The translations under genes and the position numbers were made by a program. Source: a bacterium (lineage in GTDB: Bacteria > Zhuqueibacterota > Zhuqueibacteria > Residuimicrobiales > Krinioviventaceae). Taken from it: a stretch of 64,000 bases of DNA. The stretch covers positions 2,528,001 through 2,592,000 of the forward strand of contig OY843751.1 in the NCBI GenBank assembly GCA_963693055.1. The letters are read 5' to 3'. Of the stretch, positions 1-64,000 are shown piece by piece. Numbering within the stretch: position 1 is the first letter of the stretch; the number at the start of each line of letters is the position of its first letter. The notes beneath the pieces were generated by a model. It had not been told where the DNA came from. It made no database searches and saw only the letters and a list, made by a program, of their open reading frames with translations.

Positions 1-515
1 ATGTTCACCAGGCATATATAAAATAGGAATGACTGCAAGGTCCTGTATCAATTGTTCATAAGAAATATTGTTTTCCAATTTTTCAGTACCCGCATATGAT
101 GGTAATCCGGATGTTTGGCTAAGAAGATGAGCGATTGTCAATTTCTCAGTTGCCGCGGGATCAGATAGCTGCAAGTCTGGCAAATAATCTTTAACTTTAC
201 TGTCCCAATATATGAGCTCCTCATTCACAAGCAGTCCGGTTAATGTTGAAGTAAATCCTTTAGATAATGATGCGAGTCTAAATATTGTAGAATCGTTGAC
301 AGCTATTTGTGAATAACTATTTCTTACTCCAAAAGTCTCTTTATATAAGATTTTTTGATCTTGTATTATGGCGGCGGCAGCACCAGGGATCTTGTATTTT
401 AAAAGGTTTGATGTTAATAAAGAATCATATTGAATGACCTTGTTATAGATATTAAAAGGATTATCAAGGCATTGTCCATAACCATAAAATATTAAAAGAA
501 CAAGACTGATTCTGA

Positions 516-1955
516 GAGTTATATTCTAATGTTGTGGATGACTTGAAAAAATAAATAAAAAAGCGTATCCTATAGTTTTTAAGTATTTTTTTTCGACCAA
601 GAAAAAAGATAAAACCAAAAAGGACACGCTATGAAAAAAGGTAATACAACAAAGTCAGAACTGCAAGCAGAAACCACAACATTCAATAAAAGTTTGGATG
701 AAATTATTCGAAATGGAGCGCAACAAATATTGGCAGCAGCCATAGAAAACGAAGTTCAGGAATACCTTGATCGCTATAAAAATCACAGAGATGAACAAGG
801 TCACCGCCTGGCCGTACGCAATGGTTCCATGCCGGAGCGCACAATATTGTCCAGTTCAGGTCCAATAACGATCCGGCAGCCGCGAGTGGATGACAGGAAA
901 TTACGGCAGGAACATGGCGTAGAAGGCTTTACAAGTGAGATACTACCCAAATACCTGAGACGGACACCCAGCCTGAATAACCTGATACCTGCCCTTTATT
1001 TGAAGGGCATTTCGACACAGGACTTCCCGGCTGCATTGTCGGCTATACTTGGAGATAAAGTCAAAGGACTTTCAGCCAACACGGTTGTGCGCTTGAAAGA
1101 AGAATGGGAGTCAGAGTACAAGCAATGGGCCAGGCGTGATCTGTCCGGCAAACACTATGTATACATCTGGGCCGATGGTGTCTATTTCAATGTTCGATTG
1201 AAAGGCGTAAATCCTTGTATTTTAGTGATTATTGGAGCGGACGAATATGGGCGAAAAGAGCTTTTGGCGGTCAAAGAAGGCTTTCGAGAAAGCGAATTGA
1301 GCTGGAAAGAACTGCTGTTGGAGTTAAAGGACCAGGGACTTGAGATGGGACCGAAACTGGCAATCGCAGACGGTGCCCTCGGTTTTTGGAAAGCTTTGCC
1401 ACAAGTTTATCCCGAGTCTCGTGAACAGCGCTGCTGGGTCCACAAGACAGCCAACATATTGGATAAGCTACCGAAAAGTGCGCAGACAAATGCCAAATCG
1501 CTTATTCATGAAATGTATATGGCTGAGACCAAAGAAAATGCGTTAATCGCTTATCATAGATTTATCAAAATTTATGAAGACAAGTATCCCAAAGTTGTTA
1601 ATTGTCTGGTAAAAGATTATGATCAACTTTTTACTTTTTATGATTTCCCGGATTCACATTGGCAGCATATCCGGACCACGAATCCCATTGAATCTACCTT
1701 TGCTACAGTGAGACTCAGGACGCGGAGAACAAAGGGCTGCGGTTCAAGTCAGGCGACTTTGACTATGGTTTTTAAACTGGCTAAAGAAGCGGAAAAACGG
1801 TGGCGGCGTTTGAGAGGGTACAAGTGGATACCATTTGTGATTAAAGGAGAAAAATTTGTGAATGGTGAACCGGAAAATCAGGAATTGTTTAAGTTGGCAG
1901 CTTAACTTTTATGAAATGGATACGCTTTTTGATCCACAACTATTGACAATAACTC
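516..1955 (+). mobile_element. IS256-family insertion sequence
   Basis: Imperfect terminal IRs gagttatattctaatgttgtggat / atccacaactattgacaataactc; 9-bp TSD tgattctga at 507-515 and 1956-1964. Confidence 0.93.
631..1905 (+). CDS. IS256-family (Mutator-type) DDE transposase
   Basis: YIWADG, IADGALGFWKAL, QRCWVHK, IRTTNPIES motifs. Confidence 0.95.
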   Translation: MKKGNTTKSELQAETTTFNKSLDEIIRNGAQQILAAAIENEVQEYLDRYKNHRDEQGHRLAVRNGSMPERTILSSSGPITIRQPRVDDRKLRQEHGVEGFTSEILPKYLRRTPSLNNLIPALYLKGISTQDFPAALSAILGDKVKGLSANTVVRLKEEWESEYKQWARRDLSGKHYVYIWADGVYFNVRLKGVNPCILVIIGADEYGRKELLAVKEGFRESELSWKELLLELKDQGLEMGPKLAIADGALGFWKALPQVYPESREQRCWVHKTANILDKLPKSAQTNAKSLIHEMYMAETKENALIAYHRFIKIYEDKYPKVVNCLVKDYDQLFTFYDFPDSHWQHIRTTNPIESTFATVRLRTRRTKGCGSSQATLTMVFKLAKEAEKRWRRLRGYKWIPFVIKGEKFVNGEPENQELFKLAA

Positions 1956-2121
1956 TGATTCTGAGCATGAGTGATTGAATTTGTTTTTTCATAATCTTTC
2001 CATTGTTTAAATAGAATTTATAAAATTAATTTATAAAATTCATCATGAATTTACTTTTTATTCAAAGTGGCAATTTCCGAAAAGTCCTTGTTTTTTTGTC
2101 TTTTTTTTATTAAATATAATT

Positions 2122-3636
2122 TTGTTACGAATATGTTTTGGAGTGTTTTGGGTGATTGATCATAATCCCGGGATTACGATCTCTTTTATTATCTATTTAA
2201 TTTTCATGTTATCTATTGGTTGGTTTTTCTACAAACGTACCAGAAATTTATCTGATTATATTCTGGGAGGTAGAAACCTCAATTCATGGGTAACTTCTTT
2301 GAGTGCTCAGGCATCAGATATGAGTGGCTGGCTTTTACTTGGATTACCAGGATATGCTTATTTGTCCGGTATGGATTCTATTTGGATGACTGCGGGCCTT
2401 GCTTTGGGTACATATCTAAACTGGAAATTTGTTGCAGCCCGTTTAAGAAATTATACTCATATTTCTTCTGATTCTTTAACCTTACCGGTTTATTTTGAAA
2501 ATCGCTTTAAACCAAATTCACCTGTCATTAGAATTGTTTCAGCCATATTTATTTTGATATTTTTTCTTATTTATACTGCATCCGGATTTGTAGCAGGTGC
2601 AAAATTGTTCAATACTGTATTTGGTTTTAATTATGTTTCAGCATTGTCAATTGGTGTATTTGTGATTATTGCATATACCTTTTTAGGAGGTTTCTGGGCA
2701 GTAAGTTGGACTGATTTTTTTCAAGGTATGATCATGTTTTTTGCTATACTCATTGTACCTGTTTTGGCTTTTAAAAGCTCTGGTGGTTCAAGTCCTATAC
2801 AACAAGCATTACGCTCTATTCCAGGTTTTCTTGATCCATTTACGTCAGGAGAGAGTAAAAGAATTTCCTTTATTGCAATAATTTCATTAGCAGCATGGGG
2901 TTTGGGTTATTTTGGACAGCCTCATATCCTGGCAAGATTTATGGCAATAAGATCAGTAAAACAAATACCTCGGGCCCGAAGAATTGCAATGGGTTGGGTT
3001 TTGCTTTGTTTAACGGGTGCTATGTTTGTAGGCATAACCGGACGTGCATTAATTACTCCAATGCTGGATACCACTGCCTCAGAAACAGTTTTTATGGTAA
3101 TGGTACATGAATTGGTTCATTCCTGGTTTTCCGGTTTTTTACTGGCAGCTATACTTGCTGCAATTATGAGTACCGCAGACTCGCAATTACTGGTAGCTTC
3201 TTCAGCAGTTACCGAAGATTTGTATAAATTATTACTACATAGAAATGCAAGCGAAAAAGAACTTGTATGGACCAGCAGAGTAGCGGTTGTGCTAATTGCT
3301 GTTATTGCATATTTTATTGCTATGAATCCTGAATCAAATGTTTTAGAGCTTGTTTCTTATGCATGGGCCGGATTTGGAGCTACTTTTGGACCCATTATAT
3401 TATTTTCATTATTTTGGAAACGAATGACAAGTAACGGCGCTCTTGCCGGAATGATTGTTGGTGGTATAACTGTTTTAGTATGGAAACAGTTGTCTGGTGG
3501 TTTATTTGATTTATATGAACTAGTCCCCGGATTTATTTTTTCTGCAATAGCTATTGTTCTTGCCAGTTTAATAGATGACATGCCAGCATTGGACATTCAA
3601 AAAGAATTTGAATTAGCAAAATTACAAAACGATTAA
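2122..3636 (+). CDS. putP: Sodium/proline symporter (true start probably GTG ~2152)
   Basis: SDMSGWLLLGLPG, WGLGYFGQPHILARFMA, AAIMSTADSQLL motifs; many TM helices. Confidence 0.92.
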   Translation: MLRICFGVFWVIDHNPGITISFIIYLIFMLSIGWFFYKRTRNLSDYILGGRNLNSWVTSLSAQASDMSGWLLLGLPGYAYLSGMDSIWMTAGLALGTYLNWKFVAARLRNYTHISSDSLTLPVYFENRFKPNSPVIRIVSAIFILIFFLIYTASGFVAGAKLFNTVFGFNYVSALSIGVFVIIAYTFLGGFWAVSWTDFFQGMIMFFAILIVPVLAFKSSGGSSPIQQALRSIPGFLDPFTSGESKRISFIAIISLAAWGLGYFGQPHILARFMAIRSVKQIPRARRIAMGWVLLCLTGAMFVGITGRALITPMLDTTASETVFMVMVHELVHSWFSGFLLAAILAAIMSTADSQLLVASSAVTEDLYKLLLHRNASEKELVWTSRVAVVLIAVIAYFIAMNPESNVLELVSYAWAGFGATFGPIILFSLFWKRMTSNGALAGMIVGGITVLVWKQLSGGLFDLYELVPGFIFSAIAIVLASLIDDMPALDIQKEFELAKLQND

Positions 3637-3648
3637 CGATAAATAGGG

Positions 3649-4146
3649 TTGGAGGTTTGTGTGGAAGAGATTATCCGAAATTTGGCTCGGATACGTGACA
3701 ACAATATTTATTTTTCTCTTGAAGGTGAAATCATATCCGGTAGTAAACATGATTTTGCTTTATTTGATAAATATTCAAAGCTGGAAAATTTTCTCAAAGA
3801 AAACGAAAAAATATTGTCAAGTAATAATCTTGATTTTTCTGATAAATGTTATGCTACAATCAATGTTAATATTTTACCAAAGTATGTCAAGCTAACAGAG
3901 CCATCAGTAACTATTTTGATTTCTAATGTTAATTCAAGTTCTCAAAAACCTGTTACGTTTTCAAAATGTCGTTTGAATTTTGATGGTTTTAATTTTTATG
4001 GAATTTTGTTTTTTCCCCACATGGACGAAAACAAATCTTCAACAGTTGAAATAATTGCACCCTTTATACCTGGTTTAAAAACAGGGGATAGGATTCAAAT
4101 TGATGTGAATTCTAAAGAATTTCAGATTCTGGAAAATGGGAATTAG
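3649..4146 (+). CDS. Hypothetical protein
   Basis: 165-aa ORF directly after putP with GGAGG near the start; no motif recognised. Confidence 0.55.
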   Translation: MEVCVEEIIRNLARIRDNNIYFSLEGEIISGSKHDFALFDKYSKLENFLKENEKILSSNNLDFSDKCYATINVNILPKYVKLTEPSVTILISNVNSSSQKPVTFSKCRLNFDGFNFYGILFFPHMDENKSSTVEIIAPFIPGLKTGDRIQIDVNSKEFQILENGN

Positions 4147-4191
4147 ATTCATGGGGTACATTTGAAACAGGACTGTTTGGAGAATTTATTT

Positions 4192-4219
4192 AAAGCCGGA
4201 GTGAATTCACTCCGGCTTT
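4192..4219. terminator. Bidirectional intrinsic terminator
   Basis: aaagccggagtgaattcactccggcttt perfect inverted repeat between convergent genes. Confidence 0.75.
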
Positions 4220-4224
4220 TACGT

Positions 4225-4782
4225 TTAATTTACTTTATTAATAGAACACCCAAATGCTTTGGTTGTTGCTGTTGGTACCTGTTTACCGGTAATAATTGCC
4301 AATAAAACATCCTCGAGATCATGTGAGGTAATGTTGTCAGGATTTTTAGAATCATCAATTCTGCCATGATAAAGCAGTTCTCGTTTTGAATTTAATACAA
4401 AAACTTCGGGCGTAACTGTCGCTCCCAATCTGTCAGCAATTAAATTGTTTCTATCAATGAGTACAGGAAACATGAAATCTTTTTCGACAGCGTGTTGCTT
4501 GATTTGTTTGGTTGTTTCTGTTCTATTGGAATTTATACCAATAAAAGCCACTCCCTTGCTATGAAAAGATGTATAAAGCTTGTTCATTCTATCATTGTAA
4601 GCATTAGAAACCGGGCATTGACTCGAGATAAACAACAGCACAATCGCTTCATTATCATTATAATTACTCAGCTTGTAAGATGTTCCATTAAAATCTTCCA
4701 GCGTAAAATCCTCTATTGTTTCACCAGCAAATAAAAATCCATATAATATTGATATAAAAAATAGAAATAAAATTCTCTTCAT
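4225..4782 (-). CDS. Secreted AhpC/TSA (redoxin, thioredoxin-fold) protein
   Basis: Signal peptide; DFTLEDFNG, CPVS, TPEVFV, YHGRIDD, AFGCSI. Confidence 0.88.
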   Translation of the reverse strand: MKRILFLFFISILYGFLFAGETIEDFTLEDFNGTSYKLSNYNDNEAIVLLFISSQCPVSNAYNDRMNKLYTSFHSKGVAFIGINSNRTETTKQIKQHAVEKDFMFPVLIDRNNLIADRLGATVTPEVFVLNSKRELLYHGRIDDSKNPDNITSHDLEDVLLAIITGKQVPTATTKAFGCSINKVN

Positions 4783-4946
4783 TTACTGCCTCCGTATATT
4801 TTTATTAATATACAATAGAACAACTACGATTTTGCTTTTATTTCTCTCCACAATTCATTTATTTACACTATGTTTTAGATAGTAATTAGACATAATTGCT
4901 TAAAATTTAGACAATATTACCAGTATGATAAATTTTTATTTTGTAT

Positions 4947-6278
4947 CACTACTGTCCCAATATTAGTTGAATAAATTCAATTGGTTATCATTTTGTAAGC
5001 CATGAGTAAGATTATCATTGTTGCTAAGTAACTGTAAAATAGGAGTTCTTTGAAACATATTAACGCTTAATATTTGCAAAAAAGTGTAGAGCGGAATCGC
5101 AATATTCAAACGTTTCTTTATTATCGCTATAAGCACGTATATACATATTGCAATCCATATTTGCGATTTAACGGCATTGACTGAAGTGCCATAAAAGGAC
5201 TTAATTTTTAGGTTTTGTTTTATCCATTTAAAAAACAATTCAATTTGCCAGCGGCATCTATATAGTTCAGGAATAGTTAATGCCGGCAAGTTAAAAATAT
5301 TTGTCAACAAAACGAGCGTTCGTTTTTGATCAGTTATGTATATTTTAACGCGTCTGAGTCTTTCAGGATAATCTCGTGATGCATAGTAATTCACTAAAGA
5401 AACTGTTTGATCACATCGAAGACCTGTACTTTTATTAACCGGATGTGAATAGACCCTTTTAGCTTTAAGGTTCGACTTTGCCGGAATGACAAAAAAGGCT
5501 CCAGCTTGATGGAATCTATACAGACGCTCAAAATCTATGTAACCCTTGTCTAGCAAATATATGGCGCCAGGCTCAGGAATCAACATATCAAGAATGTTAA
5601 CATCGTGGATTTTCCCTTCAGTTATCTCTATAAAAGTTGGTATGTTACCACGAAGGTCCATTTGAGTATGCACTTTTATAGCACCTTTTGATTTTCTAAA
5701 TCTGGCCCATGGAAATAAAGAAAGGCACAAGTCAATTGTTGTTGAATCTAATGCGTAAACCATTTCTTTTAATTCAAGGCCGAATTTTTCATCACGATAT
5801 AACTTGCGGGCCTGATTAATAAGTATTTGAGCAAATTCAGCATAGATGCGCCAGTCTCGATGTTCATTTGCATTAGCCAAAGTATTTCGAGCAACTATGC
5901 TGCGAAAACCCATGTGGTAAAGTAGTTTTCGTTGTGATCTTAAACAAGCTTCTATATCTCTCAAACTATCTCGGAAAGTGAGTTGGGCAAAAGCCATGCA
6001 ATAAAATTGATCAAGACACGAGAAGGATTTAACTTTATACTCTCCTCTGTATTTGTGGACGCAACGATGGAATGCCTTTAAAGGCAGGAATTCCATTATT
6101 TGAGAAAAAACAGTTTTCCCTTCGTGCATTTCGCCATTCCTCCGCCATTGTTTTGTTGTGATAGAATGGTGAAATGTAATAATTTAATTCAAATCGTTCC
6201 CGTTAAAAATGATAGCGTAAAGATATAATTAACAATTAAATACAATCACTACTTTCCCCTAACGTTGGGACAGTAGTG
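4947..6278 (-). mobile_element. IS4-family insertion sequence
   Basis: IRs cactactgtcccaa / ttgggacagtagtg; 9-bp TSD attttgtat at 4938-4946 and 6279-6287. Confidence 0.93.
4963..6129 (-). CDS. IS4-family transposase (DUF4372 + DDE)
   Basis: DSTTIDL, DKGYIDF, YRCRWQIELFFKWIKQ (YREK) motifs. Confidence 0.95.
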   Translation of the reverse strand: MHEGKTVFSQIMEFLPLKAFHRCVHKYRGEYKVKSFSCLDQFYCMAFAQLTFRDSLRDIEACLRSQRKLLYHMGFRSIVARNTLANANEHRDWRIYAEFAQILINQARKLYRDEKFGLELKEMVYALDSTTIDLCLSLFPWARFRKSKGAIKVHTQMDLRGNIPTFIEITEGKIHDVNILDMLIPEPGAIYLLDKGYIDFERLYRFHQAGAFFVIPAKSNLKAKRVYSHPVNKSTGLRCDQTVSLVNYYASRDYPERLRRVKIYITDQKRTLVLLTNIFNLPALTIPELYRCRWQIELFFKWIKQNLKIKSFYGTSVNAVKSQIWIAICIYVLIAIIKKRLNIAIPLYTFLQILSVNMFQRTPILQLLSNNDNLTHGLQNDNQLNLFN

Positions 6279-6360
6279 ATTTTGTATAATTTATCTACTG
6301 CTTTGTGTCAGAATTAACTTTTAATCCCCAATTGCTGTTAATTCCAAAAGGAGGAAAATC

Positions 6361-7614
6361 ATGTCATCACAAGAATATCCCATTTTTATCCAAACCGCAT
6401 TTCCTGAACAACCAGATTTAGATAATTGGCAGCAAATTACCAAAGACGAAGCAGATTTAGTTTATAAAATGACAATTGAAAATGAATTGTCTGGTGGAAC
6501 ACCTGTCGTTCGCCAGTTTGAAAAAGACTGGCGAGAATGGTGCAATCTTGAATATTCTATTACGACTTTAAATGGCAGCTCTGCCTTATATAGTGCTTTC
6601 TTTGGACTCGGTGTTGGTCCTGGGGATGAAGTGATTTGTCCAACATATACCTGGATTTGTACGATTGCACCTGCATTGTTTCTGGGAGCAAGACCCGTAT
6701 TTGTTGAAAGTGATCCGGAAACTTTGCAGATAGATCCTAAAGACATTAGAAAAAAAATTACTCCCAAGACCAAAGCTATCGTTGTTGTGCATTTGTGGGG
6801 CAATGTTTGCGATATGGATGCTATTATGCAAATCAGTAAAGACACCGGAGTCAAAGTTCTTGAAGATTGTTCTCATGCTCATGGAGCTAAATATAATGGT
6901 TCGATTGTAGGTTCAATTGGACATGTAGGTGCCTGGAGTTTACAGGGTAGTAAACCGGTAAGTGCGGGTGAAGGAGGCATAATGGCCACAAATGATCCCG
7001 AGATTTTTGAGCGTGCCTGCCTTGCCGGCCAGGTAAACCGTATTGGTGGTATTGATCTTGTATCCCAAAAATATTCTGATCTGCAGCCTTTAGGACTGGG
7101 AATGAAGTTCAGAGCACATCCATTGGGAATTGGTATTGCAAGTGTACAATTTAAAAAATTATCTACATTGAACGCTAACCGAAAAATATATGTAGAAACT
7201 GTTGAAGAACAATTAAAAGGCATTCCCGGTTTCAAACCACTCAGAGTGTACCCCAAAGCAGAACGTGGTGGGTATTATGCTTTTCCAATTATTCATGAAC
7301 CTGAATTTCACAATAATATTGATACATTGAAAATGATAGAATTGATTCAAAATGAAGGACTGTCGGCATCTAAGAGCCCTTATAGTCTGTTACACCGGCT
7401 GCTTGTTTTTGGCAAAGGTTTTGATATTTTTACTGAAAATAGAGGCCCGCTTTGTGGTGACTATCCAGGTTATAACGAAGGAGATTTTCCTGTATCTGAA
7501 AAAATGTACAAAAATTTAATATTTTTACCAATTCTTTCAAATCCTGTAAAAGGCGCAGCAGACAGGGTTGTTGATATGTTACAAAAAGCTGCGAACAAGG
7601 CAATAAACTCGTAA
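6361..7614 (+). CDS. DegT/DnrJ/EryC1/StrS PLP-dependent aminotransferase
   Basis: NGSSAL, GDEVI, VVHLWG, EDCSHAHG, SLQGSKPVSAGEGG. Confidence 0.92.
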   Translation: MSSQEYPIFIQTAFPEQPDLDNWQQITKDEADLVYKMTIENELSGGTPVVRQFEKDWREWCNLEYSITTLNGSSALYSAFFGLGVGPGDEVICPTYTWICTIAPALFLGARPVFVESDPETLQIDPKDIRKKITPKTKAIVVVHLWGNVCDMDAIMQISKDTGVKVLEDCSHAHGAKYNGSIVGSIGHVGAWSLQGSKPVSAGEGGIMATNDPEIFERACLAGQVNRIGGIDLVSQKYSDLQPLGLGMKFRAHPLGIGIASVQFKKLSTLNANRKIYVETVEEQLKGIPGFKPLRVYPKAERGGYYAFPIIHEPEFHNNIDTLKMIELIQNEGLSASKSPYSLLHRLLVFGKGFDIFTENRGPLCGDYPGYNEGDFPVSEKMYKNLIFLPILSNPVKGAADRVVDMLQKAANKAINS

Positions 7615-7670
7615 TTTTTTCTAACCTGAATTGACGTTGTCTAACATTTAAAGGAATGTGAGAGCGACAC

Positions 7671-10600
7671 ATGAAAAGAATGAATGGTTATATTATTATT
7701 TTGCTTATTTTTTTTAATGTTGGCTATTGTATTGTACCAGAAAATTTGGAATCTATAAATATTCAATCTTTAAATGGAATATGGAAGTTTAAATTATTTG
7801 CACATAAAGATAGTATTGATTCAGGCTACCAAAACGTTGACTTTGATGATAGGTATTGGGATGATATAGCCGTCCCCGGAAATTGGGATGTTCAGGGTTT
7901 TGAAGAACCTCAATATGGAACACCGGAAGTAAATGCAAATGGAGTTTATCGCAAGTTTTTTCATCTTCCTCAGGCCTGGGCTGAAAAACATATTATACTT
8001 TATACGGAAGCGGTTTCTTTTGGATACGAGTTGTGGATTAATGGCCATCGTGTTGGCAGCTTTATTAGTTCATTTCAAAGGGCAGAGTTTGACCTGACAG
8101 AGCATATTCGTTTTGAGAGTGAGAATTGTATTGTTATTCGTGTTTATCGAGATCATTACCAAATGCGCTTTGATACAACTGACGACTGGGCCTTTAATGG
8201 AATTTTTAGACATGTTTATTTATATGCTGCTCCATATGCTCACATTGAAGATTTGACAATAAAAACAGAAATTGTCAAAGATTATTCATCAGCAAAGATA
8301 CTCGGGCAAGTTGATGTAAATCATTTTGGTTATGATTCTATTAATGTTAAAGATTTAAATATTGAATTGATTTTATCAAAAGAAAACAGTGTTATTTTTA
8401 AAGAATTATTACCTGTGAATTGGGTAAATGCTAAATATCTACCCTCTAGTCTTTATTTTTCAATACCTGTCGAGTCTCCTGCTTTATGGACAGCCGAAAC
8501 GCCAAATCTCTATGATCTTGAAATTATTCTCAAAAATATTAGTTCTCAACTGCAGACCTTGAAACATAAAGTAGGTATCAGAGAAATTTCAATTGATGGA
8601 TGTGTTTTTAAAATCAATGATGAACCTGTCAAATTACGTGGAGTGTGCTGGCTGGAGGGGCACCCTTTAACAGGACGGGCAATGACCAAGGAATTATGGC
8701 TTCAGGATCTGCAGTTGATGAAAAATGCAAATATTAATGCGATTCGTATGACCCATTGGCCGCCTCCACCTGAATTATTGGACTTTTGTGATCAAATGGG
8801 ATTTTATGTGCTTGATGAAGTACCATTTGATTTTGGTGATGAAAAGTTGAACGATCCCCATTGTTTAGGTGCTTTGCTTGAAAGAGCACAGCGCACAATT
8901 GATCGGGATAAAAATCATCCATCTATAATCATATGGTGTGTTGGAAATGAACACCCATCTACCCGTTATACAACCAAAGTTTCTCAATTTGTAAAAATGC
9001 TTGATGATACACGTCCTATCTTGTTTCCGCATAACAATTGGACAGATGATCCGATGATTTCGGGTATACCTGATTTTATCGATTTTTATGCTCCGCATTA
9101 TAAAGATCCTGATGTCATGATGGGGTATATTAATGAACAATCCTTGCAAAAACCTGTACTTTTTACAGAGTATAACCATTCTCTTGATGTTTCTTTTGGG
9201 GGGCTAGCAGAAAAATGGGAATTGATGGAAAAGTATGAAAAATTTGCTGGTGGAATGATTTGGGTATGGGCTGATCAGGGAATTTATAGAAAAGTCAATG
9301 GAAGAAATGTCATTGACTCGTATAAAGATGTGAATACGATGGCTTTCCATTCAAATGATATTTCCGGAGATATTTGGATTGATGATAACACATTATTGGA
9401 CAGTCATGGGCAATATGGCACTGATGGAATTGTTTATGCTGACCGTAAACTGCAAACGGATTACTGGCAAACACGAAAAGTCTATTCACCTGTCAAAATT
9501 TTGGAATCTGAAAAGATAATAGAAAATGGAATTCAAAATATATCCTTAACTTGTATAAATCGGTATGATTTTATTAACCTTAAAGAGATTTCCTTTGATT
9601 GGAAATTGTTGATTAATAATAAAGTAAAATCATCAGGTTCTGCTCTGATGAATATTGCGCCTCATGATACCGGTATTGTTAATATTCCATTATTATTTGA
9701 AAGTATTGATAATAATGATGAAATGTTATTAGAATGTACTGTAACGGATTATAATGATCGCCAAATATATGAACACTCTGTCCGATTATTACCAGAGCCC
9801 ATAAATCCCAATTATATTCAAAGATTAAATATTGCCAAACAAATTCAACAATCAAATGATATTACAAAGCAAATAGAGTTTCCTGAAAAGATCAATATTA
9901 ATGATCATTTTTTTGTTTCATTCAAAGAAGATCTTTTAATCCTTAAAAAAGATGATGAAATTATTTTTTCCGGTCCTTTTTTAAGAGTTGGGAGGAATAT
10001 TACTCTTGCAGAAAGACGCAAGTTTGAAAATACATTATGGGAACCGGAAATATTGGAGAAATCTAGATTAATCAATAAAAAATGTCTATATGATAATGAT
10101 ATTTATAAGCTTTACTTAAATTATGAGTTTACCCGCCCTAACACGAATGAAAAATTGAATCTTGAACTTTTAGTTAATGTCTTACCTGAAGGATTAATTC
10201 GATTTAATTATTCAATTACCCCTCATCAATGTACTGGTTTTGCTCTTGAACTTGGTTTGGCATTACAAATACCCACAAAATATTCAAATGTTTCATGGCT
10301 GGGAGATGGCCCGTACCCATCATATCCTGAAAAATCTGAATTGTCTGAACGAGGGTTCTTTACTAAAACACCAAAAAGCTTATATTTTAATGGAAACCAT
10401 ATGAATGTTGATTTGACCTTGTTTCATGATTCAAAAGATGTTGGCTTTGCTATGTTTTTTAATCAGGCAAATGCAAGGTGGGACCTAAAAGACTATCTGT
10501 ACTTTACCCATAATCTATTGGTTGCTGGTTATGGTACTAAATTTTACAAATCAAAAGTTACTATAGACATGTCTAAATTGTCTGCTGCCTCCGGAGATTT

Positions 10601-10673
10601 TTTATTATCTGTTTTTGACAAAGATAATTATCCCCAAATTTTACAAAAATATTTTTCAGATACTGAATTTTAA
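7671..10673 (+). CDS. Secreted glycoside hydrolase family 2 (beta-galactosidase-like)
   Basis: SLNGIWKF, NINAIRMTHWP, RDKNHPSIIIWCVGNE, TEYNH, GGMIWVWADQG. Confidence 0.92.
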   Translation: MKRMNGYIIILLIFFNVGYCIVPENLESINIQSLNGIWKFKLFAHKDSIDSGYQNVDFDDRYWDDIAVPGNWDVQGFEEPQYGTPEVNANGVYRKFFHLPQAWAEKHIILYTEAVSFGYELWINGHRVGSFISSFQRAEFDLTEHIRFESENCIVIRVYRDHYQMRFDTTDDWAFNGIFRHVYLYAAPYAHIEDLTIKTEIVKDYSSAKILGQVDVNHFGYDSINVKDLNIELILSKENSVIFKELLPVNWVNAKYLPSSLYFSIPVESPALWTAETPNLYDLEIILKNISSQLQTLKHKVGIREISIDGCVFKINDEPVKLRGVCWLEGHPLTGRAMTKELWLQDLQLMKNANINAIRMTHWPPPPELLDFCDQMGFYVLDEVPFDFGDEKLNDPHCLGALLERAQRTIDRDKNHPSIIIWCVGNEHPSTRYTTKVSQFVKMLDDTRPILFPHNNWTDDPMISGIPDFIDFYAPHYKDPDVMMGYINEQSLQKPVLFTEYNHSLDVSFGGLAEKWELMEKYEKFAGGMIWVWADQGIYRKVNGRNVIDSYKDVNTMAFHSNDISGDIWIDDNTLLDSHGQYGTDGIVYADRKLQTDYWQTRKVYSPVKILESEKIIENGIQNISLTCINRYDFINLKEISFDWKLLINNKVKSSGSALMNIAPHDTGIVNIPLLFESIDNNDEMLLECTVTDYNDRQIYEHSVRLLPEPINPNYIQRLNIAKQIQQSNDITKQIEFPEKININDHFFVSFKEDLLILKKDDEIIFSGPFLRVGRNITLAERRKFENTLWEPEILEKSRLINKKCLYDNDIYKLYLNYEFTRPNTNEKLNLELLVNVLPEGLIRFNYSITPHQCTGFALELGLALQIPTKYSNVSWLGDGPYPSYPEKSELSERGFFTKTPKSLYFNGNHMNVDLTLFHDSKDVGFAMFFNQANARWDLKDYLYFTHNLLVAGYGTKFYKSKVTIDMSKLSAASGDFLLSVFDKDNYPQILQKYFSDTEF

Positions 10674-10726
10674 TTTTCTAGAAATGTAGTAAAACTCCTC
10701 CCAAATTAATACCCTTAATTCACAAA

Positions 10727-10761
10727 GAATATCCGGGTTTCAGGAATGAGCCCGGATATTC
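10727..10761 (+). terminator. Putative hairpin terminator
   Basis: gaatatccggg...cccggatattc inverted repeat after GH2. Confidence 0.5.
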
Positions 10762-10838
10762 AATTGTCTAATCTTAAACTAAATTTAATCTTTCTAAATA
10801 TCATTGAAAAAGTGTTGTATTTTTAGGAGGATTATTTT

Positions 10839-12693
10839 ATGCATAATCTTTTAAATTTTTTTCTGTTGATTTTAATTGCATCTTTTTCATTTACTGGTTG
10901 TGAAGAAAGCTGGGATAATATGCTTGCAGAGCAGGAACAAACAGAAAATGTTGATGATTCCGGAACCGGAAATAATGATGATTTTACAAAATCTTTAGAT
11001 ACGGTTCTAGATGCCAATTGTGCTAATCATGAAGAGTTGACAGATTATATTGCAAGTAATACTGAAGCAATTAATTTTGTTTAATCTCAAGATAATACCA
11101 TTGTAAATATTAGTGATGTAACTATTAATGCAAATTCTGTAACAATAAATAGTGCCGGTGTATACAATTTATCCGGTACGCTTTCAGATGGTCAGGTAGT
11201 AGTTAATACCCAAGATCATGAAACAGTTTGGCTGTTATTAAATGGCGTAGATATTTCCAATTCATCTAGTGCTCCTTTATATATTGAAAACGCAGAGAAA
11301 ACTGTAATTATAATAGTTGATGATACTGAAAACAAATTTTCAGATCCATCAACATATGTTTTCCCCGATACTGAAACTGATAAACCCAATGCTACAATTT
11401 TCAGCAAGGATGATCTTACAATATTTGGCAATGGTTCTTTAATTGTTATGCAAATTATAATGATGCAATAACAAGCAAAGATGGTTTGATTTAAAAAAGA
11501 TGGAAATATAACTATTACTTCAGTTGATGATGGAATTCGCGGTAAAGATTATTTGATTGTCAATGACGGCAATTATAATATAGATGAAGGAGGCGATGGC
11601 CTGAAATCAGATGATGATTCTGATTCAACAAAAGGTTATATATATTGAAAGTGGTGATTTTGATATTTCTGCTGATGGTGATGCAATAAGTGCAGAAACG
11701 GATGTACTTGTTACAGATAGTGATTTTAATATTATCTCAGGTGGAGGAAGCAGCCATAATGTATCAAGCAGTGTTTCTGCCAAAGGAATTAAAGGCATAG
11801 TAAATGTTATTATTAATGGTGAAAATTTTGTAATCAATTCGGCTGATGATGCAATTCATTCTAATGGAAATATTGCAGTAAATGGTGGTCAATTCAGTAT
11901 ATCATCCGATGATGATGGTATACACGCAGGTCAAGCTTTGACCATCAATGATGGAGAAAATGATATTCAAAATCTTATGACGGAATAGAAAGTACAGTTA
12001 TTACAATCAACGGGGAAACATTTATCTTGTTTCAAGTGATAATGGATTAAATGTCGCAGGTGGATCAGATGGATCCGGAAATGGTGGATACCCAGGAGGT
12101 GGGGGACCTGGTGGTGGCTCAGGATCTAATTCGAATTATTATCTTTCTATGAATGTGGATTTATTGGTATTGTTGTAACTGAAGATGGGATGGATATGAA
12201 TGGAAATATCACTATGACAGGTGGAAAAATTATTGTACATGGTCCAACATCCAGTGCTAATGGTGCTTTGGATTATGATCTTTCATACAAGATGAATGGC
12301 GGATTATTAGCTGTAGCCGGCAGCTCCGCAATGGCCCAGGCACCTGGTACCAATTCATCACAATATTCTTTATTAATAAATTTTCGATCAATAAATAATG
12401 CGGCTACAGTTTTTCATATTCAAAACAGTTCAGGAGCAAATGTGTTAACCTTTGAACCACAGAAAAGATACAATTCAGTTGCATTCTCTTCGTCTTTATT
12501 AACAAAAGGAGAGACATTTACAGTTTATACAGGTGGTAGTTCTACCGGTTCACCAAACTTGGGATATTATGAGGATGGCAGCTATATCGCAGGTACTCAA
12601 GTAACAACTTTTACAGTTTCAAGTACAGTAACAAAAATTACAATTTATGCCACAATCTTTATTTTATATTTATTAGAAAGGTCTTATGTCTAG
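10839..12693 (+). pseudogene. Cthe_2159-like (DUF4353) beta-helix carbohydrate-binding lipoprotein, multiply broken
   Basis: Lipobox FTGC, then fragments ITSAGVYNLSGTLSDGQVVV-like, SKDDLTIFGNGSL, DDGIRGKD, DDAIHSNG, NGALDYD spread over several frames with stops. Confidence 0.85.
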
Positions 12694-13406
12694 TTTTTGT
12701 AATGATATTTGATAATACACCAAATTGCCCATATTCCATCTCTCCAGGATATTTTTTTCCCGGAATTATATGTGCGAGGTTGATAAGATATATCTACTTC
12801 TTTGATTCTAATCCCAGCAATTTTTGATAGTTTTGCAGTAATTTCAGGCTCAAAGCCAAAGCGATTTTCCCGGATGGTTATGTTTTCCATGTATTTAGTT
12901 TTAACAAGTTTGTAACAAGTTTCCATATCTGATAAATGATTACCTGAAAACACATTTGAAAAAATTGTTAAAAAACGATTTGCAATATAATGCAATGTGC
13001 ATTTGTTTTGTTTTCTATTTTTAGAGAACCTTGAACCATATACAACATCTGCCTTGTTTTCAAGTATTGGTTCAAGTAAATTGTTAAATTCATTCGGATT
13101 ATATTCAAGATCGGCATCTTGTAAAATAAAATATTCCCCGGAGACTGCTTTAATTCCTGTTTGAATCGCAGCACCTTTGCCCCGATTAATTTCGTGTGAG
13201 AAAATTATCAGATCATGATTTTTATATTGGTACAAAAGCTTTTTTGTATTATCAGTAGAGCCGTCATCAACAACAATAATTTCAAGTTCTATATCATCAA
13301 AAAGCTTGATGGATGCTACTTTGTCAATGATTTGAATTAATGTATTGCCTTCGTTATATGTTGGAATAATTACTGATAATTTTTTTATCATTATTATTTG
13401 TTCCAT
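12690..13406 (-). CDS. Glycosyltransferase family 2 (DPM1-like)
   Basis: SVIIPTYNE, VDDGSTD, NRGKGAA, QDADLEY, DMETCYK, RFGFEPE. Confidence 0.93.
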   Translation of the reverse strand: MEQIIMIKKLSVIIPTYNEGNTLIQIIDKVASIKLFDDIELEIIVVDDGSTDNTKKLLYQYKNHDLIIFSHEINRGKGAAIQTGIKAVSGEYFILQDADLEYNPNEFNNLLEPILENKADVVYGSRFSKNRKQNKCTLHYIANRFLTIFSNVFSGNHLSDMETCYKLVKTKYMENITIRENRFGFEPEITAKLSKIAGIRIKEVDISYQPRTYNSGKKISWRDGIWAIWCIIKYHYKN

Positions 13407-13485
13407 TTAACAAGAAGCACATATTGGTATTACTACAATTCAAAGCGATTTTTTTAAATGAAACAATGTGCCAGCTTGAACAGAA

Positions 13486-15342
13486 TTAATGGTCTCGTGA
13501 ATATTCTGCTGCCTGAATATTTCTTTGGGCTTGTTCATTACCCGGTTCTAGCCTTAAAAAGTCATTCCAAATTTTTATAGCATTATCATATTCCTTTAAA
13601 TGGTAATATGACAAGCCCAAATTCATTAATGCCTGTTTATTACCCGGTTCAAGTTCTATAGACTTGGCGAGGTAACGGTTTGCCCGTTGGTATTGCTTAC
13701 GCAATAACAAGAGGCTGCCCAAATTACGCAGAGCATCTGGTCGGTCCGGCTCTAATTGAATTACTTTGTTAAAAGCTTCATATGCATCGTCATAGTTTTT
13801 CATTTTGAGATTTGCAATACCCAAATTATAAAAAGCATTAGCGTTGCCCGGATTTTGATAAACAGCCTGTTTACCCCAAAATACTGAACGTTCAGGATTC
13901 CCTTCGATGAGATATGATAACGCCAGATTATAATACTCGTTAGAATCAGTAAATGCACGTAATTGATAATTAGTAAATTTAGTTTGTCCTGCGAATAGTA
14001 ATAACAAAACAACAAAGAGAATAATATGTTTTTTAGTGAGTTTATTATAAACGTCAAGTAAACTCCATATACCAACAGAAGTCAATATTATCAGAAAAGG
14101 CATTGCAGCCATTCGGTACCGTGAAGCCATAAAGAAAATTATTATACTCAGAGAAATTGCAAGAATAGTAGCAAACATTAACCAATATTTTCTCCATTGT
14201 GGTGCAAGAACAATTATACCTATAATTGCAAATGGCATATAGAATATCAGGTTGAAAATAGGTATTTTTAACATAGGTGTTTGCTTTTGATGAAAATAAT
14301 AGTTGTAATTCAAAGGAGTTTCATAAGAAGACCAGAAAAGGGCGGTCTTTTTGAGCATCAATGCTGACCATTTTATTGGATGATGCAATATAAAAGAAAA
14401 TGATTTTTTGTACCAAAAAAAAGATACCTGATTTAATGTTAATTCTTTTCCTGTCTCTGCTTCTGCAAATTGTTTAGATTGCTCAAGATTAATTGCGCTA
14501 ACACTTGCATCAAGTCCTTCCGGAGCCTCCCAGGCACCACTTGCATTTTCATGATTACCAATAAAAAAGTTGATACCACCATGTGTAGTAAGAATTGAAA
14601 AGGAATCTCCCGCAATTTTATTATGTATTCCGGTAAGTAAAAGCGGTATTGCCAAACCTATAAATAAAAGTAAAGAGGGGAGAGCCGCTTTTTTTAAATT
14701 TTCTCTTTGAGTGAGATAATAATAAATAAATGGAATGGGGACTAACAACAACAGGTTGGGTCTGCTGGTTATGGCAAGTGCAAGTGATAAACCTGATAAA
14801 AATGAAATGAAAAGTGAAAAGCGATTTTTTGTTGTTGTTAATAAAAGGTAAATACTGCTAACCGTAAAAAAAGTTGCCATAGAGGTACCAACTAGATTAC
14901 TCTCATAAAACATAAATGGCATATAAACCGCAGCAAGAATACCTGCAAGAACACTTTTTCTTTTATCAAAATACTTGTTTGCTATACCATATGTCATCAA
15001 TGCCGTGAGTGCACCAGCTGCAAATTGTATAACACGTATTGTATTGATATAATAGCCAAAGATAGTGTAAATTAAAGCAAGAAAATAAATATAAAATGGA
15101 GAAATATAAAAGGGCTGATCCAGAATTATACTTTTGTCAATAACACTGTTCGCCAATTTGTTAAACAATGCAGAGTCATGGATCAATCTACCATAAACCG
15201 GGTTTGTATCCTGAAATTGAAAAAAATAAATAACTCTAAATAGTATTGCAACAGCAAGTATAACCAAACTCCAGGGTATATTGTGTTTGGTTTTGTTGAT
15301 TTCAACGCCTTTAGATTTTTGTTGTAGATTCTTTTTGCTCAT
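13486..15342 (-). CDS. Membrane glycosyltransferase (GT-C/ArnT-PMT-like) with C-terminal TPRs
   Basis: Multiple TM helices, HGGINFFIGN, SRYRM; C-terminal YNLG..NLG TPR repeats. Confidence 0.8.
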   Translation of the reverse strand: MSKKNLQQKSKGVEINKTKHNIPWSLVILAVAILFRVIYFFQFQDTNPVYGRLIHDSALFNKLANSVIDKSIILDQPFYISPFYIYFLALIYTIFGYYINTIRVIQFAAGALTALMTYGIANKYFDKRKSVLAGILAAVYMPFMFYESNLVGTSMATFFTVSSIYLLLTTTKNRFSLFISFLSGLSLALAITSRPNLLLLVPIPFIYYYLTQRENLKKAALPSLLLFIGLAIPLLLTGIHNKIAGDSFSILTTHGGINFFIGNHENASGAWEAPEGLDASVSAINLEQSKQFAEAETGKELTLNQVSFFWYKKSFSFILHHPIKWSALMLKKTALFWSSYETPLNYNYYFHQKQTPMLKIPIFNLIFYMPFAIIGIIVLAPQWRKYWLMFATILAISLSIIIFFMASRYRMAAMPFLIILTSVGIWSLLDVYNKLTKKHIILFVVLLLLFAGQTKFTNYQLRAFTDSNEYYNLALSYLIEGNPERSVFWGKQAVYQNPGNANAFYNLGIANLKMKNYDDAYEAFNKVIQLEPDRPDALRNLGSLLLLRKQYQRANRYLAKSIELEPGNKQALMNLGLSYYHLKEYDNAIKIWNDFLRLEPGNEQAQRNIQAAEYSRDH

Positions 15343-15430
15343 TACCGTTGTAACTCCGTTGTATATTCATTTTATCAGCTAAAAATACAAAGGCTAAAAT
15401 GTTAATTCAAGAACAATTTGCATTTTTGAT

Positions 15431-15468
15431 AAAAAAAAACGGGTTGGTCTACACCAACCCGTTTTTTA
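15431..15468. terminator. Intrinsic terminator after the PorV-family gene
   Basis: aaaaaaaacgggttgg-tcta-ccaacccgtttttt hairpin. Confidence 0.75.
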
Positions 15469-15479
15469 GGGTAATTGGG

Positions 15480-16592
15480 TTAAAAATCCATGCTAAGAGA
15501 ATAAACATGGACAGCATCAAACAAGGTATCACCAGTATCCTTGAATGCATAATCCAGACGGAAATCGCCTTGTGGCAGATTTAAATTAAAACCTGCACCC
15601 AGGGTCAAACCTTCTGAAGAGTAATTGAATTTATAGCCCGCGCGAACATACAACATTTTGTTCAAAGAATATTCCAAACCGGTATTAAGCTGTTCACTCC
15701 AATCATGAGGATGTAAATAATCAATATTTACTCTCAGATCCATACCTTCTTTTTCTTTGTTCAACAGTTCAAAAACGCTGGCTGTTGTAGCGATGCGAAA
15801 AGTCAATGGAATGTCATATGATTCTGCTTCATATTTAACTTCCTGACCAAAGTTACGAATACTCATCGCAATTGTAAGATTACGGAATCCAGTATTATAC
15901 ATGGTACCGATATCAAAGGCAATTACACCCTTGTTAGCTTTGTGATTTTCCTGAACCCAACCATTATCAGTTTCATAAGCGATACGTGATGAAACGCCTG
16001 TACCACCCAAAAGATCCTGGTACGCATATTTAAACTGACCACCAATTGCAAATTGAGAAGAAATTTGGCGGGCATATCCAACACCCAGAACATATTCAGA
16101 GGGTTCGAGAGTACCGATATCATTATAACCGGCTTCATTTGTTGCAATTTCAGTAGCTTGAATTGGATCACCATAATCAAAAAACATAGCACTAATACCA
16201 AATGTACCAATGTTTTCAAAAGTCATGGCTGCAGCACCATAATTCAATTTGGTATCCATAATCCAGTTATTGCTACCAATCATAACAGAGTATTTATCTA
16301 CAAACGCCAAGCCAGCCGGATTGTAAAAGAGTGCAGAGGCGTCATGAACTTCTGCTGCGCCTGCATCTCCCATTGCCATCATTCTGCCACCAGCACCGGC
16401 AGCTAAAAACGGCATGGCTGCTTGACCTGCTCGTTGCCATCCTTCTAAGTCATCAATTCTACCTGCTCCATAAGGTTCAACTTGTGCGAAACTCGGAACA
16501 GATAGGGTCAGAAGCAATGTAAGAACAAGCGAAAACCGAATAAAAGTCTTCATTGTTCGTCTCCTATTAAATTCTATTGATATCTTATTCAT
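15480..16592 (-). CDS. PorV/PorQ-family outer-membrane beta-barrel (true start probably MKTFIR)
   Basis: FLAAGAGGRMMAMGDA, ALFYNPAGL, FDIGTMY, MSIRNFG, VRAGY; C-terminal F. Confidence 0.85.
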   Translation of the reverse strand: MNKISIEFNRRRTMKTFIRFSLVLTLLLTLSVPSFAQVEPYGAGRIDDLEGWQRAGQAAMPFLAAGAGGRMMAMGDAGAAEVHDASALFYNPAGLAFVDKYSVMIGSNNWIMDTKLNYGAAAMTFENIGTFGISAMFFDYGDPIQATEIATNEAGYNDIGTLEPSEYVLGVGYARQISSQFAIGGQFKYAYQDLLGGTGVSSRIAYETDNGWVQENHKANKGVIAFDIGTMYNTGFRNLTIAMSIRNFGQEVKYEAESYDIPLTFRIATTASVFELLNKEKEGMDLRVNIDYLHPHDWSEQLNTGLEYSLNKMLYVRAGYKFNYSSEGLTLGAGFNLNLPQGDFRLDYAFKDTGDTLFDAVHVYSLSMDF

Positions 16593-16606
16593 TCGTTAAT
16601 CCTGTA

Positions 16607-18742
16607 TTATCGAATGATTACCAATTTACCTTTCGCAACCTCGCCTTCCAGCGGACCTGCAGTAACTTCGATGGTGTAAAAATACACACCTGAAGCAGGG
16701 TATACATTATAATCCGTTATAATGGGTGACCAACGTTCATCACCTGAACCGCTGGTATGGTTCAAAGTTTTGATTTTGGCGCCCATTGAATTATAAATGT
16801 TGATTTCGCATTTTTCAGGCAGGTTTACGAATAATACTGTATTCTGTTCACGACGTCCGCCATCATAATTAAAGCCGGTAGAATTATGAGGTTGACTTTC
16901 TGAATAATTATTACCTTTAACATTAATGGGGTTTGGCACAACACGAACCTTGTCAGCCCAATCACCCGTTGATACAGGGGTACGGTAAGGGATTACCTCT
17001 TTGTTAATACGTGTAAAGAAAGGATTGCTTTCCAAACCATTAGCATCAACTGAGACGATATTATAAAAGTAACTGTTACCACGAACCAAACCTGGATCTT
17101 CAAATGTAGTTTCGGTAGTTTCTTCGTGCATGTTATAAACTCGTGCGTTATCTATACCACCAATTGCACGATAAATACGATATTTTTCTGCACCTGGAAC
17201 AGCATCCCAAGTGATTGTTGCCATTTCCGGTCCAGAAGTCATTTTAATATTGGTTGGCGGATCAGGAAGACGTGGTGCGGTTAGTCCATCCTGTGTGTAC
17301 AGTTTTTTTGCCAGTTCAAATTTAGCAAAAAGATCGTCACGTCCTGTTTCATAGATCTCTTTTTTAGCGTCAGCAAGAGCTATTGTACCCTTTTTTACGC
17401 CATCACCCAATTCAATAGCTCTGGCTTCTGAAACTGATCCAACAGCATAAGCTACAACGACCTTGATTTCGTCATTAGCTGCCATATTTAAGGGACCAAT
17501 TCCAAACATAGGATCATAATTGGGTTGACCTTCAGCAAGTTCCTGATAAGGATCATCCGAAAAACCATCCATATACATGGGGTTTCCGTCTGCACCAGTC
17601 ATCAGATTCCAGGCCTGGCCCATGTCATCACCATTTACAGGGGATTTAACATTTTTGTACAACTGATAACGAAAAGTTGCAGGTTGTGACGGATCGTCAC
17701 CACCACCTGGAGTGGATTCGACTTCAATAAAGCACATACCACATATTTCCGGAGCCATAAATTCACCGGTTGGTAAATCAGCGGTATAATTTGGACCACC
17801 TCGTGGATCAAATTGATCATCACCGCTAATATCTGCAGCATCGCCGTCCCATGTCCAGAAATACCGTGTTTGTGGATCATATTCCAACAACCAATCAACT
17901 TCACCATTGTATTCGAGATCATCACCACCAAATTCAGACCAGTCATAGGGGGGGGCAATCAAATTTCTTGCTCCCAACCATAAATCTGAAAAAGTTTGGC
18001 CAGGCTTCTCAATGTCTGGTAATTGAAAATTACATTCACCGCTATTTTTGATTGTTGTTTCATAAATCAAAATACGGTTGTAATCGGGATGTGACCAACC
18101 GTAAACAGTACATTTGAATTCGAGACCAATAGGGTCACTCCATTCGGCTGTTACTTGTCCGTCGGCAGTAAGGTCACCATCAACTGTCCAATCATTACCA
18201 AAAGGATTGAAAGCAATAGGTGTTTGGACCGTTCCATCAACAGAGATCTCTGGCATATCAACACGATTGTATAATATCGGTGTTGCATATTTGGGGGTAT
18301 TGACCAAAGAGCTCAAAGTCACAGGGCCATTGTCATTAACAAAAACGTCGTACAATTTTCCTGGTTCATAAACAGCTTCGGCACCAATCGGACCCCATTT
18401 AGTGGCCTCTGGTGCTTGCCAGTTTGTTGCACCAGCCCACCAGCCAAAATGACCCGTAATAGGTTTACCATTGCCTGAAGTATGGCCTACACTGTTGATA
18501 TCGGCACCATGGTAGCCAATATCATTAGCATAATCTGGCCATGGCTGCCAGTTTTGCCAGAGGTTGGGGTGAATTTGTCCGTTTGAAGTAATACCGGACA
18601 CCCATGAAGCACCCTGGGCATCAATAGCCCAAGTTAACTCACCTACCAGTACATATCTTTGAACCTGTGCGTTAGCTATCGTGGCTAAAAACATCACAGA
18701 TAGTAGTATAATTAAAAGCTTTTTCACAGCTTTGTCCTCCAA
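16607..18742 (-). CDS. Secreted FN3-domain protein with T9SS-like C-terminal domain
   Basis: Signal peptide; FN3 (ITWDAV..YRIYR..YFYNIVSVD); VRVVPNP...ASGVYFY...KLVIIR. Confidence 0.8.
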   Translation of the reverse strand: MEDKAVKKLLIILLSVMFLATIANAQVQRYVLVGELTWAIDAQGASWVSGITSNGQIHPNLWQNWQPWPDYANDIGYHGADINSVGHTSGNGKPITGHFGWWAGATNWQAPEATKWGPIGAEAVYEPGKLYDVFVNDNGPVTLSSLVNTPKYATPILYNRVDMPEISVDGTVQTPIAFNPFGNDWTVDGDLTADGQVTAEWSDPIGLEFKCTVYGWSHPDYNRILIYETTIKNSGECNFQLPDIEKPGQTFSDLWLGARNLIAPPYDWSEFGGDDLEYNGEVDWLLEYDPQTRYFWTWDGDAADISGDDQFDPRGGPNYTADLPTGEFMAPEICGMCFIEVESTPGGGDDPSQPATFRYQLYKNVKSPVNGDDMGQAWNLMTGADGNPMYMDGFSDDPYQELAEGQPNYDPMFGIGPLNMAANDEIKVVVAYAVGSVSEARAIELGDGVKKGTIALADAKKEIYETGRDDLFAKFELAKKLYTQDGLTAPRLPDPPTNIKMTSGPEMATITWDAVPGAEKYRIYRAIGGIDNARVYNMHEETTETTFEDPGLVRGNSYFYNIVSVDANGLESNPFFTRINKEVIPYRTPVSTGDWADKVRVVPNPINVKGNNYSESQPHNSTGFNYDGGRREQNTVLFVNLPEKCEINIYNSMGAKIKTLNHTSGSGDERWSPIITDYNVYPASGVYFYTIEVTAGPLEGEVAKGKLVIIR

Positions 18743-18788
18743 TTTATTGATTTAGTTATTTAAGCAATACATGAATCTTGTACGACTA

Positions 18789-21700
18789 TTAGAAATATAG
18801 TCTTAAACCAAACCAATAATCACGTGGAACATCCCAGAAATAATATAGACGCTGCACTAAACTATCCATGCCTTCAACCTCATCGCCAAAACTTTTACCT
18901 TCAGCTTCAAGGGCATCATAATATTTCTTTTCCATTTCTTTCCAATCACCATTTTCCTGGCGTGCAACAAGGCGTTCAAAACGTACACGCTGATCGTCCC
19001 AGTCCATATACTGGTTCAGGTTTTTGATGTTGAACAAGTTGGTGATATCCATAAATGCTCCGGCTGATATACCGGCAAATTGAAACCGTTTTTCCAAATG
19101 TAAATCGGTCCGGTTGTAATTCTTAACTCGTCCGTTATATACGCCTTGCATTCTCTGCAGGCTGTTCGGGTTCCAAATATAAGAACGACCCTGGCGGAAA
19201 TAATGAGAAACTGAAAAGTCCCACCATCCAAGTAATTTAGAATCACCAACTACTGGACCCGGGCCCCAGTCAGCAGGAGAATGCAATGCAACATTTAATT
19301 TCCATTTCCATGAACCAGGCTGTTGAGTGTCACTTACATATGTATCTCCGAGAACACGAAGTTGATCCGTCATAGTTGGATCAGATGCAAATTCAGGAGA
19401 TTCAGGATGATAAATACTGGACCACCCATAACGATAACCCTTTTCAATTGAATAGTCTGCATTAAAGAAACCAGTAATAAAAGTTCCGTAACGTTTTTCA
19501 ACATTAAATTCGAAACCTTTTATATCTCTCGCCCGACTGTTCCATTCATAAGAAGGACCACCATCTCTGCCTCGCATACTACCATCATCTATATCTTGAG
19601 TAACGTCCTTATAGTATGCTGAAACATTGGCTACATAATTGCCAAACAGGCGCTGTTCCCATCCCGTTTCAAACTGAACTGTTTTGGGAAGCAGTAACCA
19701 TGGATTACCCATTTCTTCTACAGGTTCATCATAACCAACCTGCCAACGGTACAGCCAGTCATTGGTGACTGTATCATAGAAATGACCATAGTTGAAATAG
19801 ATTTTACTCTCTGGTCCTATGGGGTGAGATACACCCAGGCGAGGACTCAGGTACCATTGCATATCAGGATGTACATCCGGTTCTAAGCCATAATAGTTTT
19901 CATAACCAGATGTGAACGCATTGTCACCATAGCGCATCCAGTGTTCGTTCCATAATGAAGGAGTGCGAGGGAAGAAAAGATCGTTACGATCAAACCAGCT
20001 ATCGTTTGGTTGTACAACATCCAAACGAAGACCCAGGTTCAAGATCATACCGCCATATTCCATCTTGTCCTGAACATATGCAGCACCCTGCCAAGACAAT
20101 GTGTGAACATCGTGCCAGTTTGCTTGGTCGCCAGGAGCACCGTCATCTTCGGTTCCCCAAATGCCATCGTCACCATTGCGAAAGTCTTCATTGATAATAA
20201 ACAAATAGTTCTGTGTGTAACCGGTACGTTCCAGAACGTCTTTGTACAGATATTCAACACCAGCTTTGAATTGGTGATTTGCATTAACCTGGCTAGTAAT
20301 ATCATAGTTAAATTGGAATGTTTGGGTTTGGCTCATGTCCATTGAACGTTCACCACGTAGTCCATACAATCCAAGAATATCAGACGAAGCACCTTGTTGA
20401 TATGCCCAACCTTTTGGAGATTCGTCCAGCCAAATGTTATCATTGACCTGATAAACATCACCAAGCGTACGCAAACGAACGTTACCTAATTGTTGGTAAT
20501 CAGCATTTGCATAGGTCATTTTTACATCATAATAAGTGCTGGGATTCAAAGTATGGGTAAATGTAGCATTAGCGATTGTTGTATAGATGCCTTTTGGAAC
20601 CAAGCCTGAATCACGATTGTAAACAGAGTTGTTTCCATTTATGGTATTCTGAACACCTTCTGAAAGTAAACCCTGGGTACCTTCACGAGGTTCGGGGTCA
20701 CCATTTTCAAAGGTTTTCATGTCAGTGTATAAACCATTGGCAACGATTTTCATATCAGGACTGATCTGATAGATCAATTTACCTTGTGTTGTATTCCATC
20801 CGTATACACCACCGGTTGAAGTGGGGTAAGCATACATGGAATTTTCACGAATGTGTGACAAGACAAATGAAAGTTTGTTATTGGTAAAAGGTACAGGACC
20901 GCCGAATGAAAAATCACCAACCCAATCACTCTGGTAACCATACCAGTTAAAAGCTTCATCGTGAACGGATGGTATATTGTAAAGTTGATCTACGGTACCA
21001 ATCTCTTTACCGTCATACAAAACATTACCGTCAGTATCTTCTGAACGATGACGCCATTGCCAGATTTTAAATGCGTCTTCAGCAGAAATGCTTTCATCTC
21101 CATATGTATTGTTGGCTGCCCAAGACGTCCAGCCTTCAAAATCGGGCTCGCCATCGCCATTTTTATCAGCAGATGGAGCGCCGCCATTCCAGTCATAACG
21201 ACCATATTCCCACCAGTTGTTATTGGAGAAAATATAAGGACCAAAATGTTTCAAGCCGGGATAATCAGGATCATCGCCGCCCATTAATGGACTGACACGG
21301 GTTTCCATATTGAAAAAGTATTTTTGTTGCGGGGTTTTGCTTACTATATTTACAATACCTGCGCGGGCATTACCAAATTCAGCATTAAAACCACCGGTAA
21401 GTAACTGAACTTCCTGGATCGCAGTGGTAGAAACCATGCTCATACCTTGATCCATACGTTCATTACGTAAACTTACACCGTCCAAATAGTAACCGATTTC
21501 TTTATAGTTACTACCACGGATTTCAATACCTTTTTCACCCTGCTCAACACCAGCCTGGCTAACCAGGGCATTGTCAAGGTGCATTGAAGCAGGAACAGCT
21601 TGCATTTTGTCAGCACTCATATTGTTTTGACTAAATGAAACGTCCTGACGTATAATTTCACGATCTGCAGTAACCGTTACTTCTTCACCAGTTATTGATT

Positions 21701-22028
21701 CCTGATCAATAGCAAAATCAACTCTTGCTGTACGATCGATTTGTACTAGAACATTTTCAACAACTTTTGAAGTATACCCAATAAAAGTAACACGCAGTTG
21801 ATACGTTCCCGGTGGTACGTTAATAATAAAGTAATTACCATCGATGTCGGTTGCGCCACCCATCGATGTTCCTTCAATAACAACGTTTGCACCAGGAAGT
21901 GGTTCACCAGTGCTATTATCTTTTACAACACCTGCGACTTTACCGGTTGTGGCAGAAAAGCCGATTTGTGTCAATAATAGGAGAGCAATGAGAATCCACA
22001 CTGGTTTAAAATCAACATACTTGAACAT
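18789..22028 (-). CDS. TonB-dependent receptor with carboxypeptidase-regulatory-like N-domain
   Basis: TGEPLPGANVVIEGT, TGGFNAEFG plug, SPRLGVSHP, C-terminal GLRLYF; ATG 22028 follows AGGAGG. Confidence 0.92.
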   Translation of the reverse strand: MFKYVDFKPVWILIALLLLTQIGFSATTGKVAGVVKDNSTGEPLPGANVVIEGTSMGGATDIDGNYFIINVPPGTYQLRVTFIGYTSKVVENVLVQIDRTARVDFAIDQESITGEEVTVTADREIIRQDVSFSQNNMSADKMQAVPASMHLDNALVSQAGVEQGEKGIEIRGSNYKEIGYYLDGVSLRNERMDQGMSMVSTTAIQEVQLLTGGFNAEFGNARAGIVNIVSKTPQQKYFFNMETRVSPLMGGDDPDYPGLKHFGPYIFSNNNWWEYGRYDWNGGAPSADKNGDGEPDFEGWTSWAANNTYGDESISAEDAFKIWQWRHRSEDTDGNVLYDGKEIGTVDQLYNIPSVHDEAFNWYGYQSDWVGDFSFGGPVPFTNNKLSFVLSHIRENSMYAYPTSTGGVYGWNTTQGKLIYQISPDMKIVANGLYTDMKTFENGDPEPREGTQGLLSEGVQNTINGNNSVYNRDSGLVPKGIYTTIANATFTHTLNPSTYYDVKMTYANADYQQLGNVRLRTLGDVYQVNDNIWLDESPKGWAYQQGASSDILGLYGLRGERSMDMSQTQTFQFNYDITSQVNANHQFKAGVEYLYKDVLERTGYTQNYLFIINEDFRNGDDGIWGTEDDGAPGDQANWHDVHTLSWQGAAYVQDKMEYGGMILNLGLRLDVVQPNDSWFDRNDLFFPRTPSLWNEHWMRYGDNAFTSGYENYYGLEPDVHPDMQWYLSPRLGVSHPIGPESKIYFNYGHFYDTVTNDWLYRWQVGYDEPVEEMGNPWLLLPKTVQFETGWEQRLFGNYVANVSAYYKDVTQDIDDGSMRGRDGGPSYEWNSRARDIKGFEFNVEKRYGTFITGFFNADYSIEKGYRYGWSSIYHPESPEFASDPTMTDQLRVLGDTYVSDTQQPGSWKWKLNVALHSPADWGPGPVVGDSKLLGWWDFSVSHYFRQGRSYIWNPNSLQRMQGVYNGRVKNYNRTDLHLEKRFQFAGISAGAFMDITNLFNIKNLNQYMDWDDQRVRFERLVARQENGDWKEMEKKYYDALEAEGKSFGDEVEGMDSLVQRLYYFWDVPRDYWFGLRLYF

Positions 22029-23530
22029 TGATTTTCCTCCTTCATCCAATTAAAAGTTTATCCAATTTTTGTGGTAAAATTGGCTTAAAAACTCTTTACA
22101 ACAAAAAAAATGTTCTGGCATCACTCCTTTCGTTAGATTTAATAATTATTGATTTAGTGGTTTCGTTTAGATTTTTTTCAATAAACATACATAACAAATT
22201 AATATGAAGCATTCTACCCATTGATATACAATATTATAACAATGAAAATCTCGAGAGATTTCAGCTTTTCATTAATTTAAACCACTTTTTTGTTGTATGA
22301 TTAAGTTATAAAAGAGGGGAGATAGGCGGGTAAAAAAATCAAAATTTGATTTTCCTCCTTCAACCAGCTCAATCGCCCTAAAAATTATAACATATCATCG
22401 TTCAATCTCTGTTCTTTATCACTCCTTTCTTTCTGATTATAAATTAAACGTTTAAGTTTATTATATATTAGAAATTCTTCTATAAAAATAAAGGTAACGA
22501 AAGATGGCAGATTTTGAATTTAAGAATTAAACTCTTGATACGAATACCATGGGAATAAGAGTCTTGTGATAAAACTGCAAGAGTTTTAAAGGGATTTTTC
22601 CGAAGGGAGAAATTCAGGTAATGTGTGGTAACAGGGTTGTGAAACATAAAAATCATATTTTCCTTTTCCCAAAAGTTTCACGATTTTGTTTTCTTTACCT
22701 CGCTATATTGTACCTCAAAAAACTTATAAAGTCAAGAGATATTTTTTGATTTTTGATACATTAGTTAACTTGATTTTAAATTGCAATGATATTTATTAAA
22801 AGTATTATTAACAAGCATTTCATTTTTTTACCATTTTATTGTTTATTAATTGCTATACAAAATGATATCTATTGTATTGATAATATTAACTTTATTGTTG
22901 TATTGAATTTTAACTTTTCTTGATATTAAATAGCTGTTCTTCTATTAACAATTTCTTGAAATACAGGAATTTATGTATTGTAAATTAATGTAACAGAGGC
23001 AATAGTGGTTTATATTTCCTATACAATTTTTAAAAATATTTTTTTTTAAAGATAGATTGTTTAAATATTATATACCCTTGAACTGTTAGCATTAAAATTT
23101 TAATATGCTAAACCGTAACTGACGTTTCTAATTGATGGAGGATGAAAAAAATACAAATTTTAGTTTCTTGTATTGAGAATTCTAATTGTAAGCAAATATC
23201 ATATCTTTGGATGGTTCTAGTTATTTTTCCCGAATCGCATCTATTATAGCATTTCAAATTTATTTCATGTTAAAGTACGTAATGAAGAAATTGTATGTTG
23301 GCACTTTTCAAGTTGATTGTCCAATAAATTGTATCTGGGATTGGATATAAATAATAAACAATTTTTACCATCCTTTGGATCTTGAACATATATGGTATGG
23401 ATATAACCCCATAAAGCAAAAGAATGAGAAATTAATTAATCCAGTTTAACTATTTGGTTGCTATTAACTCTTAATTGTGTTTCTTGAATTGAGAATTTTA
23501 TGTGCATAAAAGTTTTCATTTTTGTGTATT

Positions 23531-23719
23531 TTAATTGTTATCTCTGAATATTTCCTGTTTCAATATGATTTTTTTGTCAAGTACTTGAAGACCATATTTG
23601 ACCGTCCAACCTTTGGTTGCTAGCATGTTGTGGGAAAGTAATCTGCTTTCAAGATCTGATGTAAATCCAATATAAATTTTATCATATTTTTCAGAATATA
23701 AAACATATGTAATGAACAT
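23531..23719 (-). pseudogene. Truncated duplicate of the GIY-YIG nuclease gene
   Basis: First ~41 codons identical to 23821..24078, then unrelated sequence. Confidence 0.85.
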
Positions 23720-23767
23720 GGAAACCCCTTGAAATAAAAAAGGACCATCAAATGATGATCCTTATTT

Positions 23768-23820
23768 TAGTAGCGGGGGGCGGATTTGAACCGCCGTTCG
23801 CCAACTGGCGAATATGAGCC
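23768..23820 (-). pseudogene. tRNA-Met 3'-half fragment with a palindrome next to the anticodon
   Basis: GGCTCATA-TTCGCCAGTTGGCGAA-CGGCGGTTCAAATCCGCCCCCCGCTACTA compared with the intact tRNA. Confidence 0.85.
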
Positions 23821-24078
23821 TCACGAATTTTTGTTTTGAGATATATAATTGCGAATAAATTCTCTACCTTTAGCAGATTTTAACTGTTTTTCCCGAATGA
23901 TAGCTTTTTTCTTGGATTCAAATTTTTCATTGTAGACAAGTATCCATGGACGAAATTTGACCGTCCAACCTTTGGTTGCTAGCATGTTGTGGGAAAGTAA
24001 TCTGCTTTCAAGATCTGATGTAAATCCAATATAAATTTTATCATATTTTTCAGAATATAAAACATATGTAATGAACAT
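23821..24078 (-). CDS. Small GIY-YIG nuclease family protein
   Basis: TYVL..KIYIG.TSDLESRL..HN..RPW..E..A..REKQLKS. Confidence 0.92.
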   Translation of the reverse strand: MFITYVLYSEKYDKIYIGFTSDLESRLLSHNMLATKGWTVKFRPWILVYNEKFESKKKAIIREKQLKSAKGREFIRNYISQNKNS

Positions 24079-24126
24079 GGAAACCCCTTGAAATAAAAAA
24101 GGACCATCAAATGATGATCCTTATTT

Positions 24127-24171
24127 TAGTAGCGGGGGGCGGATTTGAACCGCCGACCTTTGGGTTATGAG
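24127..24171 (-). repeat. att site (duplicated tRNA-fMet 3' part)
   Basis: Identical to 54506-54550; identity stops at the anticodon loop/stem. Confidence 0.93.
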
Positions 24172-24224
24172 TTCAAAGGTTTGACGGGTGTAAGTTGTTG
24201 ATAAAAAATAAGTTGTGGTTTTGC

Positions 24225-24237
24225 TTTTGGGCTTTTT
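24225..24237. promoter_or_regulatory. Putative integrase arm-type site (copy at 54393-54405)
   Basis: ttttgggcttttt occurs just inside both ends, each with a neighbouring tatggg variant. Confidence 0.5.
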
Positions 24238-24253
24238 ATGGGTTTGATTTTAG

Positions 24254-25321
24254 TTAAATTTTTAATTTATCAAACCTTTTTTTAAGATTTTCACGGGCTA
24301 TTTGGGTATAGTGTTTTGTCATTGAACCGGTTTTGTGACGAAGCATTTCCTGGGCAAGTCTTTCGTTTTTATCCGAAATTTCGTTCTCCATGATTCGCAG
24401 ACCAAATGTATGCCGCAGCATGTGTGCCGGTGATTTGATATGTTCAAGTCCGATTTTGTCAAGTGTGCGCCGGAATGTTCTTGAAACGGCATCTTTATTA
24501 TTGTTGAACAATTTTTTGTCCGGGTTGCCTGTCAGTAATTTTGCCCGGATGATCATGCGTTGTATGATCTGGTGCATGGGGATCAGTTCAATTTCACGGT
24601 TCTTGTTTTTTTCCAGTTTGATATATCCTTCTTTCAACAATATGTTTCTTTCCCTTAACTCGAGACATTCTGATCTGCGTAATCCCGCATACCGTAAAAA
24701 AAGGAATATAATTCTTATATTACTTTTAGGCAAGTTTTTATAAAACTCTTTTTCTTTTTCCCGGGGGAGTATATTCGGTACCGGTTTCGTTGCTGAAAAA
24801 AACTCAAAATCATCAAAAGGATTTATCGGAATATATTTTTTCCGTTTTGCCCAGGAGAAAATATCCCTCAGACATGACAGCTCTTTGTTTGCCCCGCGTC
24901 TTGCGCGTTGTACCTTTAAAAAATCATCCTGGTCAATCTTGGCCAGTCTCTGTTCCAGCAGGGAATTACGAAAGCTTTCCAGGCGTTCATCGGTGACTTT
25001 ATCAATAGTGAGATGAGGGCCCAGGTAATTTATTAACAATTTATATGAATGCAGGTTACGTTTTACGCTGATTTCAATAGACCGCTTTTCTTTATAGATG
25101 GAACCGAAATCCTGTAATGTAGGATAAATTTTCTGGGTAGAGGGAACAGCGCCGTTAATGCGCTGCTGTTCGATTTCCAGTTCTTTCTGCTTAACCCAGA
25201 GTTCAACGGATCTTTTGGGAGTGTTGGGTGGAAAGTACTTTCGATATCTTTTCCCTTGAACGTTAAACTGGACCCGATAGGCTGTACCGCTCTGCAATTC
25301 AATCTCTTCAATATAAGCCAT
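24254..25321 (-). CDS. Tyrosine recombinase / phage integrase
   Basis: GLRRSE, HMLRHTF, LRHK..MTKHY catalytic residues; N-terminal arm-binding-like region; next to att. Confidence 0.92.
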   Translation of the reverse strand: MAYIEEIELQSGTAYRVQFNVQGKRYRKYFPPNTPKRSVELWVKQKELEIEQQRINGAVPSTQKIYPTLQDFGSIYKEKRSIEISVKRNLHSYKLLINYLGPHLTIDKVTDERLESFRNSLLEQRLAKIDQDDFLKVQRARRGANKELSCLRDIFSWAKRKKYIPINPFDDFEFFSATKPVPNILPREKEKEFYKNLPKSNIRIIFLFLRYAGLRRSECLELRERNILLKEGYIKLEKNKNREIELIPMHQIIQRMIIRAKLLTGNPDKKLFNNNKDAVSRTFRRTLDKIGLEHIKSPAHMLRHTFGLRIMENEISDKNERLAQEMLRHKTGSMTKHYTQIARENLKKRFDKLKI

Positions 25322-25448
25322 AATAATCTATCCACAAAAAATTTTTCTCCCGAATAAAACTGAGGAGTGGTAAAATTCCTGTCAATAGATTTTATGATAT
25401 TTACTGCCAAAAAACAACCGGTTTCGTTTGTATTTTATACAAACGAAA

Positions 25449-26953
25449 GTTCAATCCCATCTTAGTTAATAGGTCTTTTCCAATTCTTTAAATCCTCGTG
25501 ACGGGTACTTCTCCTTTCTTACGTTGTCTCAATCCCATCATAGTTAATAGGTCTTTTCCAATCGTTGTTTTACCGGTACTGGAATCTTCACAAAAAACTT
25601 TAGTCTCAATCCCATCATAGTTAATAGGTCTTTTCCAATATTTCCGGCAGTGTTCGCTACACAATTGGAGACAATAAACAGTCTCAATCCCATCATAGTT
25701 AATAGGTCTTTTCCAATAAACAGCCGCGCTAAAGGCAAAGTGGAAAACTCGTTCAGTCTCAATCCCATCTTAGTTAATAGGTCTTTTCCAATAATCTGTG
25801 ACAAGTCAGGATATTGGTGTTGGTATCATCAGTCTCAATCCCATCATAGTTAATAGGTCTTTTCCAATATGAAATATGTTGCTAAGATTGTTGATGAAGG
25901 TAACAGTAATAGTCTCAATCCCATCATAGTCAATAGGTCTTTTCCAATTCAAAGATACGCTTGATGTGTTTATGGATGAAGTACGTCTCAATCCCATCAT
26001 AGTCAATAGGTCTTTTCCAATGGTGGAAATGTAACTCATATTACAATCGACTATATTGCTATCCAAGAGTCTCAATCCCATCATAGTCAATAGGTCTTTT
26101 CCAATTGAAAAAGCGATTTGTGGCGCAGAAACCAACCGCAAAATTGTGTCTCAATCCCATCATAGTCAATAGGTCTTTTCCAATAATTTAACGCTAATAA
26201 TTTGTCTAGCGGGGTTTATTTTGTCTCAATCCCATCATAGTTAATAGGTCTTTTCCAATTTTTTATAGACAGCCTACAAGTGGCTGTGAAGACTAAGTCT
26301 CAATCCCATCATAGTTAATAGGTCTTTTCCAATTGGCAGTAAGCCGGCTTGGGTTACACACTGGAACAAAAGTCTCAATCCCATCATAGTTAATAGGTCT
26401 TTTCCAATCATTACAAATGCAAAGCTTGATGACAAGTTCCAAAAGTATGATGAGTCTCAATCCCATCATAGTTAATAGGTCTTTTCCAATTACAATTTTT
26501 GCAGCCGGTGAAAAACAATATGTGTTCGAGTCTCAATCCCATCATAGTTAATAGGTCTTTTCCAATCTGTTGCAAAAACAACAGCACCCTTTGCACTAAC
26601 GTCACTGTCTCAATCCCATCATAGTTAATAGGTCTTTTCCAATTGGCTTGAGCAACTAGCTCTTATAACAAGGTGAAAGATTTCTAGTCTCAATCCCATC
26701 ATAGTTAATAGGTCTTTTCCAATTGCGCTATGGTGACTTGAAAGGTGTAGACAGTTTTCCTGTAGGTCTCAATCCCATCATAGTTAATAGGTCTTTTCCA
26801 ATCAAAACTGGCAGTGCTGACAAAATCGGAAAAATTGCGTCTCAATCCCATCTTTTCTTATAGGTCTTTTCTGATCAAAGAAAGTGATTAATGTGAAAGG
26901 TAAATTAGTGAGAGTGGTGTCTCAATCCCATCTATTCTAATAGGTCCAAATAC
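25449..26953 (-). CRISPR. CRISPR array 1: 20 repeats / 19 spacers (~36-47 nt); repeat ATTGGAAAAGACCTATTAACTATGATGGGATTGAGAC
   Basis: 37-bp repeat counted directly; orientation from the ATTGAGAC 3' handle and the cas operon direction; terminal repeats degenerate. Confidence 0.97.
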
Positions 26954-27042
26954 ATAAAAAGGCGGATTGTATACCCACCTTTAGTTTAAAATTGAATACA
27001 ATGTTTTTAGATAAAAATTGTCAATGAACAAGAATCTTAAAG
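26954..27042 (-). promoter_or_regulatory. Putative CRISPR leader/promoter
   Basis: AT-rich; TTGACA on the minus strand at 27019-27024 followed by an imperfect -10. Confidence 0.4.
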
Positions 27043-28047
27043 CTATTCTTTCATCAGAAAATTAATTTCCTGGGTTAATTTTTCAATGAATTGATCTTTA
27101 TGAGTCACATCATACTTTACACATCGTTTATGTCGTAGATCGAAAGGTATATCATTTGTATCCTGAGTTAACATGATCACTTTTTTCTTTTGAGCATTGG
27201 CAAGACCTAATTCGTAAAAAACATTGGGATTTTTATTTGTCAAATCCGCAATGATGATCGCTGATTTCAATATATTTTCTTCAACTTTATCCATAATACC
27301 ACCTTGAAATATCTCTTCATCAACTCTTACACATTTTAAATTCATACTTTCAGTAATGTTTCTAATCCACGTATAAATTGTATCAAAGTTGGGGTCAAAT
27401 GGCATTATAACAAAGACAAAGTTTCTGTCAAAATTTATTCCATACGGACTGTATTTTATCAATTGTTCAGTGCCCGGTATTGGACGAGCATTGTTGGGAT
27501 CATATTCAGAAAAAAGGTAAAACGCATCCATAGACTGAATTTTTATGGCTGAACTTACAGCACCTAATGACATTATTTTGGTACCGCCTGTCAAATCAAT
27601 AGCTAAATTTTCAATTTCATATTTGTATTGATTTAGCATTTCATCTTTCCATTTAAAAATTTTACTCTCTACATTATTTTGTTCATCACTACTTATGTTG
27701 ATTATTTCGTACTTTAACAATGGATTCACTTTTTTTATCTCGTTTATGAATAAATCAAAGTGATTATTAAAATGATATATTTTTGATATATTCGAAAATC
27801 CGAAAGTAACAAGTTCTGGCTTCATTATGGCAATAAACAATGCTATGTTTTCTATAGTAAAGCCAAAAGGTACAAAAATGGATTTATATTGTGAATTAGT
27901 AATTCTATTTTTAACCAGTTCATTAGTGTTTTCTTTTAATTGTTCAACACTTAATTTGAAAATTCTTTCAAAATAGAATTCAATATTAAAATTTGATTGT
28001 TCCCAAATTTTGAACAAGTTTTGTAATAATTTTCGTCTATTTACCAT
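27043..28047 (-). CDS. CARF domain fused to a nucleoside 2-deoxyribosyltransferase/TIR-like domain (putative cOA-activated effector)
   Basis: CARF signature IDLTGGTKIMS; C-terminal FVIMPF...IIADLTNKNPNVFYELG...IPFDLRH. Confidence 0.8.
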   Translation of the reverse strand: MVNRRKLLQNLFKIWEQSNFNIEFYFERIFKLSVEQLKENTNELVKNRITNSQYKSIFVPFGFTIENIALFIAIMKPELVTFGFSNISKIYHFNNHFDLFINEIKKVNPLLKYEIINISSDEQNNVESKIFKWKDEMLNQYKYEIENLAIDLTGGTKIMSLGAVSSAIKIQSMDAFYLFSEYDPNNARPIPGTEQLIKYSPYGINFDRNFVFVIMPFDPNFDTIYTWIRNITESMNLKCVRVDEEIFQGGIMDKVEENILKSAIIIADLTNKNPNVFYELGLANAQKKKVIMLTQDTNDIPFDLRHKRCVKYDVTHKDQFIEKLTQEINFLMKE

Positions 28048-28048
28048 T

Positions 28049-28963
28049 TTAATTCCTTATATTTCTTGAAAAGTTGTTCAATATTCTATCTTTAATAATT
28101 ACTGATGGATCTTCTCTGTTTATTTTTTTGATTTTCATTTGTTCCAAATCATTGATATCTAGCAATACTATCAATCGAACCTCATTTCTTATTGAATTGG
28201 AAAAGGCTTTCTGCATTAATCCCCAAATAGAGCTTTGATCTGTTGGTTTAAAGCGACATATTAATAAAGTTAATGGTACTTTTGTGAAAATGGTATCCTG
28301 AAAAAAAAGGGTGTATTTGAAGCATTGCATAAAATCATTTGGTTTCGGTTTTTTATTTTTTACTTCAACAATAATATTGTCAAAATAAAATCCTGTTTTT
28401 TCAATTGCATTGAAATGGTCAAATTTTTCATAAAAGCCATCGAAAACAATACCATTAACATTCTCTTGTTTTCTTTTCAAGTCATGTAAGTACAACATAT
28501 CTATAAATGTCAAAACTAACTTTTCGAATGGTTTTCCAAATTTTTTATCACCAAAATCGGAATTCAATATTTGATTAAATAAATATTCAAGTTGTTCATC
28601 GATTCTCACAAGATATTGTTCATATAAATTTATTAAATCATCAGCACTAGTCCGGATCGGTCCCATTATAGTCTTTGTTGATTTACTATTTGTTGTAAAT
28701 AATTGAATTTTTTCTTCAACATCGAGTAATTGTTTGTTGTGATTATCTATACGTATATTGGGATTATTAAAATAATTGAGATTTTCAAATAAAGGTTTAA
28801 GGATTACTGGTGTCCTTAAATCGTACAACGATGAAAGTTTTTTTAGAGATTTCGAGAGCTTTTCATCGAGTTTATCTTTCAAATCTAAAATCTCTCTTTG
28901 AAAATCTTTTTCTAAATCATAAAGTGGGGCTAAATCGTTCTCTCTGTCGTCAATCATATTCAT
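28049..28963 (-). CDS. Helical N-domain + Mrr-like PD-(D/E)xK nuclease
   Basis: GKPFEKLV...FDG...IIVEVKN...QCFKY pattern. Confidence 0.65.
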   Translation of the reverse strand: MNMIDDRENDLAPLYDLEKDFQREILDLKDKLDEKLSKSLKKLSSLYDLRTPVILKPLFENLNYFNNPNIRIDNHNKQLLDVEEKIQLFTTNSKSTKTIMGPIRTSADDLINLYEQYLVRIDEQLEYLFNQILNSDFGDKKFGKPFEKLVLTFIDMLYLHDLKRKQENVNGIVFDGFYEKFDHFNAIEKTGFYFDNIIVEVKNKKPKPNDFMQCFKYTLFFQDTIFTKVPLTLLICRFKPTDQSSIWGLMQKAFSNSIRNEVRLIVLLDINDLEQMKIKKINREDPSVIIKDRILNNFSRNIRN

Positions 28964-28972
28964 ATTTACTTG

Positions 28973-29908
28973 TTATACTATAAATGATAGACCATATCTA
29001 TGAATAGTGTGTACATCTAAAAATAGATCAGGGGTTACGTTTACAACCTGGCCATTTATGGGTTTAGTAAATATTGATCCCTCTGCCACCATTTTGCATT
29101 CTTTTCTTTTTAATTGAACAGAAGTTGAATATGAATGGAACCAGCCTCTTCTATTCAAGATTTTGAATGAATTCAAATGAACAGCCTCATTATTCTTGGG
29201 TGAACAGAGTGATAAGTTGATGTATGTTCCTTTTGGTTTTTGTTCCAATAATTCTTTCCATCTGGCTTGATTGTCAATTTGAGTCATTTTATAAATAAAG
29301 TGCCCATTACCTACACTTCTATCACCACCCAATCCTTCTTCTGCCAAGAGATTTAAACCAACAGTAAATAATTTAATAAATTCACTATCATTGATCTCGA
29401 CAATGAAAAATAATCCTGCACCGTATTTAAAGGAAAAACCGAATGATTCATATAATTGTGTAACTGTCGATATTCGATCAATTGTAACACGTGGACGAAA
29501 AGTTGGAAACATTATCTCGTTTAGGGGGTCGTTAAATTCTCTGGACAATAACGAATTTTCATCATTAATAATTGTTTTGAAATCGTTCAAATCCAAAAAA
29601 TGAACATCTTTTAATTTGGATTGATAAAAGTTTGATGTTCCCCTTGGTGTGGGCAAATAAAATGTATTGCCCATGTATGGAAAAGCAGAGGTCAAGCGGA
29701 AGGGAGGTGTCTCCGAATTTAATTTTTTTATCAATACTTTAATCCAATTGTTATATCTATTACATTCGGGTAGCCTCATCCATTGGCTCACCAATGCGCT
29801 AAACAGGGTGTCGGAGTGAATGATGCCCTTAAACTCATCATCATCTGATAACAAGCTTGATGACAGGGTTAAAGAACGCTTGAAAGAAAGTTTAATAAGC
29901 CAAAACAC
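28973..29908 (-). CDS. csm4: Type III-A RAMP Csm4 (Cas5 group)
   Basis: IHSDTLFSAL, LTSAFPY..YLPTP, RPRVTIDR, GLGGDRSVGNG; GTG 29908 after GGAGG. Confidence 0.92.
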   Translation of the reverse strand: MFWLIKLSFKRSLTLSSSLLSDDDEFKGIIHSDTLFSALVSQWMRLPECNRYNNWIKVLIKKLNSETPPFRLTSAFPYMGNTFYLPTPRGTSNFYQSKLKDVHFLDLNDFKTIINDENSLLSREFNDPLNEIMFPTFRPRVTIDRISTVTQLYESFGFSFKYGAGLFFIVEINDSEFIKLFTVGLNLLAEEGLGGDRSVGNGHFIYKMTQIDNQARWKELLEQKPKGTYINLSLCSPKNNEAVHLNSFKILNRRGWFHSYSTSVQLKRKECKMVAEGSIFTKPINGQVVNVTPDLFLDVHTIHRYGLSFIV

Positions 29909-30785
29909 TGCTGCTTGCCTCCTTGAGAAAATTGATGATTTCATCAATATAGCTGCGCGCTTGTTTGATATCAAAGGATTCACTTTGTAATTCTGTTGAA
30001 TTTTTTTCATCATCCCCGGTGTAATAATAATCGAGTGAACGGGCAAAAAAACTGGAAAAATTAAATTTAATTTTTCCGTATCCACGGGATGAATACCCAC
30101 CTAAAGCTTCATCTTCAATAATACTCATAGCGGCGAGTATATTTTGAAGATCTTTTTTGACTGTTTCAGCGTTAAATCTAATGTCCTTGTTTTCTTTTGA
30201 AATAATTTCTACAGCATAGATCATTTCAAAATTGAAAATACTGTCAGGCAAGACCCTTTCTACGCGACGTGGATTTGCAGACATATCCTTACGATCAATA
30301 CCGGTTTCGGTTTTTACTTCTGTAAATTCTGTTTGTTGTGTAATAATACTTGAATCCAACAAACAATCTCGAACTAATAGAGCAGAAGGCATATTTTCAG
30401 CTTTGGGTTTTTTTACCAGTTTTGATCTATCATCTCCACTCGATCCAAAAATCCTGCATACATCGCAGGTAATAGCAAGGTCGAAATCTTCACAACAGTG
30501 TATGTTTACTTGGTTGCGAAATGTCCCAATGTTACGGTTGTTTTCCAATTTTTCAATTTTCCCATTAACACTACGTGTTCCAACTTTCTCTACAGTACTA
30601 CGCAATTTACCCTTTAGTGAACTACCCGGTATGTAAGGCAAATTACTTGCGCTATCCCTGATAATTGGTAAATCCACACCGCCAATTTGCATAGATTCAT
30701 TTGAACCACCGATATGTAAGCCTGTTTTTATGACGATATTTCCTTGAAAGTATATTTTACCCAATAACAATCTTTTTTGTGTCAT
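29892..30785 (-). CDS. csm3: Type III-A RAMP Csm3 (Cas7 group)
   Basis: TGLHIGG, GGVDLPIIRD (catalytic D), PYIPGSSLKGKLR, CDVCRIFG, LGGYSSRGYG. Confidence 0.95.
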   Translation of the reverse strand: MTQKRLLLGKIYFQGNIVIKTGLHIGGSNESMQIGGVDLPIIRDSASNLPYIPGSSLKGKLRSTVEKVGTRSVNGKIEKLENNRNIGTFRNQVNIHCCEDFDLAITCDVCRIFGSSGDDRSKLVKKPKAENMPSALLVRDCLLDSSIITQQTEFTEVKTETGIDRKDMSANPRRVERVLPDSIFNFEMIYAVEIISKENKDIRFNAETVKKDLQNILAAMSIIEDEALGGYSSRGYGKIKFNFSSFFARSLDYYYTGDDEKNSTELQSESFDIKQARSYIDEIINFLKEASSSVLAY

Positions 30786-30806
30786 TTTAGATACTCCCTG
30801 TTATGA

Positions 30807-31322
30807 TTAATCCCTACCACCATGAAATTTGTGATATGCTACTACAGATTCGACGAATTTGCACAACATTTCATAATCCTCTATAGTATATATAAAATCA
30901 AAAAGTGGATTAATTACTTCAAAAAATGGTGTTACTTCTTTATTCTGTCTGGCCCTTGCGTTTGCAAGTTGTGGTTTAAGTAGAAAAATTTCTGGTTTGA
31001 TATTCCTTTCGAATAATTCTTGTGAATTTTCTTTTAATTTTACAGCTATAGTCCGTGCCTTGATATTTATCATGCTTTCATAAAAGCGCCTTAATTGAGC
31101 AGATTTTAGCCTAATGTCAGGGCTGGCGAGAATTTTTCCTAAAGCATAGCTACAAACCACTAACTTCTCGCCAGTTAAGATTTGTGCTAATGAAACTGCG
31201 CTTTCATTTTTTCCTATAATTTTATCAAGAATATTTCTTGCCTTGTGAAGGTTCCATTCCCTTGATAATCTCTCTTCAATAGGTTCATAATTCATTATGA
31301 TTCCCTCCTGATTTCGTAACAT
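30807..31322 (-). CDS. csm2: Type III-A small subunit Csm2 (Cas11)
   Basis: SAQLRRFY, LLKPQLA, FVESVVAYHKFHGG. Confidence 0.93.
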   Translation of the reverse strand: MLRNQEGIIMNYEPIEERLSREWNLHKARNILDKIIGKNESAVSLAQILTGEKLVVCSYALGKILASPDIRLKSAQLRRFYESMINIKARTIAVKLKENSQELFERNIKPEIFLLKPQLANARARQNKEVTPFFEVINPLFDFIYTIEDYEMLCKFVESVVAYHKFHGGRD

Positions 31323-33636
31323 AAATACACCATGTCAATGGAATATGCATGGATGCAAATTTTTCCAGATCATATATATGAAAATAATTTAAAGACCTTT
31401 CGTTCAAGTCTTTGTTTTGTCTCAACTTTTCTGACATTTTTGTCAATAGCCAAATTATCTGTGGGAGGTATAGCATCCCCTCATTATACCAGGTTTGTAA
31501 TAATTTTAATGCAACCTGAAAAAAGTGTCGGGGTATGCGTGCATTATTCAAATCTAATAAAAGCTGTAGAGGCTCAACGACAAAGTTTTGTATTTCATTG
31601 GTGAATGATTTGGATGTTGAATTGTATTTGTTACTTTTTAAGGCAAGTTCTAACCGTTGGTAATTTTGTACTTGCCTTATCTTAAGCTTTTCGGTTATTG
31701 ATTTTTTCCAATATTGATACTGATCAGTAAAAAAAGGGGTTAAAGATGATTTACGCAAGCAAGAGCCATCTTTGAACAAAGGGCATGTAAAGAATTCCTG
31801 GCGGCATGTCCAGCAAGGCTGCAAATTGTTTTTTGCTTCGAGTAAAGCATTCATAGAGATATGAGCCATTTTATTGATTGGATATTTTGAATGGTGTACA
31901 GTAAAACCTCCACTTATTCCGATATCGATATTATTGCATACGTACTGTTCAAAGGTTTGTGTTATCTCCAGGGAAAGCTGAGCAACATCATTCCAAGCTC
32001 CAATGACAAATAAATCGTCTCCACCAGCATAGATGACTTGTAAATTTTTTTTAGATCCTTCTGGATTTAAAAATGAATAGCTTTTATTGGTTTTACTGCA
32101 TAATGCATTCAGAAATAATTTGAAATAGTAATTCAGATTTCGGGAAAGGTTTGACAGGCTTTCAAAAGTTAAATTATTGCCAAATCCTTTTTGCATGATT
32201 TTTCCCAGGTTGTCAACGTCCATACGCAATCCTGCAACATATTTCACACCTGTTGCAGTTTGAGAAAGCAAATCTATTCCTGCAACACTATCATCTCTAA
32301 GGGAGGCAAGAGCTTCTTCCAGGTACTTTTTATCAGCCAATTCAATTTGAGCTTGAAGAGCAATCTTTTCTTTTTGAATTTCCTTTTTTATTGCATCGGG
32401 CATGTCTTTGATTTTTCTTAAATAAGTTTTACTGTAAACAGGCAGAGTATGCTCAGATAACTCATTTATGATATCAAAAGAGCCTTGATAAATAATGAAT
32501 TTTAGATTACTGTTATCCTCTTTTCCATCACTTAGTTTATAATATTTTTCGTCAATTTGTATTGAATCAGAGCTTTCATTGTCTGTTGCATATATATATT
32601 TGACATTTGGTATCTTGTTGCCTAGTTTTGACAATTTATCACAAAAAGGACATCTTGCTAATCCTGCTTCTTCATCGAGTATGAGGTTTGCCTTTGTATC
32701 GTCTCTGGTACAAATATCACAATGCATAAAATGTGGGTCATTTTTATCTATCCATTCAAACTCGCCTTGTTCAATTAGGCTTTTGAATTTTGCTTGTTTT
32801 TTCTCAAAGATTTTTAATGAAATTTGGTTTAATAACTCATCCAAATTGTTCTCGATTTGAGTTTCCTCACACTCAATAGCATCTATAGACACATATAAAA
32901 TTCCGTTAAATTCATTATATAACCATTTGTTGATTCTGTAATCAATTTCATTAATAAGTTCTTTATAATTTTCAGGTTTACTTGCATAAAAATAAATACT
33001 TCCCCCGCCATTCATAAGCACATTGACTTGGTGAAGATTGAATTTCTCCATAACTGTTTCAATTAAATGCCAAGATAATAATTCAATATAAAATGATCGT
33101 GCCCTTAAATTTTTCAATGCACCGCTGGATGTGATATTATAAATGAAATTTTGTATTCCGGAAAGGTCAACATTGATTAATAAATTTCCATTATGATTAT
33201 GGTGTGTCGCATTGTAATCAATTACAGCTTTAGCGGCTTTGATTTTATATGCATCGTAAATTGAAATATTTTCATTTTGTTGTGCAGGTAGATTCCCTCC
33301 ATACATTTCTAAAAGGAAGAAAAGTTGAGAGCAATTTAATGATTCAAGATATGATTGATCAAATGCCTTTACATTAGTTGCAATGTCCATTATAAATTGC
33401 TGTTTTTCGGTATCAAACATCTGGTCTTGTTTGAGTTGAGGATAATATGGCTCAAATGTTAAACGATATGGAGGTACGTAATAAGGACTGTCTTGATCAT
33501 CTTTAAAACTTACTAGATTAAATATAGATCGCAAATAGTTGGGTGTAGATTGTTCACACCAGCTTTTTATCTCTTCAAGTCCTTGAATAAATGTTGGTTT
33601 TAATATATCATTCAAATCCAAATTAATTACCTCCAT
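31285..33636 (-). CDS. cas10: Cas10/Csm1 lacking the HD nuclease domain, with intact cyclase Palm
   Basis: DLSGIQNFIY, LRARSFY, CDIC/CPFC, MDVDNLG, IYAGGDD; starts close to the post-HD LRSIF motif. Confidence 0.93.
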   Translation of the reverse strand: MEVINLDLNDILKPTFIQGLEEIKSWCEQSTPNYLRSIFNLVSFKDDQDSPYYVPPYRLTFEPYYPQLKQDQMFDTEKQQFIMDIATNVKAFDQSYLESLNCSQLFFLLEMYGGNLPAQQNENISIYDAYKIKAAKAVIDYNATHHNHNGNLLINVDLSGIQNFIYNITSSGALKNLRARSFYIELLSWHLIETVMEKFNLHQVNVLMNGGGSIYFYASKPENYKELINEIDYRINKWLYNEFNGILYVSIDAIECEETQIENNLDELLNQISLKIFEKKQAKFKSLIEQGEFEWIDKNDPHFMHCDICTRDDTKANLILDEEAGLARCPFCDKLSKLGNKIPNVKYIYATDNESSDSIQIDEKYYKLSDGKEDNSNLKFIIYQGSFDIINELSEHTLPVYSKTYLRKIKDMPDAIKKEIQKEKIALQAQIELADKKYLEEALASLRDDSVAGIDLLSQTATGVKYVAGLRMDVDNLGKIMQKGFGNNLTFESLSNLSRNLNYYFKLFLNALCSKTNKSYSFLNPEGSKKNLQVIYAGGDDLFVIGAWNDVAQLSLEITQTFEQYVCNNIDIGISGGFTVHHSKYPINKMAHISMNALLEAKNNLQPCWTCRQEFFTCPLFKDGSCLRKSSLTPFFTDQYQYWKKSITEKLKIRQVQNYQRLELALKSNKYNSTSKSFTNEIQNFVVEPLQLLLDLNNARIPRHFFQVALKLLQTWYNEGMLYLPQIIWLLTKMSEKLRQNKDLNERSLNYFHIYDLEKFASMHIPLTWCIYVTKSGGNHNEL

Positions 33637-33640
33637 ATAG

Positions 33641-34627
33641 TCATTCTGTAATAGTTACTCTTATTTTCCCCAACCCAAAACTTGTCCCTTTGCCGATGTG
33701 GAGGACCTGGCTCTGCAGCAGAAGGGGAGTGAATCCATTTATGTTGCCGGCAAGAAGGATATCGCCGATAAAGCCGCCGATCTCCATTTTTGTGTTTTGC
33801 CGGGAGCTGTACCGGTGCCAGTCCTGCCATTTCAGATGCGGGTCCATAATTGCCACTTCATTTGCCTGGACAAGATAGGGGTGGAAGTGCCAGTCGATTT
33901 CATTTTCCGGAGCGTAGAAATGCGCGAGCTCTAAAAGGCGCCGGAGCATTTTAAACACCAACAGTCGGAAAGAGAAATCCATTATATATTGGTCTTCGTA
34001 TTTTAATCGGGTAGGCGTGAGAAACCGGACTTGAACCTGGTCGTGCTCCGAATCCTCATAGTGCGGATGAGTGGGGATTGCCTGGGCGCAGAGGGATTCA
34101 GTTTCTCCTTTGTAGATCAGTGTTTCGGTAAAAGTGTTTTCTGCCAGGGAATGTTGTTCCGGATTTATCCAATAAACATTATGGAGTTGGAACGGCAATC
34201 GCTTTGATGAAAGTCCCCGTTTGGCCATGAGACTGATGGAGTAAATAATGTATGGATAAAGCGCTCCAATATTACCGAGGAGCGTCAGGGTAAAGCTGAA
34301 CGTATCGCCCTGGGCATACTCGGTTTTTTGATCAAAAGCGTCTATGATGTATGGCCGGGGAGAGGTTGGTAATTTGCTTAAAAAGGGCGGAGGGGTTCCC
34401 TCGACATAAGTCTCAAAAATTTTTGTGTAGGTACACTGGCTCCGGAACAGGCAGGATTGACAGGATTCCTGTTTTTTCTGAATGCAGACAGTCCGTTTTA
34501 ACGCACTGCCAAATGCTCCCCTCAGCATGGATCCCTTAATCCTGGGCAGTGTGCATACCTGTTCGGCCTGAAGAACGAATTTCAGTTTCAAATAGGGAAT
34601 AATAGGAAGACAGTAATCCACGGTCAT
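33641..34627 (-). CDS. cas6: Cas6 crRNA-processing endoribonuclease (Cys-cluster type)
   Basis: GSMLRGAFG, CI..CQSC....C, FLTPTRL, HIGKGTSFGLG glycine-rich loop. Confidence 0.93.
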   Translation of the reverse strand: MTVDYCLPIIPYLKLKFVLQAEQVCTLPRIKGSMLRGAFGSALKRTVCIQKKQESCQSCLFRSQCTYTKIFETYVEGTPPPFLSKLPTSPRPYIIDAFDQKTEYAQGDTFSFTLTLLGNIGALYPYIIYSISLMAKRGLSSKRLPFQLHNVYWINPEQHSLAENTFTETLIYKGETESLCAQAIPTHPHYEDSEHDQVQVRFLTPTRLKYEDQYIMDFSFRLLVFKMLRRLLELAHFYAPENEIDWHFHPYLVQANEVAIMDPHLKWQDWHRYSSRQNTKMEIGGFIGDILLAGNINGFTPLLLQSQVLHIGKGTSFGLGKIRVTITE

Positions 34628-34975
34628 ATCCCTTTTGTAAAAGATAAATGATAGTATTATTCAAGATGATTCAAATATAAAACTGCCCCAAAACAGTTCA
34701 GTTGTCCCACCAGTAACTGTTAAGGATATTCAAAATATAGAACATTTTAAAATATCAAATTCCGCCCATGGCACAATTGTGAGTCCGTGTAATTGTATAT
34801 AAGCATTTTCACAGTAAAGGTCAAGATGAAAATAAAAATTTTTCGAGTTTAGTGGTTTTATTGTGCAAGTGATCAGTATTCGGTTATCAGTTTTCAGAGC
34901 CGCCAGGGGTCCTTTTGTATTCCATGTTTTTGTATAGAGCTGACAGCTATTAGCTGATAGCTAACAGCTTGAAGC

Positions 34976-35008
34976 CAATCCCATCGTATTGATTAGGTCT
35001 ATTTACAG
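34976..35008 (-). repeat. Solitary CRISPR repeat (type B, lacking the last 4 nt)
   Basis: caatcccatcgtattgattaggtctatttacag is identical to array-2 repeats. Confidence 0.9.
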
Positions 35009-35772
35009 AGAAATGCATGGTTCTTTACTATGAGGTAGAGAAGGGTAGCGGCTTTTTCTTCAAAGCTGGGGTACAAATCCCTGTCTCCCAATGACTGACG
35101 GATTTGAGTGATAGCACTCTTGAACCCGTCACCCCGTTCATGTCCAAATACAGAGGAGTTAAAATCGCTTCGCATTTGATCAATAACGGCCATATAGTCT
35201 TTGTATGCCGGGTAGACAACGGATTTTTCCGTTTTACCTTTTTTATCCAGGGATTCATGATCATAATCGTCTAAAAGTTTCAGACCCTCTGCATACAAAT
35301 TTAACCAGTCGTAATCCTTGTTCGATGCTTTTTGCTCTATAGCCCGACTTATAATATGAATTCCATCCTTAAGATGTTGAACTTCTTGTTGTTTCTGTGC
35401 CAGTCTTTTTTCATTGATGGTATACCCTTGTACTAACAATTCTCTCAATCTTTTAGTTGCCCATTGACGGAATTGAGTACCTCGTTGTGACTTTACTCGA
35501 TAACCAACTGATATTATGACATCAAGATTGTAAAAAGCCACAGGTTTATCTGAATTTGCAATATGCATTTTTTGCATATTGCTTTTTTTTTCAAGTTCAT
35601 TTTCTTGAAATATATTATTCAGATGGCGGGAAATCACTGATTGATCTCGTTGAAACAACTGTGTTAATTGCTCCTGATTGAGCCAAACTGTATCCTCATT
35701 AAAACGAACTTCAACAGCAGTTTCGTTATCATTTGTTGTATAGATTTCAATTTTGTTTTCAGTATTATCCAT
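34999..35772 (-). pseudogene. RhuM-family protein fused to Fic/Doc, truncated at the Fic motif
   Basis: YNLDVIISVGYRVKSQRGTQFRQWAT (RhuM); LYPSFEEKAATLLYLIVKNHAF then CRISPR repeat. Confidence 0.88.
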
Positions 35773-35865
35773 TATGTGTCTTGTAAGATTAGAGTCGTGA
35801 TGAATGAGCCGTACATACAAGGTTATTTAACAAACTATTTGGAAACATTCAAGGGTATTTTGAAA

Positions 35866-37296
35866 CAGGGTACCCCCGATTTTTTTATTCGAGGGCCAAA
35901 AATAATTGATTTTTGTCACCGGCATGATTATTACACTTTAATTTTCTGAGCTTTATATTGGGTAAAATGATCCTTAATGCCTTTGCCAGTTTATAATAAA
36001 CAAACCCAATAAACTCGTTTAATTTCCTTCTATACACCAACGGAGCTTGAGATTGATCTAAAATATGTAAACAAATATTATCCAAATGACAATAGATAAA
36101 ACTCATGACATTCCAAAACAGGGCATTAAAATTTTTTAGCGCAACATACCTTTTAAGGCAAATGTCTTCAAGATGATAATCATTTTTTATTTGACGATGT
36201 ACCTCTTCAATTTTCCACCGGTAACCATAGCCTTCCATGGTAATCTCTATGGCCTCACGTTCAGTCTCTGCCGGTATAAAGCTTAAAAACCAGCTTTTGC
36301 CTTTGCCAGGTTCAGTGACTGAAATCAGCCATAATCCGGTGTTCATTGGGCCATCCCCATACTGCTTTGGCAGATATACCTTACGGGCACCGCATTGAAA
36401 ACATCGCTTTATCAGCCTGTTCCGGCGTTTTTTCTGCACGGTAATTTCAGTACTGGGACGGATTTTTTCGGCATATTTCTTTAAATTCTTCTTTACTCCT
36501 TGAACAAATATATCCCGGTACCCGGTTTGCCGTATTATAAAGTGTTGTTTTTGCTTAATCCATTTGTTCATCAGTTTGCTACGATCACCTCCGCGATCAT
36601 AAACAACTATCTGTTCTCCATGAATATGTTCTCGAATCGTGTCCACGGATTCGAGGATTTTCTTGTTCTCTGAAATACCTTTGCCTTCTTCCTGATCCGT
36701 CGCCCAAAGCGTACTCACCAGCGGCATGATGGATGTACCGGTTTTATCAACTCCAATGATATTCAGTTGCCAGTATCCATTCCCTAGTTCTTTGGTACTA
36801 CCATCATAAACACGATCAAGCCCTTCCATCTTTTCCGCATAAGGCTTGATTATATCACTCATATCTGCTATCAAGTATTTCGAATCCGAAAACCTTCTTT
36901 TGTTTATTTTCAGATGACTAATGGTTAATTCTCTGTCAAATCCTGGGCGGCCCAAGTGGCTAGACATTCGTTCTGTTGTCTTTTTTAGGCTCGTCTCTTC
37001 CTTTAGGGTTGATGCGATTTTATTTAAATGTACATGCCCGGAGCAAAGTATCCCATAATGCATGTCTCTGATAAATTTATAGTCCGGTCGGTTGAATTCT
37101 GCTTGATATTTCGCTGTCACTTGATTAAGTTTTACTTGGACTCGTTTTGTGATGTCCATGGGTTGCCTCCTATATTATGGTCTGTCAACTATAATGAGGC
37201 AACCTTTTTTTATTTTTACAAGCTTTTTTTGCTTCTATCTCCATTATTTTTTATTACTTACAGTAATATGATTTGTGATTTTTCGGGGGTGTCCTG
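35866..37296 (-). mobile_element. IS4-superfamily insertion sequence
   Basis: IRs cagggtacccccga / tcgggggtgtcctg; 10-bp TSD tattttgaaa at 35856-35865 and 37297-37306; ggttgcctc...gaggcaacc hairpin covers the RBS. Confidence 0.92.
35885..37159 (-). CDS. DDE transposase (IS4 superfamily)
   Basis: IADMSDI, YDRGGD, YGYRWKIEEVHRQIK. Confidence 0.92.
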   Translation of the reverse strand: MDITKRVQVKLNQVTAKYQAEFNRPDYKFIRDMHYGILCSGHVHLNKIASTLKEETSLKKTTERMSSHLGRPGFDRELTISHLKINKRRFSDSKYLIADMSDIIKPYAEKMEGLDRVYDGSTKELGNGYWQLNIIGVDKTGTSIMPLVSTLWATDQEEGKGISENKKILESVDTIREHIHGEQIVVYDRGGDRSKLMNKWIKQKQHFIIRQTGYRDIFVQGVKKNLKKYAEKIRPSTEITVQKKRRNRLIKRCFQCGARKVYLPKQYGDGPMNTGLWLISVTEPGKGKSWFLSFIPAETEREAIEITMEGYGYRWKIEEVHRQIKNDYHLEDICLKRYVALKNFNALFWNVMSFIYCHLDNICLHILDQSQAPLVYRRKLNEFIGFVYYKLAKALRIILPNIKLRKLKCNNHAGDKNQLFLALE

Positions 37297-37332
37297 TATT
37301 TTGAAAGGGGGAATACATTTTGTGTGAAAAAT

Positions 37333-37674
37333 AATCCCATCATAGTTAATAGGTCTTTCCAGTCCATTATCATGGATAAAATGTCAGGTCGTTCAAAAGG
37401 TTTTGGGTCTCAATCCCATCATAGTTACCAGGTCTTTTCCAATCTTGTTTGAGGGGCTCCTGATCTTGCAAAAACTTATGGTCTCAATCCCATCGTATTG
37501 ATTAGGTCTATTTACAGTAGGCTATTTCGAACAAGACGGCCAGACGCGAGCACAATTGTTGTCTCAATCCCATCGTATTGATTAGGTCTATTTACAGCTA
37601 TTAGATAAAGAGGGTAGTATGAAAAAGAAAGCTGGAATAGTCTCAATCCCATCGTATTGATTAGGTCATTCCAC
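37333..37674 (-). CRISPR. CRISPR array 2: 5 repeats / 4 spacers, hybrid of repeat A and repeat B (CTGTAAATAGACCTAATCAATACGATGGGATTGAGAC)
   Basis: Repeats at 37333 (partial A), 37407 (A), 37481, 37561, 37640 (B). Confidence 0.92.
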
Positions 37675-37861
37675 GTGAGACGTGAAACGTAAGACGGTAA
37701 ACGATCTTTTGACCTTGCGAAAATGTCAAAGAACGGGGGAGTTGTCAGTCATCGGTTATCAGTTTTCAGAACCACCCGGGGGTTCGTTGTATTCCATATT
37801 TCTTGAGCTGAGCGTCAGTCGGTCCCTGAGTAGACCGCCGCCAGGCGGACGTACCGAAGGG

Positions 37862-37894
37862 CAATCCCATCGTATTGATTAGGTCTATTTACAG
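37862..37894 (-). repeat. Second solitary type-B CRISPR repeat
   Basis: Identical 33-mer to 34976-35008. Confidence 0.9.
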
Positions 37895-38262
37895 TCAATC
37901 AGATTGGATATTACATCATAACCGCATTTGTGTCATTTGTTCTCACCAACCTGGGATGGATACTATTCAAAAAGGACAAGACAGAACCGGTTGAAAAAGA
38001 CCATCTTGACCATCCTTGTCAAAAAATTCTGATATTGGAACAGGATTTTAAGAACCACAAAGATGTGGTCAAGAACCGGATTGATTTGAATGAACGTCGG
38101 TTGAACGCACACGCGAAAGACCTGGATGTATTGCGGGAAACCATCGTGAGACAGGAACAGAACAATAACCATCTGAACGAGAAAGTAGATGAAATCAAGG
38201 CCGAGATTAGTAAAATAACAGATTTTTTATACAGTGGTAAATGGAAATCGGTTAAGTCATGA
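37895..38262 (+). CDS. Phage-like TM + coiled-coil protein (holin/hemolysin-like), probably 5'-truncated by the repeat
   Basis: Open frame NQIGYYIITAFVSFVLTNLGWILF starts right at the repeat junction; coiled-coil tail. Confidence 0.5.
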
Positions 38263-40837
38263 GCAACCAGGTACTGAAAATCACCCACGTTAAAGGCCTG
38301 GTGACCCACGCTGATCCGCAGGACATACCGGTGGATGCTGTGAGCCGTTTGGCCAATCTGCGGCCGGTAAACGGTAAACTGGTGCGGACATTCGGATACG
38401 GACAGAACTTTTCCCGGGACCGGCTGGCAGTACTGCGTCAGGAGGGCAAAAGCGTATACTGGGACGATTCCAAAGTGTGGGACGATGGTGACTATTGGCT
38501 GGACAATACCGACATTGATGAAAGCCTGGGCGATCCTTTTGACCATGTCATTGTATTTGAAAACCGTAACCTGGGCTACTGTCCTTATGCCACCGGTGAA
38601 GGTTATGTTATTATTGCCTATCTGGTGGATACGGACACCGGCCTGGTGACCTTGAAGTACTGGGACGGGGATTCCTGGGAACTGTTGGCATCCACCGGTT
38701 TGATGGTCAATGCCCTGGGCAGTTATTACCACCATAAAGGCAACAATCCGGTCATTCTGCACAACGAGATATTGAGGATTTTACCGGGAGCAACCGGCAA
38801 GATCAACGGTAATAACGCCGAAGGCATCTGGATCGGATATATAGACCGGGATATCTTTGACGAACACTATACCGCAGGGACATCGGAAGAAGTGAGTGAA
38901 GAGACCGCGGATTATGTCAAAGGCTTTTACAATTACAGCAACAGCGTACCGGCGCCGGATATCTCTGCATCCGGATTGGACCCGGTATTGACCGATGAAC
39001 CGACCGGCGGCAGTCTGAACCCGGACGGGAATGAACTGGTCTATTTTTACAGGTTATCCTATGTCTATGACGGGGTAAACGAAAGTGCCTTGTCCGAGAC
39101 CCTGTCCAAATCTTTTAAACAAAACACATTTTTGAAAATGGCTTTGACCTTTACCAAAGCCGAACACAATAAACGTATCACCGCAGTAAAAATTTATCGA
39201 AGCAGCTATGCCGATGCCGGATTTCAGCAAATCCACACCCTGGACTTGACCCGCAAGACCGATAAACTGAAAAGCGTGGACGGTATGGCCAGCGGCCTGA
39301 GCCGGTTTTACATCCCGGGACTGGCCTATTATAATTTCGATAATACCGAAAGCTACCGAATCGGTGTCCGGGTACCGGGCGATACCGGCGCATTCACCTA
39401 TAACGCCATCTCACCGCCAAGCGGTACCGGTAATGTCATATTTGTAACATCCAGTACCCTGAGCGGGGATTACTGGGACTATGAATGGATCCTTGAATAT
39501 TATGACGCCAGCTGGGTGCCAATTGACAGTGGTACATCCGGTGTGTTTGCCGGTACCCATACCTTTATATCCACAGAAGTTGACCTTGGTAATGAAAACC
39601 AGGCCGGAGGAATACTGTACTGGCCATCCATTGCTTACGAGATCAAGGAATCGGTGAACCGTGCCATCCGAATATACATTGCCATACATATACCTATACC
39701 GACCAGACCATGAACATTTACTCCATTACAACCGGTTTGTACTGTTATTATAAATATCCGGGAGTTGGCAAAGAAGTACTGTACTTTTTTGATACCGGGC
39801 TGTTGGCCGGTGAAGCGCATCCTTATGCAACCGAGGTTTCCAACAAGGTCAACGGTAAATTTGCCATCTATGCGTACGGCAGACTGTTCCAGTACAGTGT
39901 AGTGCTTGACCCGGATTACAAACAGGAAGTGCATATGGACTAGCTGACCTTTTCCGAACTGGGACAACTGGATGTAACACCCGTCGGTAATGCCATTGTG
40001 CCGCCGGACCGCACCGGTGGAGCCGGTACCGGTATGGCTATGGCTTTTGGTTCCATTATACTGATGAAAAAACAGGCCCTGTTCCGGCTGGACATCAACG
40101 ATCCCGCTGATCCGGTAACCTGGTCCATCAAGGAAGCCAATTTCAGCCGCGGCAATGTCGCGAAAAAATGTTTTGTGCAGGTAGGTGAAACATTGTACAT
40201 CTGTTCCCATGACGGCATCTATTCAATCGACCTCAATGTACTGACCGCGGCAGACGAAACCCCGATGCTGCATAACCGCATATCCGAAGACATCAATGAT
40301 ATATACATGTCTCTGAGCGATTCCTCCGAGAAACCTTACATCTCTGCCGGATATGATCCGTTTCACAGCGAGATCGTGTTCCAGTTAAAACCCGGACAGA
40401 CCTATGCTTACAATATCCTGGAACAGAGCTGGCGCCAGAGCGATACTGACGCGGACATGGCCCTGGCAGTCAATGACCAGGACGGCAACCTGTTGATTGT
40501 GGACAATACCCGACAGCTGCTGTTGTCACCGGTGGTGAAAGAGGAAAGCGGGTTCTGTGTGCGCAGCAAGAACGTTCTGCTCTCATACGAACGGGCCAAA
40601 GTGGTGCGTTACGTCAAGGTGCGGTACCGGTCGGAGGAGAAACTGATCATCAATCTGTACGCCGATGGTAACACCGAAACCCCGGTGAAAAGCGGGACAC
40701 TGTCGGAATTGTCCGAACCCGGCTGGAAAGGTGTGTCGCTGCGGTATTATTGTCATTCATTTTACATTGAAATCTGTTCCGAGAGCGAGGGCGTCCCGGA
40801 AACCGAAATATATGAAATCGTTGTTGAACACGATTAA
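38259..40837 (+). pseudogene. Phage tail/stabilisation (nozzle-like) protein, broken by a frameshift near 39700 and an in-frame TAG at 39941
   Basis: ORFs 38259..39713, 39710..39943 and 39998..40837, the last two in one frame; NLRPVNGKL, YRLSYVYDG..ES, IKIYRS, FSELGQLD motifs typical of podovirus-like tail proteins. Confidence 0.65.
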
Positions 40838-40851
40838 AGGAGATTTTAACC

Positions 40852-41526
40852 ATGGCCGATGGTGATATAACCAAAGATTTATTGAGTGAACTGGCATTAC
40901 AGCTTGAAGACGCGGACGAAGTGAAATTTACCCAGGCTGCCAAGCTCCAGGCCCTGAACCGCTCACAAGTGAGGGTGGCCCAGATGCTGCACGACGCCTA
41001 TTTGACTGAATTCCAACATGTGGATGAAGACGTGGACGCATCATCCAGGATCATTGATATATCTCAATTAAACGAGGGAAAAGGCGTTTTCAGGGGTGGA
41101 GAAGGCATTGTCCGGGTGCGGATCAAGATCGGTGGTGATGACGCAAAATTGAAATGGGCCACGGAACTGGATTTTAAAGAGGACATCAAGCGCACCCAGA
41201 ACACGCTATTGGCCGGATCGGATACCAATCCGCTGTATTATGTGTTTAATGGGCATATTTATATTCTGGTGTCCACCTATGACGAAACTACTGCCAATGT
41301 GTACTATTTGCAAATGCCGCCAAACATGTCAGAGAGTGTTGATCCGATCCTGAATCCTTCCTTACACCAGATACTGCTGGACCTTGCCGAATCCATCTGC
41401 TGGAAAATGGACAATCAACATAACCGCAGTGCAGAGGCCCGCACCAGTGCTTTTGAAGAGATTAAGGTTTTGAACGGCCGGTACACCAATCCCGAAGGCA
41501 TCGGCACAAGCAGCCGGAGGAGATAA
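40852..41526 (+). CDS. Putative phage head-tail adaptor / tail tubular protein
   Basis: ALNRSQ..., PLYY, YYLQMP...PILNPSLHQILLDLA pattern; strong RBS; phage context. Confidence 0.6.
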   Translation: MADGDITKDLLSELALQLEDADEVKFTQAAKLQALNRSQVRVAQMLHDAYLTEFQHVDEDVDASSRIIDISQLNEGKGVFRGGEGIVRVRIKIGGDDAKLKWATELDFKEDIKRTQNTLLAGSDTNPLYYVFNGHIYILVSTYDETTANVYYLQMPPNMSESVDPILNPSLHQILLDLAESICWKMDNQHNRSAEARTSAFEEIKVLNGRYTNPEGIGTSSRRR

Positions 41527-41531
41527 ATCGC

Positions 41532-42305
41532 ATGGACCCCATTACAATCGGCGCATTGGTCAAAGGCGGCAGTGCTCTCGGCAAATACGCCTATAACAAA
41601 TGGTTCAACAAACAGAAGAATTTTGATGATACCCCGGGCGGCCGTCGAATGAAACTGCTGGCCAAAGAAGGAGTGTACAATCCCCGCGTCACCCGCACTA
41701 TACTCGGACAGGTGGGCAAAGCCACCGGCAGTACTGCCCAGATTGCCAAAACCAACCTCAAAGGTAATTTGATCGCCAGCGGTATGGAAAACAGCATTGC
41801 CGGACAGGGACGTATAGCCAGTATCGACAGCCAGCGTATGGAGAAAATAGGGGACGTGGCTGCCGATCTGGCCACCAAAAACGAAATGTCCAAAGTGGAA
41901 GCGCAGGACAAATACACCATGGCCAAACAGGGATACCAGGACAGAATCAAAGCCATGGAACAGGAAAATACCGGCAACCTGGTGAGCGGACTCATCAATA
42001 CCGCGGGCAGTTATGTCATGGGCAAGGCACAGCAGACCGGTATGGAAAATATTGATTTTTCGGATCCTTCTTCCCTGACCCAGTGGGTTGCTTCACAACC
42101 TGACCAGGCCAAAGCCATGTCCCAGCTCCGGGACCTGGCTTATTCCAGTTATTACGGCGGTAAAGGCGCCAGTGCGGTGAGTGAACAGGACATATTGGGA
42201 CTGCTACAAAAAGACCCGGCAAGGGCCGGACAGACCATACAGATTTTGAATGAACTGGGCATGCTGCCGAAACGGATACTGAACTATTTAAAAGCCGGGG
42301 AATAA
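41532..42305 (+). CDS. Putative internal virion / DNA-ejection protein
   Basis: MDPITIGALVKGG start, Gly/Ala-rich helical composition, position after tail genes. Confidence 0.55.
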   Translation: MDPITIGALVKGGSALGKYAYNKWFNKQKNFDDTPGGRRMKLLAKEGVYNPRVTRTILGQVGKATGSTAQIAKTNLKGNLIASGMENSIAGQGRIASIDSQRMEKIGDVAADLATKNEMSKVEAQDKYTMAKQGYQDRIKAMEQENTGNLVSGLINTAGSYVMGKAQQTGMENIDFSDPSSLTQWVASQPDQAKAMSQLRDLAYSSYYGGKGASAVSEQDILGLLQKDPARAGQTIQILNELGMLPKRILNYLKAGE

Positions 42306-42390
42306 CACACATGGCAGAGAAACTGGACCCGAAAAAGCTTGAGAAACTGGTCGGTCTGTTCCAGTCCCCGGTAGACGGCCTGGAGGCCGC

Positions 42391-42567
42391 ATGAAATACA
42401 AAGCCAGGGAAAAGCTTTCGGCGGTGGTGCGAGTATACGTATTGGGAGAAAAAGTCGCGGTCGTCTGCCGCGACTTGCACATCTCCCGCCAAACCTGGTA
42501 CCGCTGGGAAAAAGAGTTTCGCTCTGCAATTGGAAAGATTTGGGGTGGGCTGAAAAAGTTGAATTAA
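42391..42567 (+). CDS. Small HTH protein (transposase-type HTH), not in the ORF track
   Basis: GGAGG RBS; MKYKAREKLSAV...VAVVCRDLHISRQTWYRWEKEF; overlaps a 27-codon stub at 42311-42394. Confidence 0.6.
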   Translation: MKYKAREKLSAVVRVYVLGEKVAVVCRDLHISRQTWYRWEKEFRSAIGKIWGGLKKLN

Positions 42568-42717
42568 ATCAAATGGTTGAATAGAAAATCTGATTCCCTT
42601 TTTTATTTAAAATAATTCATATTTCAATTGCATGTTTCTACGAAAATACATTTATTAAAATATTCAAACATTAAACTGATACGGGGTATCTTGGGTGGAA
42701 AACTTTTATATGTTATG

Positions 42718-42783
42718 ACGATCTATACTCATGTACCTAACAATGGCGATTAAGGTATTCGCAGCCCAGTTGATGATCTGTAG
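42718..42783 (+). pseudogene. intI: Integron integrase C-terminal remnant
   Basis: Translates TIYTHVPNNGD*GIRSPVDDL*, matching the IntI end TMIYTHVLNRGG.GVRSPLD. Confidence 0.75.
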
Positions 42784-42969
42784 CAAAGTGTAATCTGGAA
42801 TACAAGTCGTATAACATAAAATTATGGTCATTGTTTTTTTATGATAACATCATGTTTTTATTGTAATTGAGTCAGAATATCGTGATTTGTTAAACGACAA
42901 GTATTTGCATTCTATAATTGGTTATCAAACTCGTTAAATACTATGTTAGAATGAAAAAGGAGAAATCGA

Positions 42970-43872
42970 ATGTCAGAGGACAATCAGAAAACTACCAAGT
43001 TCGATGCAGCAGCATCCAAACTCAGATCGGTGACTAGCGGAGCCCTGAGACTTACGGTTATCATTCTCTTTGCCGTCGTGGCATGGCGAATAGCTTGGTC
43101 GAATTTCAGTTTGGATCTCAGTAAATTCGATTTTACTGATCTTCTGGCTATGATTTTAGCTCTCTTTGCGATGGGGATGTCGGTGGCTTTTTACTTTAAG
43201 TCCACGGATTCAAGCAATCAATTCTACGACAACATTTACAATTTCACGCAAAAGACATCTGAAATTCTTGGCCGTATTGAAGAACGATTTGGTGAGCGAC
43301 TTAAGCATCTTGACGAAGGCTATGGGAGAATGCAGTCGCAGTTCGATGGAATTGCAAAGACACCAGGCGAGATTGAAAAGGAAGTTAAAGAAACAGAGGG
43401 AAAAGAAGAGCAAGAAAAAGAGAAGCTCGAAGAAGCCAAAAAGGCAATGCAAGAGATGATGGAGACGCTTGCTGAAAAAGCAAAATTACAGCAAAAAGAA
43501 AAAGAGGAATTCTACCAGAAGATGGGTGAACTCGCAACCGAGAGAGACTTGGCACAACAAAAACTTCGCGAGCTTGAAGAAGATCGTGACGGGATGAGGC
43601 AACAACTTCATATGATGGAGCGGGACATGATGGAGGATCCAGAGCTACATAATCCAATAGTAATGGAAATACTTCGTCACCCTGAAATACGACATCTACT
43701 TCGAGATGGTACTCCTGCCCGCATCATTCGAAGACAGGCTCAGCGTCTTTTTTCTGAGATGCCGATACAATTTCTCAAACAACTGCGCGAAGCCGGAATA
43801 ATCAACGAAAATAACGAGCTAACCACCGCTGGCGGGCTAATGCTGCGATCGATGTCACGACGATATAGATGA
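42970..43872 (+). CDS. Cassette 1: two-TM coiled-coil protein
   Basis: Two hydrophobic helices, long E/K-rich coiled coil; followed by attC. Confidence 0.75.
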   Translation: MSEDNQKTTKFDAAASKLRSVTSGALRLTVIILFAVVAWRIAWSNFSLDLSKFDFTDLLAMILALFAMGMSVAFYFKSTDSSNQFYDNIYNFTQKTSEILGRIEERFGERLKHLDEGYGRMQSQFDGIAKTPGEIEKEVKETEGKEEQEKEKLEEAKKAMQEMMETLAEKAKLQQKEKEEFYQKMGELATERDLAQQKLRELEEDRDGMRQQLHMMERDMMEDPELHNPIVMEILRHPEIRHLLRDGTPARIIRRQAQRLFSEMPIQFLKQLREAGIINENNELTTAGGLMLRSMSRRYR

Positions 43873-43944
43873 AGATTCTAACAAAGGCATCCACACGTAC
43901 GCGCGCCGGTGATGCCAGCCGTTAGCTTTTATGGAAGATAGACT

Positions 43945-44598
43945 ATGGAAATTGCTAAAATTATTCTAGAATACTTAAAGGTTACTATCTGGCCTATCAC
44001 AACCTTTATATTATTACTAATTTTCAAAAAAGATATTTGTAAAATTTTAATGCGATTGAAAAAAGCAGATTTACCTGGCGGTATATCTCTTGAAACATTT
44101 CCAGAACAAATTGAAGAAGCAAAATCTTTATTAATAGAAGTTAAGGAAGAAAAGAAAGAAGAAGATAAATTAAGAAAACAAATATATGCTACAATTCCAT
44201 TAACAGAAGCAAACGCAAAAATGATAACATTAGGTCTTGCACCATCACCTTCAGGTCTTGAACTTGATAAATACAAACAATTAGCTGAACGAGATCCAAA
44301 CTTAGCACTTGCAGGACTCAGGATGGAACTTGAAATAATGTTGAAAAATTTGGCAAAAGGCTATAAAATCAATATTAACAAAAGGGCTTCAACGACGAAC
44401 ATTACTAAGGAATTGAAAGAAAAAAATGCTATAACTAAAAATCAATCTGATTTAATACACACAATTATAAATTTAGCAAATGCCGCTGTTCATGGTGTTA
44501 AGGTTACAAAGTCTCAGGCCAATGATATCCTACAAATATCAGAAACATTAAGAGATCAATATATTAATTGGCTGAGTTGGGGCTTTACTGATAAATAA
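43945..44598 (+). CDS. Cassette 2: N-terminal TM + HEPN/DUF4145-like domain
   Basis: WPITTFILLLIFK TM; LRMELE...LANAAVHG (RxxxxH-like, R replaced). Confidence 0.6.
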   Translation: MEIAKIILEYLKVTIWPITTFILLLIFKKDICKILMRLKKADLPGGISLETFPEQIEEAKSLLIEVKEEKKEEDKLRKQIYATIPLTEANAKMITLGLAPSPSGLELDKYKQLAERDPNLALAGLRMELEIMLKNLAKGYKININKRASTTNITKELKEKNAITKNQSDLIHTIINLANAAVHGVKVTKSQANDILQISETLRDQYINWLSWGFTDK

Positions 44599-44758
44599 TA
44601 AAGCTAACAATTGTTTCCAGCGGATCGCTAAAGCGATCCACTAAATTCCACGTGGACGTGGAATTCGAAATACAACATTCGGGACGCTTGCTCTTGGCTC
44701 GCGACCGCTGAAACAGACGTTATAAGTAATCTCGAGCCTCGCGCAAAGGAGTATAAAT

Positions 44759-45318
44759 ATGAAATGTTCCGTATATATAGCAACAAGTGTAGATGGGTAA
44801 TTGCAACACCTGATGGAGGTGTTGATTGGCTGCATACAGCAGGTAATTTAGAAGCTGACATGGGCGATGAAGATATGGGGTTTCGTGATTTTATGGACTC
44901 CTTAGACTGCATGATAATGGGGCGTAAGTGCATGGAAATGATTTCCAATATAAACTTAACCCCAGAACAATGGATTTATGGTGACATGCCTATTTTTGTA
45001 CTCAGCAATACAGTTAAAGAGGCTCCTGAAAATCTTCGAGGGAAAGTTGAAATGTATTCCGGCAATATTAAAGAATTAACTTTAAAGCTCGAGAAGAACG
45101 GATATACACACGCATACATTGATGGTGGTTCCACTATTACATCGTTTCTAAATCATGGCCTAATTAGCGAAATGATTATAACCAAAGCCCCTGTACTTTT
45201 AGGCGAAGGTCTTCCCCTTTTTGGAAAAATCAACAAAAAGCTAAAGTTAGAAAATACTGAAGTGAAATCGTTCCCAAATTACTGGTATCAACTTAAGTGT
45301 AGCGTAAATTACTTATAA
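44759..45318 (+). pseudogene. Cassette 3: DHFR-like / RibD C-terminal family protein with a frameshift
   Basis: MKCSVYIATSVDG then TAA; a single missing base restores DG(Y)IATPDGGVDWL...MGRK...DGG...PVLLGEGLPLF. Confidence 0.85.
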
Positions 45319-45403
45319 CAAATGCATGCACCGGAGCTTCCCGCCGCTGTCGCTCTAGGAACCCCGGTGATGCTGGTGTTAGGCTTTAACAGGGAGGTGG
45401 TTT

Positions 45404-45877
45404 TTGATCCAGATCTACAAGAATCTTTATGTTGGTGAAGATTTTGAGTGTTTTGATGATAAAGAGAAGTGGGTCACTGTCCATGCTTGTAAATCTCCAT
45501 GTCATCAGCGAATCATAGGCTATAGAGGTAGTCTTCCATCGAACCATCCACACTATTTAGTTTATGAAAATGATAGAAACTTGTATTTAAATATTATTGA
45601 TCCCCCCATCCCACTCTTCAAACTAGAACTTTTTACAACTTTTCTTAAGTTCGGAGCGAAGCATTATAAAGAGGAAAAATTAATTTTCATTCATTGTAAT
45701 CGAGGTGAGTCTCGAGCACCATCGTTAGCACTCCTCTTTTTAGCAAAACATTTAAAGGCTATTGACAACAATTCATACCAAACTGCGATGAGTGAATTTG
45801 CTGCAATTTACCCCCAGTATAATCCAGGAAATGGGATAAGAAAATTTCTGACTGAAAACTGGACAATAATAAAATGA
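45404..45877 (+). CDS. Cassette 4a: dual-specificity/tyrosine phosphatase
   Basis: IHCNRGESRA (HCxxGxSR); NLYVG; YNP. Confidence 0.85.
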   Translation: MIQIYKNLYVGEDFECFDDKEKWVTVHACKSPCHQRIIGYRGSLPSNHPHYLVYENDRNLYLNIIDPPIPLFKLELFTTFLKFGAKHYKEEKLIFIHCNRGESRAPSLALLFLAKHLKAIDNNSYQTAMSEFAAIYPQYNPGNGIRKFLTENWTIIK

Positions 45878-46596
45878 TAATGATTTTTTTTGATGAAACT
45901 GGTGATTCAAAATTTAAAGAATATTTTGGCATTTGTTGCGTCCGGATTAATTCCGCATTCTATACACAAGTTAAAAGAGAATTTCAAAGTATCCTTGAAT
46001 CAAACCAATGGGACACAAATATTGAGTTCAAAGGATCGCATTTATTTTCAGCAAATAGTGGCGATACTAATATTACTATCGATCAGAGGATCAATATAGC
46101 TGAATCCTTAATAGGTTTAAATACTGCGAATAAAAATGCACGGATTTGCTTCTCCTATTTTAGCAAAGTATCAACCGACCATAGAAGTGATTATTTAGAA
46201 TATTTGCCTATATTATTGGATAAGGCCCTTCCAAAAGTAAATCATAAAAACGGGAAGGATATTGTTACAATCCATTGCGATAATAGAAGCGATATTTCAA
46301 TCAATGAGGTCCGAGAGAGCATTATGCCGATCATATCATCAAATGAATATACATTATTTGAAGATGTCTCGATGCCGAATTCTCGATTTGAAACTGTAGG
46401 CTTATTATACGCTGATTTAATCGGATATTTGATCGCCAGAGTTGAAACAATTAGTTCAGATGCGGAATTGTTCGAAAATATTCCACAGGATCAATGGGAA
46501 AACAATGGTAAGGTTAAAAAATTGAAATCATCAACAAAGCTATTGCAGCAGATAAAAAATATAAATTTATACAAAGTTAAAGGTAGTCAAGGCTAA
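45874..46596 (+). CDS. Cassette 4b: DUF3800-like protein
   Basis: IFFDETG, EFKG, CD, LLYADL motifs; ATGA overlap with 4a. Confidence 0.65.
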   Translation: MIMIFFDETGDSKFKEYFGICCVRINSAFYTQVKREFQSILESNQWDTNIEFKGSHLFSANSGDTNITIDQRINIAESLIGLNTANKNARICFSYFSKVSTDHRSDYLEYLPILLDKALPKVNHKNGKDIVTIHCDNRSDISINEVRESIMPIISSNEYTLFEDVSMPNSRFETVGLLYADLIGYLIARVETISSDAELFENIPQDQWENNGKVKKLKSSTKLLQQIKNINLYKVKGSQG

Positions 46597-46750
46597 CAAG
46601 CTGCTGCACGCGACGGCTGGCGCCGTCGCTTTTGACAGCTTCGCTGTCAAAAGCTTTGGTAGATTTCGTGGCTTATGCTGATTAGCTTCCAGCCGCCGCG
46701 CGTGAGCAAAGTGTTAGCTGCTCAAGGCATTTCCAAAACAAGGAGATTTA

Positions 46751-48421
46751 ATGAAATTACCAGAACCACAAACAAGAACATTTTCTAGTCTAATCTCAGA
46801 AATAGAGAAAGGCCAGATTAAAATCCCGCAGTTCCAAAGAGACTTTGTGTGGACAATTCAAAAGTCTGCTGGGTTAATTGATAGTGTTATTAAAGGTTAT
46901 CCGATAGGCACTTTTATTTTTTGGAAAACGAAGGACAGGCTGCGCTCTGTTAGGGATATAGGAATTCAAGTTTTGCCGGATCCTGAACTGGGTGAATCTG
47001 TAGATTATGTACTTGATGGACAGCAACGATTAACAAGTTTGTATGCTTGCTTGAAAGGGGTAAGCATAAAACGAGAAGATAGCAAGAAGATTGATGACTT
47101 TTCAAAAATATATATAAATTTAGAATCTGATGAAGATGAAAAAATAGTTACAACGGAAGTTGATGAAGAAAAAATCGATCACCATATAAGTATTCTTGAT
47201 TTGCTTACGGGAGATTTCACCGTTTTAGCATCTTATCCTGCTGAATACCATGAAAAATTAAAGCTCTACAAGAATAGGATTGAGAGCTACCAATATTCGA
47301 TTATTCAAGTTAAAGAAGCACCCATTGATATTGCAACAGAAATATTTACAAGGATTAACGTTGGAGGAAAACCCCTTTCCTTATTCGAAATAATGGTTGC
47401 AAAAACATTTGATTACGAAAAGGATTTTGATTTATCTGAGAAGTTCGAACAACTAATTGATAATCTTAAGCCTCACGATTACGAAACAATATCTGATGCT
47501 ACAGTATTGCAAGTTGTTTCAATGATTATTTCTAAAGAATGCAAGCGTCAAGTAATATTGAAGATAGATAAAACTAAGTTTATTGATACCTGGGATAGGG
47601 CTGTTGACTCAATTGAAAGAACGGTTGAATACTTTAAAAGTTACTACAGAATCCCTGTTTCTCAGCTACTTCCATACAATGCATTAATAGTTCCTTTTTC
47701 ATATTTCTTTTTTCATCATAAAGATAAACCTACAGGGGATAAACAAAAATATCTACAAGACTTTTTTTGGCGATGTTCGTTATCAGGTCGTTATTCATCT
47801 TCTGTAGAGAGTAAATTAGCTCAGGATATAAAGAGAATTGAAAATATTCTTGAAGATAAATTGCCGATTTATGATTGGTCAATTGATTCCTCTAAGGATT
47901 TTATTATTGATAATGGCTGGTTTAGTGCGGGAAGGAGCTATATTAAGGCAATTTTATGCATATACGCATATCATCAGCCGAAATCATTTATTGACAACTC
48001 TCTGGTGAACATTAGTAATTACTGGCTAAAACAGGCTAACAGTAAGAACTATCACCACTTTTTTCCTAGGGCGTATCTAAAAAAGCAAGGAGAGGAGGAA
48101 CACTATATTAACCATATATTGAATATCACAATAGTGGATGATTTTTTGAACAAGCGTGAAATAGGTGCAAAAGCACCTTCAAAATACATGAGCCAGTTCA
48201 AAAAGATTAATCCTGAAATAGAGTCCTCAATGAAATCACATCTTATTAATGATTTATATGGTTTTGGTGTTTTGGAGGATGACTATGATTCTTTCTTCGA
48301 AAGTAGAGCAAATTTGCTCAATAAGGAAATAGAAAAACGAATCATAAAGCAAGAAGTTGATAGAAAATCGCAGCCAGATATTCAGGATGATTATGAGGAA
48401 GAACCAACTGTTACAGAATAA
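46751..48421 (+). CDS. Cassette 5: GmrSD-like restriction protein (DUF262 + HNH-like domain)
   Basis: IPQFQRDFVW, LDGQQRLTS, IFTRINVGG; C-terminal HHFFP...N...N. Confidence 0.85.
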   Translation: MKLPEPQTRTFSSLISEIEKGQIKIPQFQRDFVWTIQKSAGLIDSVIKGYPIGTFIFWKTKDRLRSVRDIGIQVLPDPELGESVDYVLDGQQRLTSLYACLKGVSIKREDSKKIDDFSKIYINLESDEDEKIVTTEVDEEKIDHHISILDLLTGDFTVLASYPAEYHEKLKLYKNRIESYQYSIIQVKEAPIDIATEIFTRINVGGKPLSLFEIMVAKTFDYEKDFDLSEKFEQLIDNLKPHDYETISDATVLQVVSMIISKECKRQVILKIDKTKFIDTWDRAVDSIERTVEYFKSYYRIPVSQLLPYNALIVPFSYFFFHHKDKPTGDKQKYLQDFFWRCSLSGRYSSSVESKLAQDIKRIENILEDKLPIYDWSIDSSKDFIIDNGWFSAGRSYIKAILCIYAYHQPKSFIDNSLVNISNYWLKQANSKNYHHFFPRAYLKKQGEEEHYINHILNITIVDDFLNKREIGAKAPSKYMSQFKKINPEIESSMKSHLINDLYGFGVLEDDYDSFFESRANLLNKEIEKRIIKQEVDRKSQPDIQDDYEEEPTVTE

Positions 48422-48693
48422 ACTGCAGCTAACAATCACATTCACTCGGACAGCAAAAAGCGCCGCTTCGCTCTGCCTTTTGCTGCCGGTGATGTGAAGC
48501 GTTATAAAGAACACACACTAAAGTAACAACTCTTCCAACATCCCCCTTATTTTTCCTAAACTTACCTCATTTTTCACACCAATTCTGTCACTCCTTGCAC
48601 TACAATATATAGATTATTCTTGCATCAAAGGAACCATATATAATATATTTCATTTTATTCCATAAACATAGGTGTAAACGAAAGGAGAATCCT

Positions 48694-50360
48694 ATGGCTA
48701 AAGTGGATGAATTTCTGTTATCACTGCATGCAAAAGAAATCATTACCAGTTTGCGGTCTATGAAAACGGCAAATAAAAAGTCATAACCATCCGGGATGAC
48801 GCGCTGGTGCGCGGATTAAAGAATATGGGAGCTGAAAAAGGACTGCGTTTTCTGGACAATATCAATACGTGGTTACGGGCGGTCAATACCATGCTCAATC
48901 CGGAATTTATACTGACCAATTTTGAGCGGGACTTGCAGACCGCCCTGATCAACATATCCGGTGAACAAGTTAAAGGACTGAAACGTAAAGTTGTTAAAGA
49001 CATTCCCAAAGCCATGAAAGGGATCATGTCCGAACTGCGGGGCGAAGGAGAAGGAGAGTGGGCAGACCATTTTCAGTCTTTTAAAGCTGAAGGCGCGAAA
49101 ACCGGCTGGTATGACAATACATCATTGGAAGAAAAACAGAAACAGTTTGAAAAGAAAATCCGGTTTTACAGCAAAGGCAGCAAGTGGGCCCAGATGGCCA
49201 AAGCCACAACGGATTTTATCTGGGATTTGAACGAGACTGTTGAAAACGCCGTCCGTCTGGCCGCTTACAAGAACGCCATTGATGCCGGGTACACCCGGAA
49301 GCAGGCCGCCAATCTGGCCAAAAACCTGACCGTCAATTTTAACAAAAAAGGCGAAATTGGTGCTGCACTTAATAGTTGGTATCTTTTCAGTAATGCCGGA
49401 ATCCAGGGCGGCGCTCGCCTGGTCACTGCTTTAAAGAGCCCTAAAGTACAAAAACTGGCCGTCGGACTGGTAGCGTTCAGCTTTTTACTGGATATGTATA
49501 ACCGCTGGTATGATGAAGACGAATATGAGAAAATCCCGGAATACATCCGCGACACCAATTACGTGCTCATGATGCCTAATGGCAAATATCTCATGATCAA
49601 ACTGCCCTATGGATACAATGTGTTTAACGTCATGGGCAATGCCTTTGCAGAAGTTTATGATATGATGGGTGAAAAACGGACCACATCCCGGGAGTTGCTG
49701 CACCAGGGCGGTCGTATTATGAGTAATTTGGTTGACGCTTTTAATCCACTGGGAAACAGCGGTTCAGTGATACAGTTAATCATGCCTACAATATTCGATC
49801 CTTTAGCCCAGATCGGGGAGAACAAGAACTTTTTTGGCGATCCTATCAGAAAAGACCAACCGGCTTATGGTACCAAAGTACCGGAAAGTCAATTGTATTT
49901 CAAGGGTGTAAATCCCTTAACCCGGGCTTTTACGGATTGGTTAAACCGCGCCTTTGGCGGTTCCGAGGTGAAACAAAGCAGCAAATATACAGATATTAAT
50001 CCTGAAAATATCGATCATTTGATTGAATATATTGGCGGTGGTTTGGGCCGCATGCTGGCAAACACTATAACAACCGGTATGTCCCTAATCAAGGAAAGCA
50101 AACTGCCGGACCTTAACAAAATCCCCTTTGTCCGCAAGGTGGTAGGAGAAACAACGGACTGGACAGAAACACAGAAACTGTACGGCATGTTGGAGGAAGC
50201 AGGTCGTACCGAATACACAGAAACCGAAAAGGAGCAATTTTACAACGATTTGGCCGCGGCTTTTGAAAATGGGTTGATCGACAAGACACAATATCGTCGA
50301 GTCAGGAGTATGTTCAATAACGCCCAGGCCAAACTGCAGCAATCCCTACAGCCGCAATAA
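48694..50360 (+). pseudogene. C-terminal remnant of a large polyvalent virion protein (LPD38-like)
   Basis: ENAVRLAAY, AKNLTVNFNKKG, YLFSNAGIQG, IKLPYGY, NKNFFGDPI, INPENIDHL; in-frame TAA at 48774 upstream of ORF 48807..50360. Confidence 0.75.
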
Positions 50361-50458
50361 GGCTTTATATTATTGATCACTCTTTTCTCTGACGATTGAC
50401 AACAACCGGATAAGCTGAACGCATATCCGGGAACCTGTTCAACATTGGAGAAAAACCC

Positions 50459-53400
50459 ATGAAAAAGCTATTTGCAGCAGTCGTATGTCTGTTACTGATT
50501 TTCACATCCATCCTTGCGCAAAAACCACCACTGAATGTTGACAGTCTTAAGATCGGTGAAAAGAACGTCACCGGTTTTTTTGACGCATTGGATGAAGAAA
50601 ACAATCTCACATCTGTTGGAGTAGGAGATACATCTATATCAAGGGGCAAACTCAAGGACAGCGCAGTCGATTCCAGTAAATTGGATACAGACGCAGTCAT
50701 TACCGACAAGATCAAAGATGACGCCATCAGTAGTGATAAGATCAAAAAAGACGCCATTTCCAACAACCATATCCAGGACCATGCAGTTGATTCCAGCAAG
50801 ATCGCAAACAAGGCGGTCAATAGTGATAAAATAGATGATGATGCCGTAACCGCGAACCAGATCGCGGCACTGGCCATTCAAACCGCGCATCTGGGTCCGG
50901 GAATTGTGGTCAATACCAAACTGGCTGATGGCGCGGTATTTGGGGACAAAATCGCGAATTACGGTATCACCAGCCTGAAAATGGCCAATGCTTCCGTGTA
51001 TGAACGGGCCATTGTGGACGAAGCCGTGACTACCGATAAAGTCAAGGATGGTACCCTGACCGAACAGGACCTGTCCCCGGAACTGCTTGCAACCCTGAGC
51101 CTGAAAAGCCGGTTGACACTCAATCCGGATGATCTCACCCTGGAATTATACATCACAGACCCGGACACCTTTTTTCGGGTGAAAGAACTGGGGATATTGA
51201 CCTCACACCTGGCTGACGGAACGGTCACCTCTGCCAAGATCGCGGACGGTACCATTACCGAACAGGACATCGGCAACCGGCAGGTGACCGAAGACAAACT
51301 CGATGACTGGTCCGTCTCCACTGTAAAAATGAGAGACCGGGCCGTTACCACCGTCAAGATCGATACTGGCGCTGTTACCAATCCCATCATAGCCCATGAA
51401 GCGGTTACCACGGACAAAATATCCGATTTACAGGTTACTACTAAAAAGATTGCAGATGAAGCGGTCACGGTTGACAAACTGGATGAAGACGCGGTTACCA
51501 CTCCCAAGATCAAAGACCGTAACGTCACCGAAGCCAAACTGGCTGACGGAGCGGTCAATTCAAGAGGGATCGAGGACAGCAGTATAACCCGTCAGGACAT
51601 TGATTATATCATTAACAACATGCTTGACCGTGCGGTAATTGGGAACTATCTGCCAGACGATATTACCCTGGAACTGACGGTAATTGATAATGATACCCTC
51701 TGGCAGGTCAAAGATGCCGGTATAACCGCCGGTAAACTGGGTTCCGGGGCAGTAATGAATGAAAAACTTGCTAATGATGCGGTAAGCACAGAAAAGATAC
51801 TGAATTACACCATTCATCTCGCGGATTTACACCCGGAAGTTCTTGCAGGTTTTCTGACTGCCGATTCCATTTATAACCTGGGCAGTAATATCCTTTTCAT
51901 TGAACCGCATGACGATATCCAGGCTGTTATCGATACCATGACAAACCGGTCCGCGTCAAACTGGTACACATTGCTGTTGTCACCCGGTAGACATACCCTA
52001 ACCCAAACCCTTGATCTTTATCCATATATTACCCTGATGGGACTGGGAGACCCGGATGATACAGAGATCTATGCGAACATGGATTCATCCCTGGTTGAAG
52101 CCGATTCCGGACTGGTTACCATCAAGAATATGACCTTTCGCAATGATGCCGTATTAACCACCGGTGGTTTGTCCTGGGGACCGAAAAGTCCGGTACGTAT
52201 CAATATTTCTTCCAGTCTGAATACCATCCCCAGACCGGTTACCTTGGAAAACCTGAATATCAATTATTATTGTAACAACGTCGGCGCGGACATTTCCGGG
52301 ATATATCTGAACGGTTATTTTGACAGCTATCCTGACTGGGGAACGATCATCAGAGACTGTTTTATACAAAGACTGAGCGCAGGTGTCGGCAATTATGGTA
52401 TACTGATCAGTGCCACCGGCGGCAGCAGCTCGATCAATTCACTGGCCAACAGCTTGATTATTGAGGATTGCAGAGTTTACAATTGTCATTATGGAATATC
52501 AATATCCAATGTGCAGCAGGAATTCGTTTATATCAAGGACTGTATCACCAATTTATGCAATATCAGTATCGGGGTGAGCTCTACATCCGCGGAAAACACC
52601 GGGGACAATGATTGTATTGTCAATATATTGGGTGGTTCGATTGTCAATGGTCCCAGTTATGATATTGAAGCCAACGGCAGCTCAAACTGTTATGCAACCG
52701 TTAATGTCAAAGGCGTACGTAATAATCCGGCCAACGTCTATGACGGTACCTATGCGGTTATAAACAACCTCGACAATCCCGAAGGAGGGGTAACAACTGT
52801 CAGTATCCTGGACAACACCATTGCAATGAATGATATCTCACTGCCAGTACAGGAAGAAATTCGGGATTCCTCCCGTGTAACCTTCCAGGCAGACACATTC
52901 AAAGTCGCAAGTGATACGGTCAAAGTCTATGCGGATGCCGACGGCAACCTGGTGCTGTATGACAAACTGAAAGGGGAAAGAACATTGACCGAACTGACAG
53001 AAGCGTCCAGCGGCGCCGGTCTTACCGGTAATGTCATGTAACTGGAACCTGCTGACGATATCGAAGATTCGCTTGAAGCGTTGGCCGCCACCGCATCGTC
53101 ACCCTGGACCATTTTGATGGCGCCCGGGAAATATACCTTGTCCGGTGATATTACCATCCCGTGCGGAAACTTTTCCATAATTGGATTGGGAGAACATCCG
53201 TCCCAGACCGAAATTTATTACAATGCTAATGATAATATCCTCTCTGCAGGCGGAAACAACTGGGGACTGTATAACCTGAAACTGCACCGGAACCCCACAT
53301 CCAGCAATACGTCTTATATGATCTATGCAACCTATTCAGACGCAGCGAACCCTGGACAGTTCCGGATCGAAAACTGTGTTATAGACGATTCCACATCCGG

Positions 53401-54277
53401 AGGAGGGGCAATACTAATCCAGAACAAACAGGCCGTCAATTCCGTGGTCCGTAATTGCGAGTTTTACCAGCGTTATGGGACAAGGGCCAATGGAGAAGCG
53501 ATATCTGCGGAATGGGCGGCCGGTGCGGTTTAATTTCCCGGGTCAGATTATTCTTTTGTTGTTTATGGCTGCAAGTTTGACAACTGGGATTATGCCATTA
53601 ATCATAACGGTTCAGTGCTGCATAGTTACTATGAAAACAATGTGTTCAGTTTTTGTGATTATGGTTTGTATCTTTACGCCAGAAGTTCATCAAATGCCAC
53701 CAATTTTCATCTTGAAAGCAATACCTTTATGGGCTGTGATGATGATGTCTATTATAACAACAGCAGTACAAACATTCTAAACGTTTGGGACAATCAATCA
53801 GAAGGAAAGAGAAACCGGTCTTTTGCGTCTGGTGACAATTTCAATGTGTTATACCAGCATGCCTATGTCAACTTTTATCTCAACTATGGTACCGACACCA
53901 TTACACCATCCCTGACACAGAATACCTGGGCACGCATTGCGGGACATTCTGGCAGTTATAATTATGGTGGATATGTGGAAGGGGATTCGTGTAAGATCGA
54001 CGCTGATGGATTTTACAAACTGGATGCTACTTTTACCTTTACCGGTACGGCATCTGATGTTTATGAATTTGCACCCATGGTAAGCGGTTCGTTGAATATG
54101 AACTGTGCCGTATCCTGTGCAACAAGCGGGACCGATAAAGTCACTGTATCTATGAATGGAATCCTTATTATAGGTGCTGATCAGTGGGTGAGTATGTGGG
54201 TACGGAATACCGGAGACGGTGACAGTCCAACCATTTTACAATCAAACTGGTTATTGACCAAAATACGGGATAATTAA
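50459..54277 (+). pseudogene. Tail fibre/spike-like protein with signal peptide, VTxxKIxD repeats and two beta-helix-like domains; two in-frame TAA stops
   Basis: ORFs 50459..53041, 53081..53533 and 53615..54277 share one frame; internal duplication LFIEPHDDIQ..LLLSPG / M*LEPADDIE..ILMAPG. Confidence 0.75.
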
Positions 54278-54452
54278 ACAGGACAGAAAGGAACCCACCC
54301 AAACCCAACACCTGTCCTACCGGCTCCTGTCCATGGCAGGGGCTATTTAAAATAAAAATAAATTTTTTGAATGTGAATTTTCTATGGGCTTATTTTGGGC
54401 TTTTTGGTGTTATATTGTGCTATATTTTGGTGTTTTAGGGGTATTTTAGCAA

Positions 54453-54481
54453 CAAAAAAGCCCCTGAATTTTCAGGGGCTA
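54453..54481 (-). terminator. Terminator downstream of the tRNA, supplied by the island
   Basis: aaaaaagcccctgaattttcaggggct hairpin. Confidence 0.75.
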
Positions 54482-54508
54482 GTTCTTGTTTTTTAAGGCT
54501 TTAAGTAG

Positions 54509-54582
<74 letters not shown>

Positions 54583-54637
54583 TCATAGTTAAATAATATA
54601 GTAAATTAGATTACAAGAGTCAAGCTATTTATTAAAT

Positions 54638-54668
54638 AAAAAAAGCCCTGCAAGTAGTTACAGGGCTT
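54638..54668 (-). terminator. Intrinsic terminator
   Basis: aaaaaagccctg...cagggctt hairpin after the oxidoreductase gene. Confidence 0.65.
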
Positions 54669-54676
54669 AAATTTTA

Positions 54677-56002
54677 TTATTTTTTGTCAGATCCCGGAGT
54701 TGGCCATTTTTCCAACATACCAATATCACCTAGTTTATATTCTTTGGGTCCCAATGTGAGATCAGAATTCATTGCTTCTTCCCAGGTAACCAGTTTACCT
54801 GTATATGCTGACATTCTTCCCATAATAGCACACATTGTAGAAATTGCTGTCAATTCTGCTTCAACAAGAGGGGTATTGTTACGAATTGATGTAACAAAAT
54901 CAATATGCTCCTGAATATATGGAGATACCGCTACATTGTTTGTAGGTTCACCATTTTCATCTGTTGGGTAGCCATATTTCCAGGCTTCTTCACCATCCGG
55001 TGTCCAAATTGTATCTTTGCAATTTGAAGAACCTTTTGAACCCATAATAAATTCTGATACATTGTTTTCACATCCATTAATCTGACGACACATGCTATGA
55101 ACATGCATTCCGCTTTCATATACAAAGTCTACACTAAACATGTCATATTGATCACCAGTAACACGACGATGACGAGCGCCAAAGCCAACTGCGCTAACTG
55201 GTTTTTCACCTGTAAACCAGTTGATTACATCAATATTATGTACATGTTGTTCAACAATATGATCTCCAGAGAGCCAGCACCAGTTTACCCAATCGCGAAT
55301 ATTGTGTTCCATTTCGGTCCAACCACTTTTGCGAGTACGATACCACAATTGTCCCTGATTCCAGTAGCAGTTTGCAGAAACTATATCACCAATTGCTCCT
55401 TTTTTAATCAGATCGTAAGTGGTTACATAATTTCGTTGGTGGTGTCTCTGAGTACCTGTTACAACGCAAAGGCCCAGACTTGCTGCTTTTTTTGCATTAC
55501 TCATAATTGAGCGGGCACCCGGAGGATCTACAGCAACAGGTTTTTCCATGAATACATGTTTTTTTGCATTTACTGCGGCAGCAAATTGTGACGGACGAAA
55601 GTGTGGGGGAGTAGCGATTAATACAATATCTACACCTGAATCAATCACTTTTTCATAAGCATCAAAGCCAACAAAACATTTTTCATCTGCAACAACATTA
55701 TTTTTTTCTTTTGCCAATTTTTCCTTGCAGGTTTGGAGTCTGTCATTAAAAACATCACCCAGTGCTACAATTTTTAAATTGGGTCCTGCACTTAGAAAAT
55801 TCAATGCAGCACCGGTACCTCGACCACCACATCCAATTAAACCTGCTTTTAATTCTTTACCATCGGGTGCCTGATCAAGAAAAGTGGGAAGGTTTGAAGT
55901 ATTGATTTTGCCACCACTATTACACGCCATCATTACAGCGCCGGCAGCTGCAACTGTACCAATAAAATTACGACGTGATACATTACTTTTTTCTTGTTGC
56001 AT
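54677..56002 (-). CDS. Tat-exported Gfo/Idh/MocA oxidoreductase
   Basis: SRRNFI Tat motif; GLIGCGGRG, ATPPHFR, MEKPVA, VEQHVHNID. Confidence 0.92.
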   Translation of the reverse strand: MQQEKSNVSRRNFIGTVAAAGAVMMACNSGGKINTSNLPTFLDQAPDGKELKAGLIGCGGRGTGAALNFLSAGPNLKIVALGDVFNDRLQTCKEKLAKEKNNVVADEKCFVGFDAYEKVIDSGVDIVLIATPPHFRPSQFAAAVNAKKHVFMEKPVAVDPPGARSIMSNAKKAASLGLCVVTGTQRHHQRNYVTTYDLIKKGAIGDIVSANCYWNQGQLWYRTRKSGWTEMEHNIRDWVNWCWLSGDHIVEQHVHNIDVINWFTGEKPVSAVGFGARHRRVTGDQYDMFSVDFVYESGMHVHSMCRQINGCENNVSEFIMGSKGSSNCKDTIWTPDGEEAWKYGYPTDENGEPTNNVAVSPYIQEHIDFVTSIRNNTPLVEAELTAISTMCAIMGRMSAYTGKLVTWEEAMNSDLTLGPKEYKLGDIGMLEKWPTPGSDKK

Positions 56003-56028
56003 GGTCCTACTCCTCCGAATTAATTATG

Positions 56029-57639
56029 TTATAAATTTTCATCATTCACTTCACAAACTACGCGAAAACCCACATCATTACTATCAGAATACCACCATTT
56101 GCTTTTTGGCATTTGTGGGTCTGTCTTCATCCATTTATCATATTGTGTAAAATCTCTGTCAGCACTTCGCAATTGTGATGCATCATTCTTGAATGATCCA
56201 CCACGAACTACAAATTCTTTACCAGATTCTGGTCCTGTAGGATTTGATATATTCCCTTGCTTTTTATAAGTAGAATATATATTGGGTGCATAATAGTCAC
56301 TACAAAATTCTCTAACATTACCCAACATATGAACCAGACCAAATGGATTATTGATAACAGCATCTGGTGTTTGTGTTATGCCATTGCTGTTTTCTTTATA
56401 TACAACATATGTATTAATAAGCGTTGTGTCAACACCAAAGATTCTGTTCCAGAAATTTTCACTGGAATATGACTTGGGATCACCACCCCAAAAGTAGGGT
56501 GTTTCTGAAAATCCTCTACAAGCATATTCCCATTCGGCTTCGGTAGGAAGACGATAGGTTTTGCCAGTTACTTCAGATAACCACTGACAATATACTTCAG
56601 CTGCGTAATGTGTCATTGTAATGGCTGGTCGTTTACCTTTTCCAAAACCTTGATCAGGATTTCCATAGGGGGGAGTGGGGCCCGTAATAGCATCTAGTCC
56701 ATCGCTTGAGGCTTTTACCACTTGAATTTGTGTGTCAGATCTTCCTTCTTTATTGGTTTGAGCATAAAATGCTTCATATTCGTCCCAGCTTACTTCGGCT
56801 TTACCTATCCAGAATTTTTTCATCTGTATTTCTACCCGCGGCCCTTCATCATTTTCTCGATAGGCTTCATTTTCAGGGCTGCCCATAATAAAGCTACCTT
56901 CTGGAATTGCAATCATTTCAAAATCTACAGTTGTATTGGGTATTTGTTCTGTAAAACTCCCGAATTCGTATACATATGTTGGTTTAGTGTAAACTTGTTT
57001 TTTTTCAACAGTAGCGGCACCAAAAGTAATTTCCTGTTCTGCTTCTTCCGAATAATGTCCTACATGTAAATGGCAATTGATACATTCCAGCTCTTCAGGT
57101 TTTTGAGTGTAATACAAGTGTGCATCTTCACCTTTTTTAGATAGGCCAATTGGAAACAAATTGGCATGACAAGAAGTACAAGACTCTTTAAAAGTAAAAT
57201 TGACCGCATGTTCCAGGCGCGATTTTTCATCCCAGTTGATTTTTTCTATGTCTTTGAACAATTTACCATAAAAATCCTTAAAACCAGATTTTGCTTTTTC
57301 AGTATAATAATATGCATTACCTGCAGGGGGTAGGTGACATTCAACACAATGTACAACAATTCCGTACTTGTTGTCGAAATGTGGTGATTGTTTCCAGGAA
57401 ATTGTAGAATGTGGGTGAACGTGACAGCTTGCACAAAAATCATCTGATGATGTATATTTTATCATTACATTAAACATTATGGTAATAACAATACCTATAA
57501 TAATACCAATTGGCCATTTTTTGATTAAAATAAATTTAAACAAAGAATATATTGCTTTTAACGATTTCCATAGTAGTTGGAAGGATTTTTTTAACATTCT
57601 GATGATTCCTGTGTAGTGTATGTAATCTTTTACAAGCAA
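56029..57639 (-). CDS. NapC/NirT-type tetraheme cytochrome c fused to an FGE/SUMF1 domain
   Basis: TM anchor; CASCH, CVECH, CTSCH, CINCH; RLPTEAEWEYA, NPFGLVHMLGNV, RGGSF, GFRVV. Confidence 0.9.
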   Translation of the reverse strand: MLVKDYIHYTGIIRMLKKSFQLLWKSLKAIYSLFKFILIKKWPIGIIIGIVITIMFNVMIKYTSSDDFCASCHVHPHSTISWKQSPHFDNKYGIVVHCVECHLPPAGNAYYYTEKAKSGFKDFYGKLFKDIEKINWDEKSRLEHAVNFTFKESCTSCHANLFPIGLSKKGEDAHLYYTQKPEELECINCHLHVGHYSEEAEQEITFGAATVEKKQVYTKPTYVYEFGSFTEQIPNTTVDFEMIAIPEGSFIMGSPENEAYRENDEGPRVEIQMKKFWIGKAEVSWDEYEAFYAQTNKEGRSDTQIQVVKASSDGLDAITGPTPPYGNPDQGFGKGKRPAITMTHYAAEVYCQWLSEVTGKTYRLPTEAEWEYACRGFSETPYFWGGDPKSYSSENFWNRIFGVDTTLINTYVVYKENSNGITQTPDAVINNPFGLVHMLGNVREFCSDYYAPNIYSTYKKQGNISNPTGPESGKEFVVRGGSFKNDASQLRSADRDFTQYDKWMKTDPQMPKSKWWYSDSNDVGFRVVCEVNDENL

Positions 57640-57821
57640 TTTTTTGTGGATTAGAGGATATACTTAAATATATTACTTTTCAGGATTTTATGCAAGGTAA
57701 TTTCAGCGATTTATCGTAAATATCAATCGTGATTTCATTTTGTTAATACCATCTTTTTTCTTGATTTTAAACTATATAGAACTTAATTTAATAAATCATT
57801 TACAACAATGAGGAAGTTATA

Positions 57822-58526
57822 ATGCAAAGCAGAGCCCGTATGCCCCAAAAACAATTAAAGAAACCCTCAAAAAAGTTTTCTTTGATTCCTTTTTTAATAT
57901 TATTTGTTGTACTTTTGGTTATTATTTTGGTATACTGGCATTTTAAAGCCCGAAGTTCAAATTTAGATTCTTTTACAGTTGTTGAGCAAAACACAAGTAA
58001 CATAACTTATGAAGAACAAGAAAATCTACAAGCAATGCAGGATTCTGTTATTGAAACGCCTGTAGAAGAGCCCCTTGTTACGGAAACTGAGCTTGTAGCA
58101 GAACCAGAGCAAGATATTAAAGAGACACCTGAAATTCAACAATCGAATGAGTATACCGCCAACTTTTCAGATAAATATGATAGTGCGTTAAAATTGTTTT
58201 ATGCTACCAAATACCAGCAAGCTATGGATATATTTTTGGAGTTAAAGTCTCAATATCCTGAACATTCATTTCAGGTGAATTGTCAACATTGGATTGGTGA
58301 ATGTTATTTTGGGTTAGAAAATTATACCAATGCCCTGGCTGCATTTCAAAAGGTTTTAACTTTTGGGAAAACATATAAAACTGATGATGCGTTGCTTATG
58401 ATTGGGCGCAGTTATCAAAAAATGGGTGATAAAATTAACGCACGTTTGTATTATAATCGCCTACTTAATGAATATCCAAATAGTGAGTATCTTGATAAAG
58501 CCCAATGGCACATGTCCCGTCTTTAA
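57822..58526 (+). CDS. Membrane-anchored TPR protein (YbgF/CpoB-like)
   Basis: N-terminal TM; YPEH...HWIGECYF, DALLMIG, EYPNSEY. Confidence 0.75.
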   Translation: MQSRARMPQKQLKKPSKKFSLIPFLILFVVLLVIILVYWHFKARSSNLDSFTVVEQNTSNITYEEQENLQAMQDSVIETPVEEPLVTETELVAEPEQDIKETPEIQQSNEYTANFSDKYDSALKLFYATKYQQAMDIFLELKSQYPEHSFQVNCQHWIGECYFGLENYTNALAAFQKVLTFGKTYKTDDALLMIGRSYQKMGDKINARLYYNRLLNEYPNSEYLDKAQWHMSRL

Positions 58527-61165
58527 CGGGCATCAAGAGCTTGTCTGATAATTTGTGCAATACTACTCATAGTTAGAGGTTTAAAGACAAATTCTGTAAT
58601 ACCCAACTCTTTAGCTTTTTCCATAGTAATGTTTTCACTGTATCCCGTACAGAGAATGACCGGAATTCCTGGCTTTATTTGACTTACTTCTTGGGCTAGT
58701 TTTACTCCATTCATTTTAGGCATTGTAAAATCTGTAAAAACAAGATCATAACTTTCAGGATCAGCTTTGAAAAATTCAAGAGCTTCAAGACTGTCAGTTG
58801 TGACAGTTGCATTATAACCCAATTGTTCAAGAATTTGTTTGTTTAGCTCTACAATTTCAACTTCATCATCCACAAACAGGATTCTTTCACTTCCTACAGG
58901 TAAATCTTTACTTTGTTCTTTAATTTCTTCTGAATCAATATGAACAGGAAAGTAGATGTTGAATGTCGTACCATGTCCTGGTGAACTTTCTACATTAATT
59001 TCACCATCATGACTAATAATAATACCGTGTACAACTGATAAACCCAAACCAGTACCTTCTTCGTTTTTAGTCGTAAAGAATGGTTCAAAAATTCGATCAA
59101 GTGTAGAAGCTTCCATACCCTCACCTGTATCTTGTACAACCAGTTTCGCATAATGTCCTGATGGTAATTTAAAATTGGGAGAAGATTGGTCCATTTCTAC
59201 CACATTCAATGAGATTATTAGCGTACCTCCACTTTCACGCATTGCATGAAAAGCATTAACACTCAGATTCATGATGACCTGGTGAATTTGTGTGGGATCC
59301 GCTAATACTGGTTTACAATTACTATCTATTCTCTGGTCAATTTCAATACTGCTGGGAATTGATGCACGTAAAAGTTTTAATACTTCTTTGATTATTGTTT
59401 GAATATAAATGGGACGTCTTTCTTGTTCAACTCTGCGACTAAATGTTAAAATTTGATTTATCAAGTCTTTGGCACGATACCCGGCTTTTATAATATGTTC
59501 AACGTATTTCTTCAAGTTGCTGTCTTCCGGAACTCGTTCTACTAACAATTCAGAATAGCCCAGAATGGGTACCAGAATATTGTTAAAATCATGCGCAATA
59601 CCACCAGCCAAAGTTCCTATAGTTTCTAATTTTTGTGTTTGTCGAAGTTGTTTTTCGAGTTTCTTTTCATCAGAAACATCTCTTACAACATTTACAAAAT
59701 GAAGGAGGTTACCATTTTTATCAGTTATTGGAGAAAAAGTAGATTCTCCTTCAAAGAGCTCGTTGTTCTTTTTCTTGTAATATAGTATACCACTCCACTT
59801 GTTGCCTTCTTTGATTGTCGTCCATATTTTATCAATTTTATTATTATTTTCTTTAATACTTAGAAAATCAAATGAAGAATTACCTAATGCCAGTTTCTGT
59901 TCAAAGCCAGTAATCTTTTCAAAAGCGGGATTAACATATTTTACAATATTATTTTGATCTGCAATCATTACAATTTCAATTGAATGATTGATTGCTTCTG
60001 CCAACAGTTCAAGTTCTGCCTCTGATTCTTTTTTCTTGGTGATATCGGTGATAAGCACCAGAACATTTGTAATTTTGTCATCATCACTTTTGACAGGATA
60101 AATTCTTGTTTCAAACCAATAAAGCATGTTTTGTATTTCAACAGGTGTTTCATGAAAGATTTCTTTTTTCGTATCTATGACTTGATGGATCATTTCAAGA
60201 TATTGCAGAGCGATCTTTTCAGGAATAATGTCGAGAATAGATTTTCCAATGATATCGTATTGATCCATTTGTATTTGTTTTGCTGCATTCTGATTTATTA
60301 AATTTATTGTACCTTTGTAATCAATCATGCAAATGGGTTGCCCCGAACCTTCGATTAAGGTCCTATATCGTTCTTCACTAATACGTAGAGCATTTTCAAT
60401 CTTTTTTTGTTCTGATATATCGTTGGTTATAATTCCCATGCCATTTGATACTTTGAAAGCTTTTAACGATATATATTGGTCTTCTGAATTGGATCTTTTA
60501 AACTTGACTTCCGATTGGTAGGGTTCTCCGGTCTCAATTACTTTTTTATATTGCTCAAATCTTCCTGATTCAATAATACCCTTTGATATTTCAGTGATAT
60601 GTTTACCAATTATATTTTCTATATTCGGGCTGTAAAATTTATGAGCAGTATCATTATAACTTTTCAGGTTCATATTGTTGTCAAAAAACGAGAAACCTGC
60701 TCCTGCTGAATCCATAAAACCTTTGAAAATTTCTTCAAATTCTTTCAGGTCTTTTTCAGCTTCAATCTTTTTCATTAATTCTGATTTTTCATTCAATGCA
60801 CGCACCACGACAGGAACAAGGCGAAATAAGCGATCTTTTACAACATAATCCCAGGCACCGGCTTTGATTGTTTCGGCGGCTGTTTCTTCATCAATTGCGC
60901 CTGTTACGACAATGAATGGTGTAAGAGGTGCATATCTTTTAGCAATTTCCAGTGCTGCAAGACCGTTAAATTGGGGAAGGTGATAATCGGCTAGGATGAG
61001 ATCGGGTTTTTCATTAACAAGTTTTTCAGTAAAAGAATCTTCAGTATTTGATGTGAAAAACTCGCAGATCAGTTCAGAGTTCTTTAGTTCATGTTTTGTT
61101 AGTTCAATGTCATAAAGATTATCTTCAAGAATTAGAATTCTCAAAGTTCTATTTTCCATATTCAA
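58523..61165 (-). CDS. Hybrid PAS sensor histidine kinase with two receiver domains
   Basis: N-terminal REC, PAS domains, AGGIAHDFNN, FFTTK, GTGLGL, C-terminal REC. Confidence 0.93.
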   Translation of the reverse strand: MNMENRTLRILILEDNLYDIELTKHELKNSELICEFFTSNTEDSFTEKLVNEKPDLILADYHLPQFNGLAALEIAKRYAPLTPFIVVTGAIDEETAAETIKAGAWDYVVKDRLFRLVPVVVRALNEKSELMKKIEAEKDLKEFEEIFKGFMDSAGAGFSFFDNNMNLKSYNDTAHKFYSPNIENIIGKHITEISKGIIESGRFEQYKKVIETGEPYQSEVKFKRSNSEDQYISLKAFKVSNGMGIITNDISEQKKIENALRISEERYRTLIEGSGQPICMIDYKGTINLINQNAAKQIQMDQYDIIGKSILDIIPEKIALQYLEMIHQVIDTKKEIFHETPVEIQNMLYWFETRIYPVKSDDDKITNVLVLITDITKKKESEAELELLAEAINHSIEIVMIADQNNIVKYVNPAFEKITGFEQKLALGNSSFDFLSIKENNNKIDKIWTTIKEGNKWSGILYYKKKNNELFEGESTFSPITDKNGNLLHFVNVVRDVSDEKKLEKQLRQTQKLETIGTLAGGIAHDFNNILVPILGYSELLVERVPEDSNLKKYVEHIIKAGYRAKDLINQILTFSRRVEQERRPIYIQTIIKEVLKLLRASIPSSIEIDQRIDSNCKPVLADPTQIHQVIMNLSVNAFHAMRESGGTLIISLNVVEMDQSSPNFKLPSGHYAKLVVQDTGEGMEASTLDRIFEPFFTTKNEEGTGLGLSVVHGIIISHDGEINVESSPGHGTTFNIYFPVHIDSEEIKEQSKDLPVGSERILFVDDEVEIVELNKQILEQLGYNATVTTDSLEALEFFKADPESYDLVFTDFTMPKMNGVKLAQEVSQIKPGIPVILCTGYSENITMEKAKELGITEFVFKPLTMSSIAQIIRQALDAR

Positions 61166-61219
61166 TTGATTACCCCTTTACTGATTTTTATTTATACTAC
61201 TTGAATTATTTTTACTCAT

Positions 61220-63193
61220 TTACTCCAGAGTAAAATAAAATGTTGAACCAACATTTTTTTTAGATTCAACCCAAATTTTTCCACCATGTCTGGATACAAT
61301 TCTTTTAACTATAGCGAGTCCTACTCCTGTTCCTGTAAATTCATCATTTCTGTGTAATCTTTTAAATACATCAAATACATTATCTGCATAATGCATATCA
61401 AAACCTACACCATTATCCTTAACAAAAAATATACCATCATTTTCGATTATACCTATTTCAATCAAAGGATTTTCAGTTTTGCTTGAATATTTTATAGAGT
61501 TTTCCAAAAGATTCATATATATCTGTTTCACAAGCGAGGCATCTGCCCTAATGTTTTTATTTAGAGCAGAATCTATATTGATTTGTAATTTTGATTTTTG
61601 AATATCAATATTTAATGTTTCAAAAACTTCATCGATAACTGTTCTAATATTTAAATTTTGTTTTTGTAATGGCTTTCTGTTCATTCTTGAAAAATTCAAT
61701 AGATCATTTATAAGTTCACCCATATATTTAGAGTTGTCGTGAACTATTGAAAGGTGTCTTTTACCGTCGTTTGAAAGGTTCTCTAGCTCATCCTCTAATA
61801 AAATTTTTGTAAAACCATGAATTGATCGAAGTGGTGCTCTAAGATCGTGTGAAATAGAATATGAAAAAGCTTCAAGCTCTTGATTTGCAAATTCAAGTTG
61901 ATCAGTGTATTTTTTTATTTTCTCTTCACTTTTTATGCGTTCTGTAATATCTCTATACACAACGCCAGCAAGATTAATTTCATTGTTTGCATTTATTATG
62001 GGTAAGAAAATGGATTCTAAATATTTCTCACTATCCTTAATTAAAACTTTATCTATTACCTGTATTGTTACCGGGTTGTTGAATGTATTAGATAGTCTAT
62101 GTGAAAACAAATTTGCCAGTTCTGGTAAATGATTCAAAGCGGTTTCTAATTTTTTATTGAGAAAATCATTCTTGTTAATTTCAGTGTGTTTGATAAATAC
62201 CTGGTTAGCAAAAACAAACTCTTTGTTGCGGTTCCATACTGCAATACTATCCAATGTCGAGTTGAACATTGCTCTAAATCTTTCTTCACTTTCTCTCAAC
62301 TCTATTTCAATTTGTTTTCTTTCGGAGATTTCTTTTTCCAGAGCTTTATTTATTTTATCCAGCTGTTCTGTTCTTTTAATAACCCGTTGTTCCAGTTCCT
62401 GGTTAAGCTTTAATATTTCCTGCTCATTTATTTTTCTTTCAGATACATCCTGAAAAACCAATTGGAATGCTGGTTTGCCTTTATATTCAATATAATTTTG
62501 TTTTGCTTCAACATATATTAATGAATTATCTTTTTTGATGAGCTTAAATTCGTTTATATCAATGCTGTTATTAGGATTTAAAAAAGACTCTAAAGAATCC
62601 TGATGTATTATTGATTCAATGGAATTACCTATAAAATCTTTGGCAAAAGACCCGGCCAGAGCATTTATAGCTGCAAGATTAAGAAACAATATACTTTCTT
62701 TGTCATAAACCAAAATTGGAATAGGGGAGAGTTGAAATAATGACCGGTAACGTATCTCACTTTCCTGAACAGCATCTTCTGCTTGAGATTTTGCAACATC
62801 ATGAATTTCTATTACTTCTAAAAATTGATTGAATGCCTGGTAAAGCTCGTTAACCTCTTTGTTAAATTGGGAATTCAAACGAATGTGATAATTTCTTGTT
62901 TTTGATATTTCTGATGTTGCATTTGTGAGTTGTTTGATGGGTGAAAATATACTTTTTTTGAGATAAAAGATAATTAGCAGGGAGGTGAGTACTATGAAAA
63001 GATCAAGTATCCATAGAAAATTTAGATTATTAAAATTTGCCTGGTTAACAACTAGTGTTAATTGTTCTTGATGAGAATGACTTTTCAGTAATAATAAGAT
63101 TAGAACGGCCGAAATAATACCAGCGAGTAAAACACTTGCAAGTAAGAGTGATATGATTTTTTTTGATAATTGTACTTTCAAACATTTTTCCAA
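61220..63193 (-). CDS. HAMP/PAS sensor histidine kinase
   Basis: 2 TM, HAMP, PAS, SISHDLRAPLR, DNGVGF, GTGVGL. Confidence 0.93.
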   Translation of the reverse strand: MEKCLKVQLSKKIISLLLASVLLAGIISAVLILLLLKSHSHQEQLTLVVNQANFNNLNFLWILDLFIVLTSLLIIFYLKKSIFSPIKQLTNATSEISKTRNYHIRLNSQFNKEVNELYQAFNQFLEVIEIHDVAKSQAEDAVQESEIRYRSLFQLSPIPILVYDKESILFLNLAAINALAGSFAKDFIGNSIESIIHQDSLESFLNPNNSIDINEFKLIKKDNSLIYVEAKQNYIEYKGKPAFQLVFQDVSERKINEQEILKLNQELEQRVIKRTEQLDKINKALEKEISERKQIEIELRESEERFRAMFNSTLDSIAVWNRNKEFVFANQVFIKHTEINKNDFLNKKLETALNHLPELANLFSHRLSNTFNNPVTIQVIDKVLIKDSEKYLESIFLPIINANNEINLAGVVYRDITERIKSEEKIKKYTDQLEFANQELEAFSYSISHDLRAPLRSIHGFTKILLEDELENLSNDGKRHLSIVHDNSKYMGELINDLLNFSRMNRKPLQKQNLNIRTVIDEVFETLNIDIQKSKLQINIDSALNKNIRADASLVKQIYMNLLENSIKYSSKTENPLIEIGIIENDGIFFVKDNGVGFDMHYADNVFDVFKRLHRNDEFTGTGVGLAIVKRIVSRHGGKIWVESKKNVGSTFYFTLE

Positions 63194-63509
63194 AAGTTAG
63201 TGTTTTATAGAAAATCAATAGGGTCAGGCTTTTATTACTAATGTTTTGGAAAAGAATCAGCTGTTTCAAAAATATATTTATTTCCCTAAATCCTTGGCTT
63301 TATATAAATTAGAGAATATTTTTTACAAATCAAGAGAAAAAATAATTTTAATCCTTTTAATCATAAAATTCTATATGAATTGTGTAGAATTTGTCACTTG
63401 ATTAATACTGAATTTTTATTTACTTTAACTATTAATTTTGTGTTGTGAGTTTTCTTTCACCAATTTCATAATATGTTTTTCAACTTGATAACACCAAAAG
63501 GAGCGTTGG

Positions 63510-64000
63510 ATGAGTTTTGCATGGCCTGATTATCTGGTTTTTATAAGCTATATAATCATCATTGTGAGTCTTGGTCTTTGGGTTTCCAGGAGTAAAAAAG
63601 GTCACCAAAAGAATGCACAGGATTATTTTTTAGCAAGTAAATCTTTGCCCTGGTGGGCAATTGGAACATCTCTGATTGCAGCAAATATTTCTGCTGAACA
63701 GTTTATTGGAATGTCTGGTTCTGGTTTTGCAATAGGTTTAGCAATTGCCACTTATGAATGGATGGCTGCTCTTACTTTGATTATTGTTGGTAAATTCTTT
63801 TTACCTATCTTTATTGAAAAGAAATTATATACCATTCCAGAATTTATAGAACAACGCTTCAATACCACTTTAAAATCTATTCTTGCTGTTTTTTGGATTG
63901 CGTTATTTGTGTTTGTTAATTTAACTTCTGTTTTGTTTTTAGGTGGTAAAGCTCTTGATACTATTATTGGTACAGGTGATGGCAGCCTGATTGTTTACGC
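63510..64000 (+). CDS. Sodium/sugar symporter (SSS family), partial
   Basis: GGAG RBS; DYFLASKSLPWWAIGTSLIAANISAEQFIGMSGSG; runs off the window. Confidence 0.9.
   Translation, partial: MSFAWPDYLVFISYIIIIVSLGLWVSRSKKGHQKNAQDYFLASKSLPWWAIGTSLIAANISAEQFIGMSGSGFAIGLAIATYEWMAALTLIIVGKFFLPIFIEKKLYTIPEFIEQRFNTTLKSILAVFWIALFVFVNLTSVLFLGGKALDTIIGTGDGSLIVY

Follow-up and report, generated by a model that had tools for sequence, protein, structure and literature searches.

Where a type III CRISPR–Cas operon ends in a gene that joins a CARF sensor to a domain of the TIR/nucleoside 2-deoxyribosyltransferase (NDT) type, the question arises of which reaction the sensor would control. Such a gene is located at 27043..28047 (minus strand) of the 64,000-nucleotide stretch of bacterial DNA analysed here, referred to as the window. 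Its ORF encodes a protein of 334 aa, the effector, which comprises a CARF sensor similar to those of Csm6 from T. thermophilus (TtCsm6) and Cam1 (residues 1–203; 27439..28047, minus strand), recognised by fold and residue matches, and a TIR/NDT-fold catalytic domain, the C-domain (residues 206–334; 27046..27432, minus strand), recognised by fold and alignment. The translated ORF contains the motifs IDLTGGTKIMS (residues 150–160), FVIMPF (212–217), ADLTNKNPNVFYELG (267–281) and IPFDL (300–304). All of the motifs quoted in the original prediction are present, and the gene is indeed the last one of the operon, in which the order is cas6-cas10-csm2-csm3-csm4-orf304-effector.

In Pfam searches with the full protein, CARF_Card1 matched residues 113–179 with 27.2 bits, above the cut-off of 24.6, and the C-terminal third matched the NDT (PF05014, 23.4 bits) and CAP12-TIR (PF10137, 15.5 bits) models under their cut-offs of 28.8 and 24.7, respectively; the isolated C-domain reached 19.0 bits with PF10137, again under 24.7. 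The earlier proposal of a fusion between a CARF domain and an NDT/TIR-fold N-glycosidase was borne out, since both domains were confirmed by the predicted fold (full-length model, pLDDT 89.8) and the CARF Lys motif and the N-x-x-x-ELG motif are both retained in 55 of the 55 top homologues; the pairing of motifs is therefore not due to chance.

The cas operon and its genomic setting

On the minus strand, cas6 (33641..34627) is followed by cas10/csm1 (31285..33636), csm2 (30807..31322), csm3 (29892..30785), csm4 (28973..30100, the longest ORF; translation probably begins close to where csm3 ends), orf304 (28049..28963) and the effector gene. The product of orf304 has a helical N-terminus and, as seen in an alignment, PD-(D/E)XK-like nuclease motifs. 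The canonical type III-A genes csm2, csm3 and csm4 share the operon with cas10, in agreement with the type III setting claimed previously, and Cas10 carries the sequence YAGGDD in its translation, so that the GGDD motif had also been correctly noted as intact.

In the canonical type III-A order, csm5 usually occupies the slot that is taken here by orf304, and csm6 that of the effector gene. The complete host genome contains one Cas10 and one RAMP-family match; a Csm5 model, which found targets in 5 of 14 controls, matched only csm3 in this genome. In all 17 loci in which csm4 is visible, the next genes are orf304, or what is left of it, and then the effector gene, and none of the 17 has csm5 between csm4 and the effector gene. 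The N-terminal HD region is missing and GGDD is kept in all ten full Cas10 proteins compared (that of the window and nine others), with an unrelated Cas10 from locus L101 as the HD-positive control; defence should therefore rest on signalling. The operon is a conserved, csm5-less and HD-less variant of type III-A in which a nuclease-like gene takes the place of csm5.

A CRISPR array in which a 37-nt repeat occurs about 20 times (25448..26955) lies just downstream of the effector gene, and a second array with related repeats, short and partly degenerate, is located at 37333..37895. Between cas6 and the second array are a RhuM/Fic-like gene and a DDE transposase gene (34999–37159), and a single lone copy of the repeat occurs at 34976. 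A third array, whose repeat begins in the same way, is found elsewhere in the host genome at 2.798 Mb (G000:C1 2797977–2799030). Comparison of the spacers with the rest of the host genome yielded no long match, the best being 17–18 nt. The only cas1 gene of the genome is found 1 Mb away, in a separate locus that is type I-like (G000:C1 1497044–1504940).

The cas cassette sits within a 30.4-kb prophage-like remnant (24127–54555), which comprises an integrase gene (24254–25321), a large phage protein fragment (48807–50360), a tail-fibre-like gene (50459–53041), and two copies of a 50-nt direct repeat, at 24127 and 54506, which correspond to one end of the tRNA-Met gene (54508–54582). Defence-like cargo in the same island (43945–48421) encodes a DUF4145 protein, a DUF3800-like protein and a GmrSD_N (DUF262) protein. 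The GC content is 27–28% for the effector gene and orf304, 32% for cas10 and 47% for cas6, against a genome value of 39%.

The CARF sensor

In the predicted model, residues 7–203 superpose on cA4-bound TtCsm6 (Z 18.4, rmsd 3.1, 177 aligned residues) and on Cam1 (Z 15.9, rmsd 2.8, 152 aligned residues), the N-terminal 200 residues of the effector corresponding to residues 1–190 of TtCsm6. The N-terminal part therefore has the CARF fold that the original prediction staked itself on, together with the DLTxGxK motif expected of a type III CARF effector. In an alignment of 51 full-length members, from which four partial sequences were excluded, residues T153, G155, K157, Y177 and E194 are kept in 50–51 of the 51 and align with T133, G135, K137, Y161 and E179 of TtCsm6. 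K157 and Y177 are invariant (51/51), as is G62, which was equated with TtCsm6 G58 by motif position. In the available text on TtCsm6, K137 is assigned to cA4 binding and Y161 to cA4 cleavage (PMC10897365). The cA4-binding residues of TtCsm6 and Cam1 are thus retained, and the gene has the operon position of csm6; unlike TtCsm6, which is organised as CARF-HTH-HEPN, the effector bears a TIR-like domain instead of the HTH-HEPN RNase. Type III CRISPR would thereby gain an effector family in which the Csm6-type HEPN RNase is exchanged for a TIR-like enzyme.

Because the fold is TtCsm6-like and T153, G155, K157, Y177 and E194 are conserved, the CARF domain is likely to bind cA4, and from the conservation of K157, Y177 and E194 we infer that the effector is bound and activated by cyclic oligoadenylate (cOA). 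The size of the ligand and any ring-nuclease activity are uncertain, since T59, N164, R172 and R173 of TtCsm6 have no conserved counterpart in the family. The search of the complete host genome with three models produced no convincing CARF protein besides the effector. Given this and the retention of K157 and Y177, it is proposed that the CARF domain may slowly degrade cA4 itself, and a self-limiting ring-nuclease activity is possible.

Such an activity could also be the main one. The effector would then be a regulator: it could act on cOA as a ring nuclease or as a sink, or, under cOA control, restrain or release the orf304 product, and its TIR-like domain would be weak or non-toxic. The CARF domain of TtCsm6 is described as resembling Crn1 ring nucleases in the accessible part of the source (PMC10897365), the full-length profile of the effector weakly matches Sso2081-type ring nucleases, and the gene is tightly linked to that of a nuclease. 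Nevertheless, no part of the effector is more conserved than the catalytic pocket of its C-domain, E279 being present in 51 of the 51 full-length members, and the effector gene persists where the nuclease gene has been lost, so that a mainly regulatory role appears very unlikely.

The catalytic domain and its predicted substrate

The C-domain was aligned in 95 sequences, namely that of the window and those of 94 out of 103 loci, after three rows had been removed as truncated and six as redundant or partial. The model built from this alignment (pLDDT 92.8) has a flavodoxin-like fold with the catalytic Glu on helix C. The original prediction had suggested comparing it with NDT, TIR and Cat1 structures; the best match was MilB (Z 15.1, rmsd 2.6, 126 aligned residues), tied with the TIR-STING protein Cap12 (Z 14.6, rmsd 1.9, 115 aligned residues), and followed by animal TIR domains (Z 13–14.5), NDTs (Z 11–14) and Cat1 (Z 12.3). 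At the level of sequence profiles the domain is nearer to DNPH1-like proteins (hhalign 97%, E 1e-10) than to the Cap12 TIR (91%, E 1e-7). Pfam NDT is matched by 80 of the 95 members and CAP12-TIR by 10, and the best PDB sequence matches are DNPH1/Rcl (E 3.5e-6).

Near-invariant residues of the C-domain are F212, R241, D243, N273, N275, E279 (codon 27211–27213) and D303; E279 and N275 occur in 95 of 95 members and D303 in 94. F212, N275, E279 and D303 align with F6, N80, E84 and D110 of the TIR-STING NADase, the numbering of which includes an inferred 8-residue offset. The assignment of the YELG glutamate as the catalytic Glu of NDT/TIR-fold glycosidases was upheld by these matches. In the consulted part of the TIR-STING study, the NADase site is composed of F6, N80, E84 and D110, the last being supplied by the dimer mate (PMC9402430). 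R78 and S10 of TIR-STING are unmatched, N273 and P216 being found at these positions; the near-invariant R241 may stand in for them.

Two of the catalytic sites of DNPH1 are altered. DNPH1 is reported to use Y24, D80 and E104, with D80 protonating the leaving base (PMC10603095), and in MilB the replacement of Y24 by F17 is said to admit ribose (PMC10603095; PMC4081090). F212, placed at the DNPH1 Y24/MilB F17/TIR-STING F6 site from structural range offsets, is a Phe in 93 of the 95 members, so that the deoxyribose-selecting Tyr is lacking. According to the sections of the sources available, Phe at the Tyr site accompanies ribose substrates (PMC10603095; PMC11204291) and TIR NADases usually carry Phe or Ala there (PMC11204291). 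At the site of the general-acid Asp (DNPH1 D80/MilB D78), Ile or Val is present in 94 of the 95 members, compared with Asp in all 29 DNPH1-like controls; TeTIR and classical TIR NADases are likewise described, in the portion consulted, as devoid of this Asp (10.64898/2026.09.21.753143).

A cOA-activated ribonucleotide N-glycosidase of the MilB/DNPH1 type, which would split the bases off NMPs or NTPs and starve the replicating phage, could account for MilB as the top structural match, for the DNPH1/Rcl sequence matches, for a Phe at the ribose-selecting site like F17 of MilB, and for N273, which occupies the position of the phosphate-binding Ser. The departure of an uncharged base requires its protonation, as stated in the accessible text of PMC10603095, and both the replacement of the acid Asp and the lack, in the C-domain, of the G/S-I-x-G-G loop seen in the DNPH1-like controls speak against this reaction, which is considered unlikely. 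Compared with the MilB/DNPH1/NDT group (PF05014), the effector shares the fold (Z 14–15), the catalytic Glu in YELG and the best sequence-profile match, but differs by the missing general-acid Asp, deoxyribose-selecting Tyr and phosphate loop and by its fusion to a sensor. With the Cap12 TIR-STING/Pycsar TIR family (PF10137) it has in common the fold, the equivalents of the four active-site residues and a cyclic nucleotide sensor as activator, whereas that sensor is CARF rather than STING, the Pfam score is under the cut-off, R78 and S10 are not kept, and the C-domain forms a separate clade in a quick tree.

Since Phe replaces the NDT Tyr, the general-acid Asp is missing, and F6, N80, E84 and D110 have counterparts, the active-site pattern favours NAD+, as in a TIR-like NADase, over deoxynucleotides and a true NDT. 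The effector is probably a cA4-activated NADase that would cause abortive infection. Upon recognition of target RNA, Cas10 would make cOA, and a dimer of the CARF domains would bind cA4, as do TtCsm6 and Cam1. Closure of this dimer, with or without filaments, could move D303 into the E279 pocket of the partner subunit, like D110 of TIR-STING, whereupon the nicotinamide–ribose bond of NAD+ would be cleaved, NAD+ drained, and the infected cell arrested. That no other CARF protein was found in this complete genome, which has a single Cas10, was counted in favour of this mechanism. Counted against it were the sequence profile, nearer to DNPH1-like proteins than to Cap12, the unmatched R78 and S10, and the example of MilB, which also has Phe at the first site yet cleaves a ribonucleotide, not NAD+; moreover, csm5 was not found, and efficient cOA output of a csm5-less Csm complex is an assumption.

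The same C-domain is found at either end of many unrelated proteins, and relatives of this FVxMPF...NPNVxYELG family were present in at least 599 of 602 candidate genome stretches. The host genome itself encodes a further protein that has this TIR/NDT-like domain at the N-terminus and no CARF (G000:C1 3341200–3342042). Among the non-CARF relatives, 49 of 50 scanned (50 of 80 genome loci) match the PADLOC model PDLC00733 'Effector, TIR', which, to judge by its placement among NucC and cyclase models, appears to be a CBASS effector model. In a quick tree a single gain (support 95) accounts for the 18 CARF-fused C-domains, three non-CARF rows falling within the group; because one gain suffices, the fusion may have arisen once. 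The effector provides a ligand-controlled handle on this very widespread, apparently uncharacterised family, which falls between TIR NADases and MilB/DNPH1 glycosidases. Members of the NDT-like 'DrHyd' superfamily in conflict systems are predicted NADases or ADPR cyclases in the available part of PMC9503650; in a DrHyd profile comparison the PF20309 model, of 36 positions only, did not match the C-domain. DUF4062/TeTIR (Swarozyc) proteins share the NDT-like fold, the Phe, the lack of Asp and the catalytic Glu, and are described as proven NADases in the accessible sections of two sources (10.64898/2026.05.01.722283; 10.64898/2026.09.21.753143), but they show no detectable profile similarity to the C-domain (hhalign 2–4%) and are activated by phage portal or NTPase modules. 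On the basis of the hhalign values, DUF4062 was rejected as the parent family.

Relation to Cat1, family distribution and the neighbouring gene

Cat1 is reported as a type III NADase of 258 aa with an N-terminal TIR and a C-terminal CARF domain (PMC12162218, consulted in part). It resembles the effector in combining CARF with a TIR-fold domain that has a catalytic Glu, in its occurrence in type III loci, and in the predicted outcome. The effector, however, has 334 aa and the reverse order, N-CARF/C-TIR-like, and the Cat1 TIR superposes on the C-domain only at rank 20 (Z 12.3, rmsd 2.0, 112 aligned residues, 13% identity). The PDB chains of Cat1 gave no sequence match to the effector or its domains, and three effector-family motifs and two accessions were absent from the three Cat1 supplements consulted, including 568 homologue rows. 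The reversed domain order, the 13% TIR identity and the lack of a PDB sequence match led us to reject the suggestion that the effector could be a Cat1 relative, which the original prediction had left standing as a reason to abandon its claim. As the active site points to NAD+, the outcome would probably be the same as that of Cat1 and TIR-SAVED, and the effector probably reaches the same end as Cat1 though unrelated to it. If it is an NADase, CARF sensing has recruited NAD+ depletion at least twice, in opposite domain orders, and the CARF dimer axis would offer a way to activate a TIR-like site without the filaments that Cat1 needs.

No CARF-NDT/DrHyd fusion came up in searches of the full-text literature, in which most subscription papers are missing, nor does one appear in the accessible parts of PMC11229360, PMC9704534, 10.64898/2026.05.01.722283 and 10.64898/2026.10.19.760177. 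In the 2025 classification (PMC12669027) it is likewise absent from Supplementary Table 2 and from section 8; the external data files of that paper, or the 2020 CARF classification, could list it. CARF-TIR effectors are mentioned as detected in some loci in the available text of PMC11229360, citing its ref. 63. The family of CARF-TIR-like effectors is apparently undescribed so far.

A protein search, which covered proteins of 183–585 aa only, returned 55 top matches, mostly full length and with 37–52% identity, followed by a sharp fall to matches to the C-domain only; about 50 full-length relatives were found. A metagenome scan gave 23 effector loci, which fall into 16 clusters when grouped at 90% identity and into 14 when grouped at 70%; the cas10 gene belonging to the operon can be seen in 14 of the 23, the remaining loci ending too early. 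Full-length relatives were found in none of the 166 other genomes of the phylum, eight of which matched the C-domain only, and none of 81 matching plasmid records covered 80% of the query. The distribution of the family is sporadic. The CARF-TIR-like protein represents a real, conserved and apparently uncharacterised type III effector family.

The stop codon of orf304 lies 1 nt before the start of the effector gene, and orf304 is intact immediately upstream of the effector gene in 16 of the 19 informative loci, the other four of the 23 ending too early to reveal the upstream gene. In each of the remaining three loci the effector is intact but orf304 is not: L082 has a shortened version of 102 aa, L087 a split one, and L094 none at all. 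The invariant residues of the orf304 product are D175, E200-x-K202 and Q213-xxx-Y217, which we take to fit the PD-(D/E)XK nuclease motifs. It belongs to a closed family with 32 representatives at E<=1e-30; some of 18 more distant matches that were scanned also contain Mrr_cat, Macro, proteasome, KTSC or AAA domains. Among 167 genomes of the phylum, orf304 occurs only in that of the window, and comparison of its profile with the PDB gave only coiled-coil noise. The orf304 product may be a partner nuclease of the HD-less complex, a relay target or an independent passenger.

In a two-tier relay, the cOA-activated domain would make an ADPR-derived signal, such as a cyclic ADPR isomer or a base-exchange product, that arms orf304 as a sensor-less nuclease. 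The close linkage of the two genes fits this scheme, as does the smallness of the closed orf304 family and its lack of a CARF or SAVED match, and TIR/DrHyd domains are reported to make signals in other systems (PMC9503650; PMC11204291, both consulted in part). The orf304 product has, however, no detected SLOG or Macro domain, the known ADPR sensors, and its loss or disruption in three of 19 loci next to an intact effector gene weakens an obligate relay, so that a second signal for orf304 is the weaker option and quite improbable. The corresponding minimal type III-A pathway without Cas10 HD and Csm5, leading from cOA through the CARF-TIR-like enzyme and a new ADPR-derived messenger to a DNase in the csm5 slot, is held to be similarly doubtful; if true, it would amount to a CRISPR-to-Thoeris-style signal relay.

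A pair of CD-NTase and NucC genes (CBASS) is located about 1 kb downstream of the effector gene in one lineage (L086 8002–9501, also L085 and L090). The identification of orf304 as NucC was rejected, as it has no similarity to the NucC of L086. In some loci cas6 and cas10 are separated by AAA-ATPase genes (L104 404–3842, L095 3–623), one of which has a PD-(D/E)XK tail, and in another (L093 10879–12592) a reverse-transcriptase fragment precedes cas1-cas2 and the array.

Follow-up and report, generated by a model that had tools for sequence, protein, structure and literature searches.

The window, meaning the whole stretch of 64,000 nucleotides that was analysed, carries a type III-A CRISPR locus on the minus strand. 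The genes run in the order cas6-cas10-csm2-csm3-csm4-X-CARF-NDT and are followed by the main CRISPR array (Table 1); X denotes the protein encoded directly after csm4. The neighbours of X were assigned to cas6, cas10/csm1, csm2, csm3 and csm4 using Pfam, PADLOC and NCBIfam. The NCBIfam models TIGR02578, TIGR01870, TIGR02582 and TIGR01903, which correspond to the type III-A core set, were matched over cut-off. The order cas10-csm2-csm3-csm4-X-CARF-NDT given in the initial annotation was confirmed from the ORF coordinates, as were the gaps of 9 nt between csm4 and X and 1 nt between X and CARF-NDT.

Table 1. Features of the type III-A locus and its surroundings (positions refer to the window).
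Feature	Position	Strand	Remarks
X, 304 aa, helical bundle plus predicted PD-(D/E)xK nuclease	28049..28963	-	usual csm5 position
X residues ~4-124, predicted acidic, fast-changing helical bundle	28592..28954	-	mean pairwise identity 18%
X residues ~125-304, predicted FokI/BspD6I-like nuclease module	28052..28591	-	E147/D175/E200-x-K202/Q213xxxY217
CARF-NDT effector, 334 aa	27043..28047	-	CARF to ~203, NDT/TIR-like domain ~205-334
csm4	28973..29908	-	likely GTG start at 29908 (homologue comparison); listed ORF starts at 30100
csm3, 297 aa	29892..30785	-	catalytic-position Asp D38
csm2, 162 aa	30807..31295	-	clade-conserved N-terminal extension
cas10/csm1, 783 aa	31285..33636	-	HD motif region absent; Palm2 GGDD intact at 538
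cas6	33641..34627	-	Pfam, PADLOC
CRISPR array	25448..26875	-	19 repeats of 37 nt, spacers 36-47 nt
Further degenerate repeat of main array	near 26920-26956
Hairpin bordering main array	25422-25448
Second short array, related repeats	37328..37676	-	upstream of cas6
DDE transposase gene	35885-37159		with RhuM/Fic fragment, separates second array from cas6

The Cas10 protein of the window was matched to TIGR02578 (753 positions) from position 91 onward, and no HD pair was found in its first 200 residues, in line with the earlier description of a Cas10 without the DNase domain. In the window Cas10 and in all six clade Cas10s scanned, the match began at profile positions 89-94. The Palm2 GGDD motif was present in 12/12 clade Cas10s examined, and Csm3 D38 was invariant in the 26 sequences aligned. 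The N-terminal extension of Csm2 (P-x-E-E-R-L...W-x-L) was conserved in 13/13 clade members, its Trp not being conserved in the controls, and this extension may aid capping of the complex without Csm5.

On the minus strand the repeat of the main array has the 3' end ATTGAGAC, which we take to resemble type III 5' tags. Spacers were compared with the host genome and matched at their own array alone, besides chance matches of 16-18 nt. A perfect 12/12 match to a sigma70-type promoter lies inside the CARF-NDT gene (27404-27431, minus strand) and is directed toward the array, with a terminator-like hairpin (26958-26982) between the two; overall, promoter matches showed no excess over shuffles (50 vs 41.7 +/- 6.5). 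A third array, whose 10 repeats are akin to the type III repeat, is located 240 kb away (C1:2798170-2799026), with no cas genes adjoining it among the genes scanned. The host also carries a separate type I-B system (C1:1488000-1508000), which holds the sole cas1 found. Beside the main array, positions 23571-25321 comprise a small ORF enclosed by a 226-nt duplication whose ends are tRNA-like, and then a tyrosine integrase. Genes past 38 kb (37930 onward) are phage-like in appearance, and the CRISPR locus may reside in an integrated element.

No Csm5 model was matched in the complete host genome (6.5 Mb, one contig, 100% complete). The single RAMP-family match of this genome was csm3, and four control Csm5 proteins gave no tblastn match. 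A csm5 gene elsewhere in the host was ruled out by these genome-wide searches. Csm5 was likewise not matched in three draft genomes with X, and a six-frame Csm5 profile scan of 25 loci returned only csm3 cross-matches at 20-27 bits, compared with 143 bits for control csm5. As controls, 18 other type III-A loci of the host phylum were used, 17 of which show the gene after csm4. This gene was csm5 over cut-off in 16/17, and in the seventeenth locus it was cut by the contig end. The "csm5 slot" previously proposed for X thus stands as a description of gene order; as a statement of function it is unproven and somewhat disfavoured.

X itself was compared with Csm5 and Csm2 by profile. Against 13 Csm5 proteins the hhalign probability was 0.1, and against Csm2 the profile probability was 0.2; the control comparison of Csm3 with Csm5 gave 96. 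No RAMP match for X was found in NCBIfam, PADLOC or Pfam. X as a diverged Csm5 or Csm2 was rejected on this absence of profile similarity. The control Csm5 proteins are basic (pI 8.1-9.8 in 13/13), whereas the N-terminal half of X is acidic.

The motif FE...D...EVK...QxxxY, previously pointed out in X, was located at F146-E147, D175, E200-V-K202 and Q213xxxY217. An alignment of 34 family members combined 15 locus-derived copies with 19 non-self representatives; the other nine of the 28, which were left out, comprised seven fragments, a duplicate of L088 and a 431-aa form. Aligned homologues were 19-40% identical to the window X. Residues D175, E200, K202, N203, Q213, P230 and R237 were invariant in 34/34, which takes the motif beyond a chance resemblance. 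Y217 was present in 33/34, and position 147 was Q or E in 33/34. QxxxY after ExK is an Mrr-type motif. The former label "Mrr-like" is therefore supported by the motif, but the Pfam Mrr_cat model (PF04471) was not matched and the closest solved folds were those of FokI and BspD6I. X had no family match in Pfam, PADLOC or NCBIfam, and none in Pfam even at E<=1. The reported absence of a CARF motif was upheld, with no PADLOC CARF model matched by X or any of the 34 family members.

An AlphaFold model of X built on 15 sequences had a pLDDT of 83.6 and a pTM of 0.85 (single-sequence model, pLDDT 35). It comprised a long helical bundle (residues about 4-124) and an alpha/beta domain, bearing out the helical N-terminal half noted initially. 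Among 48,161 solved chains the best three folds were the R.BspD6I small subunit (Z 11.7), Nt.BspD6I (11.5) and FokI (11.1). These FokI/BspD6I matches had rmsd values of 3.4-3.5 over 154-166 aligned residues (3.5 over 154 for the R.BspD6I small subunit) at 10-13% identity. NucC, Card1 and Can2 ranked lower (Z 7.3-8.1), NucC appearing at Z 8.1 (rmsd 4.5, 148 aligned) and 7.4. No RAMP, Csm2 or Cas10 chain was among the best 50 matches listed for this helical bundle and restriction-nuclease fold, where a weaker likeness is possible, and the N-terminal half resembled generic bundles only, among the structure matches listed. Foldseek ranked BspD6I/FokI enzymes first, above E 0.001, and no PDB structure or viral model reached E<=0.001. 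PDB sequence searches gave noise or designed helical bundles and no NucC match. Language-model neighbours, which serve as leads only, were Mrr_cat clusters (0.89-0.94).

By its catalytic residues and the restriction-endonuclease-like fold of the model, X is assigned to the PD-(D/E)xK nuclease superfamily, and metal-dependent DNA cleavage is predicted. FokI-type domains cleave as dimers. The helical bundle is the predicted docking or regulatory part. The family has a median pI of 6.1, and the N-terminal half is net negative in 32/34 members. For the X domains dN/dS was below 1 in 10/10 measurable comparisons (0.09-0.75), two further comparisons being saturated. X as a decayed pseudogene was ruled out by this purifying selection and the invariant catalytic residues.

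The nuclease module recurs at the C-terminus of non-CRISPR proteins with other N-terminal domains. It was found in Sll1717-family ATPases (probability 86) and in a non-CRISPR protein matched at probability 97, whose N-terminal part resembles a second Mrr-type domain on a reading of motifs by eye. N203 and R237, which are invariant and non-catalytic in X, recur in the non-CRISPR relative. A family of 460-485 aa without a Pfam match (L215, L216, L222, L231, L232) also ends in an X-type nuclease module; in two genomes it is divided between two ORFs, and it is possibly an undescribed restriction or defence protein. The 431-aa form (P0143) is an X relative with a duplicated N-terminal helical region, profile positions 14-117 matching its residues 6-111 and the full profile matching 122-424.

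Homologues of X are few. Word-index searches returned X alone from the sequence and one more protein from the alignment, and an exhaustive search of 1.84 billion representatives (50% identity clusters) returned 29 proteins at E<=0.001, including X. Metagenomes were scanned with the CARF-NDT alignment, which gave 23 loci, 21 of them showing DNA upstream of CARF-NDT. X or a remnant of it was present upstream in 20/21. It was full-length in 16, including L091 with a shortened C-terminus and the near-duplicate pairs L084/L085 and L099/L100, and was cut by the contig edge in two. In L086 it was split by an IS1595 transposase. In L081 (3188-3496) a clean 102-aa ORF encodes the helical N-terminal part only, closest to the P0146/P0149 type, and is either a remnant or a maintained nuclease-free form. 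In L093 X was absent and csm4 was joined directly to CARF-NDT. In these last three loci of the 21 the core and CARF-NDT were intact. No csm5 was seen in any of the 17 metagenome loci with a visible csm4 junction.

Genomes were also searched with X first, in sets of 167, 401, 390, 251, 201, 5 and 5 that partly overlap (those of 401 and 390 among them). Full-length X was found in four genomes, each time in the order csm4-X-CARF-NDT. One of these was the window, two were contigs of L089 and L088, and one was new. The helical-bundle form was not found outside this slot in the 167, 401, 390, 251 and 201 genomes, and X was not found in plasmids. The X profile found nothing in 80 GTDB loci obtained from the CARF-NDT alignment scan. 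Of the 28 non-self representatives, 12 were at least 50% identical to a copy of known context and 16 were context-less. Most loci were ascertained via CARF-NDT, so that X without CARF-NDT would be hard to detect. Wherever context was visible, CARF-NDT lay directly 3' of X, the co-occurrence with HD-less Cas10 and CARF-NDT suggested in the initial annotation was found, and homologues mostly unlinked to cas loci were not seen. The X gene recurs across many bacteria known from environmental DNA, and its family is tied to one Cas10 clade that is HD-less, GGDD-intact and csm5-less and carries CARF-NDT.

Some of these loci have further genes. In L100 the array of the csm5-less system is immediately followed by a second, canonical type III-A operon (3366-6388) with an HD-bearing Cas10 and csm2, and this operon could provide csm5 in that host. 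In L103 (404-3842) cas6 and cas10 are separated by an insertion of two AAA-ATPase genes, of which one has a weak PD-(D/E)xK match. In L085 (8002-9501), and also in L084 and L089, a SMODS nucleotidyltransferase and then a DUF6602 protein are found just beyond the array. The latter is presumably a NucC-like nuclease, and the pair looks CBASS-like.

The history of X was compared with that of its neighbours in 11 loci with six genes. Pairwise identities of Cas10, Csm2, Csm3, Csm4 and CARF-NDT correlated with one another at 0.80-0.95, and those of X correlated with the core and CARF-NDT at 0.29-0.47. The distance correlation was 0.29 for X with CARF-NDT and 0.86-0.92 for CARF-NDT with the core. The X alignment rejected both other topologies, that of the core at AU p 1.6e-7 and that of CARF-NDT at AU p 4.7e-6; CARF-NDT did not reject the core tree (p = 0.11). 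In close pairs the synonymous distance in X was 1.3 to 17 times that in csm4, which indicates allele exchange, and X alleles of 44-46% identity (N-terminal half 28-37%) were found beside cores of 83-96% identity. Three recent swaps were seen. Between L094 and L103 a block of X and CARF-NDT was replaced between conserved flanks, DNA identity being 91-98% in csm4, 43-68% in X, 60-79% in CARF-NDT and 82-94% downstream. Among L228, L089 and L084, one X and CARF-NDT block is common to L228 and L089 and is set against different csm4 genes. Between L099 and L101 the last two-thirds of X were replaced alone.

X is lost or broken in 3/21 loci, has a discordant tree and is swapped between near-identical cores, so it behaves like an exchangeable accessory effector and not like a core subunit. 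The suggestion that X has taken over the work of Csm5 is not supported, given that the core is intact without X, that X is swapped and that its N-terminal half is acidic where Csm5 is basic. X is likely an accessory rather than a structural substitute for Csm5.

CARF-NDT has about 55 full-length or near-full-length relatives of 37-46% identity, one of which is from an organism named by NCBI as a Thermodesulfovibrionales bacterium. In the alignment of 53 relatives (two fragments left out), the CARF motif residues were invariant, as was E279 of the C-terminal NV(Y/F)YELG motif (53/53), which we take to be the NDT/TIR catalytic residue. The nearest solved sequences were the Cam1 CARF (E 2e-8) and, weakly, DNPH1/Rcl N-hydrolases (E 0.002-0.005). 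The CARF part was over the Pfam Card1 cut-off; the C-terminal domain was below cut-offs, with PF05014 at 23.4 bits (cut-off 28.8) and CAP12 TIR at E 0.018. When GTDB and viral sequences were scanned with this alignment, the matches were mostly confined to the NDT-like domain. The family is without a model of its own in Pfam, NCBIfam and PADLOC. Because it couples a CARF sensor with an NDT/TIR-like domain whose Glu is invariant, CARF-NDT is a probable N-glycosidase, with NAD+ or nucleotide cleavage as its likely output.

A Cas10 tree was made from 27 rows (quick search, SH-aLRT only, midpoint root; the fragment L091 left out). Four other Cas10 rows labelled "noHD" were not used, that label resting on a narrow motif pattern (one was cut by a contig end and one was a motif variant). 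The window Cas10 nests among III-A Cas10s, and the 11 X-linked Cas10s formed one group (SH-aLRT 99). Their sister was a group of three HD-less Cas10s, L126, L130 and L134 (group 97, joint 99), with profile coverage starting at 218, 217 and 91. L126 and L134 retain csm5, and the X profile had no match in the genomes of this sister clade. Given the midpoint root, the tree places HD loss first, and the loss of csm5 with the gain of X and CARF-NDT would fall on the next branch. An arrival of X together with HD loss was rejected, HD already being gone in the csm5-keeping sister clade; for the same reason the initial proposal that X replaces the DNase domain missing from Cas10 is not supported as a reading of why X was recruited.

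The locus was set beside known systems. Like the S. epidermidis Cas10-Csm system of type III-A, it has cas10/csm1, csm2, csm3, csm4, cas6, an active Palm, a downstream CARF effector and type III-like repeats, but it lacks csm5 and HD, has an extended Csm2 and carries two effector genes without a family model of their own. In the parts of PMC10289348, PMC9762709 and PMC6447361 consulted, Csm5 is described as capping the Csm3 and Csm2 filaments and recruiting maturation nucleases. Type III-A2, as outlined in portions of Makarova et al. 2025 (PMC12669027), is similarly a reduced III-A with an active Cas10 and, in some loci, a CARF-less PD-(D/E)xK DNase, there NucC. On the same partial account III-A2 is without Cas11, whereas the present clade keeps Csm2, lacks Csm5 and has a nuclease that is apparently not NucC. 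Type I-E3, in which a nuclease is fused to Cas11 (PMC12669027, in part), resembles the locus in that a restriction-type nuclease was recruited into a class 1 effector operon. It differs from the locus, where X is encoded on its own, its helical part is without Csm2/Cas11 profile similarity and the system targets RNA.

Residues 125-304 of X are similar in predicted fold and in the motif E/Q...D...ExK...QxxxY to FokI, Nt.BspD6I, R.BspD6I2 and Mrr-type nucleases, but X is without a DNA-recognition domain. With the cyclic oligoadenylate (cOA)-activated NucC and Can2/Card1 it shares the PD-(D/E)xK superfamily and a place in a type III locus; it lacks the CARF of Can1, Can2 and Card1, and nothing in X shows the trimer pocket of NucC. 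In the sections of PMC9704534 covered, NucC is a CARF-less cOA-activated PD-(D/E)xK nuclease. Cat1 is given as a TIR-CARF protein in the parts of PMC12162218 and bioRxiv 10.64898/2026.09.16.751991 consulted, and the retron Ec86 NDT effector, from part of PMC13276650, is a precedent for an NDT acting on NAD+. Set beside these two, CARF-NDT pairs a CARF sensor with an NDT/TIR-like domain; unlike Cat1, as partly described there, it has an N-terminal Cam1-like CARF and an enzyme domain nearest, among solved sequences, to DNPH1/Rcl N-hydrolases and not to TIRs.

In the full-text literature searched, no csm5-less III-A with an X-type nuclease and no CARF-NDT was found, although the data files or supplements of PMC12669027, PMC10910872 and PMC11229360 may list such loci. 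Mrr, deoxyribosyltransferase and csm5 go unmentioned in the main text and two of the three supplements of PMC12669027, and no such system was found in the portions of PMC11229360, PMC10910872 and PMC9704534 covered. The csm5-less, HD-less type III-A variant with two new effector families is real, conserved and apparently undescribed.

X is predicted to cut non-specifically, its active site is intact and it has no sensor, so that something in the locus must restrain and activate it. The reading preferred here, at somewhat less than even confidence, is that X is a second effector switched on via CARF-NDT. The locus keeps the Cas10 GGDD and the Csm3 catalytic-position Asp and is without HD and csm5. 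By analogy with known type III systems, Cas10 would make cyclic oligoadenylate once target RNA is bound; cA4 is the probable form, given that the CARF is nearest to that of Cam1. The messenger would make CARF-NDT dimers close or polymerise and so turn on the N-glycosidase, with loss of NAD+ or nucleotides comparable to that caused by Cat1 or the retron Ec86 NDT effector. In the least certain step, the sensor-less X would bind CARF-NDT via its helical bundle. Messenger-bound CARF-NDT would then cluster or release the nuclease modules, which would dimerise and cut DNA non-specifically. X would in this way supply, as an accessory, the DNase arm that a Cas10 without HD is missing.

CARF-NDT was preferred as the scaffold because X was never seen without it, because X moves with it in 2/3 recent swaps, and because the core can do without X, in which no ligand pocket particular to the clade was seen. 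With N203 and R237 recurring in a non-CRISPR relative and the N-terminal half only 18% conserved, X has no evident dedicated messenger pocket, and control by a protein partner is therefore favoured. The dependence looks one-way: in L093, L081 and L086, where X is missing or damaged, CARF-NDT and the core are intact. Several points weigh against CARF-NDT as the scaffold. The discordance of the X and CARF-NDT trees counts as much here as against docking on the Csm complex, and the L099/L101 exchange replaced most of X alone. Block swaps are expected from adjacency alone too, and NDT/TIR domains are usually end effectors. In addition, the loci were mostly found via CARF-NDT, and 16 of the 28 non-self X representatives are without known context.

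[quoted passage not shown] In its more specific and rather unlikely form, a FokI-like X sits, by way of its acidic helical bundle, in the place of Csm5 on the Csm2/Csm3 end or on the Cas10 HD remnant, with cOA-activated CARF-NDT alongside; target RNA binding would bring the nuclease modules of X together. Loss of csm5 and gain of X on the same Cas10 branch (SH-aLRT 99), with csm5 retained in the HD-less sister, are consistent with docking, as is the finding of csm5 after csm4 in 16/17 control loci. The clade Csm2 extension and the conserved Cas10 HD remnant are candidate docking sites, the acidic bundle could bind basic Csm surfaces, and L081 retains the helical part alone as a clean ORF. CARF-NDT was gained on that branch as well, however, so the correlation with csm5 loss does not single out X. 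The Csm2 extension is retained in L093, a locus without X and without csm5. Strongly divergent X alleles stand beside near-identical cores, X has no profile similarity to Csm5 or Csm2, and the S. epidermidis complex assembles without Csm5, according to part of PMC9762709. If the Csm5-place form were true, the type III-A complex would be a DNA cutter guided as well as triggered by RNA, its nuclease head being interchangeable.

It is improbable that X is an independent nuclease of the restriction or abortive-infection type, with a phage protein or DNA feature sensed by its N-terminal half and no link to CRISPR signalling. Its free exchange against both neighbours and its loss in 3/21 loci would fit this, and its nuclease module is akin to those of stand-alone defence-type proteins (the Sll1717-family ATPase fusions and the tandem-nuclease proteins). 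Against it, the helical-bundle form occupies this one slot only, across a deep Cas10 clade with core identities down to 36-50%; it was never found elsewhere in the five larger, partly overlapping genome sets or in plasmids, and the swaps exchange X for another X at the same place. Least probable is direct sensing by X of a small molecule, either cyclic oligoadenylate as in NucC or an NDT-made nucleotide in a Thoeris-like two-step relay: this would explain how any X works with any clade core or CARF-NDT, and NucC is among the fold matches, but it scores well below the FokI-type domains, the N-terminal half is poorly conserved, key C-terminal invariants recur in a non-CRISPR relative, and no conserved patch specific to the CRISPR-linked X family was seen.

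Whether activation via CARF-NDT or one of these rivals is true, the biology would be new: a DNase coupled to cOA by a sensor-adaptor, a Csm-docked nuclease or a new messenger receptor. X and CARF-NDT are two effector families without a model in Pfam, NCBIfam or PADLOC, and CARF-NDT merits study by itself as a candidate cOA-activated N-glycosidase. The seven genes and the array are enough to rebuild the system in E. coli. A compact, conserved III-A architecture, the locus does without Csm5, which usually counts among the core subunits, and it lets Csm filament capping and crRNA maturation without Csm5 be tested directly.

Follow-up and report, generated by a model that had tools for sequence, protein, structure and literature searches.

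Type III-A (Csm) complexes are the closest described relatives of the system analysed here, and Csm5 is regarded as necessary in them if crRNAs are to mature and targets are to be bound tightly. According to the available text of two studies, crRNA maturation is blocked and targets are bound more weakly when a canonical III-A system loses csm5 (PMC5389561, PMC10289348). A csm5 deletion in S. epidermidis leaves untrimmed crRNA intermediates (PMC5389561, available text); Csm5 keeps the filament from extending further and helps the complex to bind its target (PMC10289348, available text). The locus described below lies in a window of 64,000 nucleotides, the whole stretch of bacterial DNA that was analysed (GCA_963693055.1, OY843751.1:2528001-2592000). 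It shares the gene order, the GGDD motif, the ATP-site residues and the 8-nt tag with the Csm systems of L. lactis (9ash/6xn3), S. thermophilus (6ifn), S. epidermidis (7uzw) and T. onnurineus (6mur). It differs from them by the absence of Csm5 and of the HD domain, an extra cysteine cluster, Met in place of the Palm1 Tyr, a loop in Csm3, and a fixed pair of a nuclease and a CARF-NDT/TIR protein instead of Csm6/Csx1. The system appears to work like III-A yet has no Csm5, and it was therefore classed as a variant of III-A.

A reduced subunit set is also found in III-A2, which retains the cyclase and an active Cas7; III-A2 is without Cas11, whereas the system in the window has Csm2. Subtypes III-F, III-G and III-H combine an inactive Palm domain with an active HD domain, and for III-F the available text of PMC11229360 describes an HD domain and no cyclase. 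The clade to which the window belongs is the reverse, with GGDD in 40/40 and HD in 0/40 of its Cas10 sequences.

Organisation of the locus and its genomic context

The five cas genes (Table 1) are minus-strand ORFs, all of them intact with 0 internal stops, in agreement with an earlier reading made from the sequence alone. For cas10, an alternative TTG start at 33621 has a better RBS and gives the 778-aa public call. The nuclease and CARF genes (27043-28963) and both CRISPR arrays fall outside the range first noted, 28973..34627. It is this gene pair that sets the system apart most clearly.

Table 1. Features of the Csm5-less type III-A locus and of the element that carries it (window coordinates)
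Feature	Position	Strand	Basis
cas6, crRNA processing endoribonuclease (328 aa)	33641..34627	-	PF10040 4e-17; PADLOC Cas6 1.6e-87
cas10/csm1, HD-less (783 aa)	31285..33636	-	TIGR02578
csm2 (Cas11 small subunit)	30807..31295	-	TIGR01870 above cut-off
csm3	29892..30785	-	above NCBIfam cut-off; catalytic D38; RNIGTxRN loop
csm4 (Cas5)	28973..29908	-	TIGR01903 7e-61
304-aa predicted nuclease in the csm5 slot, without family name	28049..28963	-	predicted structure, pLDDT 92
334-aa predicted CARF effector	27043..28047	-	helical N-terminus, CARF (54-200), NDT/TIR-like Rossmannoid domain (207-334)
Tyrosine integrase of the carrying element	24254..25321	-	PF00589, phrog_1
att site (tRNA-Met 3' copy), left end of the 30-kb element	24127..24176	.	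repeat family; empty site in G085
tRNA-Met and right att site	54506..54582	-	
CRISPR array 1: 20 repeats of 37 nt, 19 spacers of 36-47 nt	25448..26956	-	
CRISPR array 2: 6 repeat copies, 4 normal spacers and one 181-nt insert	37328..37895	-	
Single variant repeat and partial copy of the array-borne insert	34860..35009	-	immediately upstream of the cas6 promoter region

The carrying element spans 30 kb between tRNA-Met att sites and is what remains of a prophage, with an integrase and phage-like genes; in the same-genus genome G085 the flanks are present and the element is missing. The sequence-only reading had described the neighbouring phage genes as broken, which holds in part only: the ORF at 48807-50360 matches just the last ~500 residues of phage protein profiles of 2,800-3,900 residues and the Fic domain of a RhuM gene is truncated.

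The genome consists of one 6.5-Mb contig rated 100% complete, in which csm3 is the sole RAMP match and the only Cas7-family gene. A csm5 gene was not found elsewhere in it, as TIGR01899 and a Csm5 profile made from the post-csm4 genes of 100 relatives matched only a short motif of csm3. The reported absence of csm5, cas1 and cas2 from the island was confirmed, and the single cas1 and cas2 of the genome belong to a type I-B-like locus, at a distance of 1.06 Mb, whose repeat is not that of the window.

Conservation of the Csm5-less layout

A search with Cas10 gave 22 clusters at 37-46% identity scoring at least 514 bits, against 242 bits for the next matches, and a total of 160 loci were gathered from genome and metagenome scans. 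The Cas10 clade forms a single branch in both trees (FastTree 100 with 64 rows; IQ-TREE 100/100 with 24 rows), and the branch joining it to its sister group is weak (78/99). Members were found in five phyla, namely Nitrospirota, Thermodesulfobacteriota, Planctomycetota, Spirochaetota (by record title) and the window's own.

The gene that follows csm4 belongs to the family of the 304-aa nuclease in all 14 distinct clade loci that are readable there. These comprise the window and 13 others after the duplicates L094, L091 and L001 were dropped; 11 of the 14 built the nuclease profile, L100 has only a 102-aa stub of the gene, and L089 was left uncounted because it looks like an assembly artefact (inverted duplication). 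The CARF gene comes next after the nuclease in 12/12 clade loci extending that far. Among outgroup loci with an ORF after csm4, that ORF matched Csm5 in 94/100. A six-frame search of 20 clade loci gave no Csm5, while the positive controls L014 and L205 were found at 155 and 222 bits. The tree and the neighbourhood survey therefore show that the close relatives are without csm5 as well.

An alternative is that a prophage-borne III-A system has decayed, with csm5 lost or borrowed in trans. The prophage remnant, the lack of cognate cas1/cas2 and the degenerate repeats at the leader side would all fit such a history, as would a csm5 on another contig of the relative genome G173. However, the G173 gene belongs to a separate locus alongside its own csm3 and cas10, and supply in trans was rejected. 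In addition, the complete genome carries no csm5, the incomplete genomes of 6/7 relatives gave none over the cut-off, and loci with 33-46% Cas10 identity show the same layout and are under purifying selection (in two relative pairs, every gene that could be measured had a dN/dS of 0.01-0.34). Decay is thus very improbable. The proposal of a reduced III-A lineage, rather than a decaying one, is borne out by a single clade, five phyla and a conserved layout, and the compared sequences point to a conserved, rare type III-A variant.

Four traits are specific to the clade: the absence of csm5, the cysteine cluster after Palm2, the RNIGTxRN loop of Csm3 and the effector pair. Two other traits that had been put forward as defining do not hold. 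Adaptation genes are not always missing, as L087 has cas1 and cas2 while L009 and L011 have cas2. HD loss is common in III-A, the nearest Csm5-bearing group having HD in 0/17; the available text of PMC11229360 gives 65% of III-A systems with HD and 35% without.

The clade was observed to be rare in the sampled phyla, with full-length CARF matches in 2/401 and 1/401, all of them from loci already known. Of the 167 genomes from its own phylum, only G000 reached a clade-level Cas10 score. No member was found in viral_contigs, none at full length in plasmids, and a single-sequence genome scan gave nothing. Literature searches for a Csm5-less clade matched papers on canonical systems only; the 2020 CARF classification or the 2023 Cas10 survey may list it.

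Cas10 and its predicted product

Cas10 matches TIGR02578 with 405 bits (cut-off 170), and since the alignment starts only at profile position 91 the HD region is missing. The LRSIF motif is located ~35 residues from the start, no HD motif is present, and GGDD occupies residues 538-541. Besides the canonical four-Cys motif at 306-332, an extra cluster formed by C608, C611, C618 and C626 follows Palm2. Each of these features, from the HD-less start close to LRSIF and the retained GGDD to the extra Cys insertion, had been pointed out earlier and was recovered here. The post-Palm2 cluster was found in 40/40 clade sequences (some of them duplicates), in 2/17 sister rows and in at most 1/129 others. 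Both sister rows represent a single gene in which the spacing differs.

Residues D157, S181, D473, D475, S498, Y536 and the GGDD motif are invariant in 40/40 clade Cas10 sequences when mapped on L. lactis Csm1, for which residue roles, including a cA6-specific Tyr/Thr pair, are given in the available text of PMC11417356. This pair is absent from clade Cas10, and cA4 is therefore the predicted product. The Palm1 Tyr that stacks on the adenine of the second ATP (Y304 in L. lactis) is Met208 in the window. At this position Met forms 28/40 of the clade residues and aromatic residues 6/40, against aromatic residues in 133/146 sequences outside the clade. As the Tyr is replaced in most of the clade, the cOA product or its yield could differ. 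Judged from these residues, the cyclase appears intact except for one replaced stacking Tyr, and clade Cas10 is likely to signal, probably through cA4.

The clade-wide loss of the Palm1 Tyr and the new four-Cys insertion would also be in keeping with a messenger other than cA4 that is read by a dedicated CARF family. Unlike type III effectors in general, which normally shuffle (PMC12669027, available text), this CARF family is a fixed feature of the clade. Nevertheless, the remaining ATP-site residues are canonical, Leu occupies the stacking position in 10/129 other Cas10s, and the CARF fold matches cA4 binders, which makes a different messenger improbable.

Csm3 and the complex without Csm5

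Csm2, Csm3 and Csm4 each scored above the NCBIfam cut-off. The catalytic Asp of Csm3, previously said to be kept, was seen as D38 in the window copy; it is retained in 13/16 clade loci and lost in L097, L099 and L101. The description of the system as signalling-only is therefore too strong for the window copy, where the RNase Asp is kept, and fits only the subclade (3/16 loci) that has lost it. A loop of the RNIGTxRN type was found in Csm3 of 15/16 clade loci, compared with a similar pattern in 1/125 outgroup Csm3 sequences. Candidates for ending the filament without Csm5 are an untrimmed crRNA, perhaps Cas6-bound, and this conserved loop. An engineered Cas10-Csm3-Csm4 complex is reportedly active in vitro. 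A lineage that has long been without Csm5 offers a natural test of cap function, and a four-subunit Csm complex could serve as a more compact scaffold with which to sense or knock down RNA.

The predicted nuclease in the csm5 slot

The product of the gene after csm4 is predicted with confidence (pLDDT 92) to consist of an N-terminal helical bundle (1-125) and a PD-(D/E)xK domain resembling those of FokI and BspD6I. The nearest folds were BspD6I (Z 11.9), FokI (11.4) and NucC (8.6). Residues D175, E200, K202 and Q213 are invariant in 31/31 sequences, and by its model the 304-aa protein has the PD-(D/E)xK fold with a D...ExK triad. Its family comprises 32 clusters at E<=1e-30. Searches against Pfam, NCBIfam and PADLOC yielded no match, Foldseek gave none at E<=0.001, the PDB sequence search returned coiled-coil noise only, and Atlas searches yielded leads under 0.9 only (Mrr_cat-like and NDT-like). 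The protein does not match PADLOC NucC, a model that the true NucC in L010 matches at 1.7e-99. FokI, BspD6I, NucC, Can1, Can2 and Card1 share the PD-(D/E)xK fold, but the window nuclease has neither a recognition domain nor a CARF domain in the same chain and carries the helical bundle instead. How a nuclease without a sensor is activated is a clear, testable question.

We considered whether the nuclease is a Csm subunit, with its helical bundle capping the Csm3 filament as Csm5 otherwise would and its nuclease domain replacing HD upon target binding. Its position speaks for this, as it occupies exactly the csm5 slot in 14/14 loci and, of the loci fetched, those that contain it are all without Csm5; furthermore, L100 retains the helical part alone. 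On the other hand, no homology to Csm5 was detected (hhalign 0.2%) and no Cas7 or Cas11 was present among the top 50 folds. The helical domain is also the most variable part of the protein, with a median identity of 15% and 29% between L009 and L087 despite 90-96% in their core genes, which is unlike a docking subunit. A capping role is thus unlikely. A diverged Csm5 was rejected separately: besides the hhalign probability, 0/10 relatives match Csm5 and the model is not of the RRM/RAMP type.

Distant relatives of the nuclease domain carry a Macro, receiver, proteasome or Mrr domain in front and match the PADLOC candidate defence protein PDC-M36A, which suggests that the nuclease family is likely sensor-gated. 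These fusions, and the fact that the nuclease and CARF genes travel together, would agree with a relay in which a cA4-activated NDT/TIR-like domain makes a further small molecule (an ADP-ribose or base-free nucleotide species), and this in turn switches on the nuclease with no contact between the proteins. We give such a relay little weight, however, since the helical bundle, generic bundles apart, has no counterpart among the ligand sensors listed and its poor conservation speaks against a small-molecule pocket.

The CARF effector

The 334-aa protein is represented by ~54 near-full-length clusters and was modelled at pLDDT 92. Its CARF domain is nearest to two cA4 binders, Csm6 of T. thermophilus (Z 17.5) and Cam1 (Z 15.0), and the DxxGGxK motif is invariant in 54/54, so that the modelled protein has a CARF fold with a conserved ligand-binding motif. 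In the C-terminal domain E279 is likewise invariant in 54/54. The best fold match of residues 208-334 is to the MilB/DNPH1/nucleoside 2'-deoxyribosyltransferase group (Z 15.7, rmsd 2.3 for MilB), with NDT and TIR folds both at 14.5 as near ties. Because NDT and TIR folds score alike, the substrate is not assignable from the fold. PF05014 gave a weak match over the ELG motif, under the Pfam cut-off (23.4 vs 28.8 bits). In contrast to MilB, DNPH1 and NDT, the domain is fused to CARF and shares 10-20% identity with them. The model therefore suggests a glycohydrolase fold of the NDT/TIR type with putative hydrolytic activity.

The described effector Cat1, a TIR-CARF NADase (PMC12162218, available text; PDB 9mud), shares with the window protein a CARF domain, a TIR-type Rossmannoid domain and a conserved Glu. 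Cat1 has 258 aa with TIR followed by CARF, whereas in the window CARF (54-200) precedes the Rossmannoid domain (207-334). Cat1 has no profile match to the window effector, its structural Z of 12.6 is below those of MilB and NDT, and no partner nuclease is mentioned in the available text of PMC12162218. TSR1 has the order TIR-SAVED-Crn4 in the available text of its report (10.64898/2026.09.16.751991). A search of the literature for the order CARF then NDT/TIR-like hydrolase matched general papers only and gave no description of it, and the effector pair adds this architecture.

In L100, an intact CARF gene stands beside a 102-aa nuclease stub containing the helical part alone. The nuclease is therefore dispensable or decaying in L100, and the CARF protein can be maintained where the nuclease domain is missing.

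Exchange of the effector cassette

Comparison of related loci showed that the nuclease and CARF genes form a swappable cassette that is exchanged as a block at the csm4 boundary. L010 and L088 have 94-99% identity in Cas10 and Csm2-4 with 74% in the nuclease and 77% in CARF; L008 and L010 have 79-96% in the core with 97% and 98% in the nuclease and CARF; and L009 and L087 have 90-96% in the core with 43% and 60%. In all three comparisons the DNA identity steps sharply at the csm4-nuclease junction. The three comparisons represent two independent exchanges because L008, L010 and L088 share one. Over 55 pairs, identities of the core genes correlate among themselves (Spearman 0.81-0.92), against 0.07-0.23 between nuclease and core. 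The CARF protein follows the core at depth (0.67-0.80, 55 pairs), and the correlation between nuclease and CARF identities is weak (0.27, 55 pairs).

As the two genes were swapped as one block, the nuclease behaves as a partner of CARF and not as a Csm5 substitute. A cap subunit should follow Csm3 and Csm2, which the nuclease does not, and we therefore read it as the cassette partner of CARF. Joint swapping of adjacent genes can nevertheless occur without any interaction between them. That the pair is exchanged as a block points to the place at which the arms race with phages acts.

Proposed mechanism

The reading that we prefer, with a probability of about 0.58, is that Cas10, Csm2, Csm3 and Csm4 assemble on Cas6-cut crRNA and, likely through cA4, switch on a co-inherited cassette of a CARF-glycohydrolase and a FokI-like DNase. 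The system likely depends on cOA output, and the two-gene cassette likely does the killing after the complex raises the chemical alarm. Binding of target RNA would activate the Cas10 cyclase while Csm3 would cut the RNA. The product would be cA4, which would be bound by a CARF dimer, and the C-terminal domain would then arrest the cell by hydrolysing the N-glycosidic bond of NAD+ or of a nucleotide. The sensor-less nuclease would be gated by the CARF protein, most probably by direct contact between the variable helical regions, and may provide the DNA cleavage that disappeared together with the HD domain. Without Csm5, the crRNA's 3' end would be untrimmed or held by Cas6.

A more far-reaching version can be put forward only tentatively. 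Here the clade would represent a subtype-level, four-subunit Csm system in which the messenger made by an altered Cas10 acts on a new two-component effector, in which the CARF-glycohydrolase attacks NAD+ or nucleotides and also licenses the separate FokI-like DNase. The cassette would be allelic and swapped from genome to genome under phage pressure, and one subclade without Csm3 cleavage would be a pure RNA sensor.

CRISPR arrays

No self-target was found among the spacers, nor any match in the phage collection. The two leader-proximal repeats of array 1 are degenerate, and array 2 is interrupted by an IS4-family transposase (35885-37159). The repeats are on the same strand as the genes, end in the 8-nt tag and can fold into a 7-bp hairpin.

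CRISPR arrays and their inserts

The complete genome to which the window belongs was found to carry a third CRISPR array of the same repeat family as the two window arrays, where it lies 230 kb from the window module and is without cas genes. Inserts of 155-197 nt are present in both this orphan array and array 2, and the repeats that flank them are variant and partly duplicated. Four near-identical insert copies were observed in the orphan array. By appearance, these inserts are small repeat elements with CRISPR repeats as their targets. In the window, a RhuM/Fic gene and an IS4 element are also situated between CRISPR repeat copies.

Inserts of 174-244 nt, with a 25-nt partial repeat duplication, were also found in the arrays of relatives, and complete genes likewise lie between their repeats. 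CBASS cyclase and NucC genes occupy this position in locus L010, and cas2 in locus L011.

Array-associated features
Feature	Location
Third (orphan) array, repeat family as in window arrays	G000:C1:2797325-2799030
Array-2 insert	window 37677-37857
Partial insert copy upstream of cas6	window 34860-34971
Relatives' array inserts/inter-repeat genes	L010:16769-20441
	L088:11011-11377
	L096:2084-2295
	L011:17484-18115

Variation among related modules

The catalytic Asp of Csm3 is missing in one subclade of the Csm5-less clade (L097, L099 and L101), where the cyclase is kept, as are the effector genes where readable. This subclade is a candidate sensor-only type III system. In L100, the nuclease gene has shrunk to its 102-aa helical part (L100:3188-3496) with a clean stop immediately before the intact CARF gene. 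The helical N-terminal domain appears to be doubled in the 431-aa nuclease homologue P0256. The gene order is rearranged in a sister-group locus (L036:7413-14931) to csm3, a Csm5-like gene, cas10, csm4 and CARF, and csm2 was not seen there in an ORF pass.

Other features of the prophage and next to its att site

Tandem repeats of ~225 nt with tRNA-Met 3' fragments surround small ORFs, which we take to be GIY-YIG-like, adjoining the att site (window 23571-24176) and in a further locus (L217:18056-19341). Further copies occur in G085, a same-genus genome without the 30-kb element. The prophage also encodes a 556-aa protein (window 46751-48421, +) that matches the candidate defence families PDC-M55C (1e-60) and HEC-05, and what is left of a giant DarB-like phage protein, its C-terminal ~500 residues (window 48807-50360, +).

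What the first reader, a model, noticed from the sequence alone, without database searches (positions are those of the whole stretch)
34976..37894. Two solo CRISPR repeats joined base-precisely to truncated genes
Seen: the same 33-mer at 34976-35008 and 37862-37894. In both, the repeat's 5' end (minus-strand sense) abuts a broken gene: the RhuM-Fic gene, and the N-terminus of the first phage gene. Established: a foreign-DNA/repeat-5' junction is what Cas1 integration creates. Inference: deletions made by half-site integration of a long DNA end, or by recombination between a self-derived spacer and its nearby protospacer, i.e. CRISPR-driven pruning of the prophage. Alternatively they are solitary repeat units making regulatory crRNA-like RNAs; one lies ~350 bp upstream of cas6.
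Basis: partly seen in the sequence, partly recalled or inferred. Interest (0 to 1): 0.7.

Follow-up and report, generated by a model that had tools for sequence, protein, structure and literature searches.

The report
Deletion scars ending at CRISPR repeats
Two CRISPR repeats in a decayed phage-and-immunity island sit right where one neighbouring gene is cut off and another probably is; they are likely scars of deletions set off by the CRISPR spacer-insertion machinery, a pattern already recorded in Salmonella and seen here in a different CRISPR type.

Summary
The 33-mer is real at both places: nt 1-33 of a 37-nt type III-A repeat (crRNA sense = minus strand). Only the first copy is solo. The second heads a six-repeat mini-array (37328-37894), linked by a 194-nt insert. 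RhuM-Fic is cut inside its Fic motif, within 2 nt of repeat nt 1; truncation of the phage gene is likely but cannot be mapped. Short-read contigs of one sample carry both junctions. The same gene|repeat-nt-1 junction occurs in 3 of 60 array 5' ends elsewhere (RT, clpP, NYN) and 0 of 66 3' ends (p=0.11). Salmonella has 23 deletion classes sharing a fixed repeat-side end (Fabre 2012). Best reading: leader-side deletions triggered during spacer integration by a since-lost adaptation module. Half-site integration and spacer-protospacer recombination cannot be told apart. A regulatory role is unsupported: 0 of 19 cas6 relatives carry the repeat, and no target was found. The missing last 4 nt mark heptamer-rich non-guide inserts, which are common in this repeat family (57 units, 6 with four-helix-bundle genes in relatives). 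This scan noted both patterns before on other DNA.

The parts
34976..35008 (-). Repeat copy 1: nt 1-33 of the 37-nt type III repeat. Cas6 hairpin (nt 12-29) intact, tag replaced after 4 nt. Truly isolated: the nearest other copy is 2.3 kb away.
34862..34975 (-). Insert X1: heptamer/REP-like palindrome plus the shared core. A 3'-truncated homologue of X2 and of four copies at the second array (G000 2797319-2798445).
   Evidence: nhmmer E 2.5e-31
34999..35772 (-). RhuM-Fic(Doc) gene, cut inside the Fic motif; about 60 C-terminal codons are lost and the stop codon comes from the repeat. Junction at 35008/35009, sense to the array.
35866..37297 (-). IS4-like insertion sequence, 1432 bp, with terminal inverted repeats and a roughly 10-bp target duplication; 4 copies in the genome. 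A later arrival, unrelated to the junctions.
37328..37894 (-). Mini-array of six repeats of two sequence types: four normal spacers (37-43 nt), one long insert and a degenerate last repeat.
37668..37861 (-). Insert X2 (194 nt): REP-like palindrome, shared core, heptamer tracts and a boxA-like motif (37724-37735). The next repeat starts at nt 10.
37862..37894 (-). Repeat copy 2: nt 1-33, first repeat of the mini-array. No leader upstream; joined directly to phage DNA.
37894..38262 (+). First surviving phage gene (hydrophobic N-terminal stretch, then a probable coiled coil), antisense to the array; start codon probably lost at the junction.
   Evidence: truncation inferred
27043..34627 (-). Type III-A interference operon: cas6, cas10 (profile match starts at position 91 of 753, so likely no HD domain), csm2, csm3, csm4, a 304-aa ORF with no family hit, and a CARF protein. 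No csm5, cas1, cas2 or RT here.
25448..26955 (-). Main type III array: 20 repeats, 19 spacers, a boxA-like motif upstream and a degenerate first repeat.
24127..54555 (.). About 30-kb island at tRNA-Met (direct repeats 24127-24176 and 54506-54555; integrase 24254-25321) holding the CRISPR locus, a prophage tail remnant and defence-type genes. Absent at the same site in the same-genus genome G001.

Best explanation
Both repeats are remnants of type III CRISPR arrays, and each likely lost its leader side in a deletion that began as a spacer-integration event, leaving nearby chromosomal DNA joined to the first base of a repeat. Inferred steps: the locus once had the RT-cas1-cas2-leader module that relatives carry upstream of this repeat family. 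Cas1-Cas2 joined the 3' end of DNA from a gene a few kb upstream to repeat nt 1. This was either a one-ended (half-site) product that host repair resolved against the chromosomal copy, or a completed self-derived spacer that later recombined with its protospacer. The DNA in between was lost: at 37894 the leader, probably the adaptation genes, and the phage head module; at 35008 the 3' end of RhuM-Fic and a leader. Ordinary repeat-repeat spacer loss then left only the repeat in front of a heptamer-rich non-guide insert, whose flanking repeats keep the Cas6 hairpin but lose the tag (upstream) or nt 1-9 (downstream). Shown: the junctions, the RhuM-Fic cut, the insert layout, the absence of a cognate Cas1 and the recurrence in other genomes. 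Inferred: Cas1 as the cause, the order of events and which sub-route was used.
For: RhuM-Fic homology ends within 2 nt of repeat nt 1. Three further junctions at an intact repeat nt 1: a CRISPR-associated RT cut at profile position 106 of 353 (L021; 0-7 nt unassigned, 0 if one T of a homopolymer slipped); clpP cut at 119 of 192 (L022, also in L235; at most 1 nt unassigned); and a NYN gene that lost its N-terminus, antisense (L174; 0 nt). A break landing at random in a 40-nt spacer leaves 2 nt or less three times with a chance of about 4e-4. Polarity: 3 of 60 listed 5' ends against 0 of 66 3' ends. In L021 the scar removes exactly the RT-cas1-cas2-leader stretch that intact relatives carry. [quoted passage not shown] One-ended insertion is the most common Cas1-Cas2 product in vitro, and longer substrates favour the leader-repeat junction (PMC8390005 passages). 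Host-like spacers exist in this family: one matches a cas gene and one matches G000 about 1 kb inside its 16S rRNA gene, among 1484 spacers. An intact related phage has terminase, portal and capsid genes upstream, and these are absent from G000.
Against: The 5'/3' asymmetry is not significant on its own (Fisher p=0.105), and degenerate last repeats make the 3' control imperfect. Two unassigned nt at the RhuM junction are not predicted by a clean strand transfer. The phage-side breakpoint cannot be mapped. No parent allele or matching spacer was found. No cognate Cas1 is present now. Several other leaderless arrays in the survey (L183, L187, L213, L253, L255) abut gene ends or intergenic DNA, where precision cannot be judged. 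The island has other deletions that ignore repeats. The in vitro paper used 26-33-nt substrates, not long DNA. The Salmonella coordinates are given on one reference genome and the paper assigns no mechanism.
Confidence: 0.58

Rival explanations
1. Cas1-independent decay: ordinary deletions or repeat-mediated exchanges in a decaying island happened to stop at repeat edges. Repeat-repeat recombination then trimmed the arrays to one repeat plus its trailer.
For: The island is riddled with lesions: an IS insertion, a 941-aa phage gene split into 484 and 279 aa, a giant protein cut to 517 aa, no csm5. Three repeat types are mixed within arrays, which shows inter-array recombination. Shmakov et al. 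judge type III mini-arrays to be degraded repeats. The asymmetry has p=0.105.
Against: Repeat-repeat recombination cannot create a gene|repeat junction from scratch. Three junctions elsewhere map within about 1 nt (RT within 7 nt) of nt 1, and RhuM within 2 nt. Salmonella deletions share one fixed end.
Confidence: 0.22
2. The repeat plus heptamer insert is itself a mobile unit. A Cas6-released RNA (tag, insert, next hairpin) would be reverse-transcribed by the CRISPR-associated RT, and its insertion would have made the junctions.
For: At the second array, inserts carry a type-B hairpin behind a type-C repeat, which fits a cut-site-to-cut-site unit. 57 such units occur in 30 loci, up to ten in one array. 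Six hold a TIGR02436/PF05635 gene with weak similarity to Avd. RT genes lie next to this repeat family.
Against: Unequal crossing-over in the shared repeat end gives the same mosaic. Such a unit would begin at nt 30 or nt 10, not nt 1. The RT and clpP junction repeats are followed by normal spacers. The Avd scores are below cut-off. The window's inserts have no ORF and do not fold as one hairpin (z -1.1 to +1.8).
Confidence: 0.08
3. The repeats are kept as solitary repeat units or mini-array guides that regulate the cas operon or decoy Cas proteins (crlRNA, CreR, Racr).
For: Copy 1 is isolated, lies 349 bp upstream of cas6 on the same strand and keeps the Cas6 hairpin. Both copies lie in a mobile island.
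Against: 0 of 19 cas6 homologue loci have a repeat upstream on the sense strand (17 with about 1.5 kb read, 2 with less). No flank matches the cas6 upstream region, the operon or the island better than shuffles (42-200 of 200 shuffles as good). The tag is broken. Type III binds RNA, not promoter DNA (established knowledge). Shmakov et al. found no conserved position or target for type III mini-arrays.
Confidence: 0.06
4. The junctions are assembly errors at a repeat.
For: The repeat (33 nt) is longer than the contig word size, so short-read contigs cannot say which 5' flank goes with which 3' flank. All three runs are from one sample, possibly the source.
Against: Contigs in all three runs join each gene to 28-30 nt of repeat, and no alternative continuation is listed. 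The genome is one 6.5-Mb contig. The clpP junction appears in two records.
Confidence: 0.04

Closest known systems
Salmonella 'deletions of the Cas machinery' (Fabre et al. 2012, PMC3356390; passages and Table 3 read)
   Same: The deletion starts at the leader-side edge of a repeat and ends at a variable point in an upstream gene; the leader and adaptation genes are lost; it recurs independently.
   Different: Here the system is type III-A with an RT-associated repeat family, not I-E. The far ends lie in non-cas genes (RhuM-Fic, a phage gene; clpP and NYN elsewhere) and on either strand. Two scars lie 2.9 kb apart, and the arrays are reduced to one repeat plus an insert.
Cas1-Cas2 one-ended (half-site) integration (PMC8390005; passages read)
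   Same: A 3' end is joined to repeat nt 1 at the leader-repeat junction without a second join.
   Different: Shown only in vitro with short substrates of a type II-A integrase. Resolution into a chromosomal deletion was not shown in the passages read.
CRISPR self-targeting that remodels islands (Vercoe et al. PMC3630108; type III-A SCCmec deletions, PMC5687920; passages read)
   Same: CRISPR-linked partial loss of an integrated element.
   Different: Those deletions arise at the target by excision, microhomology or IS recombination, far from the array; in the passages read they do not end at a repeat.
Standalone repeats and regulatory mini-arrays (crlRNA, SRU; Shmakov et al., 10.1101/2023.03.03.530964; passages read)
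   Same: Isolated repeats near cas genes, inside a mobile island.
   Different: No conserved position, no promoter match, broken tag and an RNA-targeting effector. This fits that paper's 'degraded' type III class.
ORF-bearing 23S rRNA intervening sequences (PF05635/TIGR02436; PMC4990558, abstract and outline read); the name STRR for cyanobacterial heptamer repeats is recalled
   Same: In relatives the array inserts are long hairpins, six of them with a four-helix-bundle gene in the loop, placed in a non-coding RNA that is processed around them.
   Different: They sit in CRISPR arrays and would be released by Cas6. The arms are heptamer runs. The window's own inserts have no ORF and are composite, not one hairpin.

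Membership tests
Leader-side repeat-edge deletion scar (Fabre 2012 type) | Non-leader DNA joined to repeat nt 1 on the leader side | tested here: met
   Both copies begin at nt 1 with gene DNA upstream; 2 nt unassigned at RhuM
Leader-side repeat-edge deletion scar (Fabre 2012 type) | Upstream gene truncated | tested here: met
   RhuM-Fic 257 against about 317 aa; the phage gene is inconclusive on its own
Leader-side repeat-edge deletion scar (Fabre 2012 type) | Leader and cas1/cas2 missing | tested here: met
   No leader upstream of either copy; the only Cas1 is type I-B; the one RT is 1.9 Mb away
Leader-side repeat-edge deletion scar (Fabre 2012 type) | Deletion defined against an intact parent allele | tested here: inconclusive
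   No relative with this locus among 60 other genomes or in metagenome contigs; G001 lacks the island
Leader-side repeat-edge deletion scar (Fabre 2012 type) | Made by Cas1 | not testable with these tools
   Needs a deletion assay with active and dead Cas1
Normal Cas1-Cas2 spacer unit | 30-50-nt insert between two full repeats | tested here: not met
   X2 is 194 nt between nt 1-33 and nt 10-37 copies; the gene side has no second repeat
Regulatory crlRNA / SRU / Racr | Repeat stands alone outside an array | tested here: inconclusive
   True for copy 1, false for copy 2
Regulatory crlRNA / SRU / Racr | Position conserved in related loci | tested here: not met
   0 of 19 cas6 homologue loci
Regulatory crlRNA / SRU / Racr | Spacer-like part complementary to a cas or cargo promoter | tested here: not met
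   Longest matches 6-11 nt, at shuffle level
Regulatory crlRNA / SRU / Racr | Discrete RNA made and bound by Cas proteins | not testable with these tools
   Needs small-RNA sequencing and pull-down
IVS-like heptamer-armed four-helix-bundle cassette | Heptamer tracts | tested here: met
   8 of 109 period-7 tracts of the genome lie in 4.1 kb of type III array regions; 0 for periods 5, 8, 10 and 11 (tandem copies are not independent)
IVS-like heptamer-armed four-helix-bundle cassette | Mirror arms folding as one long hairpin | tested here: not met
   Own-genome inserts z -1.1 to +1.8, whereas 31 of 50 units overall have z below -2
IVS-like heptamer-armed four-helix-bundle cassette | TIGR02436/PF05635 ORF in the loop | tested here: not met
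   None in X1 or X2; present in units of L074, L145, L206, L216, L226 and L262

The most novel reading that the evidence does not exclude
The CRISPR adaptation machinery is a site-specific deletion mutagen. One-ended integration of chromosomal DNA, or of RT-made cDNA, at repeat nt 1 removes kilobases of upstream DNA, including its own genes and resident prophage modules, and here it struck twice in one island. In the same RT-associated type III family, arrays are colonised by heptamer-hairpin/four-helix-bundle units that Cas6 releases as non-guide RNAs and that may spread with the CRISPR RT.
Probability: 0.3. Interest if true: 0.75.

Novelty: new variant of a known kind. Interest (0 to 1): 0.5.

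Why it matters
If spacer integration itself causes these deletions, it explains a long-recorded but unexplained way in which CRISPR loci lose their leader and cas1/cas2 (23 Salmonella deletion classes with a fixed repeat-side end). It would also add a cost of adaptation: the integrase can delete its neighbours, including prophage genes. The type III cases show that the pattern is not peculiar to I-E and reaches non-cas genes on both strands, and they suggest a simple selection assay. The heptamer inserts give a natural read-out of which repeat bases Cas6 needs, and a place to test how four-helix-bundle cassettes move. As a single locus, this one is a dead remnant.

Tried and rejected
Parent allele: DNA search of 60 relatives found only the IS, RhuM fragments and other arrays; an exact pattern covering the three own repeat types found 0 metagenome stretches; the family pattern gave 3 single chance-like hits in viral contigs. 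Homologue of the first phage gene: only itself, no PHROG; the next gene had no hit in 124 other class genomes. Spacer equal to a junction: none among 1484 spacers against masked loci or G000 (hits inside 2553000-2566000 were filtered from the genome search, and loci covered only part of that stretch; the output was cut). Regulatory targets: none. Promoter scan: 18 sites against 10.7 +/- 3.2 in shuffles; one minus-strand site spans junction 2, not taken as evidence. Expression: no RNA holder listed. Tandem prophage integration inferred from the 359-bp duplication at 23571-24155: rejected, because G001 has the same tRNA-like tandem repeats without the island. Homologues of the X core outside G000: none better than E 0.018 among fetched loci. 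A resemblance of the X core to the I-B repeat was seen by eye and dropped as too weak. Literature: 10 searches. None listed a paper on heptamer or four-helix-bundle inserts in CRISPR arrays, or on Cas1-made chromosomal deletions. The library lacks most subscription papers, and supplements were not read (the Shmakov supplements list type III loci and may bear on this).
Full report
Observation. The 33-mer is present at 34976-35008 and 37862-37894. It also stands at 37485 and 37565 and at G000 2797904. On the minus strand it is nt 1-33 of a 37-nt repeat. The best-folding repeat type forms a hairpin over nt 12-29 followed by an 8-nt tail (z -2.8); the type at issue forms a weaker bulged version. 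Both copies keep the hairpin and the first four tag bases and lose the last four. Copy 1 is isolated. Copy 2 is the first repeat of a six-repeat mini-array (37328-37894) and is joined to it by a 194-nt insert, after which the next repeat starts at nt 10.

Setting. The repeats lie in an island of about 30 kb at tRNA-Met, bounded by direct repeats and absent from the same-genus genome G001. The island holds an integrase, a 20-repeat array, a type III-A operon without csm5, cas1, cas2 or RT, RhuM-Fic, an IS4-like element with four copies in the genome, the mini-array, and phage tail genes interrupted by defence-type genes. The only Cas1 of the genome serves a type I-B array with a different 30-nt repeat. 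An intact related phage (L138, 38-49% identity) has terminase, portal, scaffold and capsid genes upstream of the gene that follows junction 2 by one ORF; none has a match in G000, and its 941-aa gene is split in two here. The prophage is a remnant with several lesions, only one of which ends at a repeat.

Junctions. RhuM-Fic has 257 aa; most of the 120 listed homologues have about 317 and continue through the Fic motif. The residue after KNHxF is V, T, I, M or A in 116 of 116 homologues that keep the motif, never the Leu read here, so 2 nt before repeat nt 1 are unassigned. The phage gene has a hydrophobic frame open to the junction, a stop inside the repeat and no ATG, but no homologue; its truncation is inferred. 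Short-read contigs from three runs of one sample join 28-30 nt of repeat to each gene, with no listed loose end there. They cannot pair the 5' and 3' flanks across the repeat; that rests on the single-contig assembly.

Recurrence. Of 60 distinct 5' ends with at least 200 nt upstream (by eye about 16 are internal breaks at IS elements or long units and one is not CRISPR), three run from a cut gene straight into an intact nt 1. They are a CRISPR-associated RT (L021/L045, sense), clpP (L022/L094, also L235, sense) and a NYN gene that lost its N-terminus (L174, antisense like the phage gene). Five more ends are leaderless without a mappable gene. Of 66 3' ends none showed a Pfam domain cut at the repeat. 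The difference is not significant (p=0.105), but the precision is notable: at most 1 nt for clpP, 0 for NYN, 0-7 for RT and 2 for RhuM. In L021 the scar removes the rest of RT, cas1, cas2 and the leader that intact relatives carry. Fabre et al. 2012 (PMC3356390; passages and Table 3) list 12 and 11 Salmonella deletions that share one repeat-side coordinate and end at scattered points in or before cas3, with no mechanism given.

The insert. Both repeats are followed by related sequence, X1 and X2, with four more close copies at a second, cas-less array of G000. X is a mosaic of heptamer and REP-like tracts that occur between genes across the genome, a core found only beside these repeats, and a boxA-like motif (consensus recalled; boxA upstream of arrays is reported in PMC7862264 passages). 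Among 1570 distinct inter-repeat units, 1485 are normal and 85 long; 57 long units in 30 loci (overlapping loci not merged) are heptamer-rich, against 23 of 2000 joined-spacer controls. In 50 of 57 the next repeat differs at three or more of nt 1-9 (30 of 1485 normal units), and in 25 of 57 the preceding tag is altered (14 of 1485). 31 of 50 folded units have z below -2, but the own-genome copies do not. Six units hold a four-helix-bundle gene (TIGR02436 or PF05635). So the missing four bases are a signature of these non-guide units: the repeat keeps what Cas6 needs to cut and loses what a guide needs (inference). I had formed this reading (note) before seeing that the scan had noted such cassettes, once in an array.

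Mechanism. Best reading (0.58): adaptation-triggered deletion. Cas1-Cas2 joins DNA from a nearby upstream gene to repeat nt 1; repair against, or recombination with, the chromosomal copy deletes what lies between; later spacer loss leaves one repeat and its insert. One-ended insertion is the main in vitro product and longer substrates favour the leader side (PMC8390005 passages). Host-like spacers exist in this family: one matches a cas gene and one the 16S rRNA region, among 1484. At junction 2 the upstream 40 nt are antisense to a phage late gene, as a type III spacer would be; at junction 1 they are sense, which a type III system would tolerate. Neither sub-route can be excluded. Rivals: Cas1-independent decay (0.22), a mobile repeat-insert unit (0.08), a regulatory RNA (0.06) and artefact (0.04). 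The regulatory reading fails two tests: 0 of 19 cas6 homologue loci carry an upstream repeat, and no flank matches the operon or island above shuffle level. Shmakov et al. likewise call type III mini-arrays degraded (passages). PMC6990116, PMC3630108 and PMC5687920 (passages) describe self-targeting deletions that arise at the target, not at the array.

Verdict. Real, partly as described. It works like the Salmonella leader-side scars and is a new variant of them: type III, non-cas genes, both strands, two in one island. It is not a regulatory repeat by the tests run. The locus itself looks dead. The interest lies in the testable claim that spacer integration deletes neighbouring DNA, and in the heptamer units, for which ten literature searches listed no paper. 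Interest 0.5.

Noticed in passing
L039, L045, L074, L110, L145, L166, L181-L184, L188, L194, L195, L206, L209, L213, L216, L221, L226, L231, L233, L234, L253, L255, L262, L267: Type III arrays of this repeat family carry many 109-200-nt heptamer-hairpin units and 467-674-nt units with a four-helix-bundle gene, interspersed among normal spacers (ten in L255). The hairpin base often closes exactly between the tag and nt 10 of the next repeat.
   Followed up: partly
L001:9295-11027 (G000 2797294-2799026): Second type III array with a leader but no cas genes within about 9 kb on either side. It has five long inserts, two repeat types, a duplicated spacer and a first spacer antisense to a pentapeptide-repeat-like coding sequence.
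   Followed up: partly
window 27043-33636: The type III-A operon lacks csm5 (only one RAMP hit in the genome), Cas10 seems to lack the HD domain, and it ends in an unassigned 304-aa ORF and a CARF protein with a nucleoside-deoxyribosyltransferase-like C-terminal domain. Possibly signalling-only, or dead.
   Followed up: no
window 42970-48421: A block of lower-GC genes (DUF4145, RibD-like, DUF3800, GmrSD, unknowns) replaces most of the phage's giant LPD38 protein gene, leaving a 517-aa C-terminal piece.
   Followed up: no
window 23571-24176 and L319: Tandem degenerate copies of the tRNA-Met 3' half lie downstream of the tRNA: two here, five extra copies in G001. A host feature, not a product of this island.
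   Followed up: partly
spacer of L145 vs L138:1887-1914; spacer of L211 vs L191:1643-1681; spacer of L260 vs G000 4559619-4559655: One spacer matches the terminase gene of the related phage (27/28, antisense), one a cas RAMP gene of a sister system (36/39) and one the 16S rRNA region (36/37), which hints at host-RNA capture in RT-associated systems.
   Followed up: no
L175, L123, L200, L211, L176: Several IS elements sit inside arrays of this family, some ending at or a few bases from repeat nt 1.
   Followed up: no
window 37869-37898 (minus): Junction 2 creates a promoter-like -35 hexamer from phage and repeat bases (9 of 12 matches). It could drive the leaderless mini-array, but the score is at chance level.
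   Followed up: no

Follow-up and report, generated by a model that had tools for sequence, protein, structure and literature searches.

Reverse integrons of the Treponema denticola type, in which intI and the cassettes are co-oriented and attI and a putative cassette promoter (Pc) lie downstream of intI, have already been published (PMC7691350; PMC4889954), and the group has been reported as paraphyletic. For CALINs, defined as attC clusters with no intact IntI nearby, the survey by Cury et al. (2016; PMC4889954) gives 15 of 279 with an intI pseudogene and a mean of about five attC sites. A screen of 10,705 genomes reported integron parts in just 21 phages, and whether the phage link arose before or after decay was described as not decidable for cryptic prophages (Qi et al., 2023; PMC9892861); the same report includes the cryptic Shewanella prophage M16-3, with attI and a cassette array amid virion genes. 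Libraries of anti-phage cassettes, including low-GC cassettes, have also been described (bioRxiv 2024.07.02.601686; bioRxiv 2024.07.02.601719).

The locus described here lies in a 64,000-nucleotide stretch of contig OY843751.1 (hereafter, the window) and shares traits with each of these systems (Table 1). As in the Treponema type, intI and cassettes are co-oriented and attI and a candidate Pc follow intI; unlike that type, the integron belongs to a clade of one KSB1 family (in a tree that holds no Treponema integrase) with its own attI and no fixed chromosomal locus seen, and its copies sit mostly in or beside prophage-like DNA, with intI deleted in 10 of 12. Five attC sites, an intI relic, and the lack of an intact IntI nearby recall the CALINs with intI pseudogenes as these are described, except that attI and the segment upstream of intI are kept here and that intact orthologues reveal the origin of the CALIN. 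The array of M16-3 is similarly placed, but its intI is divergent rather than co-oriented; moreover, shared phage flanks with different cargo argue for carriage before decay, unlike the undecided M16-3 case. The cassettes are low in GC and include one restriction-like gene, as in the anti-phage libraries reported, whereas the array is small and integrase-less, with a strong defence match in one of six genes. Thus neither reverse integrons nor cryptic-prophage integrons are new in themselves; the novelty lies in this clade's repeated association with phages. We consider it fairly probable that the locus is a reverse integron with five cassettes and an almost wholly deleted intI, brought in by a second phage-like element, a fragment of which took the place of most of a giant virion gene; as it stands, it is likely a frozen copy, a dead relic built of known parts.

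Table 1. Features of the island and of the cassette array (positions are those of the window).
Feature	Position	Strand	Details
Left att repeat	24127–24171		45 bp, identical to 54506–54550
Island tyrosine integrase, phage type	24254–25321	−	PF00589; phrog_1
Island left half	25450–37894		CRISPR array, type III-A cas genes, RhuM-like gene, IS, mini-array
Nozzle-like virion gene	38259–40837	+	three ORFs (484, 77, 279 aa); relatives 832–873 aa
Head-tail adaptor, SU10 adaptor family	40852–41526	+	PF24175; 45% to viral contig G167
Ejection-protein-like gene	41532–42305	+	putative function from gene order; 39% to G167, residues 2–168
Short ORF, likely first codons of giant virion gene	42311–42394	+	weak start-region match to G167
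Small HTH gene	42391–42567	+	83% aa identity to gene preceding intact intI in L078
AT-rich segment upstream of intI remnant	42591–42712	+	conserved in decayed copies; likely former intI promoter and leader
intI 3' remnant	42712–42783	+	~24 codons, internal stop; weaker similarity back to ~42674
intI-attI spacer	42784–42921	+	conserved 20-mer 42802–42821; conserved promoter-like TATAAT element, candidate Pc
attI	42922–42951	+	core GTTAGAA at 42945; conservation among copies stops at GTT
Cassette 1	42945–43920	+	976 bp; 300-aa membrane/coiled-coil protein, no family
attC1	43876–43927	+	52 bp; 20.3 bits
Cassette 2	43921–44718	+	798 bp; 217-aa DUF4145 protein
attC2	44602–44725	+	124 bp; 27.4 bits
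Cassette 3	44719–45377	+	659 bp; RibD_C/DHFR-fold gene, frameshift near start
attC3	45313–45384	+	72 bp; 23.2 bits
Cassette 4	45378–46712	+	1335 bp; 157-aa phosphatase-like gene (HCxxGxSR) and 240-aa DUF3800 gene
attC4	46591–46719	+	129 bp; 23.1 bits
Cassette 5	46713–48500	+	1788 bp; 556-aa GmrSD/BrxU-like DUF262 protein
attC5	48427–48507	+	81 bp; 34.7 bits
Phage-gene upstream region and first codons	48548–48731	+	start 48694; 77% nt to G017:C51; full-length homologue viral
Giant LPD38 virion gene, C-terminal ~530 codons	48747–50360	+	in-frame stop near 48770
Tail-fibre-like gene and subsequent fragments	50459–54277	+	
Right att repeat	54506–54550		inside tRNA-Met (54508–54582, minus strand)

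The five-cassette array is a genuine gene-capture array, that is, an integron minus nearly all of intI. Each of the five attC sites folds over its tabulated extent into an attC-type bottom-strand hairpin, and the cores and inverse cores pair in agreement at 14 of 15 variable positions, a result equalled by 2 of 120 re-pairings. A covariance model trained solely on 17 unrelated attC sites (Shewanella, Vibrio, class 1, and class 2) returned 12 hits in the window, with the array's five at ranks 1–5, all full length on the bottom strand (20.3–34.7 bits; runner-up, 12.0 bits). Genome-wide, a heuristic attC scan gave 44 hits, among which the array's five form the sole same-strand cluster, while a filtered covariance search retained the fifth site alone and, on 15 related loci, gave 3 hits; as the model is weak with filters, attC counts in relatives were taken from the heuristic. 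By covariance model and heuristic alike, the locus is a CALIN as defined by Cury et al. (2016), with five attC sites within 4.6 kb and no intact IntI nearby. The five matched sites reported in the preliminary description are therefore real, having passed the covariance test that it had named beforehand as a possible refutation. The abrupt array junctions might suggest that the assembly joined phage and integron DNA into a chimera, an explanation to which we attach next to no weight: a short-read contig from the same sample (13,520 bp, 37867–51386) crosses both junctions with zero differences, contigs from two further runs of that sample cross them likewise, and the chimera was ruled out on this basis.

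The intI remnant points in the same direction as the cassettes, and 161 bp lie between its end and the GTT at 42945, in keeping with the earlier claim of a co-oriented IntI C-terminus about 160 bp ahead of the first GTT. Its 49-residue frame scored 105 (BLOSUM62) with a related intact IntI; host XerC and XerD each gave 39, and shuffled sequences reached maxima of 39–46. The IntI model matches it (E 0.0025), and neither the XerC nor the XerD profile model does. An origin from XerC/D, the other refutation set beforehand, was rejected accordingly, its score being at shuffle level. The attI ahead of cassette 1 has a GTTRRRY core that matches the attC1 inverse core at 7 of 7 positions. The inverted-integrase layout that had been proposed recurs in the two copies with an intact intI (L078 and G004:C3), both of which have a co-oriented intI, with the spacer and attI seen here at its 3' end, and an intact IntI adjoining the array, as against the ~24 codons left here. 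A profile search of the complete genome, which the preliminary description had suggested, found no IntI above cut-off, so the array is likely frozen as a CALIN, as was also envisaged.

A promoter consensus scan of 42300–43000 returned no plus-strand site and did not flag the TATAAT element; both promoter assignments hence rest on conservation. In the reverse layout, a cassette promoter located between intI and attI would survive the loss of intI, and the former intI promoter would now face the array, such that the cassettes may be locked while remaining expressible, within a host defence island that includes type III-A CRISPR-Cas. That the array is instead still active, with an IntI from an incoming relative shuffling cassettes at attI in trans, appears very unlikely. 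It would fit the apparently intact attI and five attC sites, the copies of cassette 3, about 90% alike, that other contigs from this sample carry, and the presence of IntI above cut-off in 17 of 41 genomes searched, but the complete genome has no such IntI, and no cassette-border or excision joint was seen in three runs of one sample, as assembled into contigs, from which rare variants drop out.

With regard to cargo, cassette 5 shares with the GmrSD/BrxU type IV nucleases a DUF262 N-terminus (PF03235, 110.7 bits; cut-off 33.2) and PADLOC matches (PDC-M55C, 203.7 bits; HEC-05, 128.1 bits). It differs from them in being distant (E 2e-13 to PDB 7p9k, listed as a DUF262 protein, which we take to be BrxU) and in its C-terminus, where a His/Asn motif is visible by eye but Pfam returned no nuclease family. 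Judging by family membership, this gene is the likeliest anti-phage cargo of the array. The proposed defence role of the cassettes is supported in part: it may hold for cassette 5, but in the array at large a strong defence-family match is seen in one of six cargo genes, and another gene is frameshifted. The pairing of phosphatase-like and DUF3800 genes in cassette 4 was not conserved in any of three other genomes having the DUF3800 gene.

The array resides in a 30.4-kb island at tRNA-Met, the virion genes of which are broken. The island is no functional phage: the nozzle-like gene is split, the LPD38 gene is cut short, and the scanned ORFs between the att repeats gave no match to terminase, portal, capsid, or replication genes (a narrow terminase family search gave no match either). 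An Rfam scan returned tRNA-Met alone, and 24 CRISPR spacer-sized stretches gave only short chance matches to the phage loci compared. Contig depth over the island is about that of its flank. In the viral relative G167, nozzle, adaptor, and ejection genes accompany an LPD38 frame of 3841 aa or more, and IntI has no match there; where this contig carries ~15–16 kb of virion DNA, the block here measures 6.4 kb.

The direct flanks of the array tell of another source. The left junction of the foreign block falls at ~42360–42380, where the match to the HTH module begins; in L078, primase/polymerase, excisionase, and HTH genes precede the intact intI, and the L078 HTH gene is 47% identical to a gene of a prophage in G010. 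At the right junction (~48731–48746), a truncated phage gene start spans 48694–48786, and this flank is found again, next to other cargo, in G017:C51 and G001:C3. Both flank genes are also present in the G010 prophage, where the DNA between them gave no attI match. The HTH gene was also considered as an IS3 relic, a candidate dropped in view of weak IS3 matches and the phage context of its homologues. By these homologies, the direct flanks derive from a different phage-like element than the virion-gene prophage. The preliminary description had placed the array inside virion genes, which is right insofar as the SU10 adaptor, LPD38, and tail-fibre genes are nearby; its immediate neighbours, however, are the HTH gene and the truncated phage gene start.

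These observations bear on the idea, advanced in the same description, that the array is the defence cargo bay of a viable podovirus-like phage, placed between its virion genes. Virion genes on either side and a defence-family gene in cassette 5 speak for it; nevertheless, we hold it to be very unlikely, given that ~15–16 kb of the G167 virion region is missing at this spot, that only the last ~530 codons remain of an LPD38 gene of 3395 to >3841 aa, that, this genome aside, the LPD38 fragment is absent from the 41 related genomes, that IntI is found in none of three viral relatives, and that the direct flanks stem from another element. With virion DNA replaced, the nozzle-like gene in three pieces, packaging genes lacking, and foreign flanks, the cargo-bay version is already largely refuted.

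The preferred history, replacement by a second phage-like element, can be outlined as follows. The ancestral element would have had the order excisionase, HTH, intI, attI, cassettes, and late phage gene, its cassettes being loaded at attI through ordinary attC x attI recombination. It would then have entered the podovirus-like prophage at tRNA-Met by insertion or recombination, after which deletions may have trimmed both elements, and an internal deletion would have taken ~300 intI codons while sparing both ends of the gene.

Copies of the integron platform elsewhere in the KSB1 family provide the wider setting. We count 12 copies at 11 loci, leaving out G004:C29:97055–97103, a partial attI-like match in L109, and hits to the intI 3' end only; the copies are kin, not independent. 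Clear phage genes adjoin seven of the loci, three have relics only, and one has no phage trace. The attI 27-mer varies by 0–3 bases in 11 of the 12 copies, and DNA past the GTT differs; the 10 copies without intI retain differing pieces of it. The intact IntI matches TIGR02249 at 460.6 bits (cut-off 265), and the platform's integrases form one clade with support of 100/100. In two G004 prophages, the platform lies between terL and portal within flanks 89% and 93% identical, with unrelated cargo of 4.7 and 6.9 kb. Both portal genes are broken at the same place, so the two copies may descend from one already-defective element. A metagenome scan gave six loci, of which five repeat the G014 loci.

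Copies in other prophages suggest that the integron family likely travels on temperate phages. The rival view is that the platform is a host element, or otherwise mobile, and that the phage association arose after decay, its presence in prophages then reflecting the tolerance of dead prophages to insertions and rearrangements; for cryptic prophages, Qi et al. (PMC9892861) left this order of events open. We deem it rather unlikely. In its favour, every host element examined is decayed or fragmentary, and left neighbours are of three kinds (HTH, terL region, and ABC-transporter gene). Viral databases are also consistent with it: in IMG/VR, the attI pattern had no true match and IntI had one 27% hit, no true match; IMG/VR searches with the adaptor, the G004 terminase, and a single flank protein, and a search of GenBank phages with both flank proteins, yielded no intact phage carrying the integron; the HTH gave weak generic matches in IMG/VR, with the platform in none of 23 loci examined; and viral contigs having the flank genes lacked the platform. 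Against it, genomes of two genera share the same phage-derived flanks with different cargo, an intact intI stands behind primase, excisionase, and HTH genes and another between terL and portal, and the 11 loci show no common chromosomal locus. Since a single clade recurs in the same phage-gene slots with varied cargo, the before-or-after-decay question becomes testable with a named integrase and attI.

More tentatively, the clade may be a native organ of temperate phages or phage-like elements of one KSB1 family, kept at defined slots (after HTH; between terL and portal), with cassettes loaded while mobile and then handed to the host. Internal deletion of intI would be repeatedly favoured, given that the reverse layout locks the array and leaves two promoters aimed at it. 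If true, phages would be the usual vehicle of an integron class, which would account for the origin of many CALINs. The series of copies from intact to deleted shows one route of CALIN formation.

The five-cassette array among the phage virion genes is real and combines known kinds of element. In an unfiltered search of the window with an attC covariance model (built on 17 sites that a heuristic selected from sequence records of Shewanella, Vibrio, class 1 and class 2 integrons), the five sites listed below ranked first to fifth of 12 hits, at their exact coordinates and on the bottom strand, with scores of 20.3-34.7 bits vs 12.0 for the next-best window hit, so that the attC sites of the preliminary description were accepted by the model; a filtered genome-wide search retained the fifth site alone. 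The source genome is complete (6.5 Mb), and the window covers its positions 2,528,001-2,592,000. A heuristic attC scan of this entire genome gave 44 hits, the sole same-strand cluster being these five. Cassette cores agree with their own inverse cores at 14 of 15 variable positions (equalled by 2 of 120 re-pairings), and cassette GC is 0.33-0.45 vs 0.46-0.49 in flanking phage DNA. Both array junctions are covered, without changes, by a 13,520-bp short-read contig (three runs of one sample, probably the source sample). attC4 also aligns over its whole length with an attC of G004:C29, a contig of a related genome (L048 5439-5566), a likeness pointing to a putative common cassette pool.

Positions in the window, lengths and contents of the array and island features
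Feature	Position	Length	Description
Tandem duplication	23590-24155	207 bp	99%; takes in part of the att repeat
Island repeat, first copy	24127	45 bp	
CRISPR-Cas locus	25450-37894		type III-A, two arrays, within the tRNA-Met island
Start of phage DNA	37863-37930		begins inside a reading frame, directly after the final mini-array repeat
Integrase remnant	42712-42783		final ~24 integrase codons, internal stop
attI GTT	42945		
attC1	43876-43927		attC-type hairpin fold
attC2	44602-44725		attC-type hairpin fold
attC3	45313-45384		attC-type hairpin fold
attC4	46591-46719		attC-type hairpin fold
attC5	48427-48507		attC-type hairpin fold
Island repeat, second copy	54506	45 bp	in tRNA-Met
Cassette 1		976 bp	coiled-coil matches only
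Cassette 2		798 bp	DUF4145
Cassette 3		659 bp	RibD_C/DHFR-fold gene, frameshift near start
Cassette 4		1335 bp	phosphatase-like gene + DUF3800 gene
Cassette 5		1788 bp	DUF262 protein

The integrase remnant, which ends 161 bp ahead of the attI GTT, is IntI rather than XerC/D: the alignment score of its frame is 105 with a related IntI and 39 with either host Xer protein, XerC or XerD (shuffle maxima 39-46), and it is picked up by the IntI model (E 0.0025) and absent from the match lists of the XerC and XerD models. Of 41 genomes searched, 17 have an IntI that passes the family cut-off; the source genome has none, consistent with the proposed array without its own integrase; that the array is still active through an IntI supplied in trans is, given this absence, very improbable. 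An intI relic beside attC sites resembles what PMC4889954 describes for CALINs (attC clusters without intact IntI), 15 of 279 of which had an intI pseudogene nearby.

The inverted layout, in which intI is co-oriented with the cassettes, recurs in the intact orthologues of contig G004:C3 and metagenome contig L078 (the latter scoring 460.6 bits), whose 3' ends lead into the same spacer and attI, 69-73% identical to the window. The definition of such reverse integrons is given in PMC7691350, and PMC4889954 describes the group as paraphyletic. Together with a partial IntI of genome G014, these IntIs form one clade (100/100) separate from other KSB1 IntIs in a tree of 25 rows, none of them from Treponema. 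The platform, comprising intI or its relic, spacer and attI, was found in 12 copies at 11 loci: ten in five family genomes (G000, the source genome, 2; G001 1; G004 3; G014 2; G017 2) and two in L078. Hits spanning attI, sought in 43 genomes of the order, are limited to this KSB1 family. Eleven of the 12 copies show 0-3 base differences in the attI 27-mer, with conservation ending at GTT, and a TATAAT-like element directly upstream of attI is conserved among copies; a consensus promoter scan of window 42300-43000 returned no plus-strand promoter. Only two copies keep intI, and the other ten hold differing pieces (codons 296-330 in the window, 144-165 and 310-330 in G017:C51, 179-326 in G014:C27), four of them giving no intI trace by DNA match. 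An AT-rich segment upstream, which we infer to be the former intI promoter, is also retained in most intI-deleted copies.

Several further arrangements were observed. In L078 (3505-7000) two platforms stand in tandem, the first with intact intI, attI and one cassette with a truncated attC, the second with a promoter-like segment followed by the intI end and attI. The second copy in the source genome (4,678,718-4,679,251; L033) is a more decayed HTH, intI end and attI, followed by two genes that by eye are methyltransferase-like and DUF262/HNH nuclease-like; no attC was found nearby, nor in the five-gene cluster (amylase-like, two ROK, YdjC, pentapeptide) after attI in G001 (L050 10177-15718). 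The AT-rich segment without attI precedes unrelated genes in the source genome (4,400,980-4,401,052) and at L051, L052 and L053; these are possibly platforms decayed down to the promoter.

Phage genes recur around the platform. The copies are kin. At seven of the 11 loci (window, G001:C3, G004:C3, G004:C9, G004:C29, G014:C27, L078) the platform is within or next to genes that match phage families or prophage genes of the source genome; three (the second source-genome copy, G014:C73, G017:C51) hold only relics such as HTH, and G017:C17, near a contig end, showed no phage trace. In two G004 prophages the platform separates terminase from portal; the flanks are 89% and 93% identical, the inserts (4.7 and 6.9 kb) are unrelated, and one of the two has an intact intI; in a distantly related source-genome prophage, terminase (named by eye) and portal are 12 bp apart. 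Because the portals of both G004 prophages are interrupted at an identical base, where a CRISPR-repeat-like sequence lies, these two copies may descend from one defective element. One of these breaks is followed by a long CRISPR array and cas genes. Further source-genome prophage regions (2,848-2,893 kb and 4,135-4,147 kb) have portals that share 39-49% identity with that of G004, and attI was not matched in either. Searches of IMG/VR and of GenBank phages yielded no intact phage bearing the platform, which counts against phage carriage; arrival of the platform by another route, after the prophage had decayed, is judged unlikely.

A second element supplied the direct flanks of the array. The left flank is a 58-aa HTH gene, 83% identical to the gene directly before the intact intI of L078, itself preceded by primase/polymerase and excisionase genes. 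On the right, the opening codons of a phage gene, together with the region upstream of them, are 77% identical to the stretch after the G017:C51 array, with a weak match in G001:C3; full-length homologues of this gene lie in viral clusters and on viral contigs. Both flank genes also occur in a prophage of genome G010, where lysis and modification genes separate them and attI was not matched. At the end of this prophage is a long IntI of 484 aa that passes the family cut-off and belongs to a different clade (L104 7487-8941). In G017:C51, an apparent tRNA 3'-end relic seen by eye after the truncated phage gene (L043 1340-1410) suggests a possible att site.

The host element is dead. The 45-bp repeats delimit a 30,424-bp island containing an integrase, CRISPR array, type III-A cas genes, an IS that occurs six more times in the genome, a mini-array and, after these, virion genes, and no match to terminase, portal, capsid or replication genes was found among the island ORFs scanned. 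Nozzle, adaptor and ejection gene are ordered as in viral contig G167 (48 kb, 80% complete), but the nozzle-like gene is split into three ORFs (relatives 832-873 aa), and the LPD38 gene, at least 3841 aa in G167 and 3395 aa in another relative, retains only its final ~530 codons, with an in-frame stop. An interval of ~15-16 kb in G167 (inspected outside 17,001-22,278) measures 6.4 kb in the window, occupied by the integron block; none of three viral relatives has an IntI match. With virion genes broken, no packaging or replication match among the ORFs scanned, and direct flanks from another element, the array can hardly be the cargo bay of a viable phage, and the preliminary description is not supported on this point. 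Its idea of defence cargo is supported by cassette 5, whose DUF262 protein matches PADLOC PDC-M55C (203.7 bits) and HEC-05 (128.1 bits) and, distantly, PDB 7p9k; in all, one of six cargo genes supports it. Anti-phage cassettes are reported in two preprints (bioRxiv 2024.07.02.601686 and 2024.07.02.601719). The cassette 3 gene has ~90%-alike unbroken copies on other contigs of the same sample, the cassette 4 DUF3800 gene has 108 homologues, and its pairing with the phosphatase is absent in all three other genomes compared.

It is fairly probable that the cassettes were loaded while the platform rode a phage-like element that later entered the prophage, with deletions and loss of intI. IntI would have loaded them at attI aboard that carrier; the carrier would have entered the podovirus-like prophage; deletions would have stripped most of both elements; and an internal deletion would have removed intI. 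Because attI and the putative cassette promoter sit downstream of intI in this layout, losing intI would leave the array locked but not silenced. PMC9892861 reports integron parts from 21 phages, the cryptic prophage M16-3 among them, and leaves the order of events undecided. No paper on KSB1 integrons or a prophage-tied reverse-integron clade appeared in the literature searched (mostly non-subscription journals); what is new is that one reverse-integron clade is associated time and again with phage slots and has repeatedly lost intI.

At the phage-DNA start in the window and at L041 13900-13925 and L049 14575-14610, the break in a phage gene falls precisely on a CRISPR-repeat-like sequence. 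A CRISPR array related to that of the island and a ~130-bp repeated element lie at 2,797-2,799 kb of the genome.
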